In this document: positions 1 to 64,000 of the stretch, piece after piece
Numbering within the stretch: position 1 is the stretch's first letter
Layout: the number at the start of each line of letters is the position of its first letter
NCBI GenBank assembly: GCA_965644295.1
Contig: CBFFRP010000463.1
Span: 72,992 to 136,991, forward strand
DNA length: 64,000 nt
Direction: 5' to 3'
From: Paraphysomonas bandaiensis
Lineage: Eukaryota > Protista > Chrysophyceae
Made by a program: the position numbers and the translations under genes
The notes under the pieces: model-generated
The model's database searches: none
What the model was told of the DNA's origin: nothing
The model's input: the letters and a program-made list of their open reading frames with translations, nothing else

Positions 1-876
1 TCGAATATCTTAGGTCAGTTCTCTGTTCGTTCATTGCGTGTCTAAAGTATTATATATAGCAATGTTGTTACAGCTCTTGGATTGACACAACATCCGATGA
101 TATTACACTTAATACTGTTGCTGAAACAAGACGATTCCAAATTGGTTGCACAAGTGGAATTTATGCCAGGTAAGACCCTTTTGCATTTTATAGTTTTCTC
201 ATCTGTACTTTTATTGCAGTGAATTCTCCTGCACTTACTCTTTTGCGTAAGTTCGACACGAAAATTGTTCAGTCTATATCTCATTCGAGCGAGCAATAAA
301 ATGCGATTACGTAGACATTGACTAGGTCGTCTATGATTTGTAATAATAGTATTTTTTCTGCCTAAGTAACATTGAGCGGTTGAACTTTTACTTTATGTAA
401 GCTATGTCTGAGATCGTTAAAAGGCTGATGGATACTGCTTCAAAGAATTTACAACAAAGTAGCATTGGTAGTCAGTATGTGAATAGATATGTAGATATCT
501 AATAATAGTTTATGGAAATGTGAATAACATTGCGTACAAACGAAATCTAGTTGCATTGAACAGAATGTGATCGGTATATTTTGTCTACTGAGTTAATAAA
601 TGGGGCTAAATCAATTTGGTGATAAAATGAGTGTTCCTTTGAACCAACATGTCAAAATGACACATTTTCAAAAAAACGGAGTTAGCATAATACTTTTGTC
701 ATAATATTCCTATGCATATAGTATTATATATTTAGCCTACTCGAAAATGATATTTCGCTCCGAATAGTCTCGTGTCGATTGGCTGCGAACCCACTCCATT
801 TTTCTTGGATAGTCAGAGTCCGCGACTTAGCAATGGATCCTGTATTCCATAAGCATTGTTACCACTTTCTCTCTCT

Positions 877-1796
877 GTCCTTAAGGTGAACAGCCCGGGT
901 GCTTGACTTCAGCAGGATGCCCTTAAGGTGGGCCCATTCCAGGTTCCCGAATACCTGTTTATTCATTACGGCCCAAAGATATCTGCACAAGTGACACTTA
1001 TTTGTGCCCGTTGTACCACACAAGCATTTGACTATGAGTAGGCAGAACAATATGTGGCTCAGGTTAATTTCCCGGAGAAACATGTCCGGTACCCGGTACT
1101 TATCCCCCAGGACACCACGAATGGTGCGAGTCCAACTTTGTTGAGGGTTTTTAATTGAGAGGGCGTTTTGAGTTCTGTTATTCAAGAACAAATGCAAGCT
1201 GCAGACTGAAAATATTTAAATAAAAACCGTTACGAGTAGTATACAGTTGTGGTTAACCGTATTATGAGAATTAGTATCATGACGATAAGTATATATATAT
1301 AAACGGAGTATAGTGACGATGCAAGTTATAGTGACAACGAAAGCTCGTACGAGAAATGAGTGGTAATAGAGATATTGATTATAATTTATAATTCTCAGCA
1401 TTGAGTATAAGCTTACCTTCAGTTGTTAAGTTAAGACTTCTGCCCCTCAACAAAGTCGGACTCGTACCTTTCGTGGTGTTATGAGGGATAATTACCAGAC
1501 ATATTTCTCCGGGAAACTAACCTGAGCTGCATGCCGCATATATAGGCAGCAGATGTTGTTCTGCCTACTCATATAGTCAAATGCTTGAGTAGTATACCGG
1601 GCACAAATAAGTGTCACTTTTGTAGAAGTTTTTGGGCCTTGCCGAATAAACAGATAAACAGGCGTCGGGAATGAGTCCGCTGTGAGTGTCGCTTGTGTAG
1701 AAGTCTTTAGGTATTGACGAATAAACGGATAAACAGGCATCCGGGGTATTGGGCTACCTGCTGAAGTCAAGCTTCCGGGCTGTTCACCTTAAGGAC
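877..1796. repeat. Inverted pair of an interspersed repeat (877-1147 vs 1444-1796), degenerate transposon remnant
   Basis: GTCCTTAAGGTGAACAGCCCGG at 877 is the reverse complement of CCGGGCTGTTCACCTTAAGGAC ending at 1796. Internal blocks (CACAAGTGACACTTATTTGTGCCCG, TTCCCGGAGAAA, GAGTCC.ACTTTGTTGAGGG) match in inverted order. A third copy lies at about 7684-7968. Confidence 0.8.
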
Positions 1797-2171
1797 TAAA
1801 AAATTCTGAAGTTAGCAGATGTCAGCTAATAATATCACCATTCTGCTTGCTCACTGCGTTTGCTTTGAATGATAGAGCGAAAGTGGTTCCACCTTGGTGC
1901 TTGCGGTGACGCAAGAGCAGCTTTCGTAACGTAAAGTAGTAGGATACCAGAGTTAAGCATTGACTTTTAAACGCCAATTGCTAATAATAAGACATTCACT
2001 AACACTTCTCAATAGATGTCAAACATTGGTATCGATAGTCACGAAAACATTGTTCAAACGTACACACAATTATAGTAGTTTAAAGATCAAAACGAACTAC
2101 GAGCATTTAGAAATATATAACTTTCCATGTGAAAAGATATATATACATAAAATATCACGCACTAGAGAGTA

Positions 2172-4884
2172 CTAAGTCGCAGAGTATAATATGCGAAAAT
2201 GAATCGACATAACTAAGAATGTTGCATACACTACGACTCCGGTTACCCTACAAAAATAAAACACTATATAATAAATTTAATCATCGATATATAAAAACCG
2301 CACCAAATCAACTTCACGCCAGGAGCAAAGGAATAATACGTCGAATCGAGCTCGGACATGTTATCGAAATTCATCCCCCTAAATAAAGTCACATGTAATA
2401 CGTAATCATGGAAACCACAAGACATACCAGTAGCCTGTAAGTATAGTCAACGGTGCTAAGAATACAGTAACTACAGTTAGAACAAAAGAAAAGAAATTCC
2501 GCTTCTCTTCCAGACTGAGTCGTATATCCTCTTTAACTTTTTCCACATCTTTGAGAAGGCACTTCAATTGCTCTGTCCAATACTTAATACCCTTCACTTC
2601 TAGTGATTCGTCCCCTTCAATGACAAACTCAATATTTCGACAAGGGTCATCCCCAAGAAATTCTTTTGCAATATCGTATGATATTGGCACACACTGGCAT
2701 CCACTGGGTAAGGTTGAAAAGCTTAATTGTACCTTGTCAGTAAGACCGGATCGGCGTCTGGAAAGAAGGGATTTATGTTTTATAATTACCTTTCGTTTTG
2801 GAAGTATCGGCGGTACGCTATTGAAATTCGTTTTATCATTGTTGTGTTTCGGACTGTGTTCGTCTGACCCAATGGACTCAGTGTCCACACTCTCAAATGA
2901 CTGGAAGCGACGCTGGCCTTCCTCTTCTTCAAGTGCCGCTTGAGCAGCCTCTTCGGCAGCCAAAGCTTCTTGTGCACGTTGTCTAGCACCCTCAGCATAC
3001 ATACTTTCAAATATTTCCAATGTAGGATCAGCGTAATCTTTTAAATTATTCACAAGAGTGAACATCTCCTTTGCCTATACTTGCGTAAAAACTAAAGTGA
3101 CAACATAAATGTATATCTACATACATGTGCGGAGTGCTTCGAAACAGCTAGATCATCAACTTCACAAGCAATTACATTCAACCAGGCACTGAGCGTGCCC
3201 AGTGTGTTCATTGAAAAGCTATGAAGAAGGGTCACTAACACTGCAGCAAGTGCAGCAGGAGAGTCCGTCAGCTCTCCAGCAGTCGAAACAATACCGTCCT
3301 TACATAGGTTCTGCAATAGCTTCATCCTCACTCCTGTGATAAGACGACCCACTACACCCAGTTTCGAATCCTCTAAAATAGTAGAATTCTTACGGTGAGG
3401 TGATGCTTCCCTCTCTTCGCTGTCTATCTCTCGGATAGTTACACAGCACGCAGGACCGTGTCCTTGATCCAGTATGTGAAGACTTAGGTTATCACACTGA
3501 ATCTTCGGTGGGCGCTTCTTAATTTCACCAGCAGAGAGTAGCCACGTCGGCTCTCGCCGCCAGCTTGAGTTACTTTGGCGGTTTAATGGTGCAGGTGTGA
3601 GAACACTCGACCCTACTAGTGAATCGGCAGTGGAAGCACCTTGGGTTACTTCATTATCAATATCATCACCATTTCTATCATCGTCCAGTCGCTACAGCGC
3701 AAAGAAATTCAGGAAAGCCACAAATTGGTGTGTACAATGTAACTTACATTTGCAATGATCTGTGCATTTTCACATGAGTTTATGAACTCCGTAACAAGCG
3801 ATGTCGCAGATGACGCTCTGAAAAAAAAAGCAAACCTAGAAAAATAGTACTCCATTATTGCAGACTTGGTAGACTGCGAGAAAAGTGAGTCCAATGAAGA
3901 ATCCAACCATGACGGGATGTGGTGCACAATAGGTGTGCCGAGTATCCAGAGAGACTGGCAAAATAGACTAAGAGAGGAGACACCTCCCATGTTGCTAGTA
4001 CCGTTTCCGGCATATATGTGGCTTTTTTCTTCGCGAGGAAGACAAGTACCAAACTGACCAAAACTTGATCGAAACTTACTGTCGTTGGGCAGACCAAGGC
4101 CAGCAATGTACTTGTCCACACGGTGCGATGCAACCTTGACCATTGCTATGTCTATCCACCAGAACACTTTCAGTGGAGACCCCATGTTGTTCATTGCATC
4201 CCGGGTAATTTGCTCATTAATGTCGGCGAGATTCGCACTCCAGTTAGGAACAATTTCATAATCAAGCTCATCTAAGCGTTTATTAGCAGCGCCATCTGTG
4301 CTATAAACTCTCTTCTCGTGCATTAAAAACAAGGGACCGTCAGGCATTTCAGTAACTGAGCCCAAATGAAGTTGAAATATACCTCCTGAAGAGTTATTTC
4401 CATACCTAATAGCACACACGAATTCAGTGGGCTTTCTCTTTTTAGGTGGACCTTTCTTGTCCGTGGAGCTATCGAAACATGAAGCGGGCTTGGTAAATAT
4501 CATTTGGTAGGCAGATACAAATTCTTGCATGTTAAGAGTCCCATTCTTATGAACATCAACCGCCCGAAATACACTGCATTATACATTAATATATAAACCA
4601 AATCACGTATATATGTAACACCTTGCAACGAAATCTTCACTGGCTTTAATTTTCAGTTTATTAATAATCTGAGAGAACTCTTCAAGATCTAATTCGCCGT
4701 TACCATCTCTATCTAGTCGACGAAACAAATCAGATAGTTGTCCAGATGTAAGCATACGTCGAGCTGGTTTTCTTTCCACAGCAGCTGAAACAGAAGCAGA
4801 TCGACTAAATAGACGAAGTAATGATGTCCGATTGCTATGACGATCATGAGTACACTCTGATTCTCTGATTTGTTCCGTAGACAT
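2172..4884 (-). CDS. CorA/Mrs2-like Mg2+ transporter with two N-terminal EF-hands (multi-exon)
   Basis: Exons 4884-4620 (LFRRLDRDGNGELDLEEF) and about 4576-3750 (VDVHKNGTLNMQEF) give an EF-hand pair. The C-terminal exons read LTVVTVFLAPLTILTGYW, then after an intron GMNFDNMSEL (from 2378), the CorA TM1 plus GMN signature. TM2 WVTGVVVYATFLVMSIHF follows, with the stop at 2172-2174. Confidence 0.85.
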
Positions 4885-5314
4885 GATGAGAATGAGATGT
4901 TTTTCAATAGAATGTGGTTTAGTGGAACATATTCATATGGAGGTATGTGTCAGTACGATACGACTGTGACTATGTAAATCTGGTGAGAACATGTACACAG
5001 AGATGATATACAGGATACAACACTTCTGCTACGTCGTATACGTATGTATGTATGTACACTACTCGATGTATAAAAGTACAAAGTACAGAAGTACATTATG
5101 TACTGATATATATTATGTACGAAGTCTGCTGCTGTACTATGGTATGGTGTACCAGTGTACCTATACCCGTATACCAGTATACCATCATATATAATGTTTG
5201 ACAGTGCTATAGATATATATACACATACCACCATACATTACCACTCCTATTGCATAATACTTCATCCAATCTATACAGCAATCAGTTAACAATTATTTAA
5301 TCCATAAACTGACA

Positions 5315-6863
5315 ATGAGTGATGAAGAATATGAATATGATTATGGATCTGATGCAGATTATGACTATGGATCAGACGGAGATGAAGAAGGAGGAGATGA
5401 TGAATTAATAGAAATTGAAAACTCTTATTATGAAGGTGATGATTGCAAGTATCAGAATCCATTGGAAGCAGTTAGATTGTATGTATTATTTATTATATTA
5501 ATTATTAGATTATTATTTTTTGTAAATAGATTTGAGAGAGTTGTTGAAATGGAAACTAATCGTGGTGAAGATGTTGTCTGGTATATAGTCATATCTACCT
5601 ATAAGTACATTGGTTTAATGTTAATGCAGGAGATTTAAAGCTCTTCGTAATTTGGTTGTATTATACTTTTCTCTGGACGAGAATTCTAAGATGTTGGAGC
5701 GCTATCGACTTATGTTGAGCTACATGAATAAAGTTACGAGAAACGATTGTACGGATGCGATCAATGTGGTGTTGGACACCCTGCAGACTGCAAAAGAAAT
5801 TTCTAATCTTTCTGAAGTAAGAACATGCTATATCTTGTGATGTATATAATTATTCGTTTGAACTTGATACAGATGTATGAGGTTACGCTTGATGCCCTGA
5901 AGTCCGCGAACAATGAAAGGCTCTGGTTCAACACTAATTTAAAGTTAGCTAAATTGTACATGGACACAAATAAAATCAATGATGTGGAACGCATTCTGTT
6001 GCTATTGAAAAGCTCCTGTCAACACCCGGATGGCTCTGATGATATCAGCAAGGGTACTTATCTGCTGGAGGTGTACTGCTTGGAGATACAATTGTGCACC
6101 CTCACCCAAGACCCTGCGCGCATGCGCCAGATTTATCCACGCACCCTCAATCTTAACGCTGCAGTATCTGATCCTCGCATAATGGGTGTTATTCGAGAAG
6201 AGGGGGGAAAGATGTATATGATAGAAGGCCAGTGGAAGGAGGCCTACGACGAGCTCTTCGAAGCATTTCGTGCCTACCAGCAGGCTGGTAACTCCAGGGC
6301 CAAATCCTGTCTTAAATACGTCGTCTTGGCATCAATGCTCGCTTTGAGCGATATTAACCCCTTTTCTGCGCGCGAAGCGAAGGTTTATGCTGATGATAAG
6401 GAGATACTGGCGATGAGTCAGCTGCGGCAATCCCTAGAGGCCAATGATTTGAAGCGGTTTGAGAGAATCATCCGTGACAGGAGCAATCGCATATGTGACG
6501 AGCCCTTCTTAATGACATACATCGATTCCCTCAGGAGGCGCATGCGGGAGCAGGTGAGTGCGGTATGCTAATCATAAGAACTTTGTAATAGTTCGTTGAT
6601 AGGCATTGTTAAGTCTGACGAAACCATATCAGAAAGTATCACTAGCATATTTGGGGCAGGAGTTGTCTCTGGAAGTGTCTGACGTTGAAAGTCTTCTGGT
6701 GGATCTAATAATGGATGACAAGCTTGAGGGAAACGTTGACCAAGTGAATGGCAATGTAGTTTTGAGTCGAAAAGATAAATCGCTTGATCTTAAAAAGCTC
6801 CAAGCAATAGAGAAGTATGCAGACGCTGAACGTAAAGTGTTGAAAGATTTTCCATTCCGCTGA
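5315..6863 (+). CDS. COPS2: COP9 signalosome subunit 2 (multi-exon)
   Basis: Acidic N-terminus; motifs IENSYY, NERLWFNTNLKLAKLY, LLEVYCLEIQ, DPRIMGVIREEGGKM and CLKYVVLASML...INPF; PCI-domain C-terminus (LTKPYQKV...VESLLVDLIMD). Confidence 0.93.
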
Positions 6864-7301
6864 AACTGATTTTGTAGTATTATGACTGTGATAAATATTC
6901 CATTGAAATATTTGGTAGGATAATGAATGAACATGTGTTGTAACTGTATCATAGCGATTAATAACTACTTGAAGTACAATTAATCTTCCGCTCACCGCTC
7001 AATGTAGAAAACACTACATTACTGTAATACAGGTAATACAGTCTGGAAGTGACAATGGGACTTAGGTGTGACAATATTTCCTTTCAAAATTTTGCTTTTA
7101 ATTTTGCTACTCCTCCACACTAGCTTCTGTGCTCTTACTAATTAACGTGAAGCTTGATGAAACATGTGCTGTCATCTTTGCTGTGGATATGTGCACTAGT
7201 TATCTACTTAGCCACATCCTCCTGATTCTAATTGTACTTGCAATAATGTGTTCAACATTTGTGGTATATTCAGATATTGTAAGGTCCATTACACATTACA
7301 C

Positions 7302-8059
7302 AGTAGTGAGTGTCTTATTATTAGCAATATAATTGTAATAACCAGAATTTAATGCAGCAAAACAGTTTAACTAACTCATGCTTAACTCTCTGATATCCTA
7401 CAAGTTTACGCTACAAAAAGCTGCTTGTGCGTCACCGCAAGCACCATGATGGAACCGCGTTCGCTCTATCGCTCAAATCAAACCCACCAGTGAGCAAGCA
7501 AAATGTTGATGTTATTACCTGACAACTGCCGACTTCAGGGTCCATTACACATGACGGAAATTCGTACATCCCCCAACACCCAACACCCTTGAGATTACAC
7601 CTGCTCCTGCATTGTAAAATATTTCGACTCCATGCTCTATATATCAACAACAGCCTCCTATTTTGATAGCTAAGAATGTGATCCCCCTCAACAAATTTGG
7701 ACTCGTACCATTCGTGGTGTTCTGAGTTCTGAGGGATAAGTACCGGACATGTTTCTCCGGGAAACTAACCTGAGCTGCATGCCGCATATATAGGCAGCAG
7801 ATATTGTTCTGCCCACTCATAGCCAAATGCTTGTGTGGTACAACGTACAACGCGCACAAATAAATGTCACTTGTGTAGAAGTTTTTGGGCGCTGACGAGT
7901 ACACACGCATCCGGGAATGGGCTCACCTCAAGGGCATCCGGTGTGTTGGCTGCCTACTGAAGTCAAGTATTTATCAGAGTTAAGCACTAGTTAGTAGTTA
8001 AATTGTTTTTTGCTACATTAGTTCTAACTCCTATTGCAAATAATCAGACATTCACTACT
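7302..8059. mobile_element. Non-autonomous DNA element with degenerate ~90-bp terminal inverted repeats
   Basis: The left arm AGTAGTGAGTGTCTTATTATTAGCAATA...GCAGCAAAACAGTTTAACTAACTCATGCTTAACTCT is inverted relative to the right arm AGAGTTAAGCACTAGTTAGTAGTTAAATTGTTTTTTGCTACATTA...ATTGCAAATAATCAGACATTCACTACT. Internal segments are shared with 1444-2001 and 35468-35640. No clear target-site duplication (TSD). Confidence 0.6.
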
Positions 8060-8275
8060 ACCTGGTCACCACCAGATATTAACTATGATAAGGTACTGAC
8101 GAGGAAGGAAGTTAATTGTCGACATGATCCTTTTTTGCTTTATACTCACATTACGCATGTTCGCATTCAGCTAACATAAATTGCACCAACAAGCCTACAA
8201 CCATATGCTATATTCAAAAGTACTCACGAGACTATAAATAATGGTTACAATTTTATTCAACCAAATATTGTACTA

Positions 8276-10173
8276 CTATGGTTTCCACAATTTTAATTCG
8301 CCATTATCGGTAATTGTTGCAACTAAGTTCCGATGGGGATGGTGAGCAATTCCTATCACCTCTCTATCTGCAGCCTCCAGTACATTTTCTAACTGACCTG
8401 TCTGTGTATCAAACATGTACATAACTCCGTCTTCCCCCATACAATATACCCACTTTCCTGGTGTAAATGTAACTAGAGAGTCACACAATCAGAAATGATA
8501 ATTTACCTTGCGGGGAAGTTGTTGCGCATGTGAAGTCTCCGCCTGAAGCTTTTCCCGATGAAAAGGTTTTAACCACCTATCAAAATCCGATTACAATATA
8601 AAATACAGACTGTCGATTATATACCTGGCCTTGTGTGGTCATTACAAATGCTTGGGGTCCTTTCACACACACCAGAATATGATCAGGGTTCGTAGGCATC
8701 AACTGTATTGTGTGCACTGCTATCTCTCTCGCAAGTGATCCAGCAGAAAGTCCTGGTCTATATACAAATAACATAAATTAAAAGTTGTGGACCACACATT
8801 AACAAATCACCTAAAGTTCAGTAGACATTCAGTGGTACGAACGTCCCAAAGTCTGATAGAACCATCAGACGAAGCTGACAGAGCGTTGGACCCATCCTTG
8901 GTATATATGACGGAATTCACAAATGATGTATGTCCCCTGCATACACAGTTACACAACCATGACGCGGTAAACCGGTGTTTTCCCACCTAAACTCCTTCAG
9001 TGTTTTACCAGACTTTAGTCCATGGATTCGTGCAAGACAATCGAAGGACCCCGTTAGCAGCTGAGAGCTATCCTTGGCAAAACACAGAGCAGTTACTCCC
9101 TGTGAGTGTGCCCGGTTGAACTTTCTTAGGCAAGCACCGGTGGACAGCCTCCATACTTTCACCTTACCATCTCGGCTACCTGTGGCAAGAAGTTCTCCAT
9201 CTCTGTTAAATGTCGAACAAAGTATTGGCTCCTCTTCGTGCATCATAAGCTCGTCCTTCTCCTGGTACTCCAAGTCTTTCCGCAACCTGCACGTGTCCGC
9301 ATCCCAAACTTCCACGAAACCGTCAACCGACCCAGTAACAAGGCTCGTACCATCGGGAGAAAATATAGTTGTCTCTGGATGGGAATCTGGACTGAACTTT
9401 ATGTGTCCCGCCTGGCGACGCGGCATTTTTTCTTCCTGGTCTTTGCGAGTTGATCGACGCCCCCCACGGAACAAGTCCATAGTGCCGTCTTTCGGAATCA
9501 GTCCTTGCGCTTGTTGAAACCGTAGTGCTTGTCCAAGTAATGACAGCAACCGTGACGGTGGTACAACAGATACCTCACTCGAGAGTGCATCTGCGATTTC
9601 ATGGCGTCTTCGTTCTTTGGTGATACCCATCTCGTATGCATCCGAATCCACGAACACCGGTCGTTGACACAGGTGCTCAAGTTTCATGTAGCGGTCGGGC
9701 TGCTCTACTTTCATGTATCGCATGGGTTCGGTGGTGCGCAATAGCTATAAAAACATTAGACGCATCGAGGGAAGTGCTGTGATTTTACCTCCCGAGCAAG
9801 ATCAACTTCACGGGCTTCCAAGAGTTCTATTACCACCTGCTCGTATAAGTTCACAAGCTTCTCCCGAGGTAGCTGTAGAGATGATACTTGCGATAATACA
9901 AGGTCCCATCTGCCGGAATGGATATCCGATATAAAAGTCTCCATGTTAGCCACCTTTTAAACTATTAGTTGAGTTAGTTGATTGAAGGCAGTTATACTCA
10001 CAGTGTTTAATGATACGCCTGATTCCACTTGAAGAGCTTTCATGGCATCATTCATATTGTTTTCCTTTAAGAATTGTAGAATGAGTTTGACGACATCCTG
10101 TGAATCTGATAGTATGCAGTGTCACTTCTGTGTGTTGGTATATATATATATATGCACCTATTTCCAAGTTCAT
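8276..10173 (-). CDS. SMU1: WD40 spliceosomal protein SMU1 (multi-exon)
   Basis: N-terminus [16 protein letters not shown]...ESGVSLNTV; motifs [51 protein letters not shown] and [14 protein letters not shown]; ends [10 protein letters not shown]...LKLWKP. Confidence 0.95.
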
Positions 10174-10706
10174 CGGCTGTATTTAAAGGCAGATACTGCA
10201 GTCTATTAAAAGATTATTGGATAAAATGCAATAGAGACACACACTACACTATAGGATAGTATGAATAGTATTAAGGTTATAGACGATATGTATATATGAT
10301 ATATGTATGTATATATGGCAGTGTACAATAACAGGAGTAGACTGTACCTGTATATATGGTGTACAGCAGTACATATATGTACAGATGGAATGACTGAGTA
10401 CAGTCTCGTCCTCCAGACATGCATACATTCTTACGAGAGATCCTTCAATATCCATATCATACATATGCATTATCTCATAAATTTAATTTCGAGTACTTCA
10501 GTATGCACTTTTGTTGAGAAAAGTCCCAATCAGATGCTTTGAATCACATCATTCTCACACTTCATCTTCACTTCATCTTCACTTCGTCTTCTTATATATA
10601 TATTCCTGTATATAATCCGATGTTTACACTTATTATTTACATAAGTATGAATCAATACACAATACACGAATATCTATCCACATATTGATAAGATTGAGAT
10701 TTAAGC

Positions 10707-13700
10707 ATGGAAGTCGATACAGAGGACTCTAATAGAATTATTACTGCTGTCAGAATCAGGCCTTTGTCTTCAGAAGAGACTTCTAAAGGCTCGAATATCG
10801 TCGCATCGGCTGACTATCACAGAAATGAAATAATCCTACTAAACCCTGTGTTTTTTAAGTCTAGTCAGCAAACAGAGAGGCTGAGGAAATTAGAAGAGCG
10901 CCGGTTTGCATGTGATCATGTGTTTTGGTCCGTAGAAGAGACTCATGCGGATTATTGCGGTCAGGAGGATGTGTATAGTAAGGTAGGAAGCCCTATAGTG
11001 CAGAATGCATTAGCTGGACTGAACTGCTGCATGTTTGCTTATGGTAAGGATGCAACTGTTGTGCCTTCATACTATTTATTTATCATCTGCAGGGCAAACC
11101 GGTAGTGGTAAAACGTATACTATGATGGGAAATCCAGTAAACGATGATGCTGGAGTCATTCCAAGATTATGCCGCAGTGTATTCCATGCAGTTAATGAGA
11201 GAATTATGCGTACTTCAGAAGTAAATGCGAGAGGTGAAATGAATGAAAATGACTATATGGAGCCTTTTTTTACTATTGATGCGTCCATCGATGTCGCGTA
11301 TTATGAAATTTATAATGAACGTGTATATGATCTCTTATCTGAGACTCCGGAAACACCATCCAAAGTTAGGGAACGCCCCGGTGAAGGGGCATACGTAGAG
11401 GGGCTAGTCATGCGCCCAGTTAAGTGCTACGACGATGTCCACATGGTATTAGAGGAGGGACATAGCAAGAGACAAGTGGCCGAGACTTCAATGAATGCGG
11501 AAAGTTCTCGCTCCCATGCTATATTCACAATGTTTCTTCGACAGAAAGTTTGTGTACCAACAATGGAGTGTCAAAGTCTAAAGGAAATACAGCCTATCCA
11601 GCGGAGGAGCAAAGTCTGCTTGATCGATCTTGCTGGGAGCGAACGCATTAATTCCACTGGTGCTACTGGGGACAGGCTAAAGGAGGCCACTAATATCAAT
11701 AAGTCGCTCTTCGTACTTGGAGATGTTATCAAATCTCTTTCTGAAATGGTAGAGGGTGGCGGCGACAAGTTTGTACCGTACCGAAACTCCACGCTGACTT
11801 GGATACTGAAGGATAGTCTTGGAGGAAATAGCAGAACTACTATGCTTGCCACGATCAGTCCCATTGATGCTTCGTACAGTGAATCCATGAACACGCTTCG
11901 ATATGTAGAGCGCGCCAAACTAATCATGAGCAATGCTGTTGTCAACGACGACAACAGCAACGATCCGTATGTGAAGCATTTACAACAACAGCTCGCCCTG
12001 TACAAAGGGAAGCTTAGTGCAGCTCTAATGAGCATTCGCGAGAAAGATGCAATTCATCAGCAACAGCTATGTGCTCTTCAAAGTGAACTGGATGCTGTGT
12101 CTTCTGGCTCCATCACTCAGTCTAAGATGCTTCGTGGTAACAGTGATGATCTTAAAGTAGACATCCTTGCCTGTTCAAGTGACTTTTCAGATGATGAGGC
12201 TATATCAGAGGGAAACACGACTTTTGTTACTGACAGACACAGAGGTGAACATCTGTGTATAAGGGATGAAGTAGGTCCAAATGAAATTGAGTCACTGAAA
12301 AAGTCATTGCGTACGTCTTTGATGGAGTATGAAATGCTGAACCAGCGAATGCTTCATGCGGACGATATGCATAAAATTGAGGTGCAGTTCCTTGAAGAGC
12401 GGGTAAGATCACTGGAGTGTGATATGGAACTTGCAGCGGTCTCTCCCGGTAGCCCGAGCGAGAGAGAAAATGAAGAACGTGTGGGTGGGCTACATATTAT
12501 AATCGAGCAGCTTCGAATTCGCTTAGAATCTGTGGAAAGTGAGTTATATGCCACACAAGAAAAGAGTTTATGCGATTCACGTAACTTTGAAGAAAAATCG
12601 GCGAGTTACGAGGCTGTCATAAACCGGTTGAATGAAGAGTTACAGACTGAGCGAAGGCGCTATGACAATGACAGGAAGAAATACCAATTACACGTTTCTT
12701 CTTTAAACGATAAGTTAAGAAAATTAGATGAAGATAACAATATAAATATGTTGCAGTATGAAGCGAAAATTGCTCATTTGTCTGAAACAGTATCTGATTT
12801 AATGGAGGAAACTGAAGCGACACGGCAACAGCTATCTCTTGAGAAATCTGCCCATCAAGACACTGCCGCATCGGCACAAACCGCAACTGCTCTGCACAAG
12901 GATCACATATCTGACATGTATTGTGTGTTAAAAAAAATATGGCATATGACAACCTCAAGAAATGATGAATCCTGCGATGTTGAAGATTTTATTGCTCATA
13001 GCGACAACTTGACGGATATAGCAGACCGTTATTGTTTGATTTTACAGCATTTTAATCAAGTTTTTGAGCAGCTACGATATACTTCCTCAACACGAGATGA
13101 ACAACTTCGAGAAACTGAGATTGCATTACAGGCCAAGACGGCGGAGTTGTCTTCATTCCGCAGTGAACATGAATCTGAATTGGCAGCTACGTGTTTGGAG
13201 TTGAGTGATCTTCGGGCCGGTATATCTTCCTGTAATGAGCAGCTTCGGGAAACTGAGATTGCATTACAGGCCAAGACGGCGGAGTTGTCTTCATGCCGCA
13301 GTGAACATGAATCTGAATTGGCAGCTACGCGTTTGGAGTTGAGTGAGCTTCGGGCCGATATATCTTCCTGTAATGAGCAGCTTCGGGAAACTGAGATTGC
13401 ATTACAGGCCAAGACGGCGGAGTTGTCTTCATGCCGCAGTGAACATGAATCTGAATTGGCAGCTACGCGTTTGGAGTTGAGTGAGCTTCGGGCCGATATA
13501 TCTTCCTGTAATGAGCAGCTTCGGGAAGCTGAAATCGCATTACAGGCCAAGACGGCGGAGTTGTCTTCATGCCGCAGTGAACATGAATCTGAATTGGCAG
13601 CTACGCGTTTGGAGTTGAGTGAGCTTCGGGCCGATATATCTTCCTGTAATGAGCAGCTTCGAGAATCTGAGAGTGCCTCTCAACTCAAGGAGTCAGTTGA

Positions 13701-14061
13701 TGACACTAATATGGTGCAAAGAGGGGGGTTAGCGCCAAATTCTTCTGCGTTGGACTGCCAATCAGCTGAGATCTCGCGCAATAACGCGTACACTGCAGTG
13801 CCATTGCTACCTGATCAGCAAATGACAGAAGAAGCGAATTCGAAATCTAGTGATGCCGTCTCTAGTATTAAAAAAGATGAGGTTTCAGAACATCAGGAAC
13901 AATCTCTAATCGATCAACTTCGAAAGGTAGAAAATGAGTTCGAGGAATATCGTAAAATACATGGCACTTTACTTCATGACGCAGAAGAGACGGTACAGAA
14001 GTTAAAGGCACAATTGCGTTCCAAAAATGATGAGCGTAGTACTATATGTTGCTTTTCCTGA
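10707..14061 (+). CDS. N-terminal motor kinesin (kinesin-3-like) with long coiled-coil tail
   Basis: AVRIRP; FAYG/QTGSGKTYTMMG split by an intron at about 11045-11092; YYEIYNERVYDLL; MNAESSRSHAIF; LIDLAGSER; RLKEATNINKSL; VPYRNSTLTWILKDSLGGNSRT. The 3' end may include further exons. Confidence 0.9.
13099..13670 (+). repeat. Coding tandem repeat, 138 bp (46 aa) x about 4.1, in the kinesin stalk
   Basis: The unit EQLRETEIALQAKTAELSSCRSEHESELAATRLELSELRADISSCN starts at 13099, 13237, 13375 and 13513, with a partial copy at 13651. Copies are near-identical at DNA level. Confidence 0.95.
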
Positions 14062-15122
14062 TAAAATTTTGTACTCCCAAAGCAGCTTTGATATATGTAT
14101 ATAAAACACGTGAGTTAAAAAGGAAATGAAAACAAGCTGGCTTCGAACCATTTGGTAATGTTACTAGCAGTATAAAGCACAGCTAGGGTATCATAAGTCA
14201 CATATAAAAGTTTCAGTGAAGAGTAGATATCCTTTTGTGATAGAACAAAATTTAGACTATTCAGCAATGCAACAAAAATAGTGAAAGAAAACAGTAATTG
14301 TTTCAGACAAGACTGATACATTGATCAGGACAACGAGACAAACCATCAGAAAAATAAGGACGCAAGCACCGCAGTCTTCTTTTCACCAAATATTACCCAG
14401 TAGCATTTTACGTTATACCGTCTAACACAAACTAATTACTATTTTCATGTAGTGTGTATTGAAGGCTATTGTCAGTCTCTCAGTGATCTTGGTAGTTAGT
14501 ATTGAACTACAACCAACTCCTACGTGCGTACTTGAAGTTTGGTAAAGCCAATCGCTAGTAGTTATCCTGTATTCTATGTAGCAATGAAATACAGAATATA
14601 CATGATTACAGTATAGGAGTAGCTATTACAAGTATACAAAGAAACTGAAAATATAGTAGCTGTTAAAGATATGATTTGTAGAACAGAATGTTGATGTTGG
14701 TGAATGACGTGGTTCCTAACTCACAGTGCTACAATATCATAAACTTACTATATCTTCTATAATATCAGTCAATACTGCACTAACTAAAAGCTTAAATTAA
14801 TAGTTAGAGAGTCGTCATTGAGTATATCAAAGCTAGCATATATGTATACATCAACGACACTATGTATCACACGTCACCTGCTATTGCACTAACAATCATA
14901 GACAATCACGCGACTCGCTTTCATAAGACCACGATGCAATACACAACGAAACTACAAACCCAGCCCATATGAAACACACACGAAAGGAGGGGATTCTTCG
15001 AGCCTGTAATGATACAACGCTGGTTCCCGCTGTGCGTGTCTATGAATACTATAAACGCTGCTTCACACCACATAAATGCTTGTTGGTATTATATATAATA
15101 TAAATTATTAGCATCATTGTAT

Positions 15123-16640
<1,518 letters not shown>

Positions 16641-17305
16641 TTAGGGTGATAGAGGATGATGAGGTTATTGAAAGGGGGAAGAGTTTGGTAAAGTGAAAGT
16701 GTTTGTATGGGTGTTTTCGTAACTATTATATGAACTTATATATATGTGTATAGATGTATGGATGGACCTACAGGCAAATCTGATTGGTGAATGAAGGGTC
16801 CATATGACTGACCATACAGCTGTATACTATTGCAGTCTGGTACAGCATACATGGCATACATGGACATATGTGCATGTTTTTGGGTGGATAGAAATTCATT
16901 GATCAATAAAATACAGGTGTAGGATGGCATCCCTACAGAGGAATACAGAAGGCCTCCACTCTCACATACCTCCTCAGAATACAGTTTTTATACACCGTAT
17001 ATTCATCAGTCTGCTGCTGCTACAGTCATAATTTTCCCTAATAATCTAGTGTCCGTTAAAGATACTTCAACTTCACCAGTAGCTTACATATGTCCGATGT
17101 CGGATAATGTTCTTTTGATAATACATTCGTTTCCCTTCATATACGTTTATGTCCATATCCACCATACACTGAGGTCTATAGGAGAGATCGCATGACATTG
17201 CTATGAAATTTCTGTCATAATTAAACCAATTCATAATCTATAACATATTCACATATTTACGGTACATTACCACCAAAGTTCCCCTCATCATTACCCATCA
17301 ATCCT

Positions 17306-17734
17306 ATGGCTGAAGTATTATCAATGAGTCAATCAAATCATGCTCGTTCACCTAGCATCCCTAGAGACGAGAGTGTACGTGCCTTACGATCACTCTTAGC
17401 AGTTCCTCGTGTTATCGAGAGTCCACCTACTGTAACTTCCATTGGGAAATCACAATCACCGGTCGTTTCTAAGTCACCATCTCCTCCTCTATCTAGTGGA
17501 GCTGTTAAGTCGACCACTCGAACGAAGAAGAAGAAGAAACAGGCACATCCCGATACAACTTCTTTCTATGCTGGTTCAGCATTTCAGAATTCGCCAGACC
17601 CTGTGTCTATACCATTACCGGTATTTGATGAGAATATCGGGGAACTTCAAAGTAGTTTGAACTTTGACAATGAAGGTCACTCTCCACCAGACAAAACTGT
17701 GATGTTGCGTCGACTTCTAAATGTCAAACACTAG
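17306..17734 (+). CDS. PNRC/Edc1-like mRNA decapping activator (small disordered protein)
   Basis: YAGSAFQNSPDPVSIPLP matches the YAGxxF...LPxP motif of PNRC1/2 and Edc1. The rest is Ser/Pro-rich and low in complexity. Confidence 0.7.
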   Translation: MAEVLSMSQSNHARSPSIPRDESVRALRSLLAVPRVIESPPTVTSIGKSQSPVVSKSPSPPLSSGAVKSTTRTKKKKKQAHPDTTSFYAGSAFQNSPDPVSIPLPVFDENIGELQSSLNFDNEGHSPPDKTVMLRRLLNVKH

Positions 17735-18579
17735 ACTAGGTTATAGATTCAGTCGTTAGTATTATGTTGTTTCTGTACCGGACGTGTGTTTCGTAACTTT
17801 GGTTTAGTACAAATAGTCACCTTCCAGTGGCATCCGCTGCTGGGTCGTATATTGAGTAGCGTATTGTATATATAGTTTTTATTATAGCATGTATCTGAAC
17901 ATTTATGTATCTGAAGTGCCAAGTTTTGAGTTATATCGGCCATGCTCGAGCATGGATTGATATGTTATTACTTGTTATATTGCTTGGTTCTTATTTAGGC
18001 TTTTTATATATTTTATTCGTGATTTGAATTATTTCTCTGAGTTGTTGTACAGCTCAAATGTCAGTGTTATCCTCACTGACCTTCCTATTCACTCATTTCT
18101 GATCCGTTGTATTTCACTCATTCCATATCACTCTTTTTCCATTGTAAATAATCACTCATCCCATCCAAATCCATTTTTTTGACGTTGTATGTTGAATTCT
18201 GCCTGCATTTGTCAACAGAGATTGTTGTGAATAGATCTCCTGTAAGCTATTATATTGGCGTACAAAGTTTATTACATCGTATCACAGAGCAGTAGGAAAG
18301 TACTCAATGTATAGGACGTTTTGACATGAATACGAAATCCTTAGTACCAATTGTATTCGTTTTAACTTATAGTGACCTATTGATACTTAGTAATAACACA
18401 TTGCTATTCCAGTTAACAACGTAATGTCCTACGGAACGGGACATCAGGATCCAAAAAACATGTTATTACAAACTAGGAGCAGCCTAGAGCTCGATCATTC
18501 ACATCATACTTGCGACGACTATTATTTAGTGTTCAATGCAAGAAATTTTAAATCGACGAGAAAAAATTAGAAACTATAA

Positions 18580-20329
18580 TCAGTTAGGCCAATAAATGTA
18601 TTCATCGCCATCGACATAGCGATCATGAAAAAGCTTATCGATGAGAATTGGTGTTTCTGATAGCGAGGGCCACAGTGGGTCATGTTGGGCTAAATTCACA
18701 GCTTGAAGTGAAGTCAACATCTCTTGAAGTTTATCGCGGTGACCTTCACTGTATGCCAAGTTTGTCTGTTCGGTGCTGTCAGCTTTTAAATCATAGAGCC
18801 ACATTTTTACAGGATTTGAGGACACCTGTAACTTCCAGTGTCCTTTCCTCAAAGCCATGTAATGGCCAGATCTCCAGAACAATTCATCATGTGCGTCTGA
18901 TGATAAGTTCCCTTGCATATGCTGTAGTAGACTGACCCCATCGATACCATTCGGGACCTCAGCTCCAGCTGCATGTGCAATTGTAGGAAATATATCAATG
19001 TGACTCACTACCCCATCAGATATCACTCCTTTGGGGACTCGCTGAGGCCACTGGACTAGCATCGGCACCCTGACCCCACCCTCGAAAAATGTCGCTTTCC
19101 ATCCTCTATACGGCCGATTTAAGTCTGGCATCAAACCCACGCCACCATTGTCGTTAGTAAATATAACAATCGTGTTTTCGGTCAGACCATTATCACGGAG
19201 GGCATCTAACACAGTACCCACTGCCCTATCAAGAGCTAGTAGCATAGCACCATAAACTCGCTGACAGTGAGATAGGTCTCCGTTCGGGTCGAGCGTCTTC
19301 ACAGCCTCGTAGTCAGACTGTAGGGCCTGGAGTGGAGTGTGCATCGAGGTGAAAGCAAGGTACATAAAGAAAGGCATATCCTTGTTTGCGGTAATTGCAT
19401 TGGCTGCCTCCTCCGCAAGATAGTCGCTAAGATAACCCTGGGGGGCGAAATGAGGACCACTGTCTTTGCTAACTTCGTATCTGACATTTGCCCAGAGGTA
19501 TCGGTCAAAGAAGTCGTCAAATTCGCAGTTTACGCTTCTGCTGTCACCGAATGGCAAATATCGGGCTATAATATCGAATCCGAGTGTTTCATCAAATCCT
19601 CGGCTGAGAGGCCTGGAATGTTCATCGAAACCCAGATGCCTGTAATCCAACATAACTATCAGTATCGTCACACAAAGTACAGTTGCTAACGCACCACTTG
19701 CCAAGATGTATGGAACGGTACCCGTGTTCCCTCAGTGCGGCTGGTATCATAACTTCAGAAGAAGGTACAGTCATATTCGCAGTAGAGAGACTTGCAGCGT
19801 TTTTCCTGTGGTAGATACCATGAAGTTTACCATTTCCCATCAGCGACCCTAGTATCCAAGACCCAGTAGATGACGCTGGGGTAAATTCGAATCCCACATT
19901 AGAAGCGTATTTTCCGGTTAATAAAGCCGCTCTCGAGGGAGCACATGTCGCGTGTCCTAAAACAAAAATCAGCTTGTTTAAATTACATGAAATCGATTTA
20001 CCAGCATAGGCATTCGTGAATGATATTCCATTCAGACCAATAGAATCTATATTAGGAGTCTTGATTTTACCATTATAGAACCCCCCACCATATCGTGTGA
20101 TATCGTTATATCCAATATCATCCGTTAGAATTAACACCACGTTCGGCTTATTAGGGTCAATCTTATTCTCTTGCTGTAAAGGCTTCTTCCATGTAACAGG
20201 CTGGTTTTTATTTATTGGGTATTGAATATACTCAATAAGGGCTGGTATGTATACCCAATATAAGTATATGATGCGCAATGACACAGCTAATAAGCCGATA
20301 TACACACAGATCTTGATGTTTTTATTCAT
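18580..20329 (-). CDS. Arylsulfatase (formylglycine-dependent) with N-terminal membrane anchor, two short introns
   Basis: KPNVVLILTDDIGYND, TPNIDSI, CAPSRAALLTG (the CxPxR motif), HLGKW/HLG, PFFMYLAF, HTPLQA, NTIVIFTNDNGG, RGWKATFFEGGVRVP, LYDLKAD. Confidence 0.93.
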
Positions 20330-20869
20330 TTCTATGGCAATCTATGTCTATCTATTAATGAGATCACTATGATTTTCTACAGTTATCCGGAATATATATC
20401 CAATGAAGGAATATATATGATCTATCAATAGTGTATTATTATGAGGAGATAACTCCATTGTATTGTATTGGAGTTTGAAGTAGAGAACTAGAGAGAAAGA
20501 CGTACAGACCTTGTTCTTCAATATACACTTCATTTCATACGAACTGCTGTGCTGGAATTCCTAGTTGTGGATCAGTAGGCCTAAAGTGGGTAAAAAATGG
20601 AGTTGCTGACGATATAAAAATTGTGTCATATAAAAATTAAAAATTGTGTCGTTATATATGAAGATCTTACGACAATACAGAAGCAAATTATTTTTTTGAA
20701 AAAATTACACTATATCTTTTTCTCTACTTTTTCTTTGTATTGGTTTGTATTGGCACATACAAGTACACATCCAGCAAGTAATCACACACACATAGTAGCT
20801 ATCTCACACACATCATTATAACCACATCATATCCTCACATATTAAAATAGTAGTCACAATTAACTACAT

Positions 20870-22360
20870 ATGTCTCGATTCCATCTCAAATTTGGAGATG
20901 TCCCAAGATATCCCTTTGCAAACAAGGAGTTTAAAGTAGATATTCATCTTGTTGATGACACTGATTTGGGTCGACTTGTTTGTAGGTAGTGATCTGGTTA
21001 TCTATTGATGATCTATTATGACTAATATCAATATAATTGATGTAGAGAAGAAGTTCCTCTTAAATTAGAGCTCCGTTGTGTTACAAAGGATAAGAGTTTA
21101 ACCCATTGTGACTGTCTGGTAAATATAGCCTACAGTATGTGTAACTGCTGATGTTTGTGGTGTTCTAGATTGTTCATAATGGTCCTCTTAGTATTGTCAA
21201 TGGGACGTGTACTGCACGCATTACGATTACTTGTCTCTCAATGAACCAAGAAAATAAAAACTTTGTCCTCCTCGTGTCTCCACTTGATGTCATGAAAAAT
21301 ATAGAGCCTGCCATTTCTGGAGAAATGTTTGCAGTAAACTATCGAATATTACTTACTAATAATGAAGCGATGACGTGGTACAAGGATCAGGGAGGACAAA
21401 ACAACTGCATCGAGATTCCTCTACGTGTAGAGGACTGCAATGGTTGTAAAGAAAAAAGTACAAGGATACCACTAAAGGCGACTTTGTGCTATAAGGACGG
21501 CGGTGAAGTTTCGGTCCAGGGTATTTTGAAAATCAAAAGTGGGGATACTGTAGTGGAAGGCTCTACTGTATTGCGGTTACGTATTGAGGAGGTATCTCGA
21601 AGTCATAGGGGAAGAGCATTTGTAGTTCGGATCGCCCCTATCACAAAGGATAACCCTCTGAATAATGCCATCAGTCCAGCTGTGACAGATGGCATTTTTG
21701 TTATGTCAAAAAGCCGCCCTACCATCAAAGGAGGTGACAAACCTACCGACAAAGGGGGTGACAGAAAGCGGGGGGCCGAGGTTGCAGTATCACTGACGAG
21801 AGAAGATTGTCTTCGCCATCGGACAGAGAAAATAGACAATGAGCCTTCCATGGCCATGCCCTCTCGAATTCCCTCCTGTGTACGTAGCCCTTCCGAATCC
21901 AGTGCAATTTTTAAGAATCTCATGGAGTGGGCGCAGTCCACAATGACAGAAATCGAGAAGCTGCAGTGGATAAGATGTGGAGTAGATGACGAAACAATGG
22001 AACCGATATATAGAAGGCGGAACCCGAATAAATCTATTAGAAATCTTGTGGAACGGTACGGTAGTTCTGTGACATATTTGTATCTGATATGGGTGCAGAT
22101 TTAACAATTCGGCCGTGCCTGCCTTTGATGTGCTTTGGCGTGATTGTTTCAGTGCGAGTTATGATGAAAATAATACTGTTTCTGACAGTGCCGAGTCTTC
22201 TAAGTCGAATGGCTCAAGTATGTTGGGTTATAGTGGTAATGCTAATGATGGCGACGCGGTGGATACACAGATTCCAGCGTTGGAACAAATTCCATCGCTG
22301 AGTGAACTAGGTACTTTTGATATTGATGATATGCTTCCTCTCCCAAACCGAAACCTTTAG
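20870..22360 (+). CDS. Hypothetical protein with tandem beta-sandwich (CudA/STAT-like) putative DNA-binding domains
   Basis: Spliced ORF with two similar modules (ARITITCLSMNQENKNFVLLVSP and LRLRIEEVSRSHRGRAFVVRIAP), a basic RKR segment and an acidic C-terminus. The family assignment is recalled, not searched. Confidence 0.45.
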
Positions 22361-25112
22361 TAGTACTTCGAAACAGTAAAACCGGGCGAAAAATGGACGC
22401 AATGTAATATCTGGATACCACAAGCAATCCAGTAAAATTGCGGTGAACAATTTCCATCATTCATTCTAACGTGCTGCATTGATTTGCTTCACTACCACTA
22501 ATCAACGATATATAATCTTAAAGAGCTGCGATCTTCTACAGCTACTATATTTCAGCTTACTTATTACGTTTTGTAGCACATCATTAAATAGTTTGATCTT
22601 TCAAGATATGTTTAGTAACGAGAGGTTCACATATGTAGGAGATTATGCGTGGAGGAAAATGAGATTGTATTGTCTATCACTCTTTCGTGTAAACGATATG
22701 AATTAATCTATCTAGTCTAACGACAAATTCTCTCTGAGATCTAGTTAAGAATGAGCAACTTCCAACAGCGTAATTGCCCAACTTTAGGAAAAATCAGGAC
22801 TCCCTTTATATTCAGTGTAACTGACAGATACGCAACCATCCATGCTGAAAAATCTGGTGGGCGTATGACCCGAACTTCCAGCTATCCCCTCTCTCAACAC
22901 AGTGTATACGTTCTGATTCATCTTGTTGTTTCCTTCGTTATTCGATCGTCACACCGTAGAGTGTAGTTCTTGCCGTCGATTGCCTTATTGGCAACTCCCC
23001 TATACTCAGTTGAATTCTGATTTGTGACTACCACCCAGTGATATGCTGTTCCTAGTAATCAGAGAAGAAATATACATCGTAAATTTTGGATTAGTATTAG
23101 TTAAGCCAGTCAACATAGTAAATTGCAACGAGCGACGATAAATGATTATTAAAATTTTAATTAGTTGAAAGTGTGCTTTTTAGAGTTCCGATACCGACTT
23201 AAAAGGGTCATACTCCTACTTAATTAACGTACGTGCTAACAATATTTAAAATTAGTTGAAGCAGGACTCTGATCTGAAGTACAGTTTTTTTATCAAGTGT
23301 CAGTTTTAAACTCGGCACTTTTAAACTCATCAGTCGTTGACACAATAGCAGCAATTGGTGTACGACCTGTGAACTTATCAACTATCCTTCTGGTCTATAC
23401 GCCTCTTTCTAGTTCACAATGAACTCCCGCAAAGGAATGTCATACCGGAAGGATTAAAAGCAATTGCAGGGATATATAAAAATGAAAAAATGTTGTCGGT
23501 GTTCATAGTGACGCACTCGAAATCATGTTTGGCGGTAATGAATATACATAGATGAGTCATTTCTCTTATTCTACAAAGCAACTGTGCTATCTAGATTGGA
23601 AATATTGGAATTGGAATGACATCTTCCGCACTTGCCGATAGCACGTTCTACAACTGCGATGTAACATAACATGCCATCGAAATCATGAGCTCTCCTCTTA
23701 TAATTATGATACTATGAGACGTTTCTATCGATGCATGTAATAAGTACTCGTGTCCCTAGCACGGTGACAAATTTTCACTTAAAAAATACAACCACAACCA
23801 ATCTTTTCCTACGTGGTGAGGATTCCACCTTTCTAAACTTCAATTAATTTTCTCACGGAGTCAATGAGCTCTGACCGCACGGCTGTCGCAAACACTTGAG
23901 AGGTTGTCACTGTACCGTCCAAAGCTACAGGGAAACAACGTGTCACATAAAGTTCAAAACTATCAATGTATTTGTCAAAGGGGGCCGATAGCAGCCACAA
24001 GTATGGCATTGTGGCCGTAGTACGTCGTACAAGGATCTAGATACCCGGATATCCAACACCCCGGAAATAATCAGCTGTGTACAGAGTCCACCATATCCAC
24101 ACCTCTACAAAAATATAATTTATTTAGGGCACTAATTATAGTGAGACAAAAAACAAACAACAAAAGACATTCTTTTCAGAAAAATTGTTTTTGTCTATTT
24201 TCGAGAGCTAACCGCCATTTGTGGCCTGATGCACACATCTTTCAAATAATAGTGAATCGAAGGCATAGATTGTGAATATGGTGTTAATGCAAGTATTAAA
24301 ATTGTGTTAGGCAATACAGTTTGTGATATGCTCATGTACTCTTAAAAAAACAGTTCTAGAAATGAAGTCAACGTTAGTAATTAGCTACGGACTACTTATA
24401 TATATATTAATACTATTGCAATATATTGTAGTATATATATTGCAATACATTGTAATAGTATCAATAGACTCTTAAAAAACAATTGAACTAGGTATTGATG
24501 GGAAGATATGTCACAATAGTATTGCAATATATTGTTCCCTAGCCCTGATATACACTTCATGTGTGCCGTATGCATAAAACAGAGACATGACATATCTACA
24601 TATCGCACAACATATGTAACAGAAACATATATAAGCTTGAAGTATATATATGGCATATATACATAGATGTTTGAAGTGTATATGTGTCACAGACGTGTAT
24701 TTGTGTGTGAAGTACTCATATGACACACATATATATATATGCAGTACATTTATGACAGAGACGCATACATATATATATGGGCAGCATGTATGTAACAGAG
24801 ACTTATATATGTGACATATACTGACTGTTTGTACAGCTTTTGGCATGTAGTTTCTTAACCCTGCTTTTTGTTACTTCGACGTAAAGTATGAAATATACTG
24901 TACATACAGCAGAGCATCTATAAAAGTACATGTATGTATCCACAATATCCAGCATATGGATATCCACTCGCTCCTACGACAACATTCAACAACAGAGTAT
25001 GCCAACATCTACTCATACACATACATGTACATATACATTATGATATATATATATATATATATAGTACCGTCTTTGTTGTTTCGTGTAGTCTTTACAAGAA
25101 CATACAAACAGA

Positions 25113-26699
25113 ATGCCTAGTAATTACTTCGAATGTAAGTACTGTGAGAGAAAATTCCAATCAAAACGAACATTAAATGAGCATACAACCAGAGTGCATT
25201 TCAATTATTTTGAGTGTACGATATGCCACATAACACTCACAACAGACGAGGAATTAAACAGACATCGAAAAGAAGATCATCCCAAGTGCTTCGAATGTAC
25301 TGAATGTAACTGCAAATTCAGATCAGAAGGAGCATTAGATGATCATACAACCAGAGTTCATTTGAATCATTTTGAGTGTGCGAAATGTCACGCAACATTT
25401 ACAACAAACGATGAATTGCACAAACATCGAAAAGAAGATCATGCTATCATACGCTTCAAATGTGCTAAATGTAAACGCAAATTTAAAACAGAAGGAGAAT
25501 TAGAGAGGCATACAAAGAGAGTTCATTTGAATCAATTTGAGTGTGCGATATGTCACATAACATTCACAACAAACGATGAATTGAAGTTGCATATAAGAGA
25601 AGAAGCTCATCATACCAAACCCTTCAAATGTACTGAATGTAACCGCGAATTGAAATCAGAAAGAGCATTACAGGATCATACAAACAATATGCATAAAATG
25701 AAACAACTTGAGTGTACGATATGTCACATAACATTCACAACAAACGATGAATTGAACAGACATCGAAAAGAGTATTTGAATCGTTTTGAGTGTGCTGAAT
25801 GTGGCCGCAAATTTAAATCAAAACTAGCATTAGAGGCACATACGAACACTTTGCATTTGAAACAATTTAAGTGTGATGAATGTAACCGCAAATTTAAATC
25901 AGAAGGAGAATTAGAGAGGCATACAAAGACAGTTCATTTGAATCAATTTGAGTGTACAATATGCCACTTAGCACTCACAACAAACAAAGAATTGAAGATG
26001 CATATAAGAGAAGGAGATCATGTTTTCAAATGCACTATGCATATGAATCAATTTAAGTGTGAGTGTTGTGACCAAACCTTTAGCACTGAAGTCGATTTAG
26101 AAGAGCATATCAATACTGTGCATATGAATCAATTTAAGTGTGAGTGTTGTGACCAAACCTTTAGAACTGAAGTCGAATTAGAGGAGCATATCAACACTGC
26201 GCATATAAATTTCTTCGAGTGTCAGTATTGTGGTCGAAAGTTCAAATCTACCAGAGCATTAACGTTGCATACAGACAGAGTGCATTTGAATCATTTTGAG
26301 TGTAAGCCTTGTCACATAACATTCAGAGGAAAAGTTGCATTGAATAGGCATATAAGAGAAGAGCATACCAAACTCTTCGAGTGCAATATTTGTGACCAGA
26401 ACTTCATATCTAAAAGAGCATTAAAGCGGCATACAAAGAGAATGCATAGGGATCAATTTAAGTGTGAATGTTGTGTCCAAACCTTTAGAACTGAAGTCGA
26501 ATTAGAGGAGCATATCAATGCTGTGAAAATGAATCTAATCAAGCATGAGTGTTGTGACCAAACCTTTAGAACTGAAGTCGAATTAGAAGAGCATATCAAT
26601 ACTTTGCATGTGGATTACTTCAGGTGCGAGTGTTGTGACCAAACCTTTAGAACTGAAGTCGATTTAGAAGAGCATATCAATACTGTGCATATGAATTAA
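25113..26699 (+). CDS. Multi-C2H2 zinc-finger protein, cut by a CAA>TAA stop
   Basis: About 18 repeats of FxCxxCxxxFxxxxxLxxHxxxxH. The stop at 26697 sits where the paralogous repeat reads ATGAATCAATTT. Confidence 0.85.
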   Translation: MPSNYFECKYCERKFQSKRTLNEHTTRVHFNYFECTICHITLTTDEELNRHRKEDHPKCFECTECNCKFRSEGALDDHTTRVHLNHFECAKCHATFTTNDELHKHRKEDHAIIRFKCAKCKRKFKTEGELERHTKRVHLNQFECAICHITFTTNDELKLHIREEAHHTKPFKCTECNRELKSERALQDHTNNMHKMKQLECTICHITFTTNDELNRHRKEYLNRFECAECGRKFKSKLALEAHTNTLHLKQFKCDECNRKFKSEGELERHTKTVHLNQFECTICHLALTTNKELKMHIREGDHVFKCTMHMNQFKCECCDQTFSTEVDLEEHINTVHMNQFKCECCDQTFRTEVELEEHINTAHINFFECQYCGRKFKSTRALTLHTDRVHLNHFECKPCHITFRGKVALNRHIREEHTKLFECNICDQNFISKRALKRHTKRMHRDQFKCECCVQTFRTEVELEEHINAVKMNLIKHECCDQTFRTEVELEEHINTLHVDYFRCECCDQTFRTEVDLEEHINTVHMN

Positions 26700-28790
26700 T
26701 TTAAGTGTGAGTGTTGTGACCAAACCTTTAGAACTGAAGTCGAATTAGAGGAGCATATCAACACTGCGCATATAAATTTCTTCGAGTGTCAGTATTGTGG
26801 TCGAAAGTTCAAATCTACCAGAGCATTAACGTTGCATACAGACAGAGTGCATTTGAATCATTTTGAGTGTAAGCCTTGTCACATAACATTCAGAGGAAAA
26901 GCTGCATTGAATAGGCATATAAGAGAAGAGCATACCAAACTCTTCGAGTGCAATATTTGTGACCAGAACTTCATATCTAAAAGAGCATATGAGCAGCATG
27001 CAAACAATTCACATATGCATTACTTCGAGTGTCAGTATTGTGGTCAGAACTTCATATATCTAAAAGAGCATTAAAGCGGCATACAAAGAGAATGCATATG
27101 AATATTTTCGAGTGTGAATGTTGTGACCAAACCTTTAGAACTGAAGTCAAATTAGAGGAGCATATCAATACTTTGCATGTGAATTACTTCGAATGTCAGT
27201 ATATTGTAAAAAACAATTCAGATCTAACAGGGTATTAAAGCGGCATGCAAACACCGTGCACTCGAATCAATTTGAGTGCAAGCACTGTCACATATATCAT
27301 TCAGAGCAAAAGTTGCACTGAAGAGGCATATAAGAGATAAGCATACCAAACCCATAGAGTGTGACTATTATTATAGCCGGAAATTTAGATCAAAAGGAGC
27401 ATTAAAGCGATATACAAAGGGAGTGCATTCGTATAGCTTCCAGTGCAATTATTGTGACCGTATATTCAAATCTGAAAGCGCACAATACGAGTTGCACCCT
27501 CTGGAACCAGACTTATTTTCTGGGATACCTTTGAAGGAGCTAAGGGATACTGGGGGTGTATCGTAATGAATTCATTAAAGACAAAGGATTTGGAATGTTT
27601 AAATGCTCATCTTGCTCACGTGCTTGGATATCTGCCCATGTCCGTAGCGAACAATACAATTAAAATTGCCACAAATGCGAAGTATCCGTTGCCCCATATA
27701 TTATGTGGATATCTACAGAAGAACATGAGTCTCACCTGCACACGATACCACATGATGCTCCATGATGTGATGCATGCATTGCAGGAGACTATTGCACTAC
27801 TCTGTGAATTACTTCGAGTAGGCCTGTTTTGTCACCAAATCTTTACAACTGAAGTCGATTTAGAGGATCATATCAATCCCATGCATTCGATACATATTGA
27901 GTATAAGAAATGTCACATATAACAATCACAACAAGCGATGCATTGAAGAAGCATCGACAAGAGAAGAGCACACCAAGCGCTTCAAATATGCTGAATGTGA
28001 TCGCAAATTTAAATCAAAAGGAGGATTAGAGGATTATACAAACACTATGTATGTGGATTACTTCGAATGTCAGTATTGTGACTGCAATTTAGATCCAAAG
28101 GAGCATTGGAGCAACATATCAACACTATACATGTGAATTACTTTAAATGTCAGTGTTGTGACCAAACCTTCCGATCTAAAAGACCATTAAATATGAGCAT
28201 ATCAGTACAATGCATATGGATATCTTCGATTGTAGGTGTTGCCTTTTTAGAAAAGAGATTTAGCGGATCATATCAATACTATGCATTATTCTTATTTCGA
28301 TTGTCAGTATTATGACAGAAAATTCAGATCTAACAGAGTATTGAAGCGGCATACGAACAGAGTGCATTCGAATCAATTTAAGTGCAAGCACTGTCAACTG
28401 TCACATGTCATTCACTACAAATATCGCTCCAAGCATCATCCTACGCAGATTAAATTGGCGGTATGGCTATGTTCATAGCAAAATAGGAAAAGACGGATAT
28501 TGGCGGGGAAGGTGCGGGACACCAGGGTATGTGGCACCGAATTACATCGAGTGTGAGGGTTGTGACCAAACCTTTAGAACTGAAGTCGATTGAGCATATC
28601 AGCACTATGCATTTGAATCCAGTACAGTGTGAGTATTGTGACCAAACCATTGAAACTGAAGTCGAATTATTATAGTAGAGTATTATGAAGGTTGTGACCA
28701 AACCTTTAGATCTGAAGTCGAATTGGAGGAGAATAGCAATACTAAGCATAATCAAACCTTTAGAGCTGATGTCGATTTAGAGGAGGTATT
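26700..28790 (+). pseudogene. Degenerate continuation of the C2H2 array with embedded 3CxxC zinc-finger and kinase fragments
   Basis: Further C2H2 units with frameshifts and stops. Segment 26628-26988 duplicates 26061-26421. Unrelated coding fragments lie at about 27490-27807 and 28400-28541. Confidence 0.8.
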
Positions 28791-28956
28791 TGAATCGAGT
28801 AGAGTTAAACTAAACCATAGTCTGTAGTCTGTAACCATAGTCTCAATCCAATGATATAAAATTGAATTATTACAACACTGAGTAAACCAATCACGGTACC
28901 CCTCTATTCTATAGTTTCCTTAGATAAAGTATCGGCATATGTGTACAATTCGCTAC

Positions 28957-29330
28957 CTAACGAGTTACAGAACTATAATAATCGATACTATTTGTATCTA
29001 TCGAACAAATACTACAATACGCATGGAATGTATTTTGCGAACCACTGCCGAACGCGAATGAGCTACACTTTCCTCTTTCGCCTAGATGCCCTCCACTACC
29101 ATGCTGATGTGGCCATATCCTATCTTTAATCTGCGAATTGAATACATCACATGCTGCAAACATCTTACCGTAGTCGGAGCACACAGGCACAGAATAGGTG
29201 GTAGACTTCGTGAAAGTGATCTATGATAAGCATTGTACAAGGCGGTATATTTCTTGCCATCCTTGGTATAAGAATGAACTATGAGTTCTTTACGCTGTTG
29301 ATCCCACACTCCAACGATACACTTGTACAA
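28957..29330 (-). pseudogene. piggyBac-like transposase remnant
   Basis: Broken ORF with DYGKMFAACDVFNSQIKDRIWP, resembling the C-terminal YNxxMGxVDxxDQ catalytic block of piggyBac-type DDD transposases. Confidence 0.35.
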
Positions 29331-29861
29331 AGAAACCTGTATTATGCGACTTGTACAATATACCGCTAAAATAACTTAAGTGATGTGTGTTGGGTTCTGC
29401 TGTTTAAGCAAGTAAAAGCTGTAATTATAAGGTATTGGAATTATGACAGTTACTCGAAGAATACAGTAGTGATTAACAGTAGAATGAGAAGTAATGAGTA
29501 CTGAATATATATTGACCATACAAGAATATAGTGACGATGTAAGATCGTACTAGAAATGAGTGGTAGTAGCATATTGCTTATTATAGTTAGTATGCTTTTT
29601 ATAATATTAACATGATCAATGAGTGAATATACGTTCAGTTAACTTAGTAAATCATCCAATTGTGTCATAACTTGACAATGTGGTGTATCCATGTGAGGTG
29701 AATAGTAAGCTGTCTCTTCATCTCTGATACACTTGTACGGTGCCAATATATATGAGCTGAAAGAGTGAATTAGAAGTCATTCAATAAATTTAAATCCGAC
29801 AGATGATAATAAAATTTGCCTTTATAGTGGATGCATAGCACACAACTGGACTCCTCAGATA

Positions 29862-30294
29862 TCACCTTTGCCCAATAGATACATAACCAAAAATATTCTT
29901 AGATTTTCGTGGTAGGAATCGTCAGTATTGTTGACTGGCTGATACTTCTCCATGAAGAACCGTGGCAGCTTCCCATCCCCACCTGGGGTTGTAAAGAAAG
30001 GAACGAGCTGCATCGGCATTCGCAGTCTGAATAATAGTCTCGGCCTGATGAGGGTCAGTAATGAGACCCACTACCACAGTCACTAATCGTGTTTGATCCT
30101 TTATTACCTTAGCAAACGGGATCTGGTAATTAGCTTCTACTTTAATCTGTTGCTTTGGTGATATACCACCCGAAGAAACATATATATAATCACAGTCTCG
30201 GTCACGCAGCTCTCCAGCAAGTTCCACTGATTGTTACAATGTCCATCCTTCGCCTTGTTCCTCCAACCAATCTGTGGCTGAAATTCTCAACCCC
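29862..30294 (-). pseudogene. C-terminal fragment of an NADH:flavin oxidoreductase (Old Yellow Enzyme, YqjM/NamA-like)
   Basis: GLRISATDWLEEQGEGWTL*QSVELA...DYIYVSSGG...YQIPFAKVIK...VGLITDPHQAETII...ARSFLYNPRWGWEAA...QQY*RF...IGQR*. Internal stops, no introns, N-terminal half missing. Confidence 0.85.
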
Positions 30295-31073
30295 AAAATA
30301 CCTGAATAAGATTCACGGACCGCTTTGCTGCATTCTGAGCGCGTACTTAGGTAGATCCGGGTGGTGGGCGGGTGGGTACCTAACTAATACTTGATTAAGT
30401 TCAATACGTTATTTGATAGCTACCTACTGAACCCAACTAGCTACATCATTATCACATGGTATTTAGCGGCTGAATATACAGTGAGAACCCGTGAGAACCC
30501 GAGTGGGGAACCGCTGAACTGAGCAATGTGAACATAGGTAGAGGTGCGCGGTCGCAATACTCAGCAGCACTCACTATAGGGCCGCACGCAGTGATTAGTT
30601 ACGCTGTCAATATGGGGCAGTAAGGTACTAACAAGCCACAAGTTGATTATAAGGATTATGGCATGATGATGATAAGGCAGGGCGGATCTAGATAAGATAC
30701 GGACCCGGATATCCAACACCCCGTAAATAATCAGCTGTGTATTTTGAAATGTGGTGTACCTAGACACAGCAGTACCATGGAGTACACACGTACACATTTG
30801 TAGACTGCTGCTGTACTGCTGTATATCATGCCTCTTCACACTCATATGTACTCTACTAGAAGTTTAAAAAAGTACTGACTAGAAATCGCATACTATCCCT
30901 ATGAAAGAAGTAGCATCAACTACCATCACACTGCACTTCTAAGATCATCATCATGACACGAATGATACTCATACATATCAGATTATCATTTCAGTAGATA
31001 TCTGTGTATATATAGAGAACACACTGTCATCTGATTACTTTCAGTCTCTCAACTGCTCTTACGATCCCTAGAA

Positions 31074-34000
31074 ATGACATCCAAACAAGAAATGGAGACT
31101 GCTACACTGGCATATGCTCAGTATCTGGGAGTGGATCTTGATAGTGAACCAGAGTTAGTACATATTGCCAGAGAGGCTCTCAAAGATCTTCCCAGTGGAT
31201 GGGAGGTGTGTATCAGTGAGGAAGGAGATTCTGCTTGTATTCCATTCTTTCATAATATATATACTGAAGAGAGTGTATGGAATCACCCACAAGAGGAAGT
31301 GTATCTGAGGAAAGTCAAAGAAGAACGCCGATATTTGAAGAAAAATAAGCGTGAAAATGAGTATGAGAAGGAGAATGCAACAAAAAACCATAGTGGGCAT
31401 AGGAATGATAGATCTCATTCAATTTCCAAAAGCAGTGATCATCCAGAAGATATCATTGACGTGGAGGACTTCGAGAACGATTCATTCAATGGGAACGGAG
31501 ATGACAGACATGGTTTTGGAGGCAACTCGAGGGATTCTGGTTATGCAAAGGAAAAAAGTAATAACACTCGTGCAAGGAGAAGAAGTGGAAGCCACTCGGA
31601 TATGGAACGATCGAAAGACCATAGCAGAGATATAGAACTTGATAATGGCTCGAGGAGTCCGATTTTTGGCGATAACTGGCTAGACGAAAGTGCGGCAAAC
31701 CCAAAGTACCCTGACTCGGGAAGAATAGATGGGCGCGGACGAGTCGCGGAGAGGGAAAGGCATGATCGAGGACTTGATATGAGTAGGGAGTTGGGGAAAG
31801 ATGGGAACTATGATATTCGTGATGAAGGGGGGCGTGGATGGAACACAGACGGTAGAGAGAGAAACAGCAGGGACAGAGAGAGAGAGAATCGCAGCAGAGA
31901 TGAGAGAGAGCGGAACCGGGGATGGGATCAAGGTGTGGTAGATGACTGGAGGGGCGAGCAGTGGGAGGGATCGGGAGGAGACCGGAGGGATGACAGTCGG
32001 GATTTCGAAGGGGGTAAGACTCGATTATGGGAACGTGATTCAGAATCTCCGGTTGGTAGGCAGTCTGCTGCTGATGTACGTGGACAGCGTAAATCGGCTG
32101 CGTATGAAAGTAAACCAGAGAGAGACTACCGGGATAACTTACGGGGAGGCAGTCCTGTGGAAGATTACCGAGATAAAGCGTCTTCTGGAGGTAAGGCAAA
32201 CGGACCAAACCATTCTGCCCCACTGTGGGTTAATACCGCCGAGGCCACAAGTGGAGAAGGCAGCGGTTGGCCCAGTAACTCTGGTGAGATTTTTTATTCA
32301 CATCTGCTACCTATTATAGGCGGCTCATGTTTTTCTTAGGGCTTAATACGGGTGTGAGCACGACTGGTACGGGTCTCGAGAGCACCAGTCGGTTGCACTC
32401 GGAAGTGAAGCGACTGCAAGATGAAATCGTTAATTTGCGCTCCCAACATAAAATGGAAGTGCAGGAAATGAACTTGGTTGCGGAGAGCCTTCGCTCCTCT
32501 CTGCACGTCAGCGAAGAGGCCCTGCATACAGAGCGGTCGTTGAAGAAGAAGAGTGAAGACCTCGTGCGTGAGCTTCAGAGTCAGCTGGAGAGTATGCGCC
32601 TTGATGCTCAAACTGCGTCGTCATCCGCGTCTGTTGCATCTGAGGAGGCGGTGAGTAAAGTGGAGAGAGTATGCTGATTGCAGTTTTCATACTTTTTATA
32701 TTCGCAGAAACGCCTGGAGATAGAGCGGGTGTCGACCCGTATTACAGAGGAGTGGAAAGACAAGCTACGGAATGCTACTCAGAATCACCAGAGTGAATTG
32801 GAGGCAGAGCATGAAGTCGTGCGAGTATTGAAACAAAGGTTAGCCGAAGAGGAAGATAAAGTGCGCGCAACACAGCGGCAGCTAGTGGTAGTGCGCGAGG
32901 AGATGCGTATAGAGGCGTCACAAGAGGCGGAAAAGCTGAAGAACGATCTCGGTACTGTGTTGTCGTTCGTATTATTGCTGTCAGTAATATGGATGTTTTA
33001 TGTGTAGTTGAGACAGAGAGTCGACTGAAGACTCAGGGACATGAGCTGCAGCGCGTGAAGGAGGAATATACATCCATGGCCTCTCGTGCAGCAAGTGCAT
33101 TGCAACAAGCTCAAGCTGCCAAGGCTGAGATGGAGGCACTCCGCGCAGAGACCACGGCAATTGCATCCGATGGGCATACGAGTCATGCCGCACTAATGCA
33201 GGCCCTGCAGCGCATACAGCAATACGAGAGTGAGGTTAGATTGGTGGAAATGATCTCGCGCTTGCTTATCGTTCGTGCTGTTCAGATTGTTCGTGTCAAG
33301 GCAGAAAAGAATGCCATTCAGCAGGAGCTTGATACTCAGTTTGCTGAGCTTCGGAAGTATCAGGACGCTAGCATCAGCAAGGACGGAAAGGTTCAAATGA
33401 CTGATTTAGAACTTAAGCGCACAAGGACGCAATTTCAGGTTGGTTGTGTATGGCTTTCTGGCTATGCATATGTGTGTGACTGTTTTTTTCTGCTTCAGTC
33501 GGAGTTGTCGCGATTAAAGTCGCGGGTGGCTGAGCTAGAGGGCACAAACGTCGTGCTTCAGGACCAATTGGATAGGACTGTGGCCTCTGAGTCTAACGAA
33601 AGTCGAGAAATTCAACGTCAACTCGACCGGAGTGAGCACGAAGTCAGTCGGCTACAGGGACGCCTTCAGGACAGTGAAGAGCGTGTACGTGACGTACAGA
33701 ATCGGTGCCAATCTTTGGAAAAAGAACTTCTGTCGCTACAGGATACCATATTTAAGAGGGACCGAACTGTCAAAGACCTGAACGCGAAGGCAGAGGTGTT
33801 AGCGAGTCAAAAAGAGGAACTTAGGTTTTCGATGGAGGCCGAGTTGGAGGCCGTGAAACAGGAGCTCAGAGCTGAGAAACAAAATGCTGATGAAGTCACA
33901 CGCCGGTACCAAAAAGAGTTTTCTGACATGCGAAAGGATGTGGAAAGTCGTATTCCGCAGCTGACAGCGGATGTTGCAGAACAAGCCGAGTCGCACTACA

Positions 34001-34911
34001 GGGATCAGTTGCAGACAGAACTTAGGGCGCTGGGTTTGAAGCACCAGCGACAAATTGAGAGCTTGAAGCAAGAGATGATTCATATGCAAACCTCTCATAG
34101 TGAGGCAATTGCTAGATACAAGGCAAGTGCCTCTGAGGAAAAGATCGAGCTCGAGCGGCTGCGGCAGAAGTGTCAGCTGCTGGAGTCCAGAAATAGAGAT
34201 ATGGAGGTTCTTGTTGATAACCTACGCCAGAAGGAGCATCATAGTCTGATACAGCATAACACAATTCCAGTACTTGGCACTACTTATCGTCAGGATATCA
34301 GCACATACGACGATCCGCATGGTCCAGTTGCTAGAGCAGGTGCTGCTGATGACGCTGCAGTTGCCTCTGTATCGAGCCAACTTGCAGAAATGCGTAAACA
34401 GCTCTCTGAGTCTCTCGCGTTGACAAGACAGTCTCAAACACGACGAGAGCGGATGCAAAGTTCTCGTCCAGCATATATAGAGGAATCATCTGACCCAGAT
34501 GACAGTTTGACCTCATCCCGGGCTGCACAAAAGACTAGATCTGCACCGGGAAGGAATATCCGCAAAGGAAATGCTGGTGTAGGTGGGACCTCTCCTCCCC
34601 CTGCTACAATAAAGCGCACAGCCTATTCTCCTGAAGTACTCTTTAACTCCCCCCCATATAAGTCAGCAGCAGTCATCGATCACTCCTCTGTGCAACAGCC
34701 AGCCATGCCCCACAAAAGCGATTTGAATTCATTGTATGCGTCCGTGGACCAGTCTTATCGCTTGTCTTATGAGCAGGACTATTCTGCAATTAGACTGCCG
34801 AACTCACCTGACGGTCTTCCGATTAGTGACCAAGATTTTTCATCTATACAAGATGGTGGGTTTCATGAAGGATATTGGAAAGCCAAATATCTTCGAAGTC
34901 AAAATTTATAA
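31074..34911 (+). CDS. CEP164-like WW-domain coiled-coil protein (multi-exon)
   Basis: The N-terminus YAQYLGVDLDSEPELVHIAREALKDLPSGWE...PFFHNIYTEESVWNHP has the CEP164-type helical-bundle plus WW arrangement. An R/D/G-rich linker and long coiled coils follow. Confidence 0.7.
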
Positions 34912-35467
34912 TTCTGAACCAGTAGTTCTAAATGCCGAAGATGGAGTGTTACTTTTGCATAAAGTATGAGGTTAAGTGTTGTGCGGAAATGACTAATATA
35001 TTGCTGTAACGATAATATTATTTATTTTATATTCAAACGAATATTGGATCGATAGGGATGAATAATTCCTTGTGAATTATTTCTTCACTATTTAGTGGTT
35101 TTAAGATATGGTGTACTGTATTCGTAACCCAATTGTGAATTCTTGTGGGTTGCTCGTTGAGATTCGGGCACATGTATAGTGTACTTGTATGCCTTGTCCT
35201 AGCTCGGCGATGTCATAGACCATATACTTTATCACCATCATAATCTGATTATCATGGGCTGTATCCCTTAAATAGGCAGGTTGGAGCAACATTTTATATG
35301 AAGCCGCTTTCTATACGTGATGTCCTTCATGACAGCTGCTGAGTTCTGCAGTATGATGTAGTTAGATAATGTATACAATTGAATAAGTAGTTAGATAAAG
35401 ACTAGTCAAGCTAGGTCGACCGCTACCTGTAACTAACTGGCACGAATTCTCATATCCTTCTATATTA

Positions 35468-35640
35468 TTGAATGTCTAATTATTTAGCAATAGGCGTTGA
35501 AAGCCTGCACCAATTAGTGGCTAGAAGAATGCTAGACAAACTATTTAGACCTCTACCCGTAACTAATCAATACAAACTCTTTATCCTACTATTTAACGCT
35601 ACAGAAGCTGCTTGTGCGTCGCCGCAAGCACCAGGGTGCG
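35468..35640 (+). repeat. Terminal fragment of the 7302-8059 element family
   Basis: TGAATGTCTAATTATTTAGCAATAG and ACGCTACAGAAGCTGCTTGTGCGTCGCCGCAAGCACCA match 7307-7330 and 7408-7447. Confidence 0.6.
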
Positions 35641-36386
35641 ACCACTTCCATTCTTAGTGTGTGTTATGAGGCTCGCCATGATCGTCCTGGGACTCACCGG
35701 CGCGTGTGATTTGGAGGTCTCCCCTTGGGATGAGACTCCACTCGCTATATGATAGATGGGTATGTAGGGGACACGTTGTGCAACGTACAGCATGACAAGT
35801 GAAAGCAGTGATCTAAGTCTACTACAACACTGGAAAGCTGAAGACTACACATACATTGTGTGCAATTTGCATCGGGGACTGCCTTATGTACCTCACGGCA
35901 ACCAGGGAAAACAGTACTATTTCCTGCTGAGATTGGCAATCTGGTGGCCTTCCTTTAGGCATTATGCCAAGTGGCTCGGAGGTATGTGGATGAAGGTCTT
36001 GCAATAATTTCATATCCTTCTATGTAGCACTACAGAAGAATTATAATTTCTAACTTGTAAGTGGATTGTGTTCAACAAAACGTGGTTAACGTTTAAGTGT
36101 AGAGCAAGGTTAAATTCAGCAAATGTCCAATTCTTACTTCAGTGGTACGTATGTATCGATAATAGCCAGGATTGTACTTGCTATTAAATTGCATGGAATA
36201 TACGTAATAATAGCGATTTAATTGCTCGCTGAAAGGTTGCAATTAAACTGCAATTAAATAGCAATTATTTAGTATATAGTATAAGGACATAATATTAGAA
36301 TTAGAACTTGCAAAACATTAAGGATGATGGCCATTTATTGCCCTTAATGACCATATGACCATATGACCACCACCCTTATTTACATT

Positions 36387-36524
36387 CACTACTTGCTGTT
36401 CACTACTAATTATTGAAAGCCAATTACTTGTTACTTGCTATACGCAACCCTGTATCACGTAGTGCTTTTATGCTATTAATAACAAGTAATTGGTTTTCAA
36501 TAATTATTGCAACAGCAAGTAGTG
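36387..36524. mobile_element. CACTA-type miniature inverted-repeat element (MITE, 138 bp)
   Basis: Ends CACTACTTGCTGTT...AACAGCAAGTAGTG with ~45-bp inverted arms and a 3-bp TSD ATT at 36384-36386 and 36525-36527. Confidence 0.8.
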
Positions 36525-36932
36525 ATTGCAATTTAGTTGAGAACAACCTGCGCCAGTTAATTGTTACACAACCCTGCTGATATGATATCACAATGTATAA
36601 TAGCTACAGCTATCCACTATCCAAAGTTGTGTATACGTGTCTCTAACATAAAAAGACACAAATGCAATCTTAACGAGAGTATACGAAAGAATTTTAACAA
36701 ATTTCATTCAACTCTAAACTGTCGCACTGTCGAATTTCCTTATTACTCCTTATTCATAGTATGTGGAAAAGATTTTAGTCACTATTTTAGCACACAGGGA
36801 GAGAGTAATCGTAACACAATTAATCACATATCACAGAGAACTTAGTAAACACGTCAGAGCCAGTACTTTAATCTGTTAAAAGCACAGCTGATACGATTTG
36901 GAGCACAATACTATTCGTAATCTGCCCATTGC

Positions 36933-37859
36933 TTAGGAGACGTAGTGTCTCGTGATAGCCTTTGGGAGAACAGCTGTGCCGCCCTTTGGGTTAGGAACAA
37001 CACAATTTTTCTTAAAAGCTTCCCACGATATTACACCTGTGTTGTCGTCATCAAAGTAGGCAAAGAGAGCCAGTGCTTGGCAATCATCCAGATGGCAATT
37101 GCTCCGGTCCAGGAATTGGCGAAATTCAAACTCATCCAGAAACTTGCTATCATTGAAATCAAAATAATCAAATATTTTTTGTAATCGAATTATTTGCTGA
37201 GCATAGGATGTCACACGCTCGGAAAGCTTGCTCTGGATTACTCGAAGTAGCCCTTCTTGTTTTTGGCCACGTGCATGGAGTTGTGCCACAGCTTCAGCAT
37301 ACCGCTCCATTCGGCTTTCCAAGGAAGCATTGTTCCCTTTGGTAGAGTTCAAGAATTTCATGTGGCCAGCATGCAACTTTTTCCCATCAGAATCCCCATT
37401 GGTCGACTTAGAGCGGTATTTACATGTCGGCAAATTCTCATTCCCCACATATATGGACTTCTGCTTGTCTTTAATAGGTGAAAACAACTCAATACCCAAA
37501 CCCACTGGGGATCCACAAACATCAATAGATCCAGGGATATGACCCGTATATCCCCTAACGATATATTTGGGTGTCGTAATACGTTTTTCTTCATATGTAT
37601 CTGTTTCTTTTGGTCTGTATCCAGTATATCCTAATGTTGCACTGCCATATCTTGATGTAGGACGACTCCGTGTCTCTTCCCATGGATCATTGGCGAGAGA
37701 TAATCGACTTCTAGTCTCTCTAGCACTTCGAAATGCTTGAATAGATGATTTTCTGATATCTACTTTAGGTAAATCAAATGTCTTACGGCGTGATCCAGTG
37801 TCCACTGCTGTTTGGTTACTATCATTCACACCAGACCCATTTCGATAAAGACTATTCAT
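36933..37859 (-). CDS. EF-hand protein with GYTG(Y/H)xP repeats, probable ciliary microtubule inner protein
   Basis: LGYTGYRP and RGYTGHIPG motifs (FAM166/PYG-like). C-terminal EF-hands DFNDSKFLDEFEF and DDDNTGVISWEAF. Confidence 0.6.
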   Translation of the reverse strand: MNSLYRNGSGVNDSNQTAVDTGSRRKTFDLPKVDIRKSSIQAFRSARETRSRLSLANDPWEETRSRPTSRYGSATLGYTGYRPKETDTYEEKRITTPKYIVRGYTGHIPGSIDVCGSPVGLGIELFSPIKDKQKSIYVGNENLPTCKYRSKSTNGDSDGKKLHAGHMKFLNSTKGNNASLESRMERYAEAVAQLHARGQKQEGLLRVIQSKLSERVTSYAQQIIRLQKIFDYFDFNDSKFLDEFEFRQFLDRSNCHLDDCQALALFAYFDDDNTGVISWEAFKKNCVVPNPKGGTAVLPKAITRHYVS

Positions 37860-38459
37860 TGTAGATCTTTATAATGGGTTATAGATACAAGTATGTAAGT
37901 ATTGTATGATATGTTGAACGGTTAAGTAGATGTTTGGCTCTCTCTATATGCATATATAGACGCGACTGTTATGTGGTTGGATACTCCGCTAAATATTCAT
38001 ACATACATACATACATACATACATATCCATACATACATATACCAGTGTAGGAGATAGAGGTATGATGGGTGTACGTGCCGTTACTGTATCTCCTGGATGA
38101 AGATGGGTACAGTACGTACTCCATCCATTCCAATTTTTCTAATCGCCAAATCATAACTGAAATATATGCATCGCAGACAAAAATACGGTCTACTCGTTAA
38201 CGGATGCTACACATGGACAGACTACCCCCATAACATACTACCATAGGCAGTCAGCATCTTATTTTTTCGGAAATAAATTGAAGCAAAATTCTTCTATATT
38301 ACTGAAATACAACTACGGCTAGAATACAGATAATTATTGTCTCAATATATGAGGCATCTTTGAACAAAAATATACAAAGGATGCCGATATCCATACATAA
38401 CAATGTGTCCTTTTCGTATCTTAACATCCTCTATCTACAATCTCATTCTCTTCGCACCC

Positions 38460-40060
38460 CTGTGATGTGTTTATACGTTTCCAACGATACGACCATATCA
38501 AATGGCGAAACAAATTACCCTACAGGGGTTTAGTCAAGACATCTGCCAGCATTTCCCCTGTAGGTAAGTAACTCCAGCTCGATGCAATCACTATCATGCT
38601 GTTCTTTGATTAATGCTGCCTTACACGCAGATATTTCGATCTGTATCTGCCTCCTCCCTTTGTCACGAGGCTGAGGTTTGACATATTGTCCTGAAATACA
38701 ACAGGTGGGTCAAGCGCATTACCCTGATCACAAATGAACTCATGTAACTTCAACGCATTTGACATCATATCTGACAGGCCAACCAGGTCGGATTCTGTCG
38801 AGTCTTTGGTTACTAAACGCTGCTTCGTTGATCGACAGAGTATGGTGGCCCCTCCAATTGCACGACGACACCTGTGTGTCCTTTACCGTCTTCGTGGGTG
38901 GCGAACAACGCGTCGATGAAGCTTCTTACCCGCAGTTATTCTCCAATCCTCATTTGCAGGTCTTGATTCCTTGTTTGCACGATGTACTTCAGCACTCGAT
39001 CAAGCTTCTGCTGATCTCCTTGATTATGTTTCGTTACCCTAGTTGTCAGGTACGACACTGCTAATAATACGTCCGGTCTCACTCTAATTGCCAGATACGA
39101 TAGTTTACCAACAGTCGAGTGGAAAGATCCTGCTTCGCTCCTGCCTAGCAGTAGATGCTCCGCTGTGTCAAACAGTGTTGATGTGGCTGGCGACGCAGCT
39201 CTTCCCGTCACGTGAGACTCTTCCAGTACGCTATCAAGGTAGGCCCGCATTGACACTGTCGCCATGCCATCTCTCAATTTTATGTGCATGCCTTGATACG
39301 ATAAGTCTGTACCATCGTTACACTTGACCTCACCATATTGTCTTTTCAACTGTTCCACCAACTACACTGTGTCATCCTTGTCCTGCGACATTACTAACAA
39401 GTCGTCCACATATAGGGTTACCGTGCATTGGTTGCCATTTGCCGTCCGGTTTAAAACGCATTGGTCCACCTAGTTGGCCACGAACCCTAGACTTTCCAGG
39501 TAAGCTCTGATGGTGTTGTACCATAATTTGGCGCACCAGAAGTCTCCCCCTCTCGTCTATATATGGTTGGATGGTGGTGTCCAGTTTCTTCAGTATCGTT
39601 GTCAGCATTGGCTCCAGTTCCATTATTACCTCCTTGCCGGTCATCTTTGCGTTGAGGTAAGCACCACCTATATCTATTGTTGATACGTTTCTCCCTTCCT
39701 TAGCCGCAATAGCTAGACATGCAAACACTGACTGTATGTCCACAGTGGGAGACGATGTGTCCTTGTACAGTTTCCGGTCCAGCTGCGCTCCGTTCGCCAC
39801 TAATCAGGCCTTTATCTTCTCGAATCTTCCCAGGCCTTAATATTTCGTCTTCAGGAACATGAGTGATCTTATTGTTCGCTTTAGCTGTGACTTTGACAAT
39901 TCGCTCTTGCTCACCGGAGTGATGGCTTTCTTGTTGTGCAAAAGCTGCTTCAGCTCTTTTACTATGGCCAGGTCCGCCTCCTTGCCGTGTTCTTGTAAAC
40001 CTTGTGTAACGGTCGTGTGGTAGGCTTTGTACATAACAGGCTTTCTCATTGCGCCTGCAG
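38460..40060 (-). mobile_element. Degenerate Ty1/copia RT-RNase H remnant
   Basis: KELKQL, IRSLMFLK, KA*LVANG, TSSPTV, IDIGGAYLNA, YVDDLL, RPDVLLAVSYL, STKQRLVTKDSTES, MLADVLTKPL; contains stops and frameshifts. Confidence 0.9.
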
Positions 40061-40555
40061 CTCTCCTTCCTTCGGTTGATGGCAGTATCGCGAACGAATG
40101 TACTCCTTTTGTCCTGTTCACCACCCCTGTAATTTCTAATTATGTACAAAGCCTACCACACGACCGTTACACAAAGTTTAAAAGAACACCATTCTACGGG
40201 TATATGCTTAGATGTCTGAGCATATACCCGTAGAATGGCGTTCTGTTGTTTTCCATCTCTTTTATCATTCTCGCTCTGGCCTTTGAATAAATCACAGCAC
40301 TTAAATGAAGAAGCTAGTTCTTTTCATGTGTACCATACTTGGTAATACGGCTCGATTTTACGCCAAAACACAGGGACAACGGTTCGATAGGTTTCAGTGC
40401 CTACTATTTTATACATTACAATTGTCTGTAATGAACTTAACTTTTATGTTGTAAAATTAATAATATTATTATGTCTGAGTCACCTTCACAATTCCTTAGC
40501 ATAACACAACATGCCGTAAGTCACATTACTAATGATATTATTACGAGATTCTATC

Positions 40556-43181
40556 TTAACCATTTGGCATGGTACTAGAATAATGTCTACCGACTATGTA
40601 ACAAAAAGAAGTATATATTACTGGAAATGCAACATACAACAATTTACCTCGAAGATTGATAGATCTGAGTTTAGCACCATCGGTTCGTTTTACGTATATA
40701 CGCCATGATACTCTCTCGTCAAAATTAAGCAAAAATCCATACAAAATTGCTAGCAGTGCTGTCATTAACCCAACAACCCACGACGACTTCATAAACTCCA
40801 TGATCACATCCCACATGCAGAGTATGCTGCCTCCATAACCAATAAGTGCAGCGAATTTATACATCCTAAAATATAATTCTTAGAAGGGAAGGAAGTACAC
40901 AAACCAAAACTTACCTAAACCAAAATAAAAGGTATGACAAAAATATACATATTCCAGTCCTCTGTAGGGTATACAACAAGCATTGAGACCACAAAGAATG
41001 TTTTAAACTGCTGATATCGAGCCCAAATGATTGCAGAGTGTAAGAAACAACTCTCCCCAAAAGGGTTCGTACGGATATCGTTGGACTAAACACGCCAGAT
41101 ATAGTTTCCAATAAATATTCAGAAGAAATGTGCCGTAATTCATCCATATTCGACGTGAACTTCGCGACCAATTGTTCTCCATCCAATCGATCATTATATC
41201 TATGCACATATTTTACACTCTCTTCAACAAAATCGGAGCCAGCGCATTTCTTACTCAGGTGCACACAAAAAAACCTATTGTTGAGCAACAAGTTACAGCA
41301 ACGTCAAACATCACCGAGTAAAACCATACTTGGCTTGCAATGTCACCCAGTTTTTAAAATTATCAGCATCAATCAGGCCCCCGTGTGAAGTCATTTCTGG
41401 CTTTGTATGAACGGCTACTCCTGTGCGATATCTCGGTAGTGACCCGCAGCAGTAGCAGTAAGCTGCACAAATTCCAACCGCGCAGAAGAAATAATACATT
41501 ATTGAATTTTGGTAGCCCTTTTGGGTCTGTCTTTTCTCTTTAAGTCTCCTATCTTCAGTCAAATACTGGCGTCGTCTTTCGTCAATATTCTACATTTATA
41601 TTAGACACGGTATTCAGTTGACATAGCAGTTTACCTTTTCGCCATTACAATCATTGTCCAAGTCATCAAAATCTAGCAATTTTCGGATATCGCTAAACTG
41701 TTTCGTGGACTCACTAGTGGCACAGTCATCCAACCGCCGCCACCTCTCTTCAACTTCACTCACCGCCCGTCGCTTCTCCCTCGCTGACTCTGTCCTTAGC
41801 CTGCCAAAGACATACTAAGACCATGTCGCTGCTTATTCATTGCCCACCTGTCATGCTCCATCATCCATTGTGCGCCTTCCCTGGTGATAATTTCTGCAGA
41901 GACCTGAGAAGAGCAGTACTGCTGAAGCGAAAATGTATAACTCGATGAAACCAAAACTTTAGCTTCTCTCTGTGTTTGTTGATCCTGTAGTTGTGTCTCA
42001 CTTCCTTCATCAGTCACCCTCTGCATCTCCTGTGTTACCTGCTCAATCTGGTTCACCTTACTCTGTACGACATGTCAGCTAACAGTATCGTGCGTGGTTC
42101 AACTACACGTACTTCTTCGGCTATCACTAAAGTCTGTTCGACCTGAATCACGTGATTCTGCAAGGTACATTAGCCTAGCACTTAAATGTACGCAGACGAA
42201 CCGCAAAGGACACAGCAAGTCTGTGAAGCGCATTCTGTAGTTCCTCATCAACTGACGCCTCCACACGAGCCATTTCTTCGCACCGCGCTTTGCTAACTTG
42301 TTCTGTTGCTTTCTTATAGGTCGATGACCCTGTAAAGCTAAATATTGGGTATTGGCGCTCCAATTGACGACACAGAGAAAGCTGCGACAAAATGCCTGAC
42401 ATCTGTTTGCCTGTTAGTACAGTTGCACCATTAAAGTGTAGGAACGTACACTTCTACCGCATTCCATAGCTCCACTTAGGTCAGACAATGTATTCTCGTG
42501 TATGGACCGCACTTTCTCTGCAACCTTTTTACATACACCAAAACGGGCCCTCTCCTCTTCCAGCCGACTGACTATATAAGAGATATATATTTCTTCATCT
42601 ACATCGGCCCCTCTCAAATCAAAAAAACTACCACTACTTCCAAGTAAGGATTGAAATATCATCTCTACACGTTGAACAATGTCTCTATGGTAGTTAATAT
42701 CAACTGCCCTCTCGTGCCCCAAACTGTCCTTGGTGAACTTTCGCAGAGCATCAATAACTTTAGCTAGTCTAGAGATGCCTTCATTTGGTTGAATCCAAAG
42801 TTCCGAAATATAACCCTCACGCTCAATATGTTCCAAATCATTATTAAATATATCATACAGAGATATTTCTGTCTGATTTGAATCATCGGAAGGTTTACGT
42901 GTTCGTTTCCACATATAACAAATAGTGATAAGGACACACAGAGTAGTAACGACACACACTATCAAGAGAGTCGGTGTAATGTCATCACTGGGTGTTGTTT
43001 CTATAAGTTTCACGACTTCAGTCTCAATATTATCGAGTTCACTGCATCTAGTAGGCTGTAATGGTTCTGGATCATCCCTAAGATTGTTATAGATATCATT
43101 AGCCTCATTGTTTTGAGTATCATCCAATAGAGATTCTAATTCAATATCATTCAGTAAGAGATAGATTTCATGTGCATCCAT
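40556..43181 (-). CDS. Hypothetical membrane protein with coiled coil (multi-exon)
   Basis: A chain of minus-strand ORFs separated by short GT-AG introns. Transmembrane segments near aa 70-90, at about 41500 and near the C-terminus. No family recognised. Confidence 0.55.
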
Positions 43182-44026
43182 AGTTCACTTGAAGGAGTTA
43201 TGTGTTTAAAGTGCTTCTATACTTGAGTATGTATATGTACACATTCATATGAACCCACAACTGACTCTCTACGTCTCTATGTACAGCAGGAGTATTACCT
43301 CGATATGTATACGTATATCTATCTATACGTATAGTAGACGTGGGAATGGACTACTGGAGGCTGTACCATACACTACATTTCCATAGTAAAATACTGCATA
43401 CTCTGATGCCGTATACATATAGCATACGTAGAGCTAAATGATGATTCGGTATAGAAGTCTTCGAGTGATGGAAATGAAAGTCAATGTGCACATTCGTTTT
43501 TGTCACAGTGATTATGTTTTCAGTTATTGTACATGTGTGACTCTGTAGGATACGAGTGAGAGTGTACAGTAGAACATGATCAGCTGTAGTATTATTGTGT
43601 TGTAGGGAGACACCATAATTTTCTATCACTAACGATTTCTGTAGTATTTGCAAAGAGACTTGTCTTTTGCCTACCTGTAGTGTAGTTTGAACGGAGGACA
43701 ACGGGCGAACTGGATCCGTGAGTGTTTGATTGATCTGTAGTATCAGTGTTGTATTTTCGATTCAAGTACGTATTTCTCTACGTGATAGGAAATTAGAGCC
43801 CGGTGCCGATCAAGACACGGTTGGGGGGGTTTTTGGTGGTTCAGTGCCAGAATGGACACAGTGGAGGGTTTTTTGCTTTTTTGGGGGGTTTTCTGATCAT
43901 TCCAACAAGCCCAAGTGTAGCTAACAAATCCATACATCAATTGCATTCGAAATAAGTCAAATATATCCACTTATTCAGTGATGAATTGTGATCCTGTATT
44001 GACTATGATGAGATATTATTTTACTT

Positions 44027-46520
44027 ATGCACGTGATGGAACTCACAGAGGAAGGTCAAGCGTTTCCAGACTTTCAATCTATCATGAACCACATGCAACA
44101 GATAGCCAGTTGTGGAGGCACACGTACAGGAAAACAACTGCGACGCGATCCACATGTAGCTCAAGGAAGCAATAGAGTTACTATGATATGTATGAATCCA
44201 GCATGTGCTCTAAGATTATGTGCTCGGCGTAAGCGTGATAAAACATACTATATGGATAGTGCTGCAAGTATTAAGGAGCATTATGTGTTGAACGAGGATG
44301 GTATGAGAATTCCTTGTGTCGTCTTCGGAAAAGCATCACAGGTTTATATATATATATATGAATGAACTTTTCATTATTCAGTTCTTCAAGAACGAGGTGT
44401 TGAACAATGAAAAGTTTGCAGTGATCATGAAGGATGTTGGAGTCGGTCCTCGTAATATTAGCACTACCCGCATTCAGGTGAGAACACACACACATCATTG
44501 CCATCATATACGAGCTATAATGTTCTTGTGATGCAAGGCATTTACTACTGTAATTTTGTATGAAAATCTTATGATATGGGAGGGTGAGAGAATGCGCCAT
44601 TTATTAGTATACCTACGCGTTTCTGTTCTCACCACTGAATACACAAATATATGAGTCGACACAAAGATATATCGCAATGTATAAAATATAAGTGCTCTTT
44701 TAACTAGCAACTTCTGTTGGTTGATGGCATAAATGCCACGCCCGATGTGGTTAAGAAAGCTGCAGCACTCAGTCGAATTCAAGTAGAAGACCAATTGGGC
44801 AGTTTTTCATTGCTAGAGCCATTTCTAGAGCTGTACAAAGAACAAAATCCCGGTGCTCATTACGAACTTCGCCGTAACGATATTACGGAGGAGTTTAATA
44901 GTTTAGCATTTGTTTTTCCATACGTTAAGAATTGCATTGAACACGAGTACCTGAGGCGCATATTTGGTCTGGATGTTTCTCATATGAAGAAGATTTCCCT
45001 ACAGGGCGATATCATTATACGACCAATGTTTTTAACGGTTGTGAGTGGACGAACCCTTGATAATCACATGATAGTATGTGGGTTTGCAATAACATTTGCT
45101 GAATGTAGAGACGACATAGACTTTTTGAATGCAGCTATGATAGAAGCTGGGGTCGTTCTCAATGATCCACGGAATACTATTTTGAGTGACCGAGGTACTG
45201 CTGAGATATCATTTCTACAGAGAAGTCTCCCGTTAGCCTTTGAATTTCATTGTGGAATTCATTTGGAAAGAAACTTGAAGAGCAAGGGATGGTCACATTG
45301 GTTGCCACTCTACTGGAAAGCACGCAATGCTCCAACTATCGTTGAACATATGAGATGTATGAGGTATGAGGTAAATGATTGCAATACAAGAGTAACATAT
45401 ATATACTTCTACTATAGTGTCATAGAATCTTCATGCAAACCGATGTATGAGTACCTAAGCAAACTCAACAACTGGTAGTTATACCAAGCTGTGGACACAG
45501 GTCATATGTTGTACGATTGGAAGAGTGATAATATTGTTGAAGCAATCTTCGCATGGTGCCGTGAAACAAGATTTCTGAATCCTTACATGTTTGTAAAGAA
45601 GTTTTTAGTTGATATATTAGAGAGTAATAACAGGCGGAAGGATGACATTGCTCGGTTGCAGACTGTACTCCATCCCCAAGCTGAACAACACTTTCATGTA
45701 ATATCGCACGTGTAAATTGTGCAATAGTAAGCTTAATATGTTAGGTAATGTGTATAATTGCTTACGTTCTAATATTTTATACTTGATAGGATATACAGAA
45801 AAAAGTCAGACATTGTCCAATGGAGGTTCACATTCTCGATACTGTGAGCGAGCGAGGTATTGTGCATACCATCACGGATGCAGTGCATAGAAGCGAGTTG
45901 AGAAATGTGGACTTGTCTAAGCAGAAATGCGACTGTGGAAAGTATCAACAAACAGGACTACCGTGTAAGGATGCGTGGTTCCTGCTTAAAGAGTTGTATC
46001 CGAATGGAATGCCACAAGACCTATTTTCGGAGAAATACTTCAATAAAGACTGCTTTACTATGAGAGTAAAAAATATGTTTGCAGACGTGCCTGAATTGTT
46101 AGGCACGATTCCCTCTACTTCAGAAGTTGATAATCGATTGCGATCCAAATCGTTTAGGACTATCAAAGCTCCTCTTGCTAATGATTCCAAGTCTTACAGG
46201 AGTTCGAAACGATTGACTAGTACCGGAGAAAGTTCTAGCAGGTGCTGTCAGATATATTTATTCTTATACATTTATAACGCACAACAGTTCTACTAGTCAG
46301 GCGTCATTCAAAAAGCAAAAGAAACAGTGTCCCGACTGTCACCAGTGGCTCTCGCGCAAGACGCTGCATCCCACCAGTGCATGTAGCAGGTATTGTATTC
46401 GAAATGGTATGAGTCCGCCTGAGGTTATTCTTTCCGGCTATATTGACGAGTTGAGTTACCCTGATGATATCGCTGAGCTATCAGAATCGCCTGCTGAAGA
46501 AACTGCAACACACTTTAGTT
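44027..46520 (+). CDS. MULE DDE transposase with SWIM finger (spliced; intactness uncertain)
   Basis: FGLDVSH (D1), ILSDRG (D2), HCGIH (CxxH), SDNIVEA (E); SWIM-like KCDCGKYQQTGLPCKD. Confidence 0.8.
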
Positions 46521-46929
46521 AGAAATCGGTTGTGTATTCCATATTTTTTGTGGCCGCATGTATATTATCGTTTAGTTGGGCAATTACATATCTTTAATTT
46601 TAACGAAATGTGTCTTTACTGTTGTTGAGTTGTTGCTCAGTGATAAAATTCATGCACGGTAGTGTTTAGTGTTTTAAACTGTACTTGACTAGCTAGAACC
46701 TTTGTCATACTACTAATAATATATGATCACATTAACCACTTCTTGTAATATTCTAGTTAGTTGAAATAACTTTTGTAATTCTGTGATAGCTAGATACTAG
46801 GGCTGATGTAAAAGAGTTTGAAAGTTGTCCTTATCTATACTCTATACAGTCATTGAAAATTTACATGTCATACACCCTGATAATACTAAACTGAAACCAA
46901 GACTATACACACAGAACGGGGGGTAGGCG

Positions 46930-48963
46930 TGTTGAGATCTGAAGATTCTATATACTTGCAATTGAGTGCAGTATTATGTGAGATGCAAGGATCGAAAGAT
47001 ATATATGTAATTAGTACATTATATTATGTAGTATGAAACTGAAGTAGAAGTGGATGACTATACAGGATACGATGACTGAGTGTGTGGTTGTACACTATAG
47101 TAGTAAATGAATGGTGTTGAACACATCGAACACAACTTAGGTTCTTTATCATGTAATGTTTATAATTTCATCTTATCAGTTGAGAATAGTAAACCTTAGC
47201 AAATAATGTCAACTTCTGTTATGGTAGCGGATGGTAGTTGTAGGGATGGGGAAGATGACAAGAATCTACGGTTTGACAAGAACCAAGCAGACTATTCAGC
47301 GAGAAAAATCAAGATGCATCTAATGAAGAAAAACCGAAACCATCTTGGCTTGGAGGACCCGCCAGCCGGAGGAAGGAATTTAGAGTCATGGAGAGAGCGT
47401 AATGATACCTAAATTCATACGATCTATGCATTTTAAACCATGTGTATTAGACCCGTGTTTGTATTATCAGTATAAGGGCGATGAATTGATATTATTAACG
47501 ATATATGTGGATGATATCCTAGTGTTAGGTCGTGATGTCAACATAGTGAAGGATATTAAAGCTCAACTGTGTGCCCGGTTTGATATGAAGGATATGGGCG
47601 AGATGGAACATTTTCTGAATGTTCGAGTCACAAGAACGCCAGAGTATATTCGTCTTGACCAATCAGTATATGCGGCTAAGATCTTAGAAAAGTTTGAAAA
47701 GTATCTTGGGCCACCGCGAAAGGTACGGAAGAGTCCTCTACCGGCGGAAGCAATGGATTTAGTGGCAAAAGGGGCGCGGCATGAGCATACCGAGGAGGAA
47801 CAGCTTATAGTAGATAACTTCCCATATCGGCCGCTGATAGGTGCATTACTATATCTATCGATGAACACGAGGCCGGATATTGCCTATGCAGTGGGAGTAC
47901 TGTCTCGGTTCAGTAATAAGGTGAATATTGAAGTATGCAAGCTATTAACACATGTATGGCAATATATTCGTGGTTCTATTGACAAAGGGATTCAATATGG
48001 GAGTAGACGGTTCGACTTCCATATGTTTACTGACGCGGATTGGGCGGGAGATCAGCTCTCCAGGAAGTCCACGTCGGGGTACGTTGGGTTTGCAGCGGGA
48101 GGGCCTATAGTCTGGCAGTCCAAACTGCAGACGACAGTGGCAACGTCAAGCATGCAGTCTGAGTATCAGTGTATTTACTCGGGTCTCCAAGAAGTGCTAT
48201 GGGTTCGGGGGGTGACGGGTGAGATTAAGTTGAGGCTCATCAAACCCACACCATTCTTCATCGACAGTCAGAGTGCCCAGGATTTGGCCGAAAACCCAGT
48301 GTTTCACAAGAAGTCGAAGCACATTGAGATTAAGTATCACATGGTGAGAGAGCACGTGGATCCCAATCAGTTCAATACGATTAAGTTAGTGCATGTGCAT
48401 ACATCGCAACAAGCAGCAGATATTTATACAAAGTCATTGGTTGGTTTATCATATATGGAGCAGAGAAAGAGAAATCTTGGAGAGAAAGTTAAGAGTTCCA
48501 CTGAAGTGATTAATGAGGGACCAAGGGATAAAAGAAGGCGCAAGTAGGTACTGAGTTTTTTAGACAGAGGTTTAGACTTAGAGATGAGTCTATTTTACTG
48601 TCAAGAATTTTTTTATCTCAGGCATTCAATAGCTGGGAGGCGTCATAGTACAACACTCAATTGAGGGGGAGTGTTGAGATCTGAAGATTCTATATACTTG
48701 CAATTGAGTGCAGTATTATGTGAGATGCAAGGATCGAAAGATATATATGTAATTAGTACATTATATTATGTAGTATGAAACTGAAGTAGAAGTGGATGAC
48801 TATACAGGATACGATGACTGAGTGTGTGGTTGTACACTATAGTAGTAAATGAATGGTGTTGAACACATCGAACACAACTTAGGTTCTTTATCATGTAATG
48901 TTTATAATTTCATCTTATCAGTTGAGAATAGTAAACCTTAGCAAATAATGTCAACTTCTGTTA
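46930..48963 (+). mobile_element. Internally deleted Ty1/copia LTR retrotransposon nested in the MULE
   Basis: 292-bp LTRs at 46930-47221 and 48672-48963, identical by eye. 5-bp TSD AGGCG. Primer-binding site TGGTAGCGGA at 47222; polypurine tract GAGGGGGAG at 48663-48671. Confidence 0.95.
47402..48547 (+). CDS. Partial copia RT (C-terminal half) plus RNase H
   Basis: DPCLY, IYVDDIL, FDMKDMG, PYRPLIGALLYL, TRPDIAYAV, FTDADWAGD, SKLQTTVATSS, KSKHIEIKYH, ADIYTKSL. Confidence 0.92.
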   Translation: MIPKFIRSMHFKPCVLDPCLYYQYKGDELILLTIYVDDILVLGRDVNIVKDIKAQLCARFDMKDMGEMEHFLNVRVTRTPEYIRLDQSVYAAKILEKFEKYLGPPRKVRKSPLPAEAMDLVAKGARHEHTEEEQLIVDNFPYRPLIGALLYLSMNTRPDIAYAVGVLSRFSNKVNIEVCKLLTHVWQYIRGSIDKGIQYGSRRFDFHMFTDADWAGDQLSRKSTSGYVGFAAGGPIVWQSKLQTTVATSSMQSEYQCIYSGLQEVLWVRGVTGEIKLRLIKPTPFFIDSQSAQDLAENPVFHKKSKHIEIKYHMVREHVDPNQFNTIKLVHVHTSQQAADIYTKSLVGLSYMEQRKRNLGEKVKSSTEVINEGPRDKRRRK

Positions 48964-49646
48964 AGGCGTCCTGGGGGCACAATAACATTACTTTAAAAGG
49001 AATAAAACAGCTATATCTTTTAGTGTGTAGTCAAAAGTCAAAAGAATATCAATACACGAATTACAACATCATTAACAGAAGCACACAAATTCACTGTTAT
49101 AAAAGTATACATAATACCAACAGTATGGAACTATTCAAGCAGCCACTAATCTACCTTCTACGAGTTACTTGTGCTCTTGCATGGCGCCATAAGATTCATG
49201 TGGCAACAAAGGCAGGGGATGTCAATCAAAGAAGATTATAGATATGCCAATATTTACTCATATATTTCTGATTCCTACACCTGTTCATCTGAAAGACTCC
49301 TATATTCGATCTCATCGGAGTATAAGAGTGGCTAGCAGGACTATGAATGCATGTTCTTCGAGATCTAGAAGCAACTGCTCCACGTTGGCCTTTTATAGCC
49401 CTAGCTGTGTCGATAGAGCATCGAGCTGGGTCCCTCGTCCAACTGGAAAGCCATTCACAGGGGAGTTGTGAACACAATGTACCTTCCTGCTTCTATATGT
49501 TGGCAGTGAGTGTGCTGTATGTTGGAAAGGAAAATGTCAGAAAACCCCCCAAAAAAGCAAAAACCCCTCCAATGTGTCCATTCTGGCACTGAACCACCAA
49601 AAAACCCCCCAACCGTGTCTTGATCGGCACCGGGCTCTAGGAAATT

Positions 49647-50183
49647 ATGAAGAAGTCGAGCAACGAGAAGCTCAAGAAGTTTAGGAACAAGGCGTTGGAC
49701 CAGCGGTCCAGGGGCCAAGGGGCAGAGGCATTGACCCCAACGGTGCCGATTCTGAAGTATGGGACGAACACCAACCTGGCGGTATTTAAGCAGAAGCTCA
49801 CAGTGGCCGCCATGATGCTATTTGGTGACCTAGCGAGGCTCGTGGAGACCGATGAGTATTATGAACCACCCAAGATAAAGATTGAGGACTACGATCTCGA
49901 TAATGACCCCCACGGTCTGAACCTGGAAGAACTTAAGGATGCGAGAAAGACACGCCAAAGGAAGATTGACCAAATGCGTGACAACCGATCAGCTTTCTAT
50001 GCGTTCATGTATGACAGACTGAGCAACGAGTCCGTGGACGCGATTAAGCAATTGGAGGAATACGAAGAGATTAACTCCTCCAAGGACCCTCTACTGTTGT
50101 GGCTTGCTATCAAGCAGACTCACAAAACAGCGACGAACTCCAATGTAGGGACCATCATGCGTGCAGAGACGAGAAAGAAGTAC
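49647..50183 (+). pseudogene. 5' part of a Ty1/copia gag, interrupted by the viral element
   Basis: VPILKYG...FGDLARLVETDEYYEPP...KDPLLLWLAIKQTH...AETRKKY resembles stramenopile copia Gag. Coding character and GC content collapse after 50183. Confidence 0.7.
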
Positions 50184-50338
50184 ACACACAGAGAGGGGGA
50201 GGGCCGAGGGGTCGCTCTAAGCCGCTTAGGCATTCTTCCTGAGCCAGAAAGGCTCTCGTATCGTAATAAAACTTCGTTTTATTACTCTTTCCTTTTCACT
50301 CTATCTTTCTTCCTTTCCACTCTATCTTTAAATATAAT

Positions 50339-50440
50339 AATTATCTTATATAATAATATTAATAATACTATACTTTAAATAAAAATTAATTATCTTATAT
50401 AATAATATTAATAATACTATACTTTAAATAAAAATTAATT
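50339..50440 (+). repeat. 49-bp tandem duplication in the viral terminus
   Basis: AATTATCTTATATAATAATATTAATAATACTATACTTTAAATAAAAATT at 50339 and 50388. Confidence 0.9.
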
Positions 50441-50566
50441 ACTTTATATAATATTAAATAATTATCTTATAATAAAATAAAAATATAGTTTTGGCATTTT
50501 GGCTTTCTGGCATTTTGGCTTTTATGAAAATTAGAAAAAGTTATAAAATAAAATTTATTATATAGT

Positions 50567-50675
50567 TTATGTTATAAAAATCCAGTGCCATAATGCCAGT
50601 TGTGGTGGTGATGATGATGGTGGTGTTGTAACAGTGATGGTTATGTTATAAAAATCCAGTGCCATAATGCCAGTT
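50567..50675 (+). repeat. 35-bp direct repeat pair flanking a 39-bp GT-rich spacer
   Basis: TTATGTTATAAAAATCCAGTGCCATAATGCCAGTT at 50567-50601 and 50641-50675. Confidence 0.9.
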
Positions 50676-50942
50676 TCTATTCAAAATATTTTTTCAAAAT
50701 AATTTATCAAAAATATTTATTCTATTCAAAATATTTATTCTATTCAAAATAATTTATCAAAAATATTTATTCTATTCAAAATATTTTTTCAAAATAATTT
50801 ATCAAAAATATTTATTCTATTCAAAATATTTATTCTATTCAAAATATTTTTTCAAAATAATTTATCAAAAATATTTATTCTATTCAAAATATTTTTTCAA
50901 AATAATTTATCAAAAATATTTATTCTATTCAAAATAATTTTT
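50676..50942 (+). repeat. Viral repeat array 1 (45-bp unit and truncated variants)
   Basis: Four copies of TCTATTCAAAATATTTTTTCAAAATAATTTATCAAAAATATTTAT, interleaved with 18- and 32-bp deletion variants. Confidence 0.95.
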
Positions 50943-51159
50943 ACGTTATTACCAATTAAAAAATTATTAAAAAGCAAAATGGTTTAAAGAGATAATTTTA
51001 AAAAGGCCATGAAAGATGTCAAAAAGAAAAAACGGATGAAGGTTAATAAATAGTTGAATACACACACGCAACAAACAATAAACAAAATAGTTTTAAAAAA
51101 TCGGCTCCTTTCTTTAAAGTATGATTAAAGTTTTAAAAAATATATAAAACAAATATATA

Positions 51160-51402
51160 ATGAGTTACACATATGTCGTTATTACAATTACAGATTTAGT
51201 TTGGAATAACACAAAAATATATGAAATTTACAAAACAAAAATCACTAATCCAATAAAGTTCTCAGAAAAGGTTGATAAAAGAATAGAGATAATACGAAAT
51301 AAAATATTTTCAGAAAATGATTATACCTCAGAAGATATTAAAAGATTTAATGAAGAAAATGAAATAAATTATGAGGAGATTGATAGTATTTATAATTTAT
51401 AA
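51160..51402 (+). CDS. Viral hypothetical protein (80 aa)
   Basis: ATG-initiated ORF preceded by the shared upstream motif. Confidence 0.6.
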   Translation: MSYTYVVITITDLVWNNTKIYEIYKTKITNPIKFSEKVDKRIEIIRNKIFSENDYTSEDIKRFNEENEINYEEIDSIYNL

Positions 51403-51422
51403 TAATTTAATGTATTAGTGTT

Positions 51423-51572
51423 TTAATTTATAAAAATTAAAACTAAAAGAAATTTTTGAGTACAATTTGATAATTTTGTATGAATAAATTTATCGTTATC
51501 TTCATCATAATAACCGTTTAATTCACTATCAACATGTCCACAACAATCAAAATATTTAATTCCATAACCCAT
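51423..51572 (-). CDS. Viral small protein (49 aa; not in the ORF track)
   Basis: MGYGIKYFDCCGHVDSELNGYYDEDNDKFIHTKLSNCTQKFLLVLIFIN, preceded by TATTTTTA-TCT-AACA-TATAT-ATATA. Confidence 0.45.
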   Translation of the reverse strand: MGYGIKYFDCCGHVDSELNGYYDEDNDKFIHTKLSNCTQKFLLVLIFIN

Positions 51573-51599
51573 TATATATATATATGTTAGATAAAAATA

Positions 51600-52397
51600 T
51601 TACTCTGTTGTTGAATCTAAACTCCATGTATCACCTGTCAATCTAAAATTGATAGTGTTAAACATAATATAACCTGCTGAGGCAATAACAATTCTTATAA
51701 TTGAATATCTTTTAGTTGTTGTAACTGCTTCAGTGAACAAAGTTGAATCTTGTGTTCCTGGAAATGCTACATCATCAATATAATTCCAAGTTGTGCCATC
51801 ATCAGAACCTAATATATAGCATGCTTTCATTGTTCTCTCTTGTGATGTGCTTCTTTCTTGAGTTGATATAGATGTTAAACGAATTTTATAAGGTAATTGA
51901 ACTTGAACCCATTCACCATCTATTGATTGAGATGTATCATATGTAGTTGAAAAATAATGATCTGTTCCATTACTACCGATGTAATTACCTGTTGTACCAT
52001 CATAAGCTTCACCAGAAGGCATAGCATAAAAAACGCCATCTCTGTAATTGTCAATACCATTTGGTCCGCTGTTATATCTGTTATTACCCCAGAACGTCTC
52101 ATCACTATCATCAAATAATAAGTTACATGAATTTAAAGGGTCGGCTCCAGTATATCTACCATATGATGAACAAATTAAATTATATGTTCCATTTGCGTAA
52201 GATGTTGAACCAGAACCGCCAGAATAAGATTTAGAAATGTGAGTATCAAAAACATCCTGACCATTAAAAGCAGTTGGAAGACCTGTAAATGATGTAGGAA
52301 AAGTGACATTTGTTTGGTATTGTGTATTTGTATTACCTTGAACGACATTGTATTTGTTAATGTGATTAGCAATATTAATAATAGAACTTAGTGACAT
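51600..52397 (-). CDS. Viral protein with discoidin/F5-8-type C (galactose-binding-like) domain
   Basis: GEWVQVQLPYKIRLTSI and ILGSDDGTTWNYI motifs; S/T/G/N-rich, like a receptor-binding protein. Confidence 0.7.
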   Translation of the reverse strand: MSLSSIINIANHINKYNVVQGNTNTQYQTNVTFPTSFTGLPTAFNGQDVFDTHISKSYSGGSGSTSYANGTYNLICSSYGRYTGADPLNSCNLLFDDSDETFWGNNRYNSGPNGIDNYRDGVFYAMPSGEAYDGTTGNYIGSNGTDHYFSTTYDTSQSIDGEWVQVQLPYKIRLTSISTQERSTSQERTMKACYILGSDDGTTWNYIDDVAFPGTQDSTLFTEAVTTTKRYSIIRIVIASAGYIMFNTINFRLTGDTWSLDSTTE

Positions 52398-52469
52398 ATA
52401 TATATTGATGTTATAAAATAATTTGTAATTTTTACATTAAATAATTATATAGTATAAATATATATAACC

Positions 52470-53525
52470 ATGAGCATTTACCCAAAGCCGAAACCATCAA
52501 ACGGAGTATTCAACCCTTCAAATTACACATATATAAAAGATAGCATTGTTGACGTTGACTTAACAGGATATATTCAAAAGAGTGGAGATGTAATGAGTGG
52601 AACTCTAGTTTTGCCATCATTGAATTTATATGGAGATGGACAAGTATCATTCAATGACAATTCAATACAAACAACAGCAATGACAGATGCTTTAAAGACA
52701 GATATTGAAAACACGAAAACAAAAGCTACTAATATTTCATATGATGGAACAAATACATCAATTTCAGGAAGTGTTGAAGTATCAAAAATAATATTTCCAA
52801 ATCTAAGTGAACAAACAGTGGCCTTTACAAATAATTTAAAAACAACATATGATAACTATGAAACAGGAAAACAAGATTTGATAACATCAGGAAATAGAAT
52901 AAGTTGTAGTTTAATAGGAGATGGATTAATAACAAATGATGAACTAAACAAACTAAATAATGTTTCATCAAACATTCAAAATCAATTAGACGCCTTAGGA
53001 CATGGTTTAGGTAGCATATCAAAATTATATGAATTTAACAAGGGTGAAATGATAGGTTATAATTCAACTAATATCACTAATGGTAATATTTCAGGAATTA
53101 TATCAGTTGGTTCTGGTGTGTTATATGCATCAAGCGTTAATATATCATATACTAGTGAATACAATGTTTTAGCGCCATATACGCCAGATGTAGATGACTT
53201 TTTTGATAACTTGGGTTATATTAAAAAATTAGGTAGATTCTTAATCATACATCAATATGAACTTGGAACACTTGAATCTATTAACCATTTTTTTACTCAT
53301 ATAGAATTACATAAAAACAATGTTTTACACAAAAAATCAAGAAAATCTGGACAACATTGGAAAGCTAATAGAGGTTCTATTGAATATATAACAGGTGAAA
53401 TTTCTTTCTACATAACTGTAGATGAATTATCAACATATGCTTTATTCTTTTATTCTGATTTTGATTTTGACGGTGCAAGCAGTGATACCACTTTAAAATC
53501 AACAATAGAAATCATACAAATATAA
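52470..53525 (+). CDS. Putative fibre/spike protein
   Basis: N-terminal MSIYPKP...VFNPSNY, fibre-type YIQKSGDVMSGTL and a short coiled segment VSSNIQNQLDAL. Confidence 0.6.
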   Translation: MSIYPKPKPSNGVFNPSNYTYIKDSIVDVDLTGYIQKSGDVMSGTLVLPSLNLYGDGQVSFNDNSIQTTAMTDALKTDIENTKTKATNISYDGTNTSISGSVEVSKIIFPNLSEQTVAFTNNLKTTYDNYETGKQDLITSGNRISCSLIGDGLITNDELNKLNNVSSNIQNQLDALGHGLGSISKLYEFNKGEMIGYNSTNITNGNISGIISVGSGVLYASSVNISYTSEYNVLAPYTPDVDDFFDNLGYIKKLGRFLIIHQYELGTLESINHFFTHIELHKNNVLHKKSRKSGQHWKANRGSIEYITGEISFYITVDELSTYALFFYSDFDFDGASSDTTLKSTIEIIQI

Positions 53526-53572
53526 AAAGAATGAATATATTTTTCTAAACAATGTTATATATACAGTATAAG

Positions 53573-54268
53573 ATGGTTGATATAGTAAATTTTTATGAAT
53601 TAGACGAAGTAAAAGCCTTTCAAACAGAATCTATTAATCCTAACTATGGAAAACATGGAATCAAAGTGCCTTTTAGAATGTTAATCGTTGGAGCATCTGG
53701 AGCGGGTAAATCAAATATAGTTTTGAATATGATTCGTATTATGAATAATACGTTTCACAAGATTATCTTGTATACAAGAAACAAGAAAGAACCGTTATAT
53801 GAATACTTAGAAAATAAGTTAGAAGACAATGATGACTTATTTGAAGTTCACGAAGGTTTAGATCATTTAAGAAGTGTTAACATTGATAAAGAATATTTCG
53901 GACAAACGCTAATTATATTTGATGACTTAGTTAATGAGAAGAATCAAGATATAATAGGTGAAATGTTCTTAAGAGGTCGCAAAATAGGTATATCATTAAT
54001 GTATTTGACTCAGAAATACGCAAAAGTTCCAACACTAGTTAGAGAGCAATTAAATTATTTAATAATGAAGAAGATAAGTGGAAAAAGAGATATAACTTAT
54101 TTAATGAGAAATCATGCTTTAAATGGAAGTATTGAGCAATTATTAAACATGTATCAGTATTGTATAGATGACAAAATAACGAACTTTTTATTAATTGATT
54201 TAGAAGCACCAAGTGAAAGAGCATTCAGAAAGAACTTCAATGATATATTAAATATAGAAGCATTTTAA
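53573..54268 (+). CDS. A32-like FtsK/HerA DNA packaging ATPase
   Basis: PFRMLIVGASGAGKS (Walker A), LIIFDD (Walker B), RGRK arginine finger, YLTQ sensor. The start at 53573 (MVDIVNFY) is preferred over 53552 from the position of the upstream motif. Confidence 0.95.
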   Translation: MVDIVNFYELDEVKAFQTESINPNYGKHGIKVPFRMLIVGASGAGKSNIVLNMIRIMNNTFHKIILYTRNKKEPLYEYLENKLEDNDDLFEVHEGLDHLRSVNIDKEYFGQTLIIFDDLVNEKNQDIIGEMFLRGRKIGISLMYLTQKYAKVPTLVREQLNYLIMKKISGKRDITYLMRNHALNGSIEQLLNMYQYCIDDKITNFLLIDLEAPSERAFRKNFNDILNIEAF

Positions 54269-54303
54269 TTATAAAAAAATATGTTGTTATTATATATAAA
54301 AAC

Positions 54304-55701
54304 ATGTTATCCAGTTTTGAAATAAGAAGATTGAGTCCAAAGGAAAGAGCAAAATATTTTAGACAAAAGGAACTAAACGACTTAAAAATATTATCAGATA
54401 TTAGTAAGAATATATCAGAAGAGCAACAACACTTAAAAGAAGGTATAACACCAGAACTAAGAGATAATAGAACATTAGCAGAAAAAGAAGAAGATAAAGT
54501 ATTACAATCACAGACAGCACAAAAGAACGCTTTGAAGTTGTTTAAAAATGACGGCAATGAGGCACAAGACTTTTTGAATAAATTAAAAAATAGTAGATAT
54601 AAAAACTTTGTTGACTTTAACAAATATTTTTTAGGTATGTTTTCTTCTTTATCTAATAAGGTAGGTAAAGTGAGAGCGCAAGAAATGTATGACTTTGTAC
54701 ATAGATATCTTGAAAATCAAAAAAACACATCAGGAATAAGAAATCTTTTATCATCAGAACAAGAAGTTGATGCAATAATACGACATTTAACTAGTATAGC
54801 GGGTATATCAAACGAAACTAAAAATGATTTAAATGATAGACTTGAAGCATTGCAACTAACTTTAGAATCATTGATTAAGAAGTATGGAGAAAGTAAAGTG
54901 AAACAAGCTTATGAAATGTCAGATTTACCTGATTTTGATGAAGAAGTTGATGAAGACACAATTGTTCCAGAAATACAAAAGATAGACAAAAATTCATTAG
55001 AAAGTTTCACAAGACAATTTCAAAATTACCCAGTTTCTGATGATTACTCAGTTTCTGATTCAATATCATCAATAACAGATCAAGATAAAGATTTTCATAT
55101 TTATAGCAACACTGATTATGACTTTAGCTTTGACGAAGAGAAAGAAGAGAAAGAAGAGACTGAGATGAAAGAAGTAAAAGAAGTATATGATGAAAAGACT
55201 CAACGAGCTATAAATAAAGTAAATTCCATGACATTAGAAGAAATGAAGGCAATGTCAGCTAATGTGGTAAGATTGATTAGAATATTGAATCAAGGAGGAG
55301 ACGAATATAAAGATAGTTCAACACGAGTTAATAAAGATGACTTGAAATCTTATAATGAAGTTGCGCCACTCTTTACACCAAAAGGCGGAAAAGCTACAGG
55401 AATACAAAAGAAGAGTTTATATAAATTTGTCAAAGACTCAGGAATCAAAACAATAGATAAAATATTAAGAGAAAGAATAGCAGAACAAGAAGGAAATATA
55501 GCAGAAGCAAAACAACCAAGAGAACCGAGAAAATCAATTACACGAACTATACACGATATAAGAAGAGAAGAAGAAATGAAAAGAAAAGATGACGATGAAG
55601 ATGAAGATGAAGTAGAAGAAGAACCACAAGAAGACATTATAAAAGATGGCAACGGATTAAATATTAAAAAGGTTGGAAGTATGAGAGTTAGATTTGGTTA
55701 A
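54304..55701 (+). CDS. Viral hypothetical helical/charged protein (465 aa), possible core protein
   Basis: Long ORF in the morphogenesis cluster; K/E/D-rich; GxG motif near the C-terminus. Confidence 0.75.
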   Translation: MLSSFEIRRLSPKERAKYFRQKELNDLKILSDISKNISEEQQHLKEGITPELRDNRTLAEKEEDKVLQSQTAQKNALKLFKNDGNEAQDFLNKLKNSRYKNFVDFNKYFLGMFSSLSNKVGKVRAQEMYDFVHRYLENQKNTSGIRNLLSSEQEVDAIIRHLTSIAGISNETKNDLNDRLEALQLTLESLIKKYGESKVKQAYEMSDLPDFDEEVDEDTIVPEIQKIDKNSLESFTRQFQNYPVSDDYSVSDSISSITDQDKDFHIYSNTDYDFSFDEEKEEKEETEMKEVKEVYDEKTQRAINKVNSMTLEEMKAMSANVVRLIRILNQGGDEYKDSSTRVNKDDLKSYNEVAPLFTPKGGKATGIQKKSLYKFVKDSGIKTIDKILRERIAEQEGNIAEAKQPREPRKSITRTIHDIRREEEMKRKDDDEDEDEVEEEPQEDIIKDGNGLNIKKVGSMRVRFG

Positions 55702-55750
55702 TATTTAATAGTATAAAATATAATATAATATAATAGTATATTATATAATA

Positions 55751-56209
55751 ATGACAATTAAAAAGAACTACAAGAAGTTTTACAAACTACAAATAAATGT
55801 AATGAAGCTATTAGACAATAAGTTAATGATATTATACGAAACAGGATCACCATTCAGCAGATATATAAAGACACAAACAATAAGCCCCGAGTTTGCGAGT
55901 GTGTTGTTAAACTTAATTGACACAAATGAACTAAATTATGAAATGATAAAACGATTAACAGAAGAAGAGAAGAAGTTATTTAACATTATAATGACACAAT
56001 CAGGAGCAAAGACAGAATTGAAATACAAAGAGCCAGAACTAACGGAAGAAGATTTATTAAAGCGATTTGAAATATTACAAGGGAGTATTCGAGCAGGAAA
56101 CAACAGTAATGAAGTATTGAAAGAAGGAATAGACATATTGAAAAGACTAAATAAGCTAGGTAGAATAGATGATGAACAGTTAAATGAAATCTTAAATAGT
56201 TTAGAATAA
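55751..56209 (+). CDS. Polinton/PLV-type hypothetical protein with AGN motif
   Basis: The C-terminal LLKRFEILQGSIRAGNNSNEVLKEGIDILKRL...GRI resembles a motif I recall from proteins encoded between the ATPase and penton in Polinton-like elements. Confidence 0.65.
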   Translation: MTIKKNYKKFYKLQINVMKLLDNKLMILYETGSPFSRYIKTQTISPEFASVLLNLIDTNELNYEMIKRLTEEEKKLFNIIMTQSGAKTELKYKEPELTEEDLLKRFEILQGSIRAGNNSNEVLKEGIDILKRLNKLGRIDDEQLNEILNSLE

Positions 56210-56247
56210 CTATTTACAAAAATTATTATATAAGTAAATATTATATA

Positions 56248-57135
56248 ATGTCAGACACAAATTATAACTACAATACAATTATATTGAATAAAAACAATAT
56301 AGTTTCAGGTTCAAAGAATTCAGTATTCAAATATACTTTTAATCAATCATTACGACTAAATGATTGTTCATTAGCTATTCAAAGCATAAATATGTATTAC
56401 AGTTGGTTTAATATATCAGATTATTTCAGAAACAATAAATTTTCATATGTATGGTTTGACAATGCAGGAGACTTGAACACAACTATAGATATTACAATTC
56501 CAGATGGATTTTATACAGTTGAATTATTGAATAAATTTTTACAATCTGAACTAGAGAAAAGGGGTCATTATTTAATTCAACAAAGCACGGGTGATTTTGC
56601 TTATCACATAGAATTCATTTCAAATGTAAGTTATTATTCAGTTCAATTGAATGTATATGCAATGATGACAGCAGCTCAAGCAGGAACAGATTTCGTCAAA
56701 GGTTCAGAGACTTGGTCTTATCCTTCAACACCAACAACACCTCAATTAGTTGTTTCAAATTCTTCTTCATTTGGAGACTTAATAGGATATTCTAATGGAT
56801 CGTATCCATCAACAGCATCAAGCACAAACACAACTTTTTTATCAGATAAGACACCAAATATGACGCCTGTTAGCTCTATAAACGTCGTTTGTTCAATGAC
56901 TACTCAAAACGGCTTTAGCAATCCTGATGGACTGTTATATTCATTTACAAGTGGCAGTGTTGAATTTGGAGGTATGATAGATAGAGAACCAAAAACAGAG
57001 TCATTTGTTAAAGTGAGAGATGCTTTATATTCAAGTTTTACAATAGAACTATACGACCAAGATATGAGAAGATTAGATATAAGAGACGCTGAAACGGTTA
57101 TAATGTTAATTATTAAGAGTCCTGATAAAGATTAA
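56248..57135 (+). CDS. Minor capsid protein (penton, single jelly-roll)
   Basis: 295 aa and beta-rich, with LAIQSINMYYSWFNIS...NNKFSY, ITIPDGFYTVELLN and a C-terminal IELYDQD...LDI, typical of Polinton/PLV pentons; lies upstream of the major capsid gene. Confidence 0.75.
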   Translation: MSDTNYNYNTIILNKNNIVSGSKNSVFKYTFNQSLRLNDCSLAIQSINMYYSWFNISDYFRNNKFSYVWFDNAGDLNTTIDITIPDGFYTVELLNKFLQSELEKRGHYLIQQSTGDFAYHIEFISNVSYYSVQLNVYAMMTAAQAGTDFVKGSETWSYPSTPTTPQLVVSNSSSFGDLIGYSNGSYPSTASSTNTTFLSDKTPNMTPVSSINVVCSMTTQNGFSNPDGLLYSFTSGSVEFGGMIDREPKTESFVKVRDALYSSFTIELYDQDMRRLDIRDAETVIMLIIKSPDKD

Positions 57136-57178
57136 AACGATATAGTATATTTTTTTATATAATACTATTATATACGAT

Positions 57179-57478
57179 ATGTCATATTATAAAATGATAG
57201 GTGGAACAATGAGAAGACAAGTAATTCCTTCTCATAGAAAAGAAATACAAGAAGAAACAAAAGAAGATAAGATAAAAGAAGACGTAATTATTGAACATAA
57301 ACAGAAAGTGGAAAACACAAAGAAACCTAATATAAGTTTAAGTGATAAACTAATGAGTATTAAGGTGAAACCAAGAACAGAAGGGAAAGGACAAGATAGA
57401 AGCAAAGATGAGTTATTTGAGCGTGTAAACAATGTATCAATGGAAAGATTAAAAAAATTTGCTAATTTAAAAGTATAG
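57179..57478 (+). CDS. Small basic viral protein (99 aa), possible processed core protein
   Basis: K/E-rich, with MIGG and EGKG motifs. Confidence 0.65.
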   Translation: MSYYKMIGGTMRRQVIPSHRKEIQEETKEDKIKEDVIIEHKQKVENTKKPNISLSDKLMSIKVKPRTEGKGQDRSKDELFERVNNVSMERLKKFANLKV

Positions 57479-57480
57479 AA

Positions 57481-57625
57481 TATTTTATTCTATTCAAAAT
57501 ATTTTTCCAAAATTATTTATTCTATTCAAAATATTCTATTCAAAATATTTTTTCAAAATATTTTTTCAAAAATATTTATCAAAAATATTTATTCTATTCA
57601 AAATATTTTTTCAAAATTATTTATT
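57481..57625 (+). repeat. Viral repeat array 2, directly upstream of the major capsid gene
   Basis: Same TTCTATTCAAAATATTTTTTCAAAA / ATCAAAAATATTTAT subunits as array 1, rearranged. Confidence 0.9.
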
Positions 57626-57662
57626 ATAAAATATTTTATAATCTAAGTATATATTATACAAT

Positions 57663-59351
57663 ATGGACAAGGCAATAGTTGACCAATCTTTTGAACAAGC
57701 ACATGAGAATGTAAGTGACTTTGTGGAGTGGGATTATAGCAAAGTAAGTGATTTGCAGACTTCTGGTAATTATAGCAGTAACCAGACAATATTTGAAACG
57801 ACCACACTCAGCAACAACGGTAAAATAACTGATTACAAAAATGGATTTTTTACAATTCCAATAGTGGATGTTGTGACTGGTGAAAACGGTGGTAATCCCG
57901 TTGACTTTACAGCAGCGCACATAAAAGAGAGTGATTTGTTACTATGTAGGAAAAATTCAAGTTTAAATATGATAGATTCAGTATCTATTCAATATCAAAA
58001 TCAAGCAGGAATTCAAGAGACAAGAAATATTAATCAATACTTAATATTTAAACAACATTCAGAAATGTCATTAGATGATGAATATGTTAACGGTCCTACA
58101 ATAGGATATGCCAAAGACACGTCGGATTCATGGAGCTATGATGAAGCTAACGGATTAATGAACAACAATAATGCTTTGAATCATTTAAATGGTATTGATT
58201 ACATAAATAAATGTAATAAAGGAATGTATGAAAGACAACAAGTTTTTAATAAAGTTGTTGATACTGCCAATTTATCTAAAAGAAATTTGGTATTGGGTAA
58301 TAATGAAAAAATTAAAGAAATGAATCGCAGTTATGTTGTGAACACTGCAACATATAAAGCCTATTATCATAATGCTATTATTCGTCTTAAAGACCTTTCA
58401 ACCATATTCGAGAAATCACCCCCAATGAAAGGTGGCCTTTTCAAAATATCAATCAATTTTAACCAGTGTATATTCAAAGTGACTAAAACAGACAACGACA
58501 CAATGTCATTTTCTCCAGCAGATTTTAACGGAAGAGGAACAAATCCTTTGATGGTTTCAAGTTCTCAATATGAAACTTTATCCGGTAGTGATAATAACTC
58601 AGTAACTTCAGACGATGTATACTGTGGTGGATACACAATTCCAGATGGAACAGTGTTGACAATTTCCAGCAATATAGCAAAACCTCAATTTTACCCACAT
58701 AATACACTTAATGTTACTCCATGTAAAGAACAGAACTGTTTTCTTCACATTCCTTCTTATACAATGAAACCTGCTCTCCAGAAAAGATATTTAGAGAGTC
58801 CACAAAAACAAGTTATATATAATGATGTTGTTTTATTTCAACTTTTCAATAAAACAGGTCAAGTTAATGAACTGATTACAAACGGCCTGTCATACGCAAA
58901 GAGAATGATTATTTGTCCTTTTATTAGCTCAGGGGCTAATGGAACAAATCAGATTCACCCGTTTCAATCACCTTTCACAACTGAACCCGCAACCTGTAGT
59001 CCTTATACCATTCAAAATCTTCAAGTTAAAGTATCATCAACTAATTTATATCCTAATCAAATTAATTATTCATATGATATGTTTATGAGAGAGTTAAATG
59101 GTAAATATGGAGTAAATTTTAACTTAACAACTGGTTTATGTAGTTCAAGAATCAATTTAAAAGACTTCATTAATACATACGGTTATATCGTAGTTGACCT
59201 AAAACGTAAACACACTGATGACGAAAGCGTCCCCTTATCTATTCAGCTTGAATGTAATATATCAAGTCCCAAACCACTTGATTTCAATATTTTTGTAGAA
59301 CAAGAGAAATCATTCGGAATTGAAGTAGCAACAGGAAAAAGAGTAGATTAA
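57663..59351 (+). CDS. Major capsid protein (putative double jelly-roll)
   Basis: 562 aa and the largest gene of the module. The N-terminal VSDLQTSGNYSSNQTIFETTTLSNNGKITDYKNGFFTIP, the internal AIIRLKDL...F...P and the C-terminal YGYIVVDL...IFVEQEK are reminiscent of PLV capsids. The ATPase-penton-MCP-protease context supports the call. Confidence 0.78.
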   Translation: MDKAIVDQSFEQAHENVSDFVEWDYSKVSDLQTSGNYSSNQTIFETTTLSNNGKITDYKNGFFTIPIVDVVTGENGGNPVDFTAAHIKESDLLLCRKNSSLNMIDSVSIQYQNQAGIQETRNINQYLIFKQHSEMSLDDEYVNGPTIGYAKDTSDSWSYDEANGLMNNNNALNHLNGIDYINKCNKGMYERQQVFNKVVDTANLSKRNLVLGNNEKIKEMNRSYVVNTATYKAYYHNAIIRLKDLSTIFEKSPPMKGGLFKISINFNQCIFKVTKTDNDTMSFSPADFNGRGTNPLMVSSSQYETLSGSDNNSVTSDDVYCGGYTIPDGTVLTISSNIAKPQFYPHNTLNVTPCKEQNCFLHIPSYTMKPALQKRYLESPQKQVIYNDVVLFQLFNKTGQVNELITNGLSYAKRMIICPFISSGANGTNQIHPFQSPFTTEPATCSPYTIQNLQVKVSSTNLYPNQINYSYDMFMRELNGKYGVNFNLTTGLCSSRINLKDFINTYGYIVVDLKRKHTDDESVPLSIQLECNISSPKPLDFNIFVEQEKSFGIEVATGKRVD

Positions 59352-59389
59352 ACAAAATATTTTTAGTATGATAATATTTAATATAAACT

Positions 59390-59414
59390 AATTATTATCT
59401 CAACATAATATATA
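59390..59414 (+). promoter_or_regulatory. Representative copy of the conserved viral upstream motif (W8-T[AC]T-N4-W5-RTATA)
   Basis: AATTATTA-TCT-CAAC-ATAAT-ATATA, 4 nt before the ATG at 59419. Equivalent copies precede nearly all viral ORFs. Confidence 0.65.
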
Positions 59415-59418
59415 TATA

Positions 59419-60207
59419 ATGCATCAAGTAAAACTCAATCTATCTGAAGCTCAATTAAGAAAGTTATCAAATGGACACAATATACAAGTTAGACCAGACC
59501 AAATCGGCTTTGGCTTTCCAGTTGCTTTATCTGACAAGAACTTGAAAAAAATTGAAAACTCTTATAATAAGTCAAAAGGAACGCGACTAACACTAGACAA
59601 TAATGAAATTGAAGGTGGCAATCTAAAACAAAACATTAGAAGTGCTTTCAATAAGACTAAGAAACAAGTTAAAAAGACATTCAAAGATCCAAACTTAGGA
59701 AGAAAGGTTAAAAATACTTCAAGAAAGGTTAAAAACACTGTCAATGATTTTGCTGTTGTTGGTGATTTAGGCATTCCCGTTGTTAGTGATTCATATAATT
59801 TATTGAATACTACTACCCGTTTAGGTGATAAGTTAGTTAGAAGTGGTGTGGACCATATTGAAGATAGAAAAGATGAAAAGAAAAGAAGTCAATTTGTTAA
59901 TGATTTTAATTCACTAAGAGAACATGCTAATACTCAATCTTCAAATTCTCCTCCAACTGAAGGAAGTGGTAATCCTTATCTTCCATCAAAGCAAGTGAAG
60001 AAAGTTAAAAATAAACTTACTACTGGCTCATCATTTAGAACATTGGGTGCTGGAGTTATAGAAGTGGATTACAAAGGAAAGAAACCCGTTAAACTTAAAG
60101 ACGATGGAAGCAATCTAGTTAGAGCTGGACATCCTGGTTTTGACCCTGGAATATCAAGTTTGCCTAATACTTGTTGTTATTGTTCTCATTGTGGAAAGAA
60201 AAAATAA
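59419..60207 (+). CDS. Basic viral protein (262 aa), putative core/membrane-active precursor
   Basis: N-terminal VKLNLSEAQLRKLSNGHNIQV; Lys-rich; several GxG/GG sites; C-terminal CCYCSHC. Confidence 0.7.
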   Translation: MHQVKLNLSEAQLRKLSNGHNIQVRPDQIGFGFPVALSDKNLKKIENSYNKSKGTRLTLDNNEIEGGNLKQNIRSAFNKTKKQVKKTFKDPNLGRKVKNTSRKVKNTVNDFAVVGDLGIPVVSDSYNLLNTTTRLGDKLVRSGVDHIEDRKDEKKRSQFVNDFNSLREHANTQSSNSPPTEGSGNPYLPSKQVKKVKNKLTTGSSFRTLGAGVIEVDYKGKKPVKLKDDGSNLVRAGHPGFDPGISSLPNTCCYCSHCGKKK

Positions 60208-60224
60208 TGTGAATATAATATATA

Positions 60225-60719
60225 ATGGATTACACAACAAGTAACATAGATTTGACACATTATCTTATGTTAAAAGGTATAAATCTTAATCAAATAGTGA
60301 GTAAGAATAAGTTATTAGGTAAAGCAAAAGAAAATGGCAATTATATTATAAACTTAGAAGATAGTGATAAAGGCATGGGTTCTCATTGGGTAGCTTTGAA
60401 GTGTTTTAAAAAAACTTGTCTATATTTTGATTCATATGGAATTGCACCTCCTAGAGAAGTTATAAGTTTTTGTAATAAGAAGAAGTTAATATATTCATGT
60501 GACCAAATACAAGGCATAAAAGACACTTCCTGTGGTTTTTATTGTGTTTACTTTCTTTATCATTTCAATAATCTAAGAAGTTTTAAAGATGATATAAGAA
60601 GTTTAGGTTATCATTTAAACTTATTTCTTAAACCTTTTGATACAAGTAACACAGAAAAGAATGTGAAGATACTAAAAAGAAGATTCAAAGAAATCTATGA
60701 AAATGACTTGAAGAAATAA
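60225..60719 (+). CDS. Adenain/Ulp1-like cysteine maturation protease
   Basis: YIINLEDSDKGMGSHWVAL (His), YFDSYG (Asp), QIQ...SCGFYC (oxyanion Gln, catalytic Cys). Confidence 0.92.
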   Translation: MDYTTSNIDLTHYLMLKGINLNQIVSKNKLLGKAKENGNYIINLEDSDKGMGSHWVALKCFKKTCLYFDSYGIAPPREVISFCNKKKLIYSCDQIQGIKDTSCGFYCVYFLYHFNNLRSFKDDIRSLGYHLNLFLKPFDTSNTEKNVKILKRRFKEIYENDLKK

Positions 60720-60778
60720 TTTTAATTTATGTTAAAGAATTATATAATTTTTTAAATCTGCAATTTATATATATATAG

Positions 60779-61324
60779 ATGAAAAAATTGACTACTCCTA
60801 GTAAACCAACAGACGCGATGCCTGAAACATATAAATCAATTGTTGAATCTGTTGAATCTGATTCAAATCCTTTTGATTCATTTAAGGCTCCTGTTATTCA
60901 AAAGCAAGAATCAATGCGTGAATTACCACCAAAAACACTTTACAATCACAATCTTAAGCGGCTTAAATCATACAGAAACTTAAGAAAGAAATATAAACTA
61001 GATAATCAAAAAACTGTATTCTTAGAAAACTTGAAAGAAACTTTAAAGCCTCTAGACCCAAGAAGCAATAAATATGATAGTGAATTATTAGTGGCTGTCT
61101 TAGATATTGCTGAATATTTTTTTATTTATGGTGATAAAGAACAAAGGAACACTATGAAAATGGAAGCTGTTGTTGAAATAATGAAACCATATTTTAACAA
61201 TGATGAAACATATTTATTGCATAGTATAAATAATGTAATGCATAAAGTTAAAAGAAGTAACATATTCAGAAGATTAGCAACAAGACTTAGAATTTTTTTT
61301 TCAATGACGATGAAAGCTTCTTAA
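60779..61324 (+). CDS. Viral hypothetical protein (181 aa), possibly extended to 61410 by a -1 frameshift
   Basis: ORF with an exact upstream motif match; it ends just after a T9 run. Confidence 0.75.
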   Translation: MKKLTTPSKPTDAMPETYKSIVESVESDSNPFDSFKAPVIQKQESMRELPPKTLYNHNLKRLKSYRNLRKKYKLDNQKTVFLENLKETLKPLDPRSNKYDSELLVAVLDIAEYFFIYGDKEQRNTMKMEAVVEIMKPYFNNDETYLLHSINNVMHKVKRSNIFRRLATRLRIFFSMTMKAS

Positions 61325-61455
61325 AGGCTCTCATTAAATCGTTGATTGTTGAGATTCTAGTTAAAGTTATTATTCAAAGAATATTCCCAATTTTATTAAT
61401 CGCATTATAAAACTATTTCATTTTATTATATATGTGTAATATATATAGTAGTAAT

Positions 61456-62142
61456 ATGTCAAAATGGATAAAACACGTAAAACAATATAGCGAACAAAAT
61501 AATATGAAGTATAATGAAGCCTTATCAGACCCTGTGTGCAGAGCATTATATTATGAAATGAAAGGTGGTGCTTTAACAGCAGATGAAACAAGAAAATTAT
61601 TAAAGTCTTCATATAATAAAAAAAACAAAGATGTAGGTAATTTTAAAGTTGATAAGCATTTATCTGGAAATAGAACAAAAGTTTATTATGATGAAGAAAA
61701 TAATATGCCCGTTGTTGTTCATCGTGGAACAAACTCTAAACAAGATGTATTAACTGATGCAGGCTTATTATTTGGACATAGAGGAAATAGATTTAAACAT
61801 GCTAAAAAAATACAAAAGAAAGCAGAAAAGAAATATGGAACTGAAAACATGCACACATTAGGGCATTCTTTAGGTGGACTCGTTGCAGAAGAAGTAGGCA
61901 AGAATTCAAAAAACGTCATTACATTTAACAAGGCAATATCACCTTTTGAAATGTTAAAAAAAAATCAATCAAATCAAACAGACATTAAAACAAGCAATGA
62001 CCCTGTATCATCATTAAATTATTTTAATAATAATAAAAAAAATAAAACTAAAGTATTTAATGCTAAAACAAATAACCCTTTTAAATCACATAGCACAGAC
62101 GCTTTGAAACATTTAAAACCTGGTAAAGTTATTGGAAATTAA
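61456..62142 (+). CDS. Class-3 lipase-like alpha/beta hydrolase with N-terminal leader
   Basis: VVVHRGT, DVLTD, GHSLGG nucleophile elbow, DPVS and a C-terminal H. The start at 61456 (MSKWIKHVK) is supported by the upstream motif, which overlaps the 61432 ATG. Confidence 0.88.
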   Translation: MSKWIKHVKQYSEQNNMKYNEALSDPVCRALYYEMKGGALTADETRKLLKSSYNKKNKDVGNFKVDKHLSGNRTKVYYDEENNMPVVVHRGTNSKQDVLTDAGLLFGHRGNRFKHAKKIQKKAEKKYGTENMHTLGHSLGGLVAEEVGKNSKNVITFNKAISPFEMLKKNQSNQTDIKTSNDPVSSLNYFNNNKKNKTKVFNAKTNNPFKSHSTDALKHLKPGKVIGN

Positions 62143-62147
62143 TATAT

Positions 62148-62531
62148 TTAAAAACAACCTGCATAAGATGTTTGTTTGGAATACTTTTTAATTACTTCTC
62201 TAGTCATTATGTGATTGTTTTCATTTTTAATTTTAAGTATGCTTTGAGGTAAATATTTGAAAACTTCTTTTTCATACCAACAAATAGGTTTAGTAAATTC
62301 AAGATGTGTTATTGTGTTAGGAATATTTTTAATAATTTTATTTAGTTTTCTCATAGATACTTCTGTATGTATCATATATTCATCACTCTTTCGAACGTTC
62401 ATGTCAAAAGGTCTTGTTAATATATAATACATTTTCGAATCTTTAAATACAATACATCTTATTTCTTTATCATTTTGTAGCTTTGAATATAAACTGTCAA
62501 TTTCTTCAATGTCAATTGTTAAAGTTTTCAT
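62148..62531 (-). CDS. Viral protein with FNIP/IP22-like repeats
   Basis: IPNTITHLEF and LPQSILKI segments. Confidence 0.5.
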   Translation of the reverse strand: MKTLTIDIEEIDSLYSKLQNDKEIRCIVFKDSKMYYILTRPFDMNVRKSDEYMIHTEVSMRKLNKIIKNIPNTITHLEFTKPICWYEKEVFKYLPQSILKIKNENNHIMTREVIKKYSKQTSYAGCF

Positions 62532-62645
62532 AATATATATATTATATATATAAAATTAGTTTTTTAAATTGTTTTATAATAAAATTATTATTTTTATTAA
62601 ATTTGAAAACTATATTTTTTATATAAACATTATTATATATACTTT

Positions 62646-62969
62646 ATGGCAGATTTTGTTATATGTTTAAAAAATGAACTCTTCGCAATACCAAAGACAA
62701 AGAAACCTCAAGTCCAAACAGAAATATCAAACATAGTAAAACAAATTGAAGGATATAAAGCCTTAATCAAAGACTTGGAAATACAGAAACGAAAAAAACA
62801 AGTTGAACTTCTCAGTGAAAGACAACAAATATATTATAAGAATCCAATCAATAGAAACTTACCAAGTGAACAACTTGAAAAAACTAAAGCTTATGAGAAA
62901 AGACAAAAGCTATTAAAAGAATATGATGATTCACACGGTTCTTATATTAAACCTGAACAAGGCTATTAA
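62646..62969 (+). CDS. Viral hypothetical coiled-coil protein (107 aa)
   Basis: ATG-initiated ORF with TATATA upstream. Confidence 0.6.
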   Translation: MADFVICLKNELFAIPKTKKPQVQTEISNIVKQIEGYKALIKDLEIQKRKKQVELLSERQQIYYKNPINRNLPSEQLEKTKAYEKRQKLLKEYDDSHGSYIKPEQGY

Positions 62970-63034
62970 TTTTTTTAAAACGTTACATATACAAATGTAT
63001 ATATAATACTAACTAACTATAATGACAACAAAAT

Positions 63035-63202
63035 TTATAGATTATACATCTTCTTATATTTCTCCATATTCATAATCATTGACTTCATCTCTTCAATCTC
63101 TTTATAACATTTCTTATGATATTCTCTTGATTCCCAATCATTGTTTATTCTTTTTATAGTTTTACCACAATGTTCGCATTTTCTTTTAATTTCTCTAGAC
63201 AT
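63035..63202 (-). CDS. Small viral zinc-binding protein (55 aa; not in the ORF track)
   Basis: MSREIKRKCEHCGKTIKRINNDWESREYHKKCYKEIEEMKSMIMNMEKYKKMYNL contains CxxC...HxxC; exact upstream motif match. Confidence 0.7.
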   Translation of the reverse strand: MSREIKRKCEHCGKTIKRINNDWESREYHKKCYKEIEEMKSMIMNMEKYKKMYNL

Positions 63203-63248
63203 GATATATAATATATATATATAATATTTTTTAAATTGTTTTATATAT

Positions 63249-63415
63249 TTTTGAAAAAATATTTTGAATAGAATAAATATTTTTGATAAATTATTTTGAA
63301 AAAATATTTTGAATAGAATAAATATTTTTGATAAATTATTTTGAAAAAATATTTTGAATAGAATAAATATTTTTGATAAATTATTTTGAAAAAATATTTT
63401 GAATAGAATAAATTA
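63249..63415 (-). repeat. Viral repeat array 3 (inverted relative to arrays 1 and 2)
   Basis: Three copies plus a partial copy of ATAAATATTTTTGATAAATTATTTTGAAAAAATATTTTGAATAGA, the exact reverse complement of the 45-bp unit of array 1. Confidence 0.95.
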
Positions 63416-63418
63416 TTT

Positions 63419-64000
63419 TTAATAATATGAACCTATATTTGATATTACTTTCGTTGGTGATGTTCCTGAATTAGTATATATTATTGTTATTGTTTGCAAT
63501 ATTGCTCCTGATGTTGTCACATCGTCTACATTAATATTTGCGAGTCCTCCTGACACATTCAACGTTTCTGAAACCGCATTAACTTTCAAGGTGTTTATAT
63601 GTGCTTTGTAACTTGATGTATCTATTATAACAGAAACTGTAAAACTTGTATTTGTTAAGTTACTTGAATTAATATTCGTTATATCAAGTTCAAAATTTGT
63701 ATCACTTGTTAAACCATTGAAATATATAATTGAACCATTGCTATAATTATATGTCAACACATTTGAAGAAAACGTATATGTTGTGCTGATGGATTCGCTT
63801 ATTTGTTTAGTTGTTATATTTCCTGTCATTGTTCCGCCTGTTAAATTCAATTTTGTATTTTCAAGTGTTGTAATATTGCCGTCTATTGTACTTAACAAGT
63901 TATCAATTGTATCAGTAAATGTATAGTTATAAACTAATTCAGAATTTAACATGTTATTTACGTCGATTAAATCATGCTTATCACTTTGTAAGTTTGTTAT
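63419..64000 (-). CDS. C-terminal part of a second fibre-like protein (start outside the window)
   Basis: The frame stays open from 64000 (ITNLQSDKHDLIDVNNMLNSELV...). KLNLTGGTMTGNI fibre motif and a T/S/N-rich beta C-terminus. Confidence 0.7.
   Translation of the reverse strand: MTNLQSDKHDLIDVNNMLNSELVYNYTFTDTIDNLLSTIDGNITTLENTKLNLTGGTMTGNITTKQISESISTTYTFSSNVLTYNYSNGSIIYFNGLTSDTNFELDITNINSSNLTNTSFTVSVIIDTSSYKAHINTLKVNAVSETLNVSGGLANINVDDVTTSGAILQTITIIYTNSGTSPTKVISNIGSYY

Follow-up and report, generated by a model that had tools for sequence, protein, structure and literature searches.

A Polinton-like virus, likely a Gossevirus, probably inserted in a gag-like ORF of a marine stramenopile, with a candidate -1 frameshift gene in its morphogenesis module

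The window analyzed here, a contiguous stretch of 64,000 nucleotides from the chrysophyte Paraphysomonas bandaiensis, ends in 13.8 kb of viral DNA. Taking the reading as a whole, we consider it quite probable that this DNA belongs to a Polinton-like virus, likely of the Gossevirus (GKS1) group, for which a recent insertion into a retrotransposon gag of this marine stramenopile is likely, and which likely makes two proteins from one gene by a -1 slip at a run of nine T residues (T9). Given that endogenous stramenopile Gosseviruses are already known, the insertion by itself, if well displayed, is nothing unusual, and the frameshift matters more: from sequence comparison, it looks like a conserved programmed -1 recoding that yields a short form and a predicted membrane-tailed form of the same protein.

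In our reading, the viral DNA represents the left portion of a Polinton-like virus, with the genes for building the capsid. The product of 57663..59351 (+) is predicted to adopt a double-jelly-roll fold (pLDDT 89), with Foldseek matches to the major capsid proteins (MCPs) of mavirus (E 4e-13) and Sputnik (E 2e-12) and a structural alignment to the latter at VIA Z 17.9 and rmsd 4.0 over 400 aligned residues. The product of 56248..57135 (+) folds as a penton, a single jelly roll with an insertion domain (AF2 pLDDT 95), and matches the mavirus penton (Foldseek E 5.5e-9; VIA Z 11.5, rmsd 6.8, 242 aligned). Both folds had been anticipated in the initial annotation, as had the two enzymes of the module, namely the A32-type genome-packaging ATPase (53552..54268, +; Pfam Pox_A32 E 5.4e-17; homologues in 128 loci) and the adenain-type cysteine protease (60225..60719, +; Pfam Peptidase_C5 E 4.1e-5), in which the catalytic residues are intact, His54, Gln96 and Cys103 being invariant in all eight aligned proteases. 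The combination of a double-jelly-roll MCP, a penton and an A32 ATPase is that of Polinton-like viruses in the broad sense.

The viral part of the window contains 17 non-overlapping, intron-free ORFs of at least 55 aa, the last of which is cut by the window end; the coding density from 51160 on is 90% and the ORFs are free of internal stops. The tight, intron-free packing reported initially is thus borne out, with 17 rather than at least 18 ORFs, and so is the lack of obvious decay for the part seen; the right end, the target site duplication, the integrase and the replicase lie beyond the window. The left terminus (50182..50670), which starts with ACACACAG at 50184 or two bases earlier, contains direct repeats of 49 nt and 35 nt, and its terminal motif recurs on other flanks; because the right copy would lie beyond the window, we describe it as a probable terminal inverted repeat. 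It is followed by an AT-rich repeat array (A; 50675..50942, +) of 13-45-nt units around TTCTATTCAAAATA, with 8 exact copies of the motif. A second array (B; 57479..57637, +) is located directly 5' of the MCP gene, and a third (C; 63242..63426, -) is inverted relative to A and B, with 130-nt arms that are 96% complementary to 50813-50942.

The first ORF (51160..51402, +; 80 aa) is an accessory one with no homologue in the fetched loci, and it is left out of some copies of the virus, as indicated by joints that skip 51080-51607 in three public sequencing runs (X1, X3, X4). Next come an F5/8 type C (discoidin, galactose-binding) domain protein of 265 aa (51600..52397, -; Pfam E 3.6e-9; homologue in L002), which is likely receptor-binding, and a likely fibre-like protein of 351 aa (52470..53525, +), for which we infer a fibre role and which is shorter than its homologues in L001, L002 and L019 (586-652 aa). 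Between the ATPase and the penton lie a charged protein of 465 aa, with an N-terminus kept across the clade (54304..55701, +), and a conserved capsid-module gene of 152 aa, with homologues in 117 loci and no assigned function (55751..56209, +). A basic ORF of 99 aa (57179..57478, +) separates penton and MCP; it has no BLAST match, and relatives have an ORF of 73-82 aa at the same place. The basic protein of 262 aa that follows the MCP (59419..60207, +; homologues in 36 loci) is a likely core or DNA-binding protein, judging from its composition and position. Downstream of the candidate frameshift gene is a lipase-like alpha/beta hydrolase (61432..62142, +; homologues in 20 loci), for which the initial call of a lipase agrees with a GHSLG motif, while the Pfam match is weak (Abhydrolase_5 E 0.007); the homologue in L019 matches Lipase_3 (E 0.006). 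The remaining ORFs are an accessory one of 127 aa (62148..62531, -), without homologues in the fetched loci and, contrary to the initial suggestion of an FNIP protein, without a Pfam FNIP match at E up to 1; an ORF of 107 aa with 49% identity to an L001 ORF (62646..62969, +); a Cys/His-containing ORF of 55 aa (63035..63202, -); and the 3' end of a gene for a large fibre-like protein (63419..64000, -), which continues beyond the window and has homologues of 1085-1120+ aa.

The gene order ATPase-x-x-penton-x-MCP-x-protease-frameshift gene, where x denotes the intervening genes, recurs in five loci (L001, L002, L014, L016 and L019). The closest relative, L001, additionally encodes an rve domain (E 1.3e-9), a chromodomain and a helicase-like gene, and L014 and L019 encode a D5 helicase; pPolB was not found in the annotated relatives, which have helicases instead.

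The MCP places the virus, likely, in the Gossevirus (GKS1) group. When compared by eye with the GKS1 MCP (Table S2) over the first 390-400 of 576 residues, the window MCP matches 16 of the 18 invariant or nearly invariant columns (L242 and L361 differ), and the two proteins are collinear, sharing gap-free blocks of 19 and 27 residues; the supplement of PMC7805220 has no row relevant to MCP motifs. Gosseviruses have a cysteine protease among their core genes and often a lipase or phospholipase, and reside in oomycete or chrysophyte hosts, so that protease, lipase and stramenopile host together make up the published profile of the group, and chrysophyte genomes hold 33-104 MCP copies each, all types together (PMC7805220, PMC10120064, bioRxiv 10.64898/2026.06.19.733378). 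The window matches this core-gene profile with its cysteine protease and lipase-like gene. Within the group, MCPs of the subclade to which the window belongs are 32-50% identical to the window MCP, and those of other sampled members about 25-32%. The suggestion that the virus represents an undescribed lineage is therefore not upheld, because of the by-eye match of 16 of 18 columns to a published capsid and because Gosseviruses, with the same gene profile, are known from chrysophyte genomes.

All four morphogenesis genes would likewise be expected in a virophage (Virophaviricetes) of the mavirus or Sputnik kind, and the best Foldseek matches are indeed the MCPs of these two viruses and the penton of mavirus; in addition, one Atlas cluster scores 0.97 and 29% of its members carry Sputnik MCP Pfams. 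However, the published GKS1 MCP itself finds Sputnik by Foldseek, and the identity of the window MCP to the mavirus and Sputnik MCPs is 9-10%. Moreover, with PDB and Pfam searches serving as proxies for the ICTV virophage MCP HMM, a profile of 74 MCPs has no match among PDB sequences at E up to 10 and none of the 74 members matches the virophage MCP Pfams at E up to 0.1. We consider a virophage highly improbable, and the initial view of the capsid as Polinton-like rather than virophage-like holds.

The gene directly after the protease encodes a 181-aa protein (60779..61324, +), a member of a family in which 299 representatives were found (E up to 0.001) and the short, frame-0 product of the candidate frameshift gene. 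Its ORF ends just past T9 (61293..61301, +), a candidate -1 slippage site with the frame-0 reading U_UUU_UUU, and the -1 frame at this point (61300..61410, +) encodes a hydrophobic tail of 36 aa without methionine (maximum Kyte-Doolittle 19-mer 2.2), giving a predicted long form of ~210 aa. The slippery heptamer is in frame, conserved and positioned just 5' of the frame-0 stop, and the shifted frame is under coding conservation. The combination of T-run and -1 tail is present in 7 of the 9 complete homologues. T9 is the only T-run of at least 8 in the viral part of the window, and runs of T9 or longer occur at 9 of 720 Phe-Phe sites, 7 of which belong to the frameshift gene. A second ORF ending at a T9, in L149, is without a hydrophobic tail and is likely a shadow ORF. 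In leave-one-out searches among 25,872 segments, the left-out tail ranked first in 6 of 7 cases, one partial duplicate aside, the window tail being the weakest (rank 3, 12.4 bits, E 0.15); differences by codon position are 0.59/0.29/0.66. FF lies no more than 14 residues from the C-terminus in 99 of 139 representatives versus 89 of 1366 control windows, and the frame-0 tail after FF is equally long in all 15 near-identical proteins listed.

These observations could also be explained by a separate small gene in the hydrophobic -1 frame, with its own methionine or translated by re-initiation, next to a T-run that serves another purpose such as transcription termination; some large DNA viruses terminate transcription at poly-T. 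Three of the seven T-run tails have an early methionine (position 9-12), and in the two relatives nearest to the window the T-run is replaced by an A-run, in L002 by A_AAA_AAG with a -1 tail and in L001 by A7 with a tail in the +1 frame, both tails being of 72 aa with a methionine at position 10. Nor was a conserved 3' stimulatory RNA structure found under a pseudoknot-free model (z -2.9 to +1.4, 1 of 18 folds below -2). Nevertheless, the tails in the window, L014 and L019 contain no methionine and that in L006 only a late one, the -1 frame is closed 2-9 codons 5' of the run, and the T-run lies inside the ORF ahead of the stop, which is not the case in any of 99 other ORFs. Furthermore, the tail is fused in frame, exactly at FF, in three database proteins from two lineages (P0365, P0374 and P0461). 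We thus regard a separate gene as unlikely, and think it reasonably probable that conserved -1 recoding at U9 in this morphogenesis-module gene would produce a soluble and a rarer membrane-anchored form throughout the protist Gossevirus subclade.

The 181-aa protein has no convincing match in Pfam, PHROG, NCBIfam, PDB sequences or the Atlas, and is set apart from known families in these sequence searches, which does not imply a novel fold. Homology to the phage family TAC_12 (PF12363), weakly matched by 4 of 99 members (best E 0.008), was rejected in a profile-profile test against 8 phage proteins (HHalign probability 1.2%; score 16.6, compared with a shuffled maximum of 16.4 and an MCP control of 22.7). 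A likeness to LL-H-type holins was also discarded, this type being absent from the 25 families listed out of 86 with Pfam matches at E up to 5. No report of such recoding was found in the literature searched, and the main text of the 2026 framework preprint (bioRxiv 10.64898/2026.06.19.733378) contains neither 'frameshift' nor 'slippage'.

At the left border of the virus, the GC content changes from 40.9% (1-50183), and 50.1% in gag, to 27.1% (50184-64000), with the step at 50182-50184, in agreement with the sharp junction noted initially. The boundary placed there at 50183 becomes either 50182 or 50184, because AC at 50182-50183 fits gag and viral terminus alike. The interrupted ORF (49647..50183, +; 179 aa), which we take from its resemblance to be the 5' part of a retrotransposon gag, has no Pfam match, so that the initial copia label finds no support there, and the rest of its element is absent from the window; the Pfam-confirmed Copia reverse transcriptase belongs to a separate, LTR-bounded element at 46926-48966. 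In five of six public runs (X1, X3, X4, X5 and X7), contigs or loose ends show gag unbroken and in frame without the virus, and one contig in each of X3, X4, X5 and X7 passes through 50183. The viral terminal motif is joined to other flanks in X1, X4, X5 and X7, with at most 2 bases shared at the joint, and insertion sites differ between samples. Together, the empty gag and the terminus shared by other flanks suggest that the virus family has many copies and that the insertion into gag is lineage-specific and, as initially proposed, likely recent. As a rough guide only, the depth in X4 is 166-198 for virus contigs and 13-21 for single-copy host contigs, a ratio of ~10. Three runs presumed to be RNA contain 0.29-0.30 of the sequence words, and three others contain below 0.1. 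The host RIO2 is 100% identical to P0191, which carries an MMETSP source label, and the two named entries among 120 are ochrophytes at 55-61% identity.

The same runs bear on whether the junction at 50183 is an assembly chimera between gag and a high-copy or free genome of an otherwise real virus family. No bridging contig is present among those listed for the six runs (in one comparison, about 32 of some 700 pieces), and the virus-free contigs that cross 50183 would also fit a chimera. Against this, the joint coincides precisely with the terminal motif to which further flanks are attached, no more than 2 bases being shared, the adjacent Copia element is likewise missing in some of the runs, and related elements as a rule have strain-specific insertions, according to PMC8547959. 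A chimera thus appears quite unlikely compared with a genuine insertion. It is somewhat less unlikely, although still not what we expect, that the provirus, intact in the part seen, is defective or inert and at no time yields particles. Its replication and integration genes are outside the view of the window, and the right half was not found in viral contigs searched by MCP, terminus and fibre gene; copies vary by deletions and the 351-aa ORF falls below homologue length. On the other hand, all 17 ORFs are open, the core genes are at homologue length and insertions vary from sample to sample.

We propose that an integrase encoded beyond the window, probably of the rve type as in L001, inserts the virus with little target specificity. 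The silent provirus would, on induction, which by analogy alone probably requires giant-virus infection, build an icosahedral particle from MCP trimers and pentons bearing the fibre and discoidin proteins, packaged by the A32 ATPase and matured by the adenain protease, and the lipase might serve membrane passage. At the slippery site, most products would be the 181-aa form, with a basic amphipathic helix at its C-terminus, and a minority would gain the 36-aa hydrophobic helix through a slip of one base, yielding a membrane-anchored form at a fixed low ratio. Given that no conserved downstream structure was found, the slip could be made either by ribosomes, unstimulated, on U_UUU_UUU or by the polymerase on T9; we favour the latter very slightly, and the lack of RNA structure is compatible with it because polymerase slippage needs none. 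Our tentative guess, which we would not press, is that the protein acts as a scaffold or in egress, its rare anchored form coupling assembly to a membrane.

If this is correct, a membrane-tailed product is hidden in a family whose roughly 300 protein clusters bear no annotation beyond hypothetical. This would suggest that these viruses involve a membrane when they assemble or exit, and the distinction between ribosomal and polymerase slippage may reveal which polymerase, of the host or of a giant virus, transcribes them. The recoding could be examined in this provirus family, which is mobile and multicopy and belongs to a marine protist with a public transcriptome. No Gossevirus isolate is described in the Gossevirus literature searched; with open genes, many copies and sample-specific sites, the family lends itself in practice to a first attempt at induction.

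Among known systems, the proposed recoding would work most like that of the phage gpG/gpGT tail-assembly chaperones, where a small morphogenesis gene undergoes a conserved -1 shift close to its end and so yields a shorter and a longer protein in a fixed proportion, and like that of alphavirus 6K/TF, where a shift at a U-rich heptamer alters membrane topology. The likeness goes no further, in that the window virus has a eukaryotic host, a jelly-roll capsid and no TAC_12 homology; it would nonetheless be a counterpart of phage G/GT in a eukaryotic jelly-roll DNA virus, invisible to gene callers. Mavericks/Polintons and adintoviruses (Polintoviricetes) share the adenain-bearing morphogenesis module and, with L001, the rve integrase, and differ from the annotated relatives of the window in pPolB, in place of which helicases were found. 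In PMC11071296, -1 sites are suggested for adintovirus penton and hexon-adenain from KnotInFrame prediction, that is, in other genes and from structure prediction, whereas the window site is based on conservation and in-frame fusions. The EMALEs of Cafeteria, as described in PMC8547959, are similarly multicopy and AT-rich, with the four morphogenesis functions and strain-specific insertions that lack sequence preference and are often in repeats or genes; they have another MCP family, giant-virus dependence belongs to their side of the comparison, and retrotransposons insert into them whereas in the window the virus sits in a retrotransposon. Finally, Gosseviruses agree with the window virus in the GKS1-type collinear MCP, penton, A32 ATPase, cysteine protease and lipase, and in being endogenous in stramenopiles, with a drop in GC at the border and retrotransposons nearby (PMC7805220, PMC10120064, bioRxiv 10.64898/2026.06.19.733378); what distinguishes the window's subclade, alone among the fetched loci, is the frameshift gene after the protease.

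The G+C content of the window changes abruptly at the edge of the virus, from 50.1% in the interrupted retrotransposon gag-like ORF (49647..50183, + strand; 40.9% over 1-50183) to 27.1% in 50184-64000, in agreement with the initial annotation, which described a sharp junction between a GC-balanced gag and AT-rich DNA. The tightly packed ORFs without decay that were also described there are indeed all open, although we count 17 non-overlapping ORFs of at least 55 aa between 51160 and the window end rather than the claimed 18 or more; 14 of these 17 have BLAST homologues in the related viral loci that were fetched. The Pfam search recovered the previously proposed A32 ATPase (E 5e-17) and adenain protease (E 4e-5; catalytic His, Gln and Cys kept in 8 of 8 aligned sequences), as well as an F5/8 type C domain (E 4e-9). 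In the GHSLG protein its alpha/beta-hydrolase matches are weak, and it found no counterpart of the FNIP protein that the initial annotation mentions for mavirus. A TATA(TA)-like run is present within ~15 bases upstream of most viral start codons (51115-62646) and likewise before the genes for the major capsid protein (MCP) of five relatives; it is a possible candidate promoter, and the AT-rich background could give similar runs. Small accessory ORFs at 51080-51607 and 62578-63417 are missing from some copies, as seen from joints in contigs of public sequencing runs.

Both genes that the initial annotation had singled out for a check of the jelly-roll fold yielded models that match known capsid or penton folds. 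The capsid model (57663-59351; 74-sequence alignment, pLDDT 89, pTM 0.89) matches the double-jelly-roll capsids of mavirus (E 4e-13), faustovirus (E 1e-12; VIA Z 19.1, rmsd 4.9, 365 aligned) and Sputnik (E 2e-12; VIA Z 17.9, rmsd 4.0, 400 aligned) at 9-10% identity, and the penton model (56248-57135; 106 sequences, pLDDT 95) matches the pentons of mavirus, adenovirus, Sputnik and PBCV-1. Virophage membership is disfavoured, given that the capsid profile has no PDB sequence match at E up to 10 and that a virophage capsid Pfam is matched by 0 of the 74 members of the capsid alignment. By eye, which is not an HMM score, the capsid is collinear with the row 'GKS1 Gossevirus MCP type' in the supplements of PMC10120064 (first 400 of 576 residues compared), and of the 18 columns up to residue 390 that are invariant or nearly so, 16 are common to both, with L242 and L361 differing. 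In the available text of PMC10120064, PMC7805220 and bioRxiv 10.64898/2026.06.19.733378, Gosseviruses are a group of Polinton-like viruses (PLV) with a core cysteine protease and often a lipase or phospholipase, hosted by oomycetes and chrysophytes; the Gossevirus capsid model matches Sputnik too (PMC10120064). The GKS1-type capsid, together with these published traits, points to a lineage that is already described, of which the window contains a new member. Judged from its sequence, the virus is likely a Gossevirus; the initial annotation was right to place the capsid nearer to the PLV type than to the virophage type, and its suggestion of an undescribed lineage is not supported. The RIO2 protein of the host is identical to P0191, a sequence with an MMETSP label, and the 2 rows that carry a name among 120 rows of matches are both ochrophytes; a chrysophyte host is likely.

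Matches to the capsid profile were detected in 138 sources of the six-frame translated set, the window included. The closest long relative, L001, shares the gene order and has a 49-50% identical capsid; it encodes an rve integrase that bears a chromodomain, along with a helicase-like protein. A D5 helicase is present in the loci L014 and L019. Replication and integration modules are swapped among close relatives (L001, L005/L013, L014/L019): the L001 helicase is of the origin-binding type, L005 encodes a 1026-aa helicase and L019 a D5 primase-helicase. An ORF of L019 without a Pfam match is presumably tyrosine-recombinase-like, by its motif. The right half of the virus was not found in searches of viral contigs that used the MCP, the terminus and the fibre gene.

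The element is real, and its junction with the gag is likely a true recent insertion. In a comparison with six public runs, all of them in the form of assembled contigs, a single contig in each of X3, X4, X5 and X7 follows the gag up to 50183 and extends 586 to 2058 letters beyond it; the continuation is in frame and identical in the listed loose ends of X1, X4, X5 and X7 (one difference in X1), and no gag piece is among the matches listed for X9. The virus-side loose ends in X1, X4, X5 and X7 join the terminal motif ACACACAG to at least five different flanks. The empty gag allele and the terminus on other flanks bear out, as likely, the recent insertion proposed initially. An assembly chimera at 50183 would be in line with the lack of a contig bridging the virus-gag junction among the matches listed in the six runs, a minority of all pieces, but it is the worse fit: with the joint exactly at the end of the element and no usable overlap, a true insertion confined to a single strain or cell line fits better. 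The border of this insertion is either 50182 or 50184 because AC at 50182-50183 fits both the gag and the viral terminus. The listed virus contigs are ~10 times deeper than single-copy host contigs (166-198 vs 13-21 in X4, 52-103 vs 5-8 in X9), a difference from which no copy number is to be read. The terminal ACACACAG recurs in other copies, which have the AC unit three or four times and diverge over the following 30 purine-rich bases (50182-50220 in the window); such terminal dinucleotide repeats bring slide-back priming to mind.

The gag ORF has no Pfam match that would assign it to a superfamily, and the nearby Copia RT was rejected as a part of the interrupted element because it belongs to a separate, internally deleted one (46926-48966; 299-nt LTRs of 99% identity enclose an RT-RNaseH ORF, RVT_2 E 1e-20). 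This Copia element is high-copy in the runs, its site is empty in X3 and X4 (the joint skips 2039 bases), and its interior is longer in X4 and X9. The virus borders a nest of transposons that includes degenerate Copia pol fragments (RVT_2 E 9e-7) and a MULE/SWIM transposase remnant (38936-40152, - strand; 44708-46296, + strand). A 103-nt sequence forms an inverted pair (43794-43896 and 49537-49639, 97% complementary), the second copy of which ends 7 bases upstream of the gag start. Further upstream, a long array of 81-nt C2H2-zinc-finger-like units (25089-28780) is open for 536 aa, followed by an in-frame stop and decaying copies. Within the virus, AT-rich arrays of one unit occupy 50675-50942, 57479-57637 and, inverted, 63242-63426, and the outer two flank the capsid block. 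Inversion of this block would move the large fibre-like gene ahead of the genes for the discoidin protein and the ATPase, as in L002; the L001 order matches that of L002, with the fibre-like gene first, minus the discoidin gene. The arrays may mediate inversion or serve as enhancers or origins; their exact motif is absent from L001-L017.

The ORF directly 3' of the protease (60779-61324, + strand; 181 aa) contains ATT TTT TTT TCA six codons upstream of its stop. Apart from the T9 run at 61293-61301, no stretch of 8 or more T occurs in the viral part of the window. The -1 frame at this run, closed two codons upstream, is open for 36 codons to 61410, Met-free and hydrophobic. The 14 profile matches, including the window, were reduced to nine homologues by removal of three duplicates and two sequences cut by contig ends; in seven of the nine, a T9 or T10 run lies 0-7 codons from the stop and the -1 tail measures 37-46 aa, whereas L002 has A_AAA_AAG with a 72-aa -1 tail and, in L001, A7 comes with a 72-aa +1 tail. 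The +1 frame of the L001 tail and an early Met in three of the seven T-run tails and both A-run tails count against frameshifting, as does the lack of a conserved RNA structure downstream of the candidate slippery site. In L019, a GIY-YIG endonuclease gene (15263-15916) directly follows the candidate frameshift gene, and behind it the last ~20 codons of the -1 tail are repeated; the endonuclease gene looks as though it had homed there.

Among the other ORFs of the elements with this candidate frameshift gene, T9 is absent (0/99). T9 or longer occurs at 9 of 720 Phe-Phe sites in 1171 ORFs, seven of them in the frameshift gene, and a T8 run with an open -1 frame at 6 of 1292 distinct ORF ends, all in this gene (the window copy is below the length cut-off). 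In leave-one-out searches against 25,872 stop-to-stop segments, six of seven tails ranked first (E 3e-10 to 1e-5), the partial duplicate in L019 aside; the window tail ranked third (E 0.15). Tail differences by codon position are 0.59, 0.29 and 0.66 in a protein-guided alignment, which biases toward the coding-like pattern seen, and different codons are used at 112 of 211 identical tail residues. On this comparative evidence, a conserved recoding signal is well supported.

A profile search of the protein database gave 299 representatives at E up to 0.001. Among the best 150 of these, 139 reach the profile end, among them the family of the window itself and part of the training set, and 99 of the 139 have FF in the last 14 residues, compared with 89 of 1366 control windows and with none among 73 capsid homologues or 109 penton homologues. 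In the representatives P0365 and P0374, the tail continues the reading frame directly behind FF (E 2e-11 and 2e-12, with a profile built from -1 frames only); P0461, which clusters with P0374 but is distinct from it and comes from a different source, shows this arrangement as well. All three could be natural fusions or variants in run length, and in both cases the hydrophobic tail is tied to the frameshift protein. The frame-0 end is identical in all of the best 15 of 33 near-identical proteins, so the stop in the window is no homopolymer error. In the capsid tree (FastTree, 98 capsids, midpoint rooting), the frameshift gene is confined to one group of two subclades (support 0.99 and 1.0) joined at only 0.63; T9 is present in both, and the window is sister to L001 and L002. 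No known family was found for the protein in Pfam, PHROG, NCBIfam, PDB sequence or Atlas searches, and the profile test did not uphold a weak resemblance to phage tail chaperones. Literature searches, which covered few subscription papers and supplements, found no prior account of this putative frameshift; the nearest precedent, in the accessible part of PMC11071296, is the software-predicted -1 sites in adintovirus penton and hexon-adenain.

The gene layout, both folds, the polymorphic insertion site and the conserved slippery run with its tail are observed directly, and the mechanism built on them is inferred. The element would have integrated by its own integrase and remained latent until induction led to particle formation. 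A giant virus is perhaps the trigger, in line with mavirus-like elements (PMC8547959) and with a suggestion made for Gosseviruses (PMC10120064). The gene after the protease would then give two products, the 181-aa form and a rarer form of ~210 aa with a predicted membrane helix. A scaffold or egress role for this protein is the best guess, though less probable than its alternatives combined. The likeness to the phage G/GT and alphavirus 6K/TF proteins is a functional analogy alone.

What the first reader, a model, noticed from the sequence alone, without database searches (positions are those of the whole stretch)
50676..63415. One 45-bp repeat family forms three dispersed arrays about 6-7 kb apart (hr-like elements)
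Seen: arrays at 50676-50942 (+, in the terminus), 57481-57625 (+, abutting the major capsid promoter) and 63249-63415 (inverted, exact reverse complement of the 45-mer). All are built from a TCAAAATAWTT core every 13-18 bp, often containing the palindrome AAAATATTTT, and arrays 1 and 2 include modular deletion variants. Exact identity between distant arrays implies homogenisation or selection. Established: baculovirus homologous regions are dispersed repeat arrays that act as origins and enhancers. Inference: these could be analogous origins, enhancers, packaging signals or recombination sites that swap gene modules. I do not know of such arrays being described for PLVs.
Basis: partly seen in the sequence, partly recalled or inferred. 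Interest (0 to 1): 0.72.

Follow-up and report, generated by a model that had tools for sequence, protein, structure and literature searches.

The report
Promoter-like repeat arrays in protist virus
A small DNA virus integrated in a eukaryotic genome, likely a marine protist's, carries three blocks of one AT-rich 45-base repeat between its genes, each facing the nearest gene start; they likely arose by repeated copying of the virus's own promoter and may help bind transcription proteins, but nothing shows that they are replication origins.

Summary
The three arrays are real and occur nowhere else in the window; only arrays 1 and 3 hold the exact 45-mer. They lie in a multi-copy Polinton-like virus, Gossevirus-like by gene content and capsid fold, inserted at 50184. 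Arrays 2 and 3 start at a stop codon, and their last module lies 58 nt before the next start on the same strand. The unit's three 13-19-bp subunits match, better on that strand, a promoter motif derived from 480 upstream regions of relatives (single-unit P=0.06). Array 3 varies in length and is missing in some copies. No close relative has an array before its capsid gene. 33 of 98 relatives carry other dispersed intergenic repeats, often duplicated promoters; none has shared multi-site tandem arrays. Arrays 1 and 3 bracket a 12-kb block inverted relative to two relatives. Best reading: a young promoter-derived minisatellite, likely enhancer-like or near-neutral, secondarily a recombination substrate. 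A baculovirus-hr-type origin is unsupported. The scan had no look-alike stretch, only two loosely similar giant-virus notes.

The parts
50184..64000 (.). Left 13.8 kb of an endogenous Polinton-like virus (Gossevirus-like); runs off the window
   Evidence: GC drops from about 0.40 to 0.23-0.33; empty-site contigs leave the window at 50183; core genes
50322..50462 (+). Unrelated 49-bp terminal tandem repeat (3 copies); a 34-bp duplication at about 50568 and 50641 follows
50675..50942 (+). Array 1: four exact 45-mers plus subunit-deleted units; last module 224 nt before the 80-aa ORF
51160..51402 (+). 80-aa ORF; its promoter shares 17 nt with the inner flank of array 3; the region is skipped in some copies
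   Evidence: joints 51080-51598, 51125-51607
51600..52397 (-). Discoidin (F5/8 type C) protein
   Evidence: Pfam PF00754 E=3.6e-09
52470..53525 (+). 351-aa protein with homologues in close relatives
53552..54268 (+). A32-type packaging ATPase
   Evidence: Pfam PF04665 E=5e-17
56248..57135 (+). Conserved core gene, likely the minor capsid (penton) protein; inferred from size, position and conservation only
   Evidence: homologues in 116 of 124 non-redundant loci, which were partly fetched with it; no PDB sequence hit
57179..57478 (+). 99-aa ORF whose stop codon abuts array 2
57479..57625 (+). Array 2: the most degenerate array; a 10-bp stretch at its left edge (57479) recurs at 57630 inside the capsid promoter core; last module 58 nt before the ATG
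57629..57644 (+). Predicted promoter core of the capsid gene (family motif, 6.2 bits, starting at -34)
57663..59351 (+). Major capsid protein, double jelly-roll, 562 aa
   Evidence: AlphaFold pLDDT 84; best Foldseek hits are mavirus, Sputnik and other virophage capsids at 9-12% identity
60225..60719 (+). Adenovirus-type cysteine protease
   Evidence: Pfam PF00770 E=4e-05
61432..62142 (+). Likely lipase (alpha/beta hydrolase)
   Evidence: weak Pfam hits below cut-off
63035..63202 (-). 55-aa Cys/His ORF downstream of array 3; last module 58 nt before its ATG
63249..63419 (-). Array 3: 3.9 near-perfect copies, inverted relative to arrays 1 and 2; length-variable and absent in some copies
63419..64000 (-). 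3' end of a fibre-like gene whose stop codon abuts array 3; its orthologues in L004 and L005 lie upstream of the core on the core's strand
   Evidence: 39% and 34% identity at the C-terminus; gene order

Best explanation
The three arrays are a young, lineage-specific minisatellite of an integrated Polinton-like virus, likely made by tandem duplication of the virus's own promoter core and likely acting as extra binding sites (an enhancer-like loading zone) in front of gene starts. Shown: position between a stop and a start codon (arrays 2 and 3), orientation with the downstream gene, equal 58-nt spacing in arrays 2 and 3, resemblance of the subunits to the family promoter motif, length polymorphism down to zero, absence from relatives. 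Inferred: (1) slippage at an A-tract/T-tract promoter core, probably the capsid one, multiplied it, so array 2 would be the oldest; (2) subunit slippage and ectopic conversion through short A/T microhomologies built the 45-bp higher-order unit and copied it to two other spacers, which keeps arrays 1 and 3 identical; (3) the copies would bind the factor that reads the promoter core, plausibly a helper giant virus's late transcription machinery, without serving as start sites for the gene; (4) as a side effect the inverted pair 1/3 can recombine and flip the 12-kb core.
For: Geometry: arrays 2 and 3 begin at the upstream stop codon; all 12 copies of the commonest shared 20-mer point towards the nearest ATG, the last ones 58, 58 and 224 nt away. 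Motif: EM on 480 upstream regions of core genes from 108 relatives (window excluded) gives an A-tract/T-tract/TCT motif starting mostly at -35 to -29; 9 of 17 window genes have a site of 5 bits or more starting at -30 to -36. The 45-mer holds three sense-strand matches (7.7, 4.3, 4.3 bits) against 3.6, 3.6, 1.3 antisense. Its best score is reached by 32% of 480 true promoters, 8.5% of their antisense strands, 3% of 134 convergent-spacer stretches and 0.9% of 334 mid-spacer stretches. Array 2's first 10 bp recur in the capsid promoter core; removing the DNA between leaves a 33-nt spacer, within the window's usual range. Precedent in the group: 33 of 98 relatives have dispersed intergenic repeats (control 3 of 495); several are duplicated promoter cassettes at fixed distance, e.g. 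L161 with four copies 31-34 nt before ATG around AAAATTGA. Slippage: subunit deletions in the window, and shorter and array-less alleles in runs X1, X3, X5.
Against: The motif is AT-rich and weak: a single-unit match has P=0.064 against shuffles, and the top-three P=0.005 is not independent because the subunits are copies of each other; the TCTA-anchored test gave P=0.11. Direct similarity of the unit to relatives' capsid promoters is not above chance (6 of 110 at P<=0.05; the attractive L005 match has P=0.21). Orientation consistency across relatives' repeat families is marginal (16 of 27, random mean 12, P about 0.05). Array 1 is 224 nt from the next ORF. Array-less copies and array-less relatives show that the arrays are dispensable, which fits neutrality equally well. 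No expression or binding data; the RNA contigs cannot show starts or levels. Helper-virus dependence of this group is only hypothesised in print (PMC10120064).
Confidence: 0.45

Rival explanations
1. Neutral by-product: the same promoter-derived or simply AT-rich minisatellite expands by slippage and spreads by gene conversion among dozens of genomic copies, with no selected function; orientation is inherited from the microhomology it uses.
For: Array-less and shortened alleles of array 3 in three runs; absent from all close relatives; many diverged copies per genome give ample conversion templates; other unrelated tandem repeats in the same terminus.
Against: Equal 58-nt spacing at arrays 2 and 3 with different intervening sequence; arrays 1 and 2 keep their flanks in runs labelled as different organisms; compact spacers elsewhere (17-72 nt for most) suggest that extra DNA is usually purged.
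Confidence: 0.25
2. Recombination sites: the inverted arrays 1 and 3 flip the 12-kb structural core, and arrays mark points at which gene modules are swapped.
For: In L004 and L005, the only 2 loci with a fibre homologue, the fibre lies directly upstream of the discoidin/351-aa/ATPase block on the core strand; in the window it lies at the other end, inverted, touching array 3. One inversion between arrays 1 and 3 restores that adjacency. Variable small-gene modules lie near arrays 1 and 3. In L011, inverted-repeat cassettes bracket a D5-like primase-helicase, as described for other polisuviruses (10.64898/2026.10.13.758929, section 13).
Against: Post hoc, two distant relatives in a very mosaic group; the chance that three arrays hit both breakpoint intervals is about 0.10. 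The array-less allele has the window's arrangement at the fibre end. No strand-changing joint was among the rows shown, and k-mer contigs cannot bridge the arrays. Array 2 is not at a synteny break. No recombinase in the visible part.
Confidence: 0.13
3. Baculovirus-hr-like internal replication origins.
For: Dispersed, homogenised, AT-rich arrays with a short palindrome, spaced about 6 kb. Some relatives carry inverted-repeat cassettes around an AT-rich core next to a primase-helicase (L011) that look origin-like.
Against: No long imperfect palindrome (hr units: 64 bp with a 24-bp palindrome, PMC4535591 abstract); head-to-tail units locked to gene direction; absent from relatives; no replicase between the arrays in the window; print places origins at the terminal repeats of such elements (PMC11296320, a hypothesis there).
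Confidence: 0.08
4. Transcript 3'-end signals of the mimivirus hairpin type, ending the upstream gene and stopping read-through from the host flank at array 1.
For: Arrays 2 and 3 start at stop codons; the sense strands fold better than shuffles (z -3.8, -2.8, -3.2) while two of three antisense strands do not; virophages use such hairpins (PMC6723459 passage).
Against: Folding follows trivially from palindromic subunits; stems are about 10 bp of A-U with large loops; the five other spacers folded have z between -1.7 and +1.1; the other genes lack arrays; the array-less allele exists.
Confidence: 0.06

Closest known systems
Baculovirus homologous regions (hrs), e.g. SpltNPVII Sphr1-7 (PMC4535591, abstract and start of introduction read)
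   Same: One repeat family in several intergenic arrays of variable copy number, AT-rich, with a palindromic core; an enhancer role is plausible here too.
   Different: Units are 13-19-bp subunits with only a 10-bp A/T palindrome, not 64-bp units with a 24-bp imperfect palindrome; lineage-specific rather than family-wide; oriented with the adjacent gene; origin activity unshown.
Small repeat arrays and internal repeats of Polisuviricotina (10.64898/2026.10.13.758929 section 13 and Fig. 6 legend; Gezel-14T direct repeats in PMC11296320; passages read, figures not seen)
   Same: Same virus supergroup; non-terminal repeats proposed as module boundaries.
   Different: There they bracket replicase modules; here they bracket the structural core, sit at promoters and resemble the promoter motif.
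Giant-virus-type promoters of virophages and PLVs: TCTA late motif of CroV/mavirus (PMC8547959 passage), AAAATTGA early motif of PgV/Gezel-14T (10.1101/2022.07.28.501842 passage)
   Same: Relatives show TCTA peaking 15-21 nt before ATG and strand-biased AAAATTGA; the 19-bp subunit contains TCTA in an AT-rich context.
   Different: Known motifs are single copies per gene; multimerised arrays are not mentioned in the passages read. The window's element has no upstream AAAATTGA.
Pithovirus M1/M2 intergenic repeats (PMC10664404, passages read)
   Same: Lineage-specific intergenic repeats, absent from sister viruses, associated with rearrangements.
   Different: M1/M2 are about 140-bp palindromic MITE-like units with terminal inverted repeats and cover up to a quarter of the genome; these are short head-to-tail units at three sites.

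Membership tests
Baculovirus-type hr | One repeat family in several dispersed intergenic arrays | tested here: met
Baculovirus-type hr | Each unit centred on a long (about 24-30 bp) imperfect palindrome | tested here: not met
   subunits of 13-19 bp with a 10-bp A/T palindrome only; hr definition from PMC4535591; the upper figure of 30 bp is recalled
Baculovirus-type hr | Present across nearly all members of the virus family | tested here: not met
   0 of 98 relatives with shared multi-site tandem arrays; short-read assemblies may hide some
Baculovirus-type hr | Origin activity in a replication assay | not testable with these tools
   needs an experiment
Baculovirus-type hr | Enhancer activity in a reporter assay | not testable with these tools
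   needs an experiment; the anatomy is compatible
Gossevirus group of Polinton-like viruses | Double jelly-roll capsid most like virophage capsids in fold but without sequence similarity to them | tested here: met
   no PDB sequence hit at E<=10; best fold hits mavirus, Sputnik, Qinghai Lake virophage at 9-12% identity; definition from PMC7805220 and PMC10120064 passages
Gossevirus group of Polinton-like viruses | A32 ATPase and cysteine protease as core genes, often a lipase | tested here: met
   (the lipase hit is below the Pfam cut-off)
Gossevirus group of Polinton-like viruses | Capsid matches the GKS1 profile or clusters with named Gosseviruses | not testable with these tools
   profile and named references not held
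Gossevirus group of Polinton-like viruses | Stramenopile host (oomycete or chrysophyte) | not tested
   run labels are coded; the host lineage was not analysed
Replicase-bracketing repeats of Polisuviricotina | Repeats flank a replicase or integrase module apart from the structural module | tested here: not met
   only structural and small genes lie between the arrays; the part beyond 64000 is unseen
MITE-like repeats (Pithovirus M1/M2) | Terminal inverted repeats around an internal sequence | tested here: not met
   head-to-tail direct subunits
Structured RNA families (Rfam) | Match at the gathering score | tested here: not met
   0 matches in 50100-64000

The most novel reading that the evidence does not exclude
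The arrays are selected multimers of a giant-virus late-promoter core: a virophage-like Gossevirus uses them to capture its helper's late transcription factor (boosting its own capsid gene and starving the helper), and the inverted pair also works as a switch that flips the 12-kb structural core between two genome isomers.
Probability: 0.12. Interest if true: 0.78.

Novelty: new variant of a known kind. Interest (0 to 1): 0.44.

Why it matters
Almost nothing is known about cis-acting signals of Polinton-like viruses. The arrays give a concrete, naturally polymorphic handle (zero to about four units) for asking how these elements are transcribed. The census made for this check matters more widely: relatives carry a TCTA-type motif about 19 nt before starts (90 of 108 loci) and strand-biased AAAATTGA mostly before non-core genes (45 of 1127 against 4 of 480), like the late and early promoters of Mimiviridae. 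That supports, and makes testable, the published guess that Gosseviruses live as virophages. The word 'promoter' does not occur in the main text of four main papers on the group. If the arrays are neutral, they remain an example of concerted evolution of a viral minisatellite and a likely cause of assembly breaks and inversions.

Tried and rejected
No genome is held for this window, and the records behind L003-L005 could not be searched, so the right end of the element, its replicase and any fourth array are unseen. An exact 30-nt piece of the repeat found nothing in viral contigs or genome contigs; the single-protein capsid scan of viral contigs found nothing. The X1 joints from 62578 first looked like loss of two genes up to array 3; 62560-62578 is identical to 63227-63245 (19 nt) and the latter region was masked, so they are read as array-length variants and the module-loss reading is unproven. 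My first offset check was off by one and is superseded. The apparent single-copy precursor in the L005 capsid promoter (18 matching letters with one gap) and in an L004 promoter is not significant (P=0.21, 0.13). TCTA is not enriched without regard to position in the five closest loci (17 sense, 15 antisense of 64). The X6 joint 57547-52707 was dismissed as a short match in an unrelated metagenome contig. RNA depth (high near the terminus, low at array 3) was not used, since contig depth cannot rank expression. A packaging-signal role was considered: no evidence either way, about 0.02. Resemblance of the minus strand to poxvirus promoter or resolution motifs is recalled and was not pursued. 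Rfam: nothing. PDB sequence searches with the capsid and penton profiles: nothing useful.
Full report
1. Observation. The arrays are at the stated places. The 45-mer occurs exactly four times in array 1 and three times, reverse-complemented, in array 3; array 2 has the same subunits but no whole unit. The unit parses into two 13-bp and one 19-bp subunit, each an A-tract, a T-tract and TC. All 14-mers of the unit found in the window fall in the three arrays; the host part (1-50183) has none. This is far beyond chance.

2. The carrier. From 50184 the GC content falls to 0.23-0.33. Contigs of runs X3 and X17 continue without the element at 50183, so this is an insertion into an open reading frame. 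Genes: discoidin, A32 ATPase, adenovirus-type protease, likely lipase and a 562-aa capsid whose model (pLDDT 84) matches virophage and giant-virus double jelly-rolls at 7-12% identity with no sequence hit in the PDB. That fits the published description of the Gossevirus group (passages of PMC7805220, PMC10120064 and 10.64898/2026.06.19.733378); the group's profile could not be run. 20 of 24 listed runs hold the stretch or part of it, under four coded organism labels and marine or hydrocarbon metagenomes. Summed contig depth in X1 is 13,000-47,000 on the element against 700-2,200 on three host bins, with many variant letters, so it is a multi-copy family; the tool warns that this is no copy number. 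No genome is held, so the right end and the replication genes are unseen.

3. Anatomy. Array 2 starts at the stop codon of the 99-aa gene and merges into the capsid promoter. Array 3 starts at the stop codon of the fibre-like gene and ends before a 55-aa ORF. Array 1 is in the terminal non-coding DNA. All three point towards the nearest start codon. The last copy of the shared 20-mer is 58 nt from the ATG in both arrays 2 and 3, with different DNA between, and 224 nt in array 1. Array 2's first 10 bp recur in the capsid promoter core, and collapsing between them leaves a 33-nt spacer.

4. Variation among copies. Laying runs X1, X3, X5 and X14 on 62400-63700 showed 21 of 77 loose ends. Ten lie in array 3: three are array 2's left flank, two are array 1's right flank, three are repeat-internal variants, and two (X3, X5) join the promoter side directly to 63414, i.e. 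no array (motif positions). X1 joints end at 63281, 63370, 63371, 63390, 63417 and 63423, i.e. shorter or missing arrays. Their left side is ambiguous between two identical 19-nt stretches, so loss of the two neighbouring small genes is not shown. None of the ten is host-like, but 56 rows were not shown. Depth on the array is roughly 3-10 times the flanks, about what three or four arrays piled on one would give; this is weak evidence against a large host satellite.

5. Relatives. Five scans gave 164 loci; with the window, 125 of 165 were non-redundant, and 99 of these, including the window, were at least 8 kb with a capsid hit. The closest (L003, L004, L005, L011; capsid 44-50%) have ordinary spacers before the capsid gene: 104, 59 and 65 nt in the first three and a similar short one in L011. 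A dispersed intergenic family with at least 20 identical bases occurs in 33 of 98 relatives, against 3 of 495 shuffled controls, each with its own sequence. Seven of the 34 families are inverted pairs at a site by the best 20-mer, and 16 of the other 27 keep one orientation within 250 nt of an ATG (random flips: mean 12, P about 0.05). Some are plainly duplicated promoters (L161, L157, L034). Tandem arrays of one shared unit at distant sites occur only in the window (1 of 99; 23 of 99 have some intergenic array). Short-read assemblies break at such arrays, so this may be an undercount.

6. Promoter test. In 1607 upstream regions of 108 relatives, TCTA peaks 15-21 nt before the ATG (297 sites at -24 to -14, in 90 loci). 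AAAATTGA is strand-biased (50 sense, 4 antisense of 1548) and stands before 45 of 1127 non-core but 4 of 480 core genes. These resemble the late CroV/mavirus and early mimivirus motifs (passages of PMC8547959; 10.1101/2022.07.28.501842). An unseeded EM on 480 core-gene upstream regions, window excluded, converged on TAAAAAATTATTAT(C/A)T; 9 of 17 window genes have a site of 5 bits or more starting at -30 to -36. The 45-mer has three sense matches (7.7, 4.3, 4.3 bits; antisense 3.6, 3.6, 1.3). Its best score is typical of real promoters and rare in non-promoter spacers (3% of 134, 0.9% of 334). Against this: single-unit P=0.064, the three-unit P=0.005 is inflated by self-similarity, the anchored test gives P=0.11, and direct alignment to 110 capsid promoters is at chance level. 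The resemblance is therefore good but not proven.

7. Recombination test. Only L004 and L005 have a fibre homologue (39% and 34%). In both it precedes the discoidin/351-aa/ATPase block on the core strand. In the window it is at the far end, inverted, touching array 3; one inversion between the inverted arrays 1 and 3 restores the adjacency. The chance of arrays in both breakpoint intervals is about 0.10, the test is post hoc, and no read could show a flipped isoform. In L011, inverted-repeat cassettes of about 150 bp bracket a D5-like primase-helicase, the pattern described in section 13 of 10.64898/2026.10.13.758929, but a different architecture from these arrays.

8. Folding. Sense strands give z of -3.8, -2.8 and -3.2, antisense -2.5, -0.6 and +0.3, five other spacers -1.7 to +1.1. 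This follows from palindromic subunits; stems are short and A-U only. Rfam has no match.

9. Mechanism and odds. Promoter-derived minisatellite acting as an enhancer-like binding array 0.45; the same origin but neutral 0.25; selected recombination or inversion sites 0.13; hr-like origins 0.08; 3'-end hairpins 0.06; packaging or other 0.03. Position, orientation, spacing, polymorphism and phylogenetic patchiness are shown; promoter origin is inferred with modest statistics; any function is untested.

10. Literature. Eight searches listed no paper on dispersed promoter-like arrays in PLVs. 'Small repeat arrays' and internal repeats are mentioned for this supergroup (10.64898/2026.10.13.758929: passages and section 13, figure not seen, not searched for 'promoter'; PMC11296320: passages). 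Also seen as passages: PMC6723459, PMC10301787, 10.64898/2026.07.28.741278, PMC12220804, PMC10664404; as abstract and start of the introduction: PMC4535591. No supplements were opened (those of bioRxiv are closed), and most subscription journals are not searched, so promoter or repeat analyses there could have been missed. Earlier scan notes: no look-alike stretch; two notes on giant-virus intergenic repeats gave the Pithovirus lead.

11. Verdict. A real feature and a new variant of a known kind. The hr label should not be used as membership; 'works like an enhancer array' remains open. Interest 0.44, carried partly by the group-wide promoter signal that the check uncovered.

Noticed in passing
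108 related loci among L001-L164: Gossevirus-like relatives carry a TCTA-type motif about 19 nt before starts and strand-biased AAAATTGA mostly before non-core genes, like giant-virus late and early promoters; this supports a virophage-like life style for the group.
   Followed up: partly
L011:1950-2092, 4720-4870, 15214-15234; similar in L160, L150, L164, L143, L130, L024: Cassettes of about 100-150 bp with inverted arms around an AT-rich core, two or three per genome; in L011 two of them bracket a D5-like primase-helicase gene. They look more origin-like or mobile than the window's arrays.
   Followed up: partly
L011 (record title): A Polinton-like virus contig is filed in a bacterial metagenome-assembled genome, likely a binning error.
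   Followed up: no
window 54658-54703: An RNA-type contig (X17) skips 44 nt with GT..AG ends inside the continuous 465-aa viral ORF, likely cryptic splicing, which would mean that some copies are transcribed in the host nucleus.
   Followed up: no
window 49647-50183: The virus has inserted into an ORF that looks like a retroelement gag gene (recalled resemblance; no Pfam hit); a reverse-transcriptase fragment lies at 47402-48547, 299-nt direct repeats at 46926 and 48668, and a 103-nt inverted pair at 43794 and 49537.
   Followed up: no
window 51080-51607: Several joints show copies that lack the two small ORFs between array 1 and the discoidin gene; the breakpoints are 140-190 nt from the array, not at it.
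   Followed up: partly
window 51136-51152, 62560-62578, 63227-63252: Three small accessory ORFs (80, 127 and 55 aa) share 17-19-nt promoter stretches; part of the same stretch precedes a small zinc-binding gene in L004 (16099, minus strand).
   Followed up: partly
window 25074-28779: A host C2H2 zinc-finger array (81-bp period) with a 528-aa ORF followed by decayed copies.
   Followed up: no
window 13097-13676: A 138-bp tandem repeat (4.2 copies, 96%) inside a host kinesin gene.
   Followed up: no

Follow-up and report, generated by a model that had tools for sequence, protein, structure and literature searches.

The window, by which we mean the whole 64,000-nucleotide stretch of Paraphysomonas bandaiensis DNA analysed here, closes with an AT-rich, virus-like element, in front of whose open reading frames a motif resembling the late promoters of giant viruses had been noticed. 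The question raised by this locus is what kind of virus it holds and whose transcription machinery reads its genes.

An integrated virus of the adenovirus/virophage capsid lineage

At about position 50,380, the GC content falls from ~40-50% to ~27% and stays low through 64,000; the DNA of the element is 73% A+T, and its intergenic stretches are about 90% A+T. The genes in the flanking DNA are eukaryotic (kinesin, C2H2 zinc-finger, RIO2, sulfatase, and Copia-type RT), and the element is integrated in the nuclear DNA of this marine protist. Its right end is missing from the window because the window end cuts the element. The landmarks are as follows:

50380..64000, no strand: AT-rich integrated element, left border from composition, right end beyond the window
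50322..50675, no strand: left junction zone with tandem and direct repeats (49-nt x3, 16-nt x2, 35-nt x2)
50675..50942, +: repeat array A, AT-rich 13-18-nt units forming a 45-nt super-unit, 14-mer unit x8
57479..57641, +: repeat array B, directly 5' of the major capsid gene
63242..63426, -: repeat array C, which repeats array A in inverted orientation

The inverted repeats A and C are 96-99% complementary, and element DNA runs on beyond C. Array B is also found, with variable copy number, in the relatives L022 and L024. The 14-mer unit common to the three arrays contains a TCTA core in AT-rich context. The genes of the element are:

51160..51402, +: 80-aa ORF, no homolog found in the search
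51423..51572, -: 49-aa ORF, likewise no homolog found in the search
51600..52397, -: 265-aa protein with F5/8 type C (discoidin, lectin-like) domain (Pfam PF00754, E = 3.6e-9), homologs in L015, L018, L020, and L023
52470..53525, +: 351-aa conserved protein, homologs in L018, L020, L021, and L023, no match in Pfam or PHROG
53573..54268, +: A32-type DNA-packaging ATPase (Pfam Pox_A32, E = 5e-17), start backed by a 231-aa gene call in L023
54304..55701, +: 465-aa conserved protein, no function assigned from Pfam, PHROG, and the relatives compared
55751..56209, +: 152-aa conserved protein, homologs in every syntenic relative
56248..57135, +: penton (minor capsid) protein, single jelly roll in the AlphaFold2 model (pLDDT 94.7)
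57179..57478, +: 99-aa protein, kept in close relatives only
57663..59351, +: major capsid protein, double jelly roll in the AlphaFold2 model (pLDDT 86)
59419..60207, +: 262-aa conserved protein
60225..60719, +: adenain-like cysteine protease (Pfam Peptidase_C5, E = 4e-5, above the cut-off; PDB adenain, E = 0.0055)
60779..61324, +: 181-aa conserved protein
61456..62142, +: 228-aa lipase / alpha-beta-hydrolase-like protein with weak Pfam matches, 57% identical to part of the 'Phospholipase-like' proteins of L015 and L020
62148..62531, -: 127-aa ORF with a weak DUF1390 match only
62646..62969, +: 107-aa conserved protein
63035..63202, -: 55-aa ORF
63419..64000, -: 3' part of a large gene, open frame reaching base 64000, where the window end cuts it

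The capsid module comprises a capsid protein of the double-jelly-roll fold, a penton, an ATPase of the A32 type, and an adenain-like protease. The product of the truncated large gene is homologous to the C-terminus of 1105-1113-aa proteins in L018 and L020 and, by composition only, appears repeat-rich and fibre-like. No pPolB, primase-helicase, or integrase was found in the 13.6 kb of the element inside the window; the element continues past 64000. Its gene order is the same as in 17-24-kb metagenomic genomes bearing primase, helicase, and rve integrase, as seen in L015 (AEP primase) and L021 (helicase plus rve-chromodomain integrase).

The top Foldseek matches of the penton model were the mavirus penton (6g41/6g42), the adenovirus penton base, and the Sputnik penton; the capsid model retrieved the capsid proteins of faustovirus, mavirus, Sputnik, and Qinghai Lake virophage (E ~1e-12 to 1e-14). 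Searched as a single sequence and as a 31-sequence profile, the capsid protein gave no match to the Sputnik and mavirus capsid chains at E <= 1, and none of the groups named in the searched structure libraries was close to it. Its likeness to virophage proteins lies at the level of the fold only and equals that with giant-virus capsid proteins. A virophage in the strict sense (Sputnik/mavirus class) was rejected, as the capsid protein fails to group with virophage capsids by sequence. In sum, we identify ~50,380-64,000 as the left part of an integrated polinton-like/virophage-like virus of the adenovirus/virophage capsid lineage.

A two-part motif at a fixed position before the genes

In DNA of such composition, a degenerate pattern might be a by-product of AT richness or of TA microsatellites, or it might reflect the context of translation initiation instead of a promoter. 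We searched region 50,400-64,000 for the pattern given in the initial annotation, W8-T[AC]T-N4-W5-[AG]TA[TG]A, and recovered 10 exact matches in front of the genes for which they had been reported, 52470, 54304, 55751, 59419, 60779, and 61456 (+) and 51572, 62531, and 63202 (-); since two matches overlap, these are 9 sites. Every exact match in the element ends 0-10 nt from a gene ATG, as described, and host bases 1-50,000 contain none. In 500 dinucleotide-preserving shuffles, the mean was 0.20 and the maximum 3. The matches with one mismatch before 51160, 52397, 56248, 57179, 57663, and 60225 were also reproduced. A 1-nt spacing shift had been proposed for two genes; it holds for 62646, which matches exactly with a 5-nt spacer, and not for 53573, whose best fit has 3 mismatches. 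The latter is the sole detail of the earlier motif observation left unconfirmed.

The core TATATA describes the element more sharply than the original pattern. The complete genes (17/17) all have this hexamer with its end 0-9 nt ahead of the ATG (in one of them it overlaps the A of the ATG), which bears out the statement that nearly every viral ORF is preceded by the motif. Within 18 nt upstream, it is present at 17/17 gene starts compared to 15/495 (3%) other ATGs of the element (p = 2e-23). Of the AT-rich control upstream regions, 4/19 have it. A distal block, T[A/C]TA, lies exactly 13 nt upstream of the hexamer start (-13 to -10) in 10/17 genes, a count reached by 0/5000 shuffles. This block is 16-28 nt from the ATG and has TATA as its majority form (10/17) and TCTA once; the nine columns 5' of it hold no G and two C. 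The ORF start at 63952 (-) is without the motif and serves as a negative control, because it is internal to the gene that runs off the window end. Gene by gene, the candidate promoters are:

51132..51159, +: promoter of 51160, hexamer 51154-51159, 0 nt to ATG
51573..51600, -: promoter of 51572, exact match, hexamer adjoins ATG
52397..52424, -: promoter of 52397, hexamer shares the A of ATG
52439..52466, +: promoter of 52470, exact match
53536..53563, +: promoter of 53573 (ATPase), hexamer 9 nt from ATG
54271..54298, +: promoter of 54304, exact match
55720..55747, +: promoter of 55751, exact match
56220..56247, +: promoter of 56248 (penton), hexamer 0 nt from ATG
57147..57174, +: promoter of 57179
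57626..57653, +: promoter of 57663 (major capsid), hexamer 9 nt from ATG
59391..59418, +: promoter of 59419, exact match
60197..60224, +: promoter of 60225 (protease), overlaps the 3' end of the preceding gene
60750..60777, +: promoter of 60779, exact match
61420..61447, +: promoter of 61456, exact match
62534..62561, -: promoter of 62531, exact match
62614..62641, +: promoter of 62646, exact match with 5-nt spacer
63205..63232, -: promoter of 63202, exact match

The 60 nt directly 5' of the major capsid ATG are identical in four relatives, and the promoter region of 63202 (-) is 82% complementary to that of the capsid gene. Compared to L023, a 97% identical relative from an ocean metagenome, 0 of the 216 promoter positions (A/T run, distal block, and hexamer) have changed, whereas divergence amounts to 5.7% at codon position 3, 1.2% at position 2, and 11.9% in the leader between hexamer and ATG, the fastest changing part. 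At the position-3 rate, the chance of 0/216 changes is about 3e-6; the promoter positions are under purifying selection. The ATG-adjacent motif was furthermore found in L018 (14/16), L001 (10/16), L020 (7/16), L021 (9/22), L015 (4/18; GC 39%), L005 (4/8), and L003 (3/8; GC 40%), each of these seven relatives greatly exceeding its rate at other ATGs. The motif recurs at only 35-50% capsid identity and persists in relatives of 39-41% GC. In L004 and L013, the ATG-adjacent motif is absent, which looks like lineage-specific promoter types.

The shuffles, the comparison with other and AT-rich control starts, the fixed offset of the distal block, the unsubstituted promoter positions next to a fast-changing leader, and the motif's persistence at higher GC already contradict an origin in composition or translation context, and we give that explanation hardly any probability. 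A Kozak-like role is disfavoured because the spacing between hexamer and ATG varies from 0 to 9 nt. Coding sequence shows no depletion of TATATA (8 observed vs 9.4 expected), which agrees with a compositional origin and counts against the promoter reading that we prefer. The motif is nevertheless real, fixed in position, conserved, and a promoter-like element under selection.

Promoter class and the candidate polymerase

The motif had been likened to the late promoter that mimivirus shares with Sputnik and to the late element of CroV and mavirus. The mimivirus late promoter consists of two ~10-nt AT-rich segments with ~4 degenerate nt between them (PMC5294985), and the two-block form agrees with this verbal description; the literature assigns the hexamer at the ATG to ASFV-like viruses. 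The CroV/mavirus late promoter has a TCTA core in AT-rich flanks (PMC8547959), and this part of the claim found no support: TCTA is not enriched, being present <=40 nt upstream in 3/17 genes vs 67/494 other ATGs (13.6%). The mimivirus-type early motif AAAATTGA occurs in 6 copies on both strands, all within coding sequence and none upstream of a gene, and a search of the element for mimivirus-style hairpins at gene 3' ends found none. That the helper is a close relative of these viruses, with the motif being specifically their late promoter, would be in keeping with the two-block form, with the C tolerated in the distal block (TCTA) of a minority of genes, and with the TCTA core in the array units. 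Given also the capsid protein without sequence-level match to those of Sputnik and mavirus, we consider it improbable.

TATATA at the start is the late initiator of ASFV-like viruses, described also for faustovirus, kaumoebavirus, and pacmanvirus (PMC5294985, PMC11788076, PMC9116030); none of these three sources describes it as a mimivirus or CroV motif. ASFV late promoters combine an AT-rich upstream element with TATATA at -1 to +5, and poxvirus late promoters have a core and an initiator, with a 5'UTR of almost nil (PMC5294985). The second AT-rich block that the ASFV type has ~10-15 nt upstream is present here as T[A/C]TA (10/17) plus a near-pure A/T run. By this comparison, the promoter would fit the core-plus-initiator late type of giant viruses (ASFV-like TATATA).

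A different explanation dispenses with a giant virus: host RNA polymerase II might read the element, which would then be a polinton-like virus of an autonomous, lysogenic type, with the distal T[A/C]TA as TATA box, the hexamer region as initiator, and very short leaders. TATATA is indeed a classic cellular TBP site, purifying selection on the promoter would be expected here too, and some protists use very short leaders, which counts against our preferred reading. The spacing speaks for the latter. A cellular Pol II TATA-box promoter, for which ~25-35 nt plus a 5'UTR are expected, would not fit the distances of hexamer (0-9 nt) and distal block (16-28 nt) from the ATG; with the hexamer this close, there is no space for a TATA box ~30 nt before the start followed by a leader. 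Both distances are shorter than host ORFs suggest, several of which in the window have TATA-like runs ~55-70 nt before the first ATG (first ATGs of unspliced ORFs, not of annotated genes). Furthermore, one uniform promoter per gene is the pattern described for virophages, and no element proteins were present among MMETSP transcript-derived proteins, though a host transcript of the same organism was, which is weak evidence. Conversely, polinton-like viruses can replicate independently of a giant virus (PMC10945749), and protist transcriptomes contain the capsid genes of many endogenous elements (PMC10120064). We regard transcription by the host polymerase as rather unlikely, with a substantial share of the probability left to it; the geometry of motif and ATG fits giant-virus late promoters better than a Pol II TATA box.

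In our preferred model, the 17 complete genes would be 17 separate transcription units, each with its own ~28-nt two-part promoter: an A/T run ending in T[A/C]TA, a ~9-nt spacer, and TATATA, its end 0-9 nt from the ATG. If the core-plus-initiator late promoters of large cytoplasmic DNA viruses are a guide, transcription may start in or beside the hexamer, in which case mRNA leaders would be only ~5-15 nt. The late machinery of a co-infecting giant virus, not host RNA polymerase II, would read these promoters and, because all genes share one promoter class, we infer that the whole element is switched on together with that machinery and is otherwise quiet. The late motif of the helper is carried by Sputnik, by mavirus and the endogenous elements of Cafeteria, and by the Loki's Castle virophages; PgVV, the one well-studied polinton-like virophage, has its helper's early motif instead, which counts against the model. 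On balance, a polinton-like virus with one late-type promoter read by a co-infecting giant virus seems to us the probable, by no means certain, solution. The helper-virus and virophage interpretation put forward initially is partly supported, and a virophage-like lifestyle is plausible, since the promoter layout resembles giant-virus late promoters.

Comparison with known systems

Like mavirus and the EMALEs of Cafeteria burkhardae, the element is a small dsDNA virus integrated in a protist genome, with double-jelly-roll capsid protein, penton, packaging ATPase, and cysteine protease, and with one conserved AT-rich promoter type on essentially all genes, the motifs differing between relatives. 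The mavirus penton is the best structural match of the modelled penton. In place of the TCTA core of mavirus, the element has TATATA at the ATG together with T[A/C]TA, and its capsid protein is without sequence-level similarity to that of mavirus; unlike in mavirus and EMALEs, pPolB and integrase are lacking from the part within the window, and host GC is 40%, not 70%.

With the mimivirus late promoter on Sputnik, Zamilon, and Guarani, compared by verbal description, the element shares two AT-rich segments and a degenerate spacer upstream of virophage genes. However, that promoter precedes only about half of the genes of Sputnik and 24% of the late genes of mimivirus, compared to 17/17 here, and hairpin 3' signals like those of the mimivirus system were not found. 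The ASFV-type late promoter (faustovirus, kaumoebavirus, pacmanvirus, and the pacmanvirus transpoviron) resembles that of the element in TATATA, in an AT-rich block lying ~10-15 nt upstream, and in its minimal leader (PMC5294985, PMC11788076), the latter if transcription of the element starts where we propose. The published upstream block is TATTT, whereas that of the element consists of an A/T run and T[A/C]TA. In the literature consulted, none of the virophages and polinton-like viruses has an asfarvirus-like helper.

Among the polinton-like viruses compared (PgVV / Gezel-14T, TsV-N1, Tetraselmis PLVs, and Chrysochromulina parva virus PLVs), PgVV differs in carrying its helper's early motif on some genes only, whereas the element has a single late-type motif before every gene, and the capsid protein of the element stands apart from all groups named in those structure libraries. 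In common with polinton-like viruses are the size class of the element's relatives (17-24-kb contigs), a modular gene order with a variable replication/integration module (L015 and L021), a lipase-like and a putative fibre-like gene, and the occurrence both as integrated copies and in ocean metagenomes.

An integrated viral element and its marine relatives

The DNA of the window outside the element is eukaryotic nuclear in character, with a GC content of ~40%. Near base 50,380, the GC content drops to ~27% and stays low until the window ends, which marks the AT-rich, polinton-like or virophage-like element with 17 complete, closely packed genes and one gene cut by the window end. Each of the 10 genes that could be compared with L023, an ocean-metagenome relative with 97% identity, is equal or almost equal in length to its counterpart there. 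We found no breaks by stops or frameshifts (0 cases), the rightmost gene being truncated by the window end and not disrupted. Four genes represent the hallmark virion-building set of the polinton, virophage, and adenovirus lineage.

Virion genes of the element
A32-type packaging ATPase: Pfam match, E = 5e-17
Adenain-like protease: protein family matches and structure-database sequence matches
Major capsid protein: double jelly roll, 562 aa, structure model with pLDDT 86
Penton: 295 aa, structure model with pLDDT 94.7

The capsid protein and the penton were identified by fold comparison only. The capsid model matched the capsid proteins of faustovirus, mavirus, and Sputnik (Foldseek E ~1e-12), and the best fold matches of the penton were the mavirus penton, the adenovirus penton base, and the Sputnik penton. 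By sequence, neither protein matched a solved structure, with single sequences or with profiles, which sets the lineage apart from the named virophages. A PHROG scan of 10 element proteins gave no matches.

Relatives of the element are abundant. One search returned 73 homologs of the capsid protein, and the penton yielded 1,442 representative clusters. Metagenomic contigs of 17 to 24 kb are syntenic with the element and share its gene order; among the relatives, L015 additionally carries an AEP primase, and L021 a helicase and an rve-chromodomain integrase. Three ocean-metagenome contigs, one of them a Tara Oceans scaffold, are 94 to 97% identical to the element at the DNA level. Protein fragments at least 90% identical to its capsid protein, penton, and protease come from the 0.45- to 0.8-µm and 0.22- to 3-µm Tara Oceans fractions, which would agree with free particles as well as with a very small host. 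These fragments (clusters P0194, P0195, P0204, and P0219) were sampled at station 125 (surface, 0.45 to 0.8 µm) and station 76 (0.22 to 3 µm). An exact look-up of the window's capsid protein gave no match, and therefore, the full-length genome of this exact virus has not been recovered. The element is a new, clean member of an unnamed but very common marine lineage present in Tara Oceans and other metagenomes.

Genes in the host region encode a kinesin, a C2H2 zinc-finger protein, a RIO2 kinase, and a sulfatase. A transcript of the MMETSP (JGI 3300017004) shows 100% identity to the RIO2 exon, and the nearest named homologs of the exon are from stramenopiles (Ectocarpus and Ochromonas, 55 to 61% identity). 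Hence, the host is a marine protist in culture, and an animal, human, or plant origin of the DNA is excluded. The entire window was scanned for Rfam families and tRNAs, without a match. The host stretch from 24300 to 25100 is locally AT-richer (34% GC) with several (TA)n runs, and a 20-nt (TA)n run lies ~50 nt (49 nt) upstream of the first ATG of the C2H2 zinc-finger open reading frame (ORF) at 25113. Two features lie close to the virus junction.

Host features next to the element
46926-47224 and 48668-48966: 299-nt direct repeats, 99% identical, of an apparently degraded Copia-type retroelement
49647-50378: 243-aa ORF, ~50% GC, without a family match; its end is the exact start of the AT-rich element

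The 1.4-kb remnant between the repeats still encodes the C-terminus of a reverse transcriptase of the Copia type (RVT_2), and the whole stretch from 46926 to 48966, 1.4 kb from the junction, looks like a degraded LTR retroelement.

A two-block motif at the gene starts

The initial annotation had described the pattern W8-T[AC]T-N4-W5-[AG]TA[TG]A before the ATGs of the element. This was borne out almost to the letter, with 9 exact sites and 6 sites with one mismatch, and all exact matches end 0 to 10 nt upstream of a gene's ATG, as claimed. The 50 kb of host DNA contain not a single exact match, and the average of the dinucleotide shuffles is 0.2 matches. Of the two sites said to differ by a 1-nt spacing shift, the one at 62646 is exact with a 5-nt spacer, whereas 53573 does not fit.

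De novo counting led to a sharper description. The hexamer TATATA ends 0 to 9 nt before the ATG in 17 of 17 genes, compared to 15 of 495 other ATGs (p = 2e-23). A distal block, T[A/C]TA, starts exactly 13 nt 5' of the hexamer in 10 of the 17 genes, a count matched by none of 5000 shuffles, and the nine columns 5' of this block are almost purely A/T, often with 5 to 7 T or A in a row. Across the promoters from 51132 to 63232, the run consists of 5 to 7 T in about half and of A in the remainder. Since the intergenic spaces are so short, the run may double as a 3'-end mark of the preceding gene; in pacmanvirus, a T-rich motif has been reported at 3' ends (PMC11788076). Among the listed ORF starts, the motif is missing from one alone, 63952 on the minus strand, which is internal to a longer gene. 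An expectation-maximisation search found the two-block motif again, both in the window and in the relative L018, but was noisy in higher-GC relatives, and therefore, anchored counts were used instead. Within genes, TATATA is not avoided (8 observed versus 9.4 expected).

Three independent lines, selection, conservation depth, and economy, say that the motif is functional. Compared to L023, there is no change at 216 promoter positions (A/T run, distal block, and hexamer), whereas codon position 3 differs by 5.7%, codon position 2 by 1.2%, and the bases between hexamer and ATG by 11.9%; comparisons with the relatives L024 and L022 give the same picture. Likewise, the 60 nt directly before the capsid ATG are identical in 4 of 4 sequences, whereas the adjoining upstream repeat array varies. 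The ATG-adjacent motif is found again in relatives with only 35 to 50% capsid identity, including genomes of 39 to 41% GC, and is therefore not an effect of composition there. Finally, the promoter occupies almost all of the space between genes (17 to 72 nt) and in some cases reaches back into the end of the preceding gene. Judged by these comparisons, the motif is under measurable purifying selection and conserved across a large marine family, and an artefact is very unlikely. Two other relatives are entirely without the ATG-adjacent motif. Such differences in motif presence between relatives are also seen in the endogenous virophages of Cafeteria, of which different types carry different motifs (PMC8547959).

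Repeat arrays and an inverted segment

Three repeat arrays lie within the element.

Repeat arrays of the element
50,675-50,942: array A, 8 copies of a 14-mer
57,479-57,641: array B, 4 copies of the 14-mer, directly before the capsid gene
63,242-63,426: array C, 4 copies of the 14-mer

All are built from the same AT-rich units of 13 to 18 nt with a 45-nt super-unit, every 14-mer holds a TCTA core, and each array is oriented sense to the next gene. The copy number of array B varies among the 94 to 97%-identical relatives, and an exact search of IMG/VR and JGI metagenomes with a 34-nt stretch of the arrays gave no matches. Arrays A and C are inverted repeats, 96 to 99% complementary and 12.3 kb apart. 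The simple reading as terminal inverted repeats was rejected, since AT-rich DNA and a conserved gene continue past array C. This gene is the counterpart of a large fibre-like gene that adjoins an F5/8-domain gene in the relatives L018 and L020. Relative to the gene order of these two, the 12.3-kb segment between arrays A and C (50675-63426) is inverted, and L021 has yet another arrangement; hence, inversions seem to be common in the family. Between the promoter region of the major capsid gene (57552-57665) and that of a 55-aa minus-strand gene (63200-63313), a 114-nt stretch that extends through the ATG is 82% complementary, which points to a duplicated cassette of array plus promoter. The arrays may function as enhancers or origins, or they may be regenerated termini or inversion sites.

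Promoter class and the transcribing polymerase

The motif had been read as a giant-virus late promoter. The late core of CroV and mavirus is TCTA in AT-rich context (PMC8547959), and this assignment was not supported: TCTA is not enriched (3 of 17 genes versus 13.6% of other ATGs), and the majority form of the distal block is TATA, with TCTA occurring once. The late promoter of mimivirus consists of two AT-rich segments of ~10 nt with ~4 degenerate nt between them (PMC5294985); here, the two-segment form agrees with this verbal description. The mimivirus early motif AAAATTGA has 6 copies, none of them upstream of a gene, and mimivirus-like 3' hairpin signals were not evident (mean z = −0.45). 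The published description nearest to our motif is the late promoter of African swine fever virus (ASFV), in which an AT-rich block (−15 to −11) precedes TATATA (−1 to +5; PMC5294985). A TATATA late motif is also known from faustovirus, kaumoebavirus, pacmanvirus, and the pacmanvirus transpoviron (PMC5294985, PMC11788076, PMC9116030), and poxvirus late promoters follow the same core-plus-initiator logic with almost no 5'UTR (PMC5294985). For virophages or polinton-like viruses, the literature searched holds no report of this motif type.

The window's element has one promoter motif class only. In more distant relatives, some of the genes have a second class ~25 to 50 nt 5' of the ATG (L021, genes 12617, 12900, and 13400; L020, 14419 and 15228, both on the minus strand; L015, 2626, 3053, and 6416), with T-run-G-A-run units as an example in L021, and this may represent a second temporal class.

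Which polymerase reads these promoters? The uniform late-type promoter, the capsid genes, the missing RNA polymerase gene, and the integrated state fit the virophage model, and transcription of the element by the machinery of a giant virus is, in our view, fairly probable. Autonomous expression driven by the host is unlikely by our estimate, although autonomous polinton-like viruses (PMC10945749) and expressed endogenous capsid genes (PMC10120064) are on record. The geometry of the hexamer, only 0 to 9 nt from the ATG, speaks against a Pol II TATA box of the conventional kind; several host ORFs in the window have TATA-like runs ~55 to 70 nt before the first ATG, although this comparison is weak since the host gene models are unannotated. 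Furthermore, none of the element's proteins is found among MMETSP-derived proteins, whereas the RIO2 transcript of the host is there, which weakly suggests silence in culture. If the host polymerase were used, the element would stand for protist viruses with an unusual promoter architecture that is almost leaderless.

With transcription by a giant virus as the preferred reading, a further step is imaginable but rather improbable as a whole: the lineage would be tuned to a giant virus with an ASFV-like TATATA late initiator, and the three arrays would be a regulatory or structural device. Such a helper would either not belong to the mimivirus family or be a marine mimivirid, as yet undescribed, with a TATATA-type promoter, and the arrays could be factor-binding enhancers, sinks for the late transcription factor of the helper, or places where an inversion switch acts. 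That the element works as an inducible antiviral provirus, as proposed in the initial annotation, is speculation.

At the sequence level, the main clue to the helper of a virophage-like element is a promoter that both have in common. In Cafeteria, reportedly, only endogenous elements with the helper's late motif respond to the helper. In the element described here, this clue is unusually clean (17 of 17 genes) and can serve as a concrete key in searches for the putative partner virus of this cultured protist from the sea. The promoter type to which it points has so far been reported for asfarvirus-like viruses and not for the known helpers of virophages. In sum, the element is of an already known kind, that of integrated virophage-like elements in which every gene has a helper-type promoter. 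PgVV, the best-studied polinton-like virophage, carries an early motif, whereas the motif of our element is of the late type.
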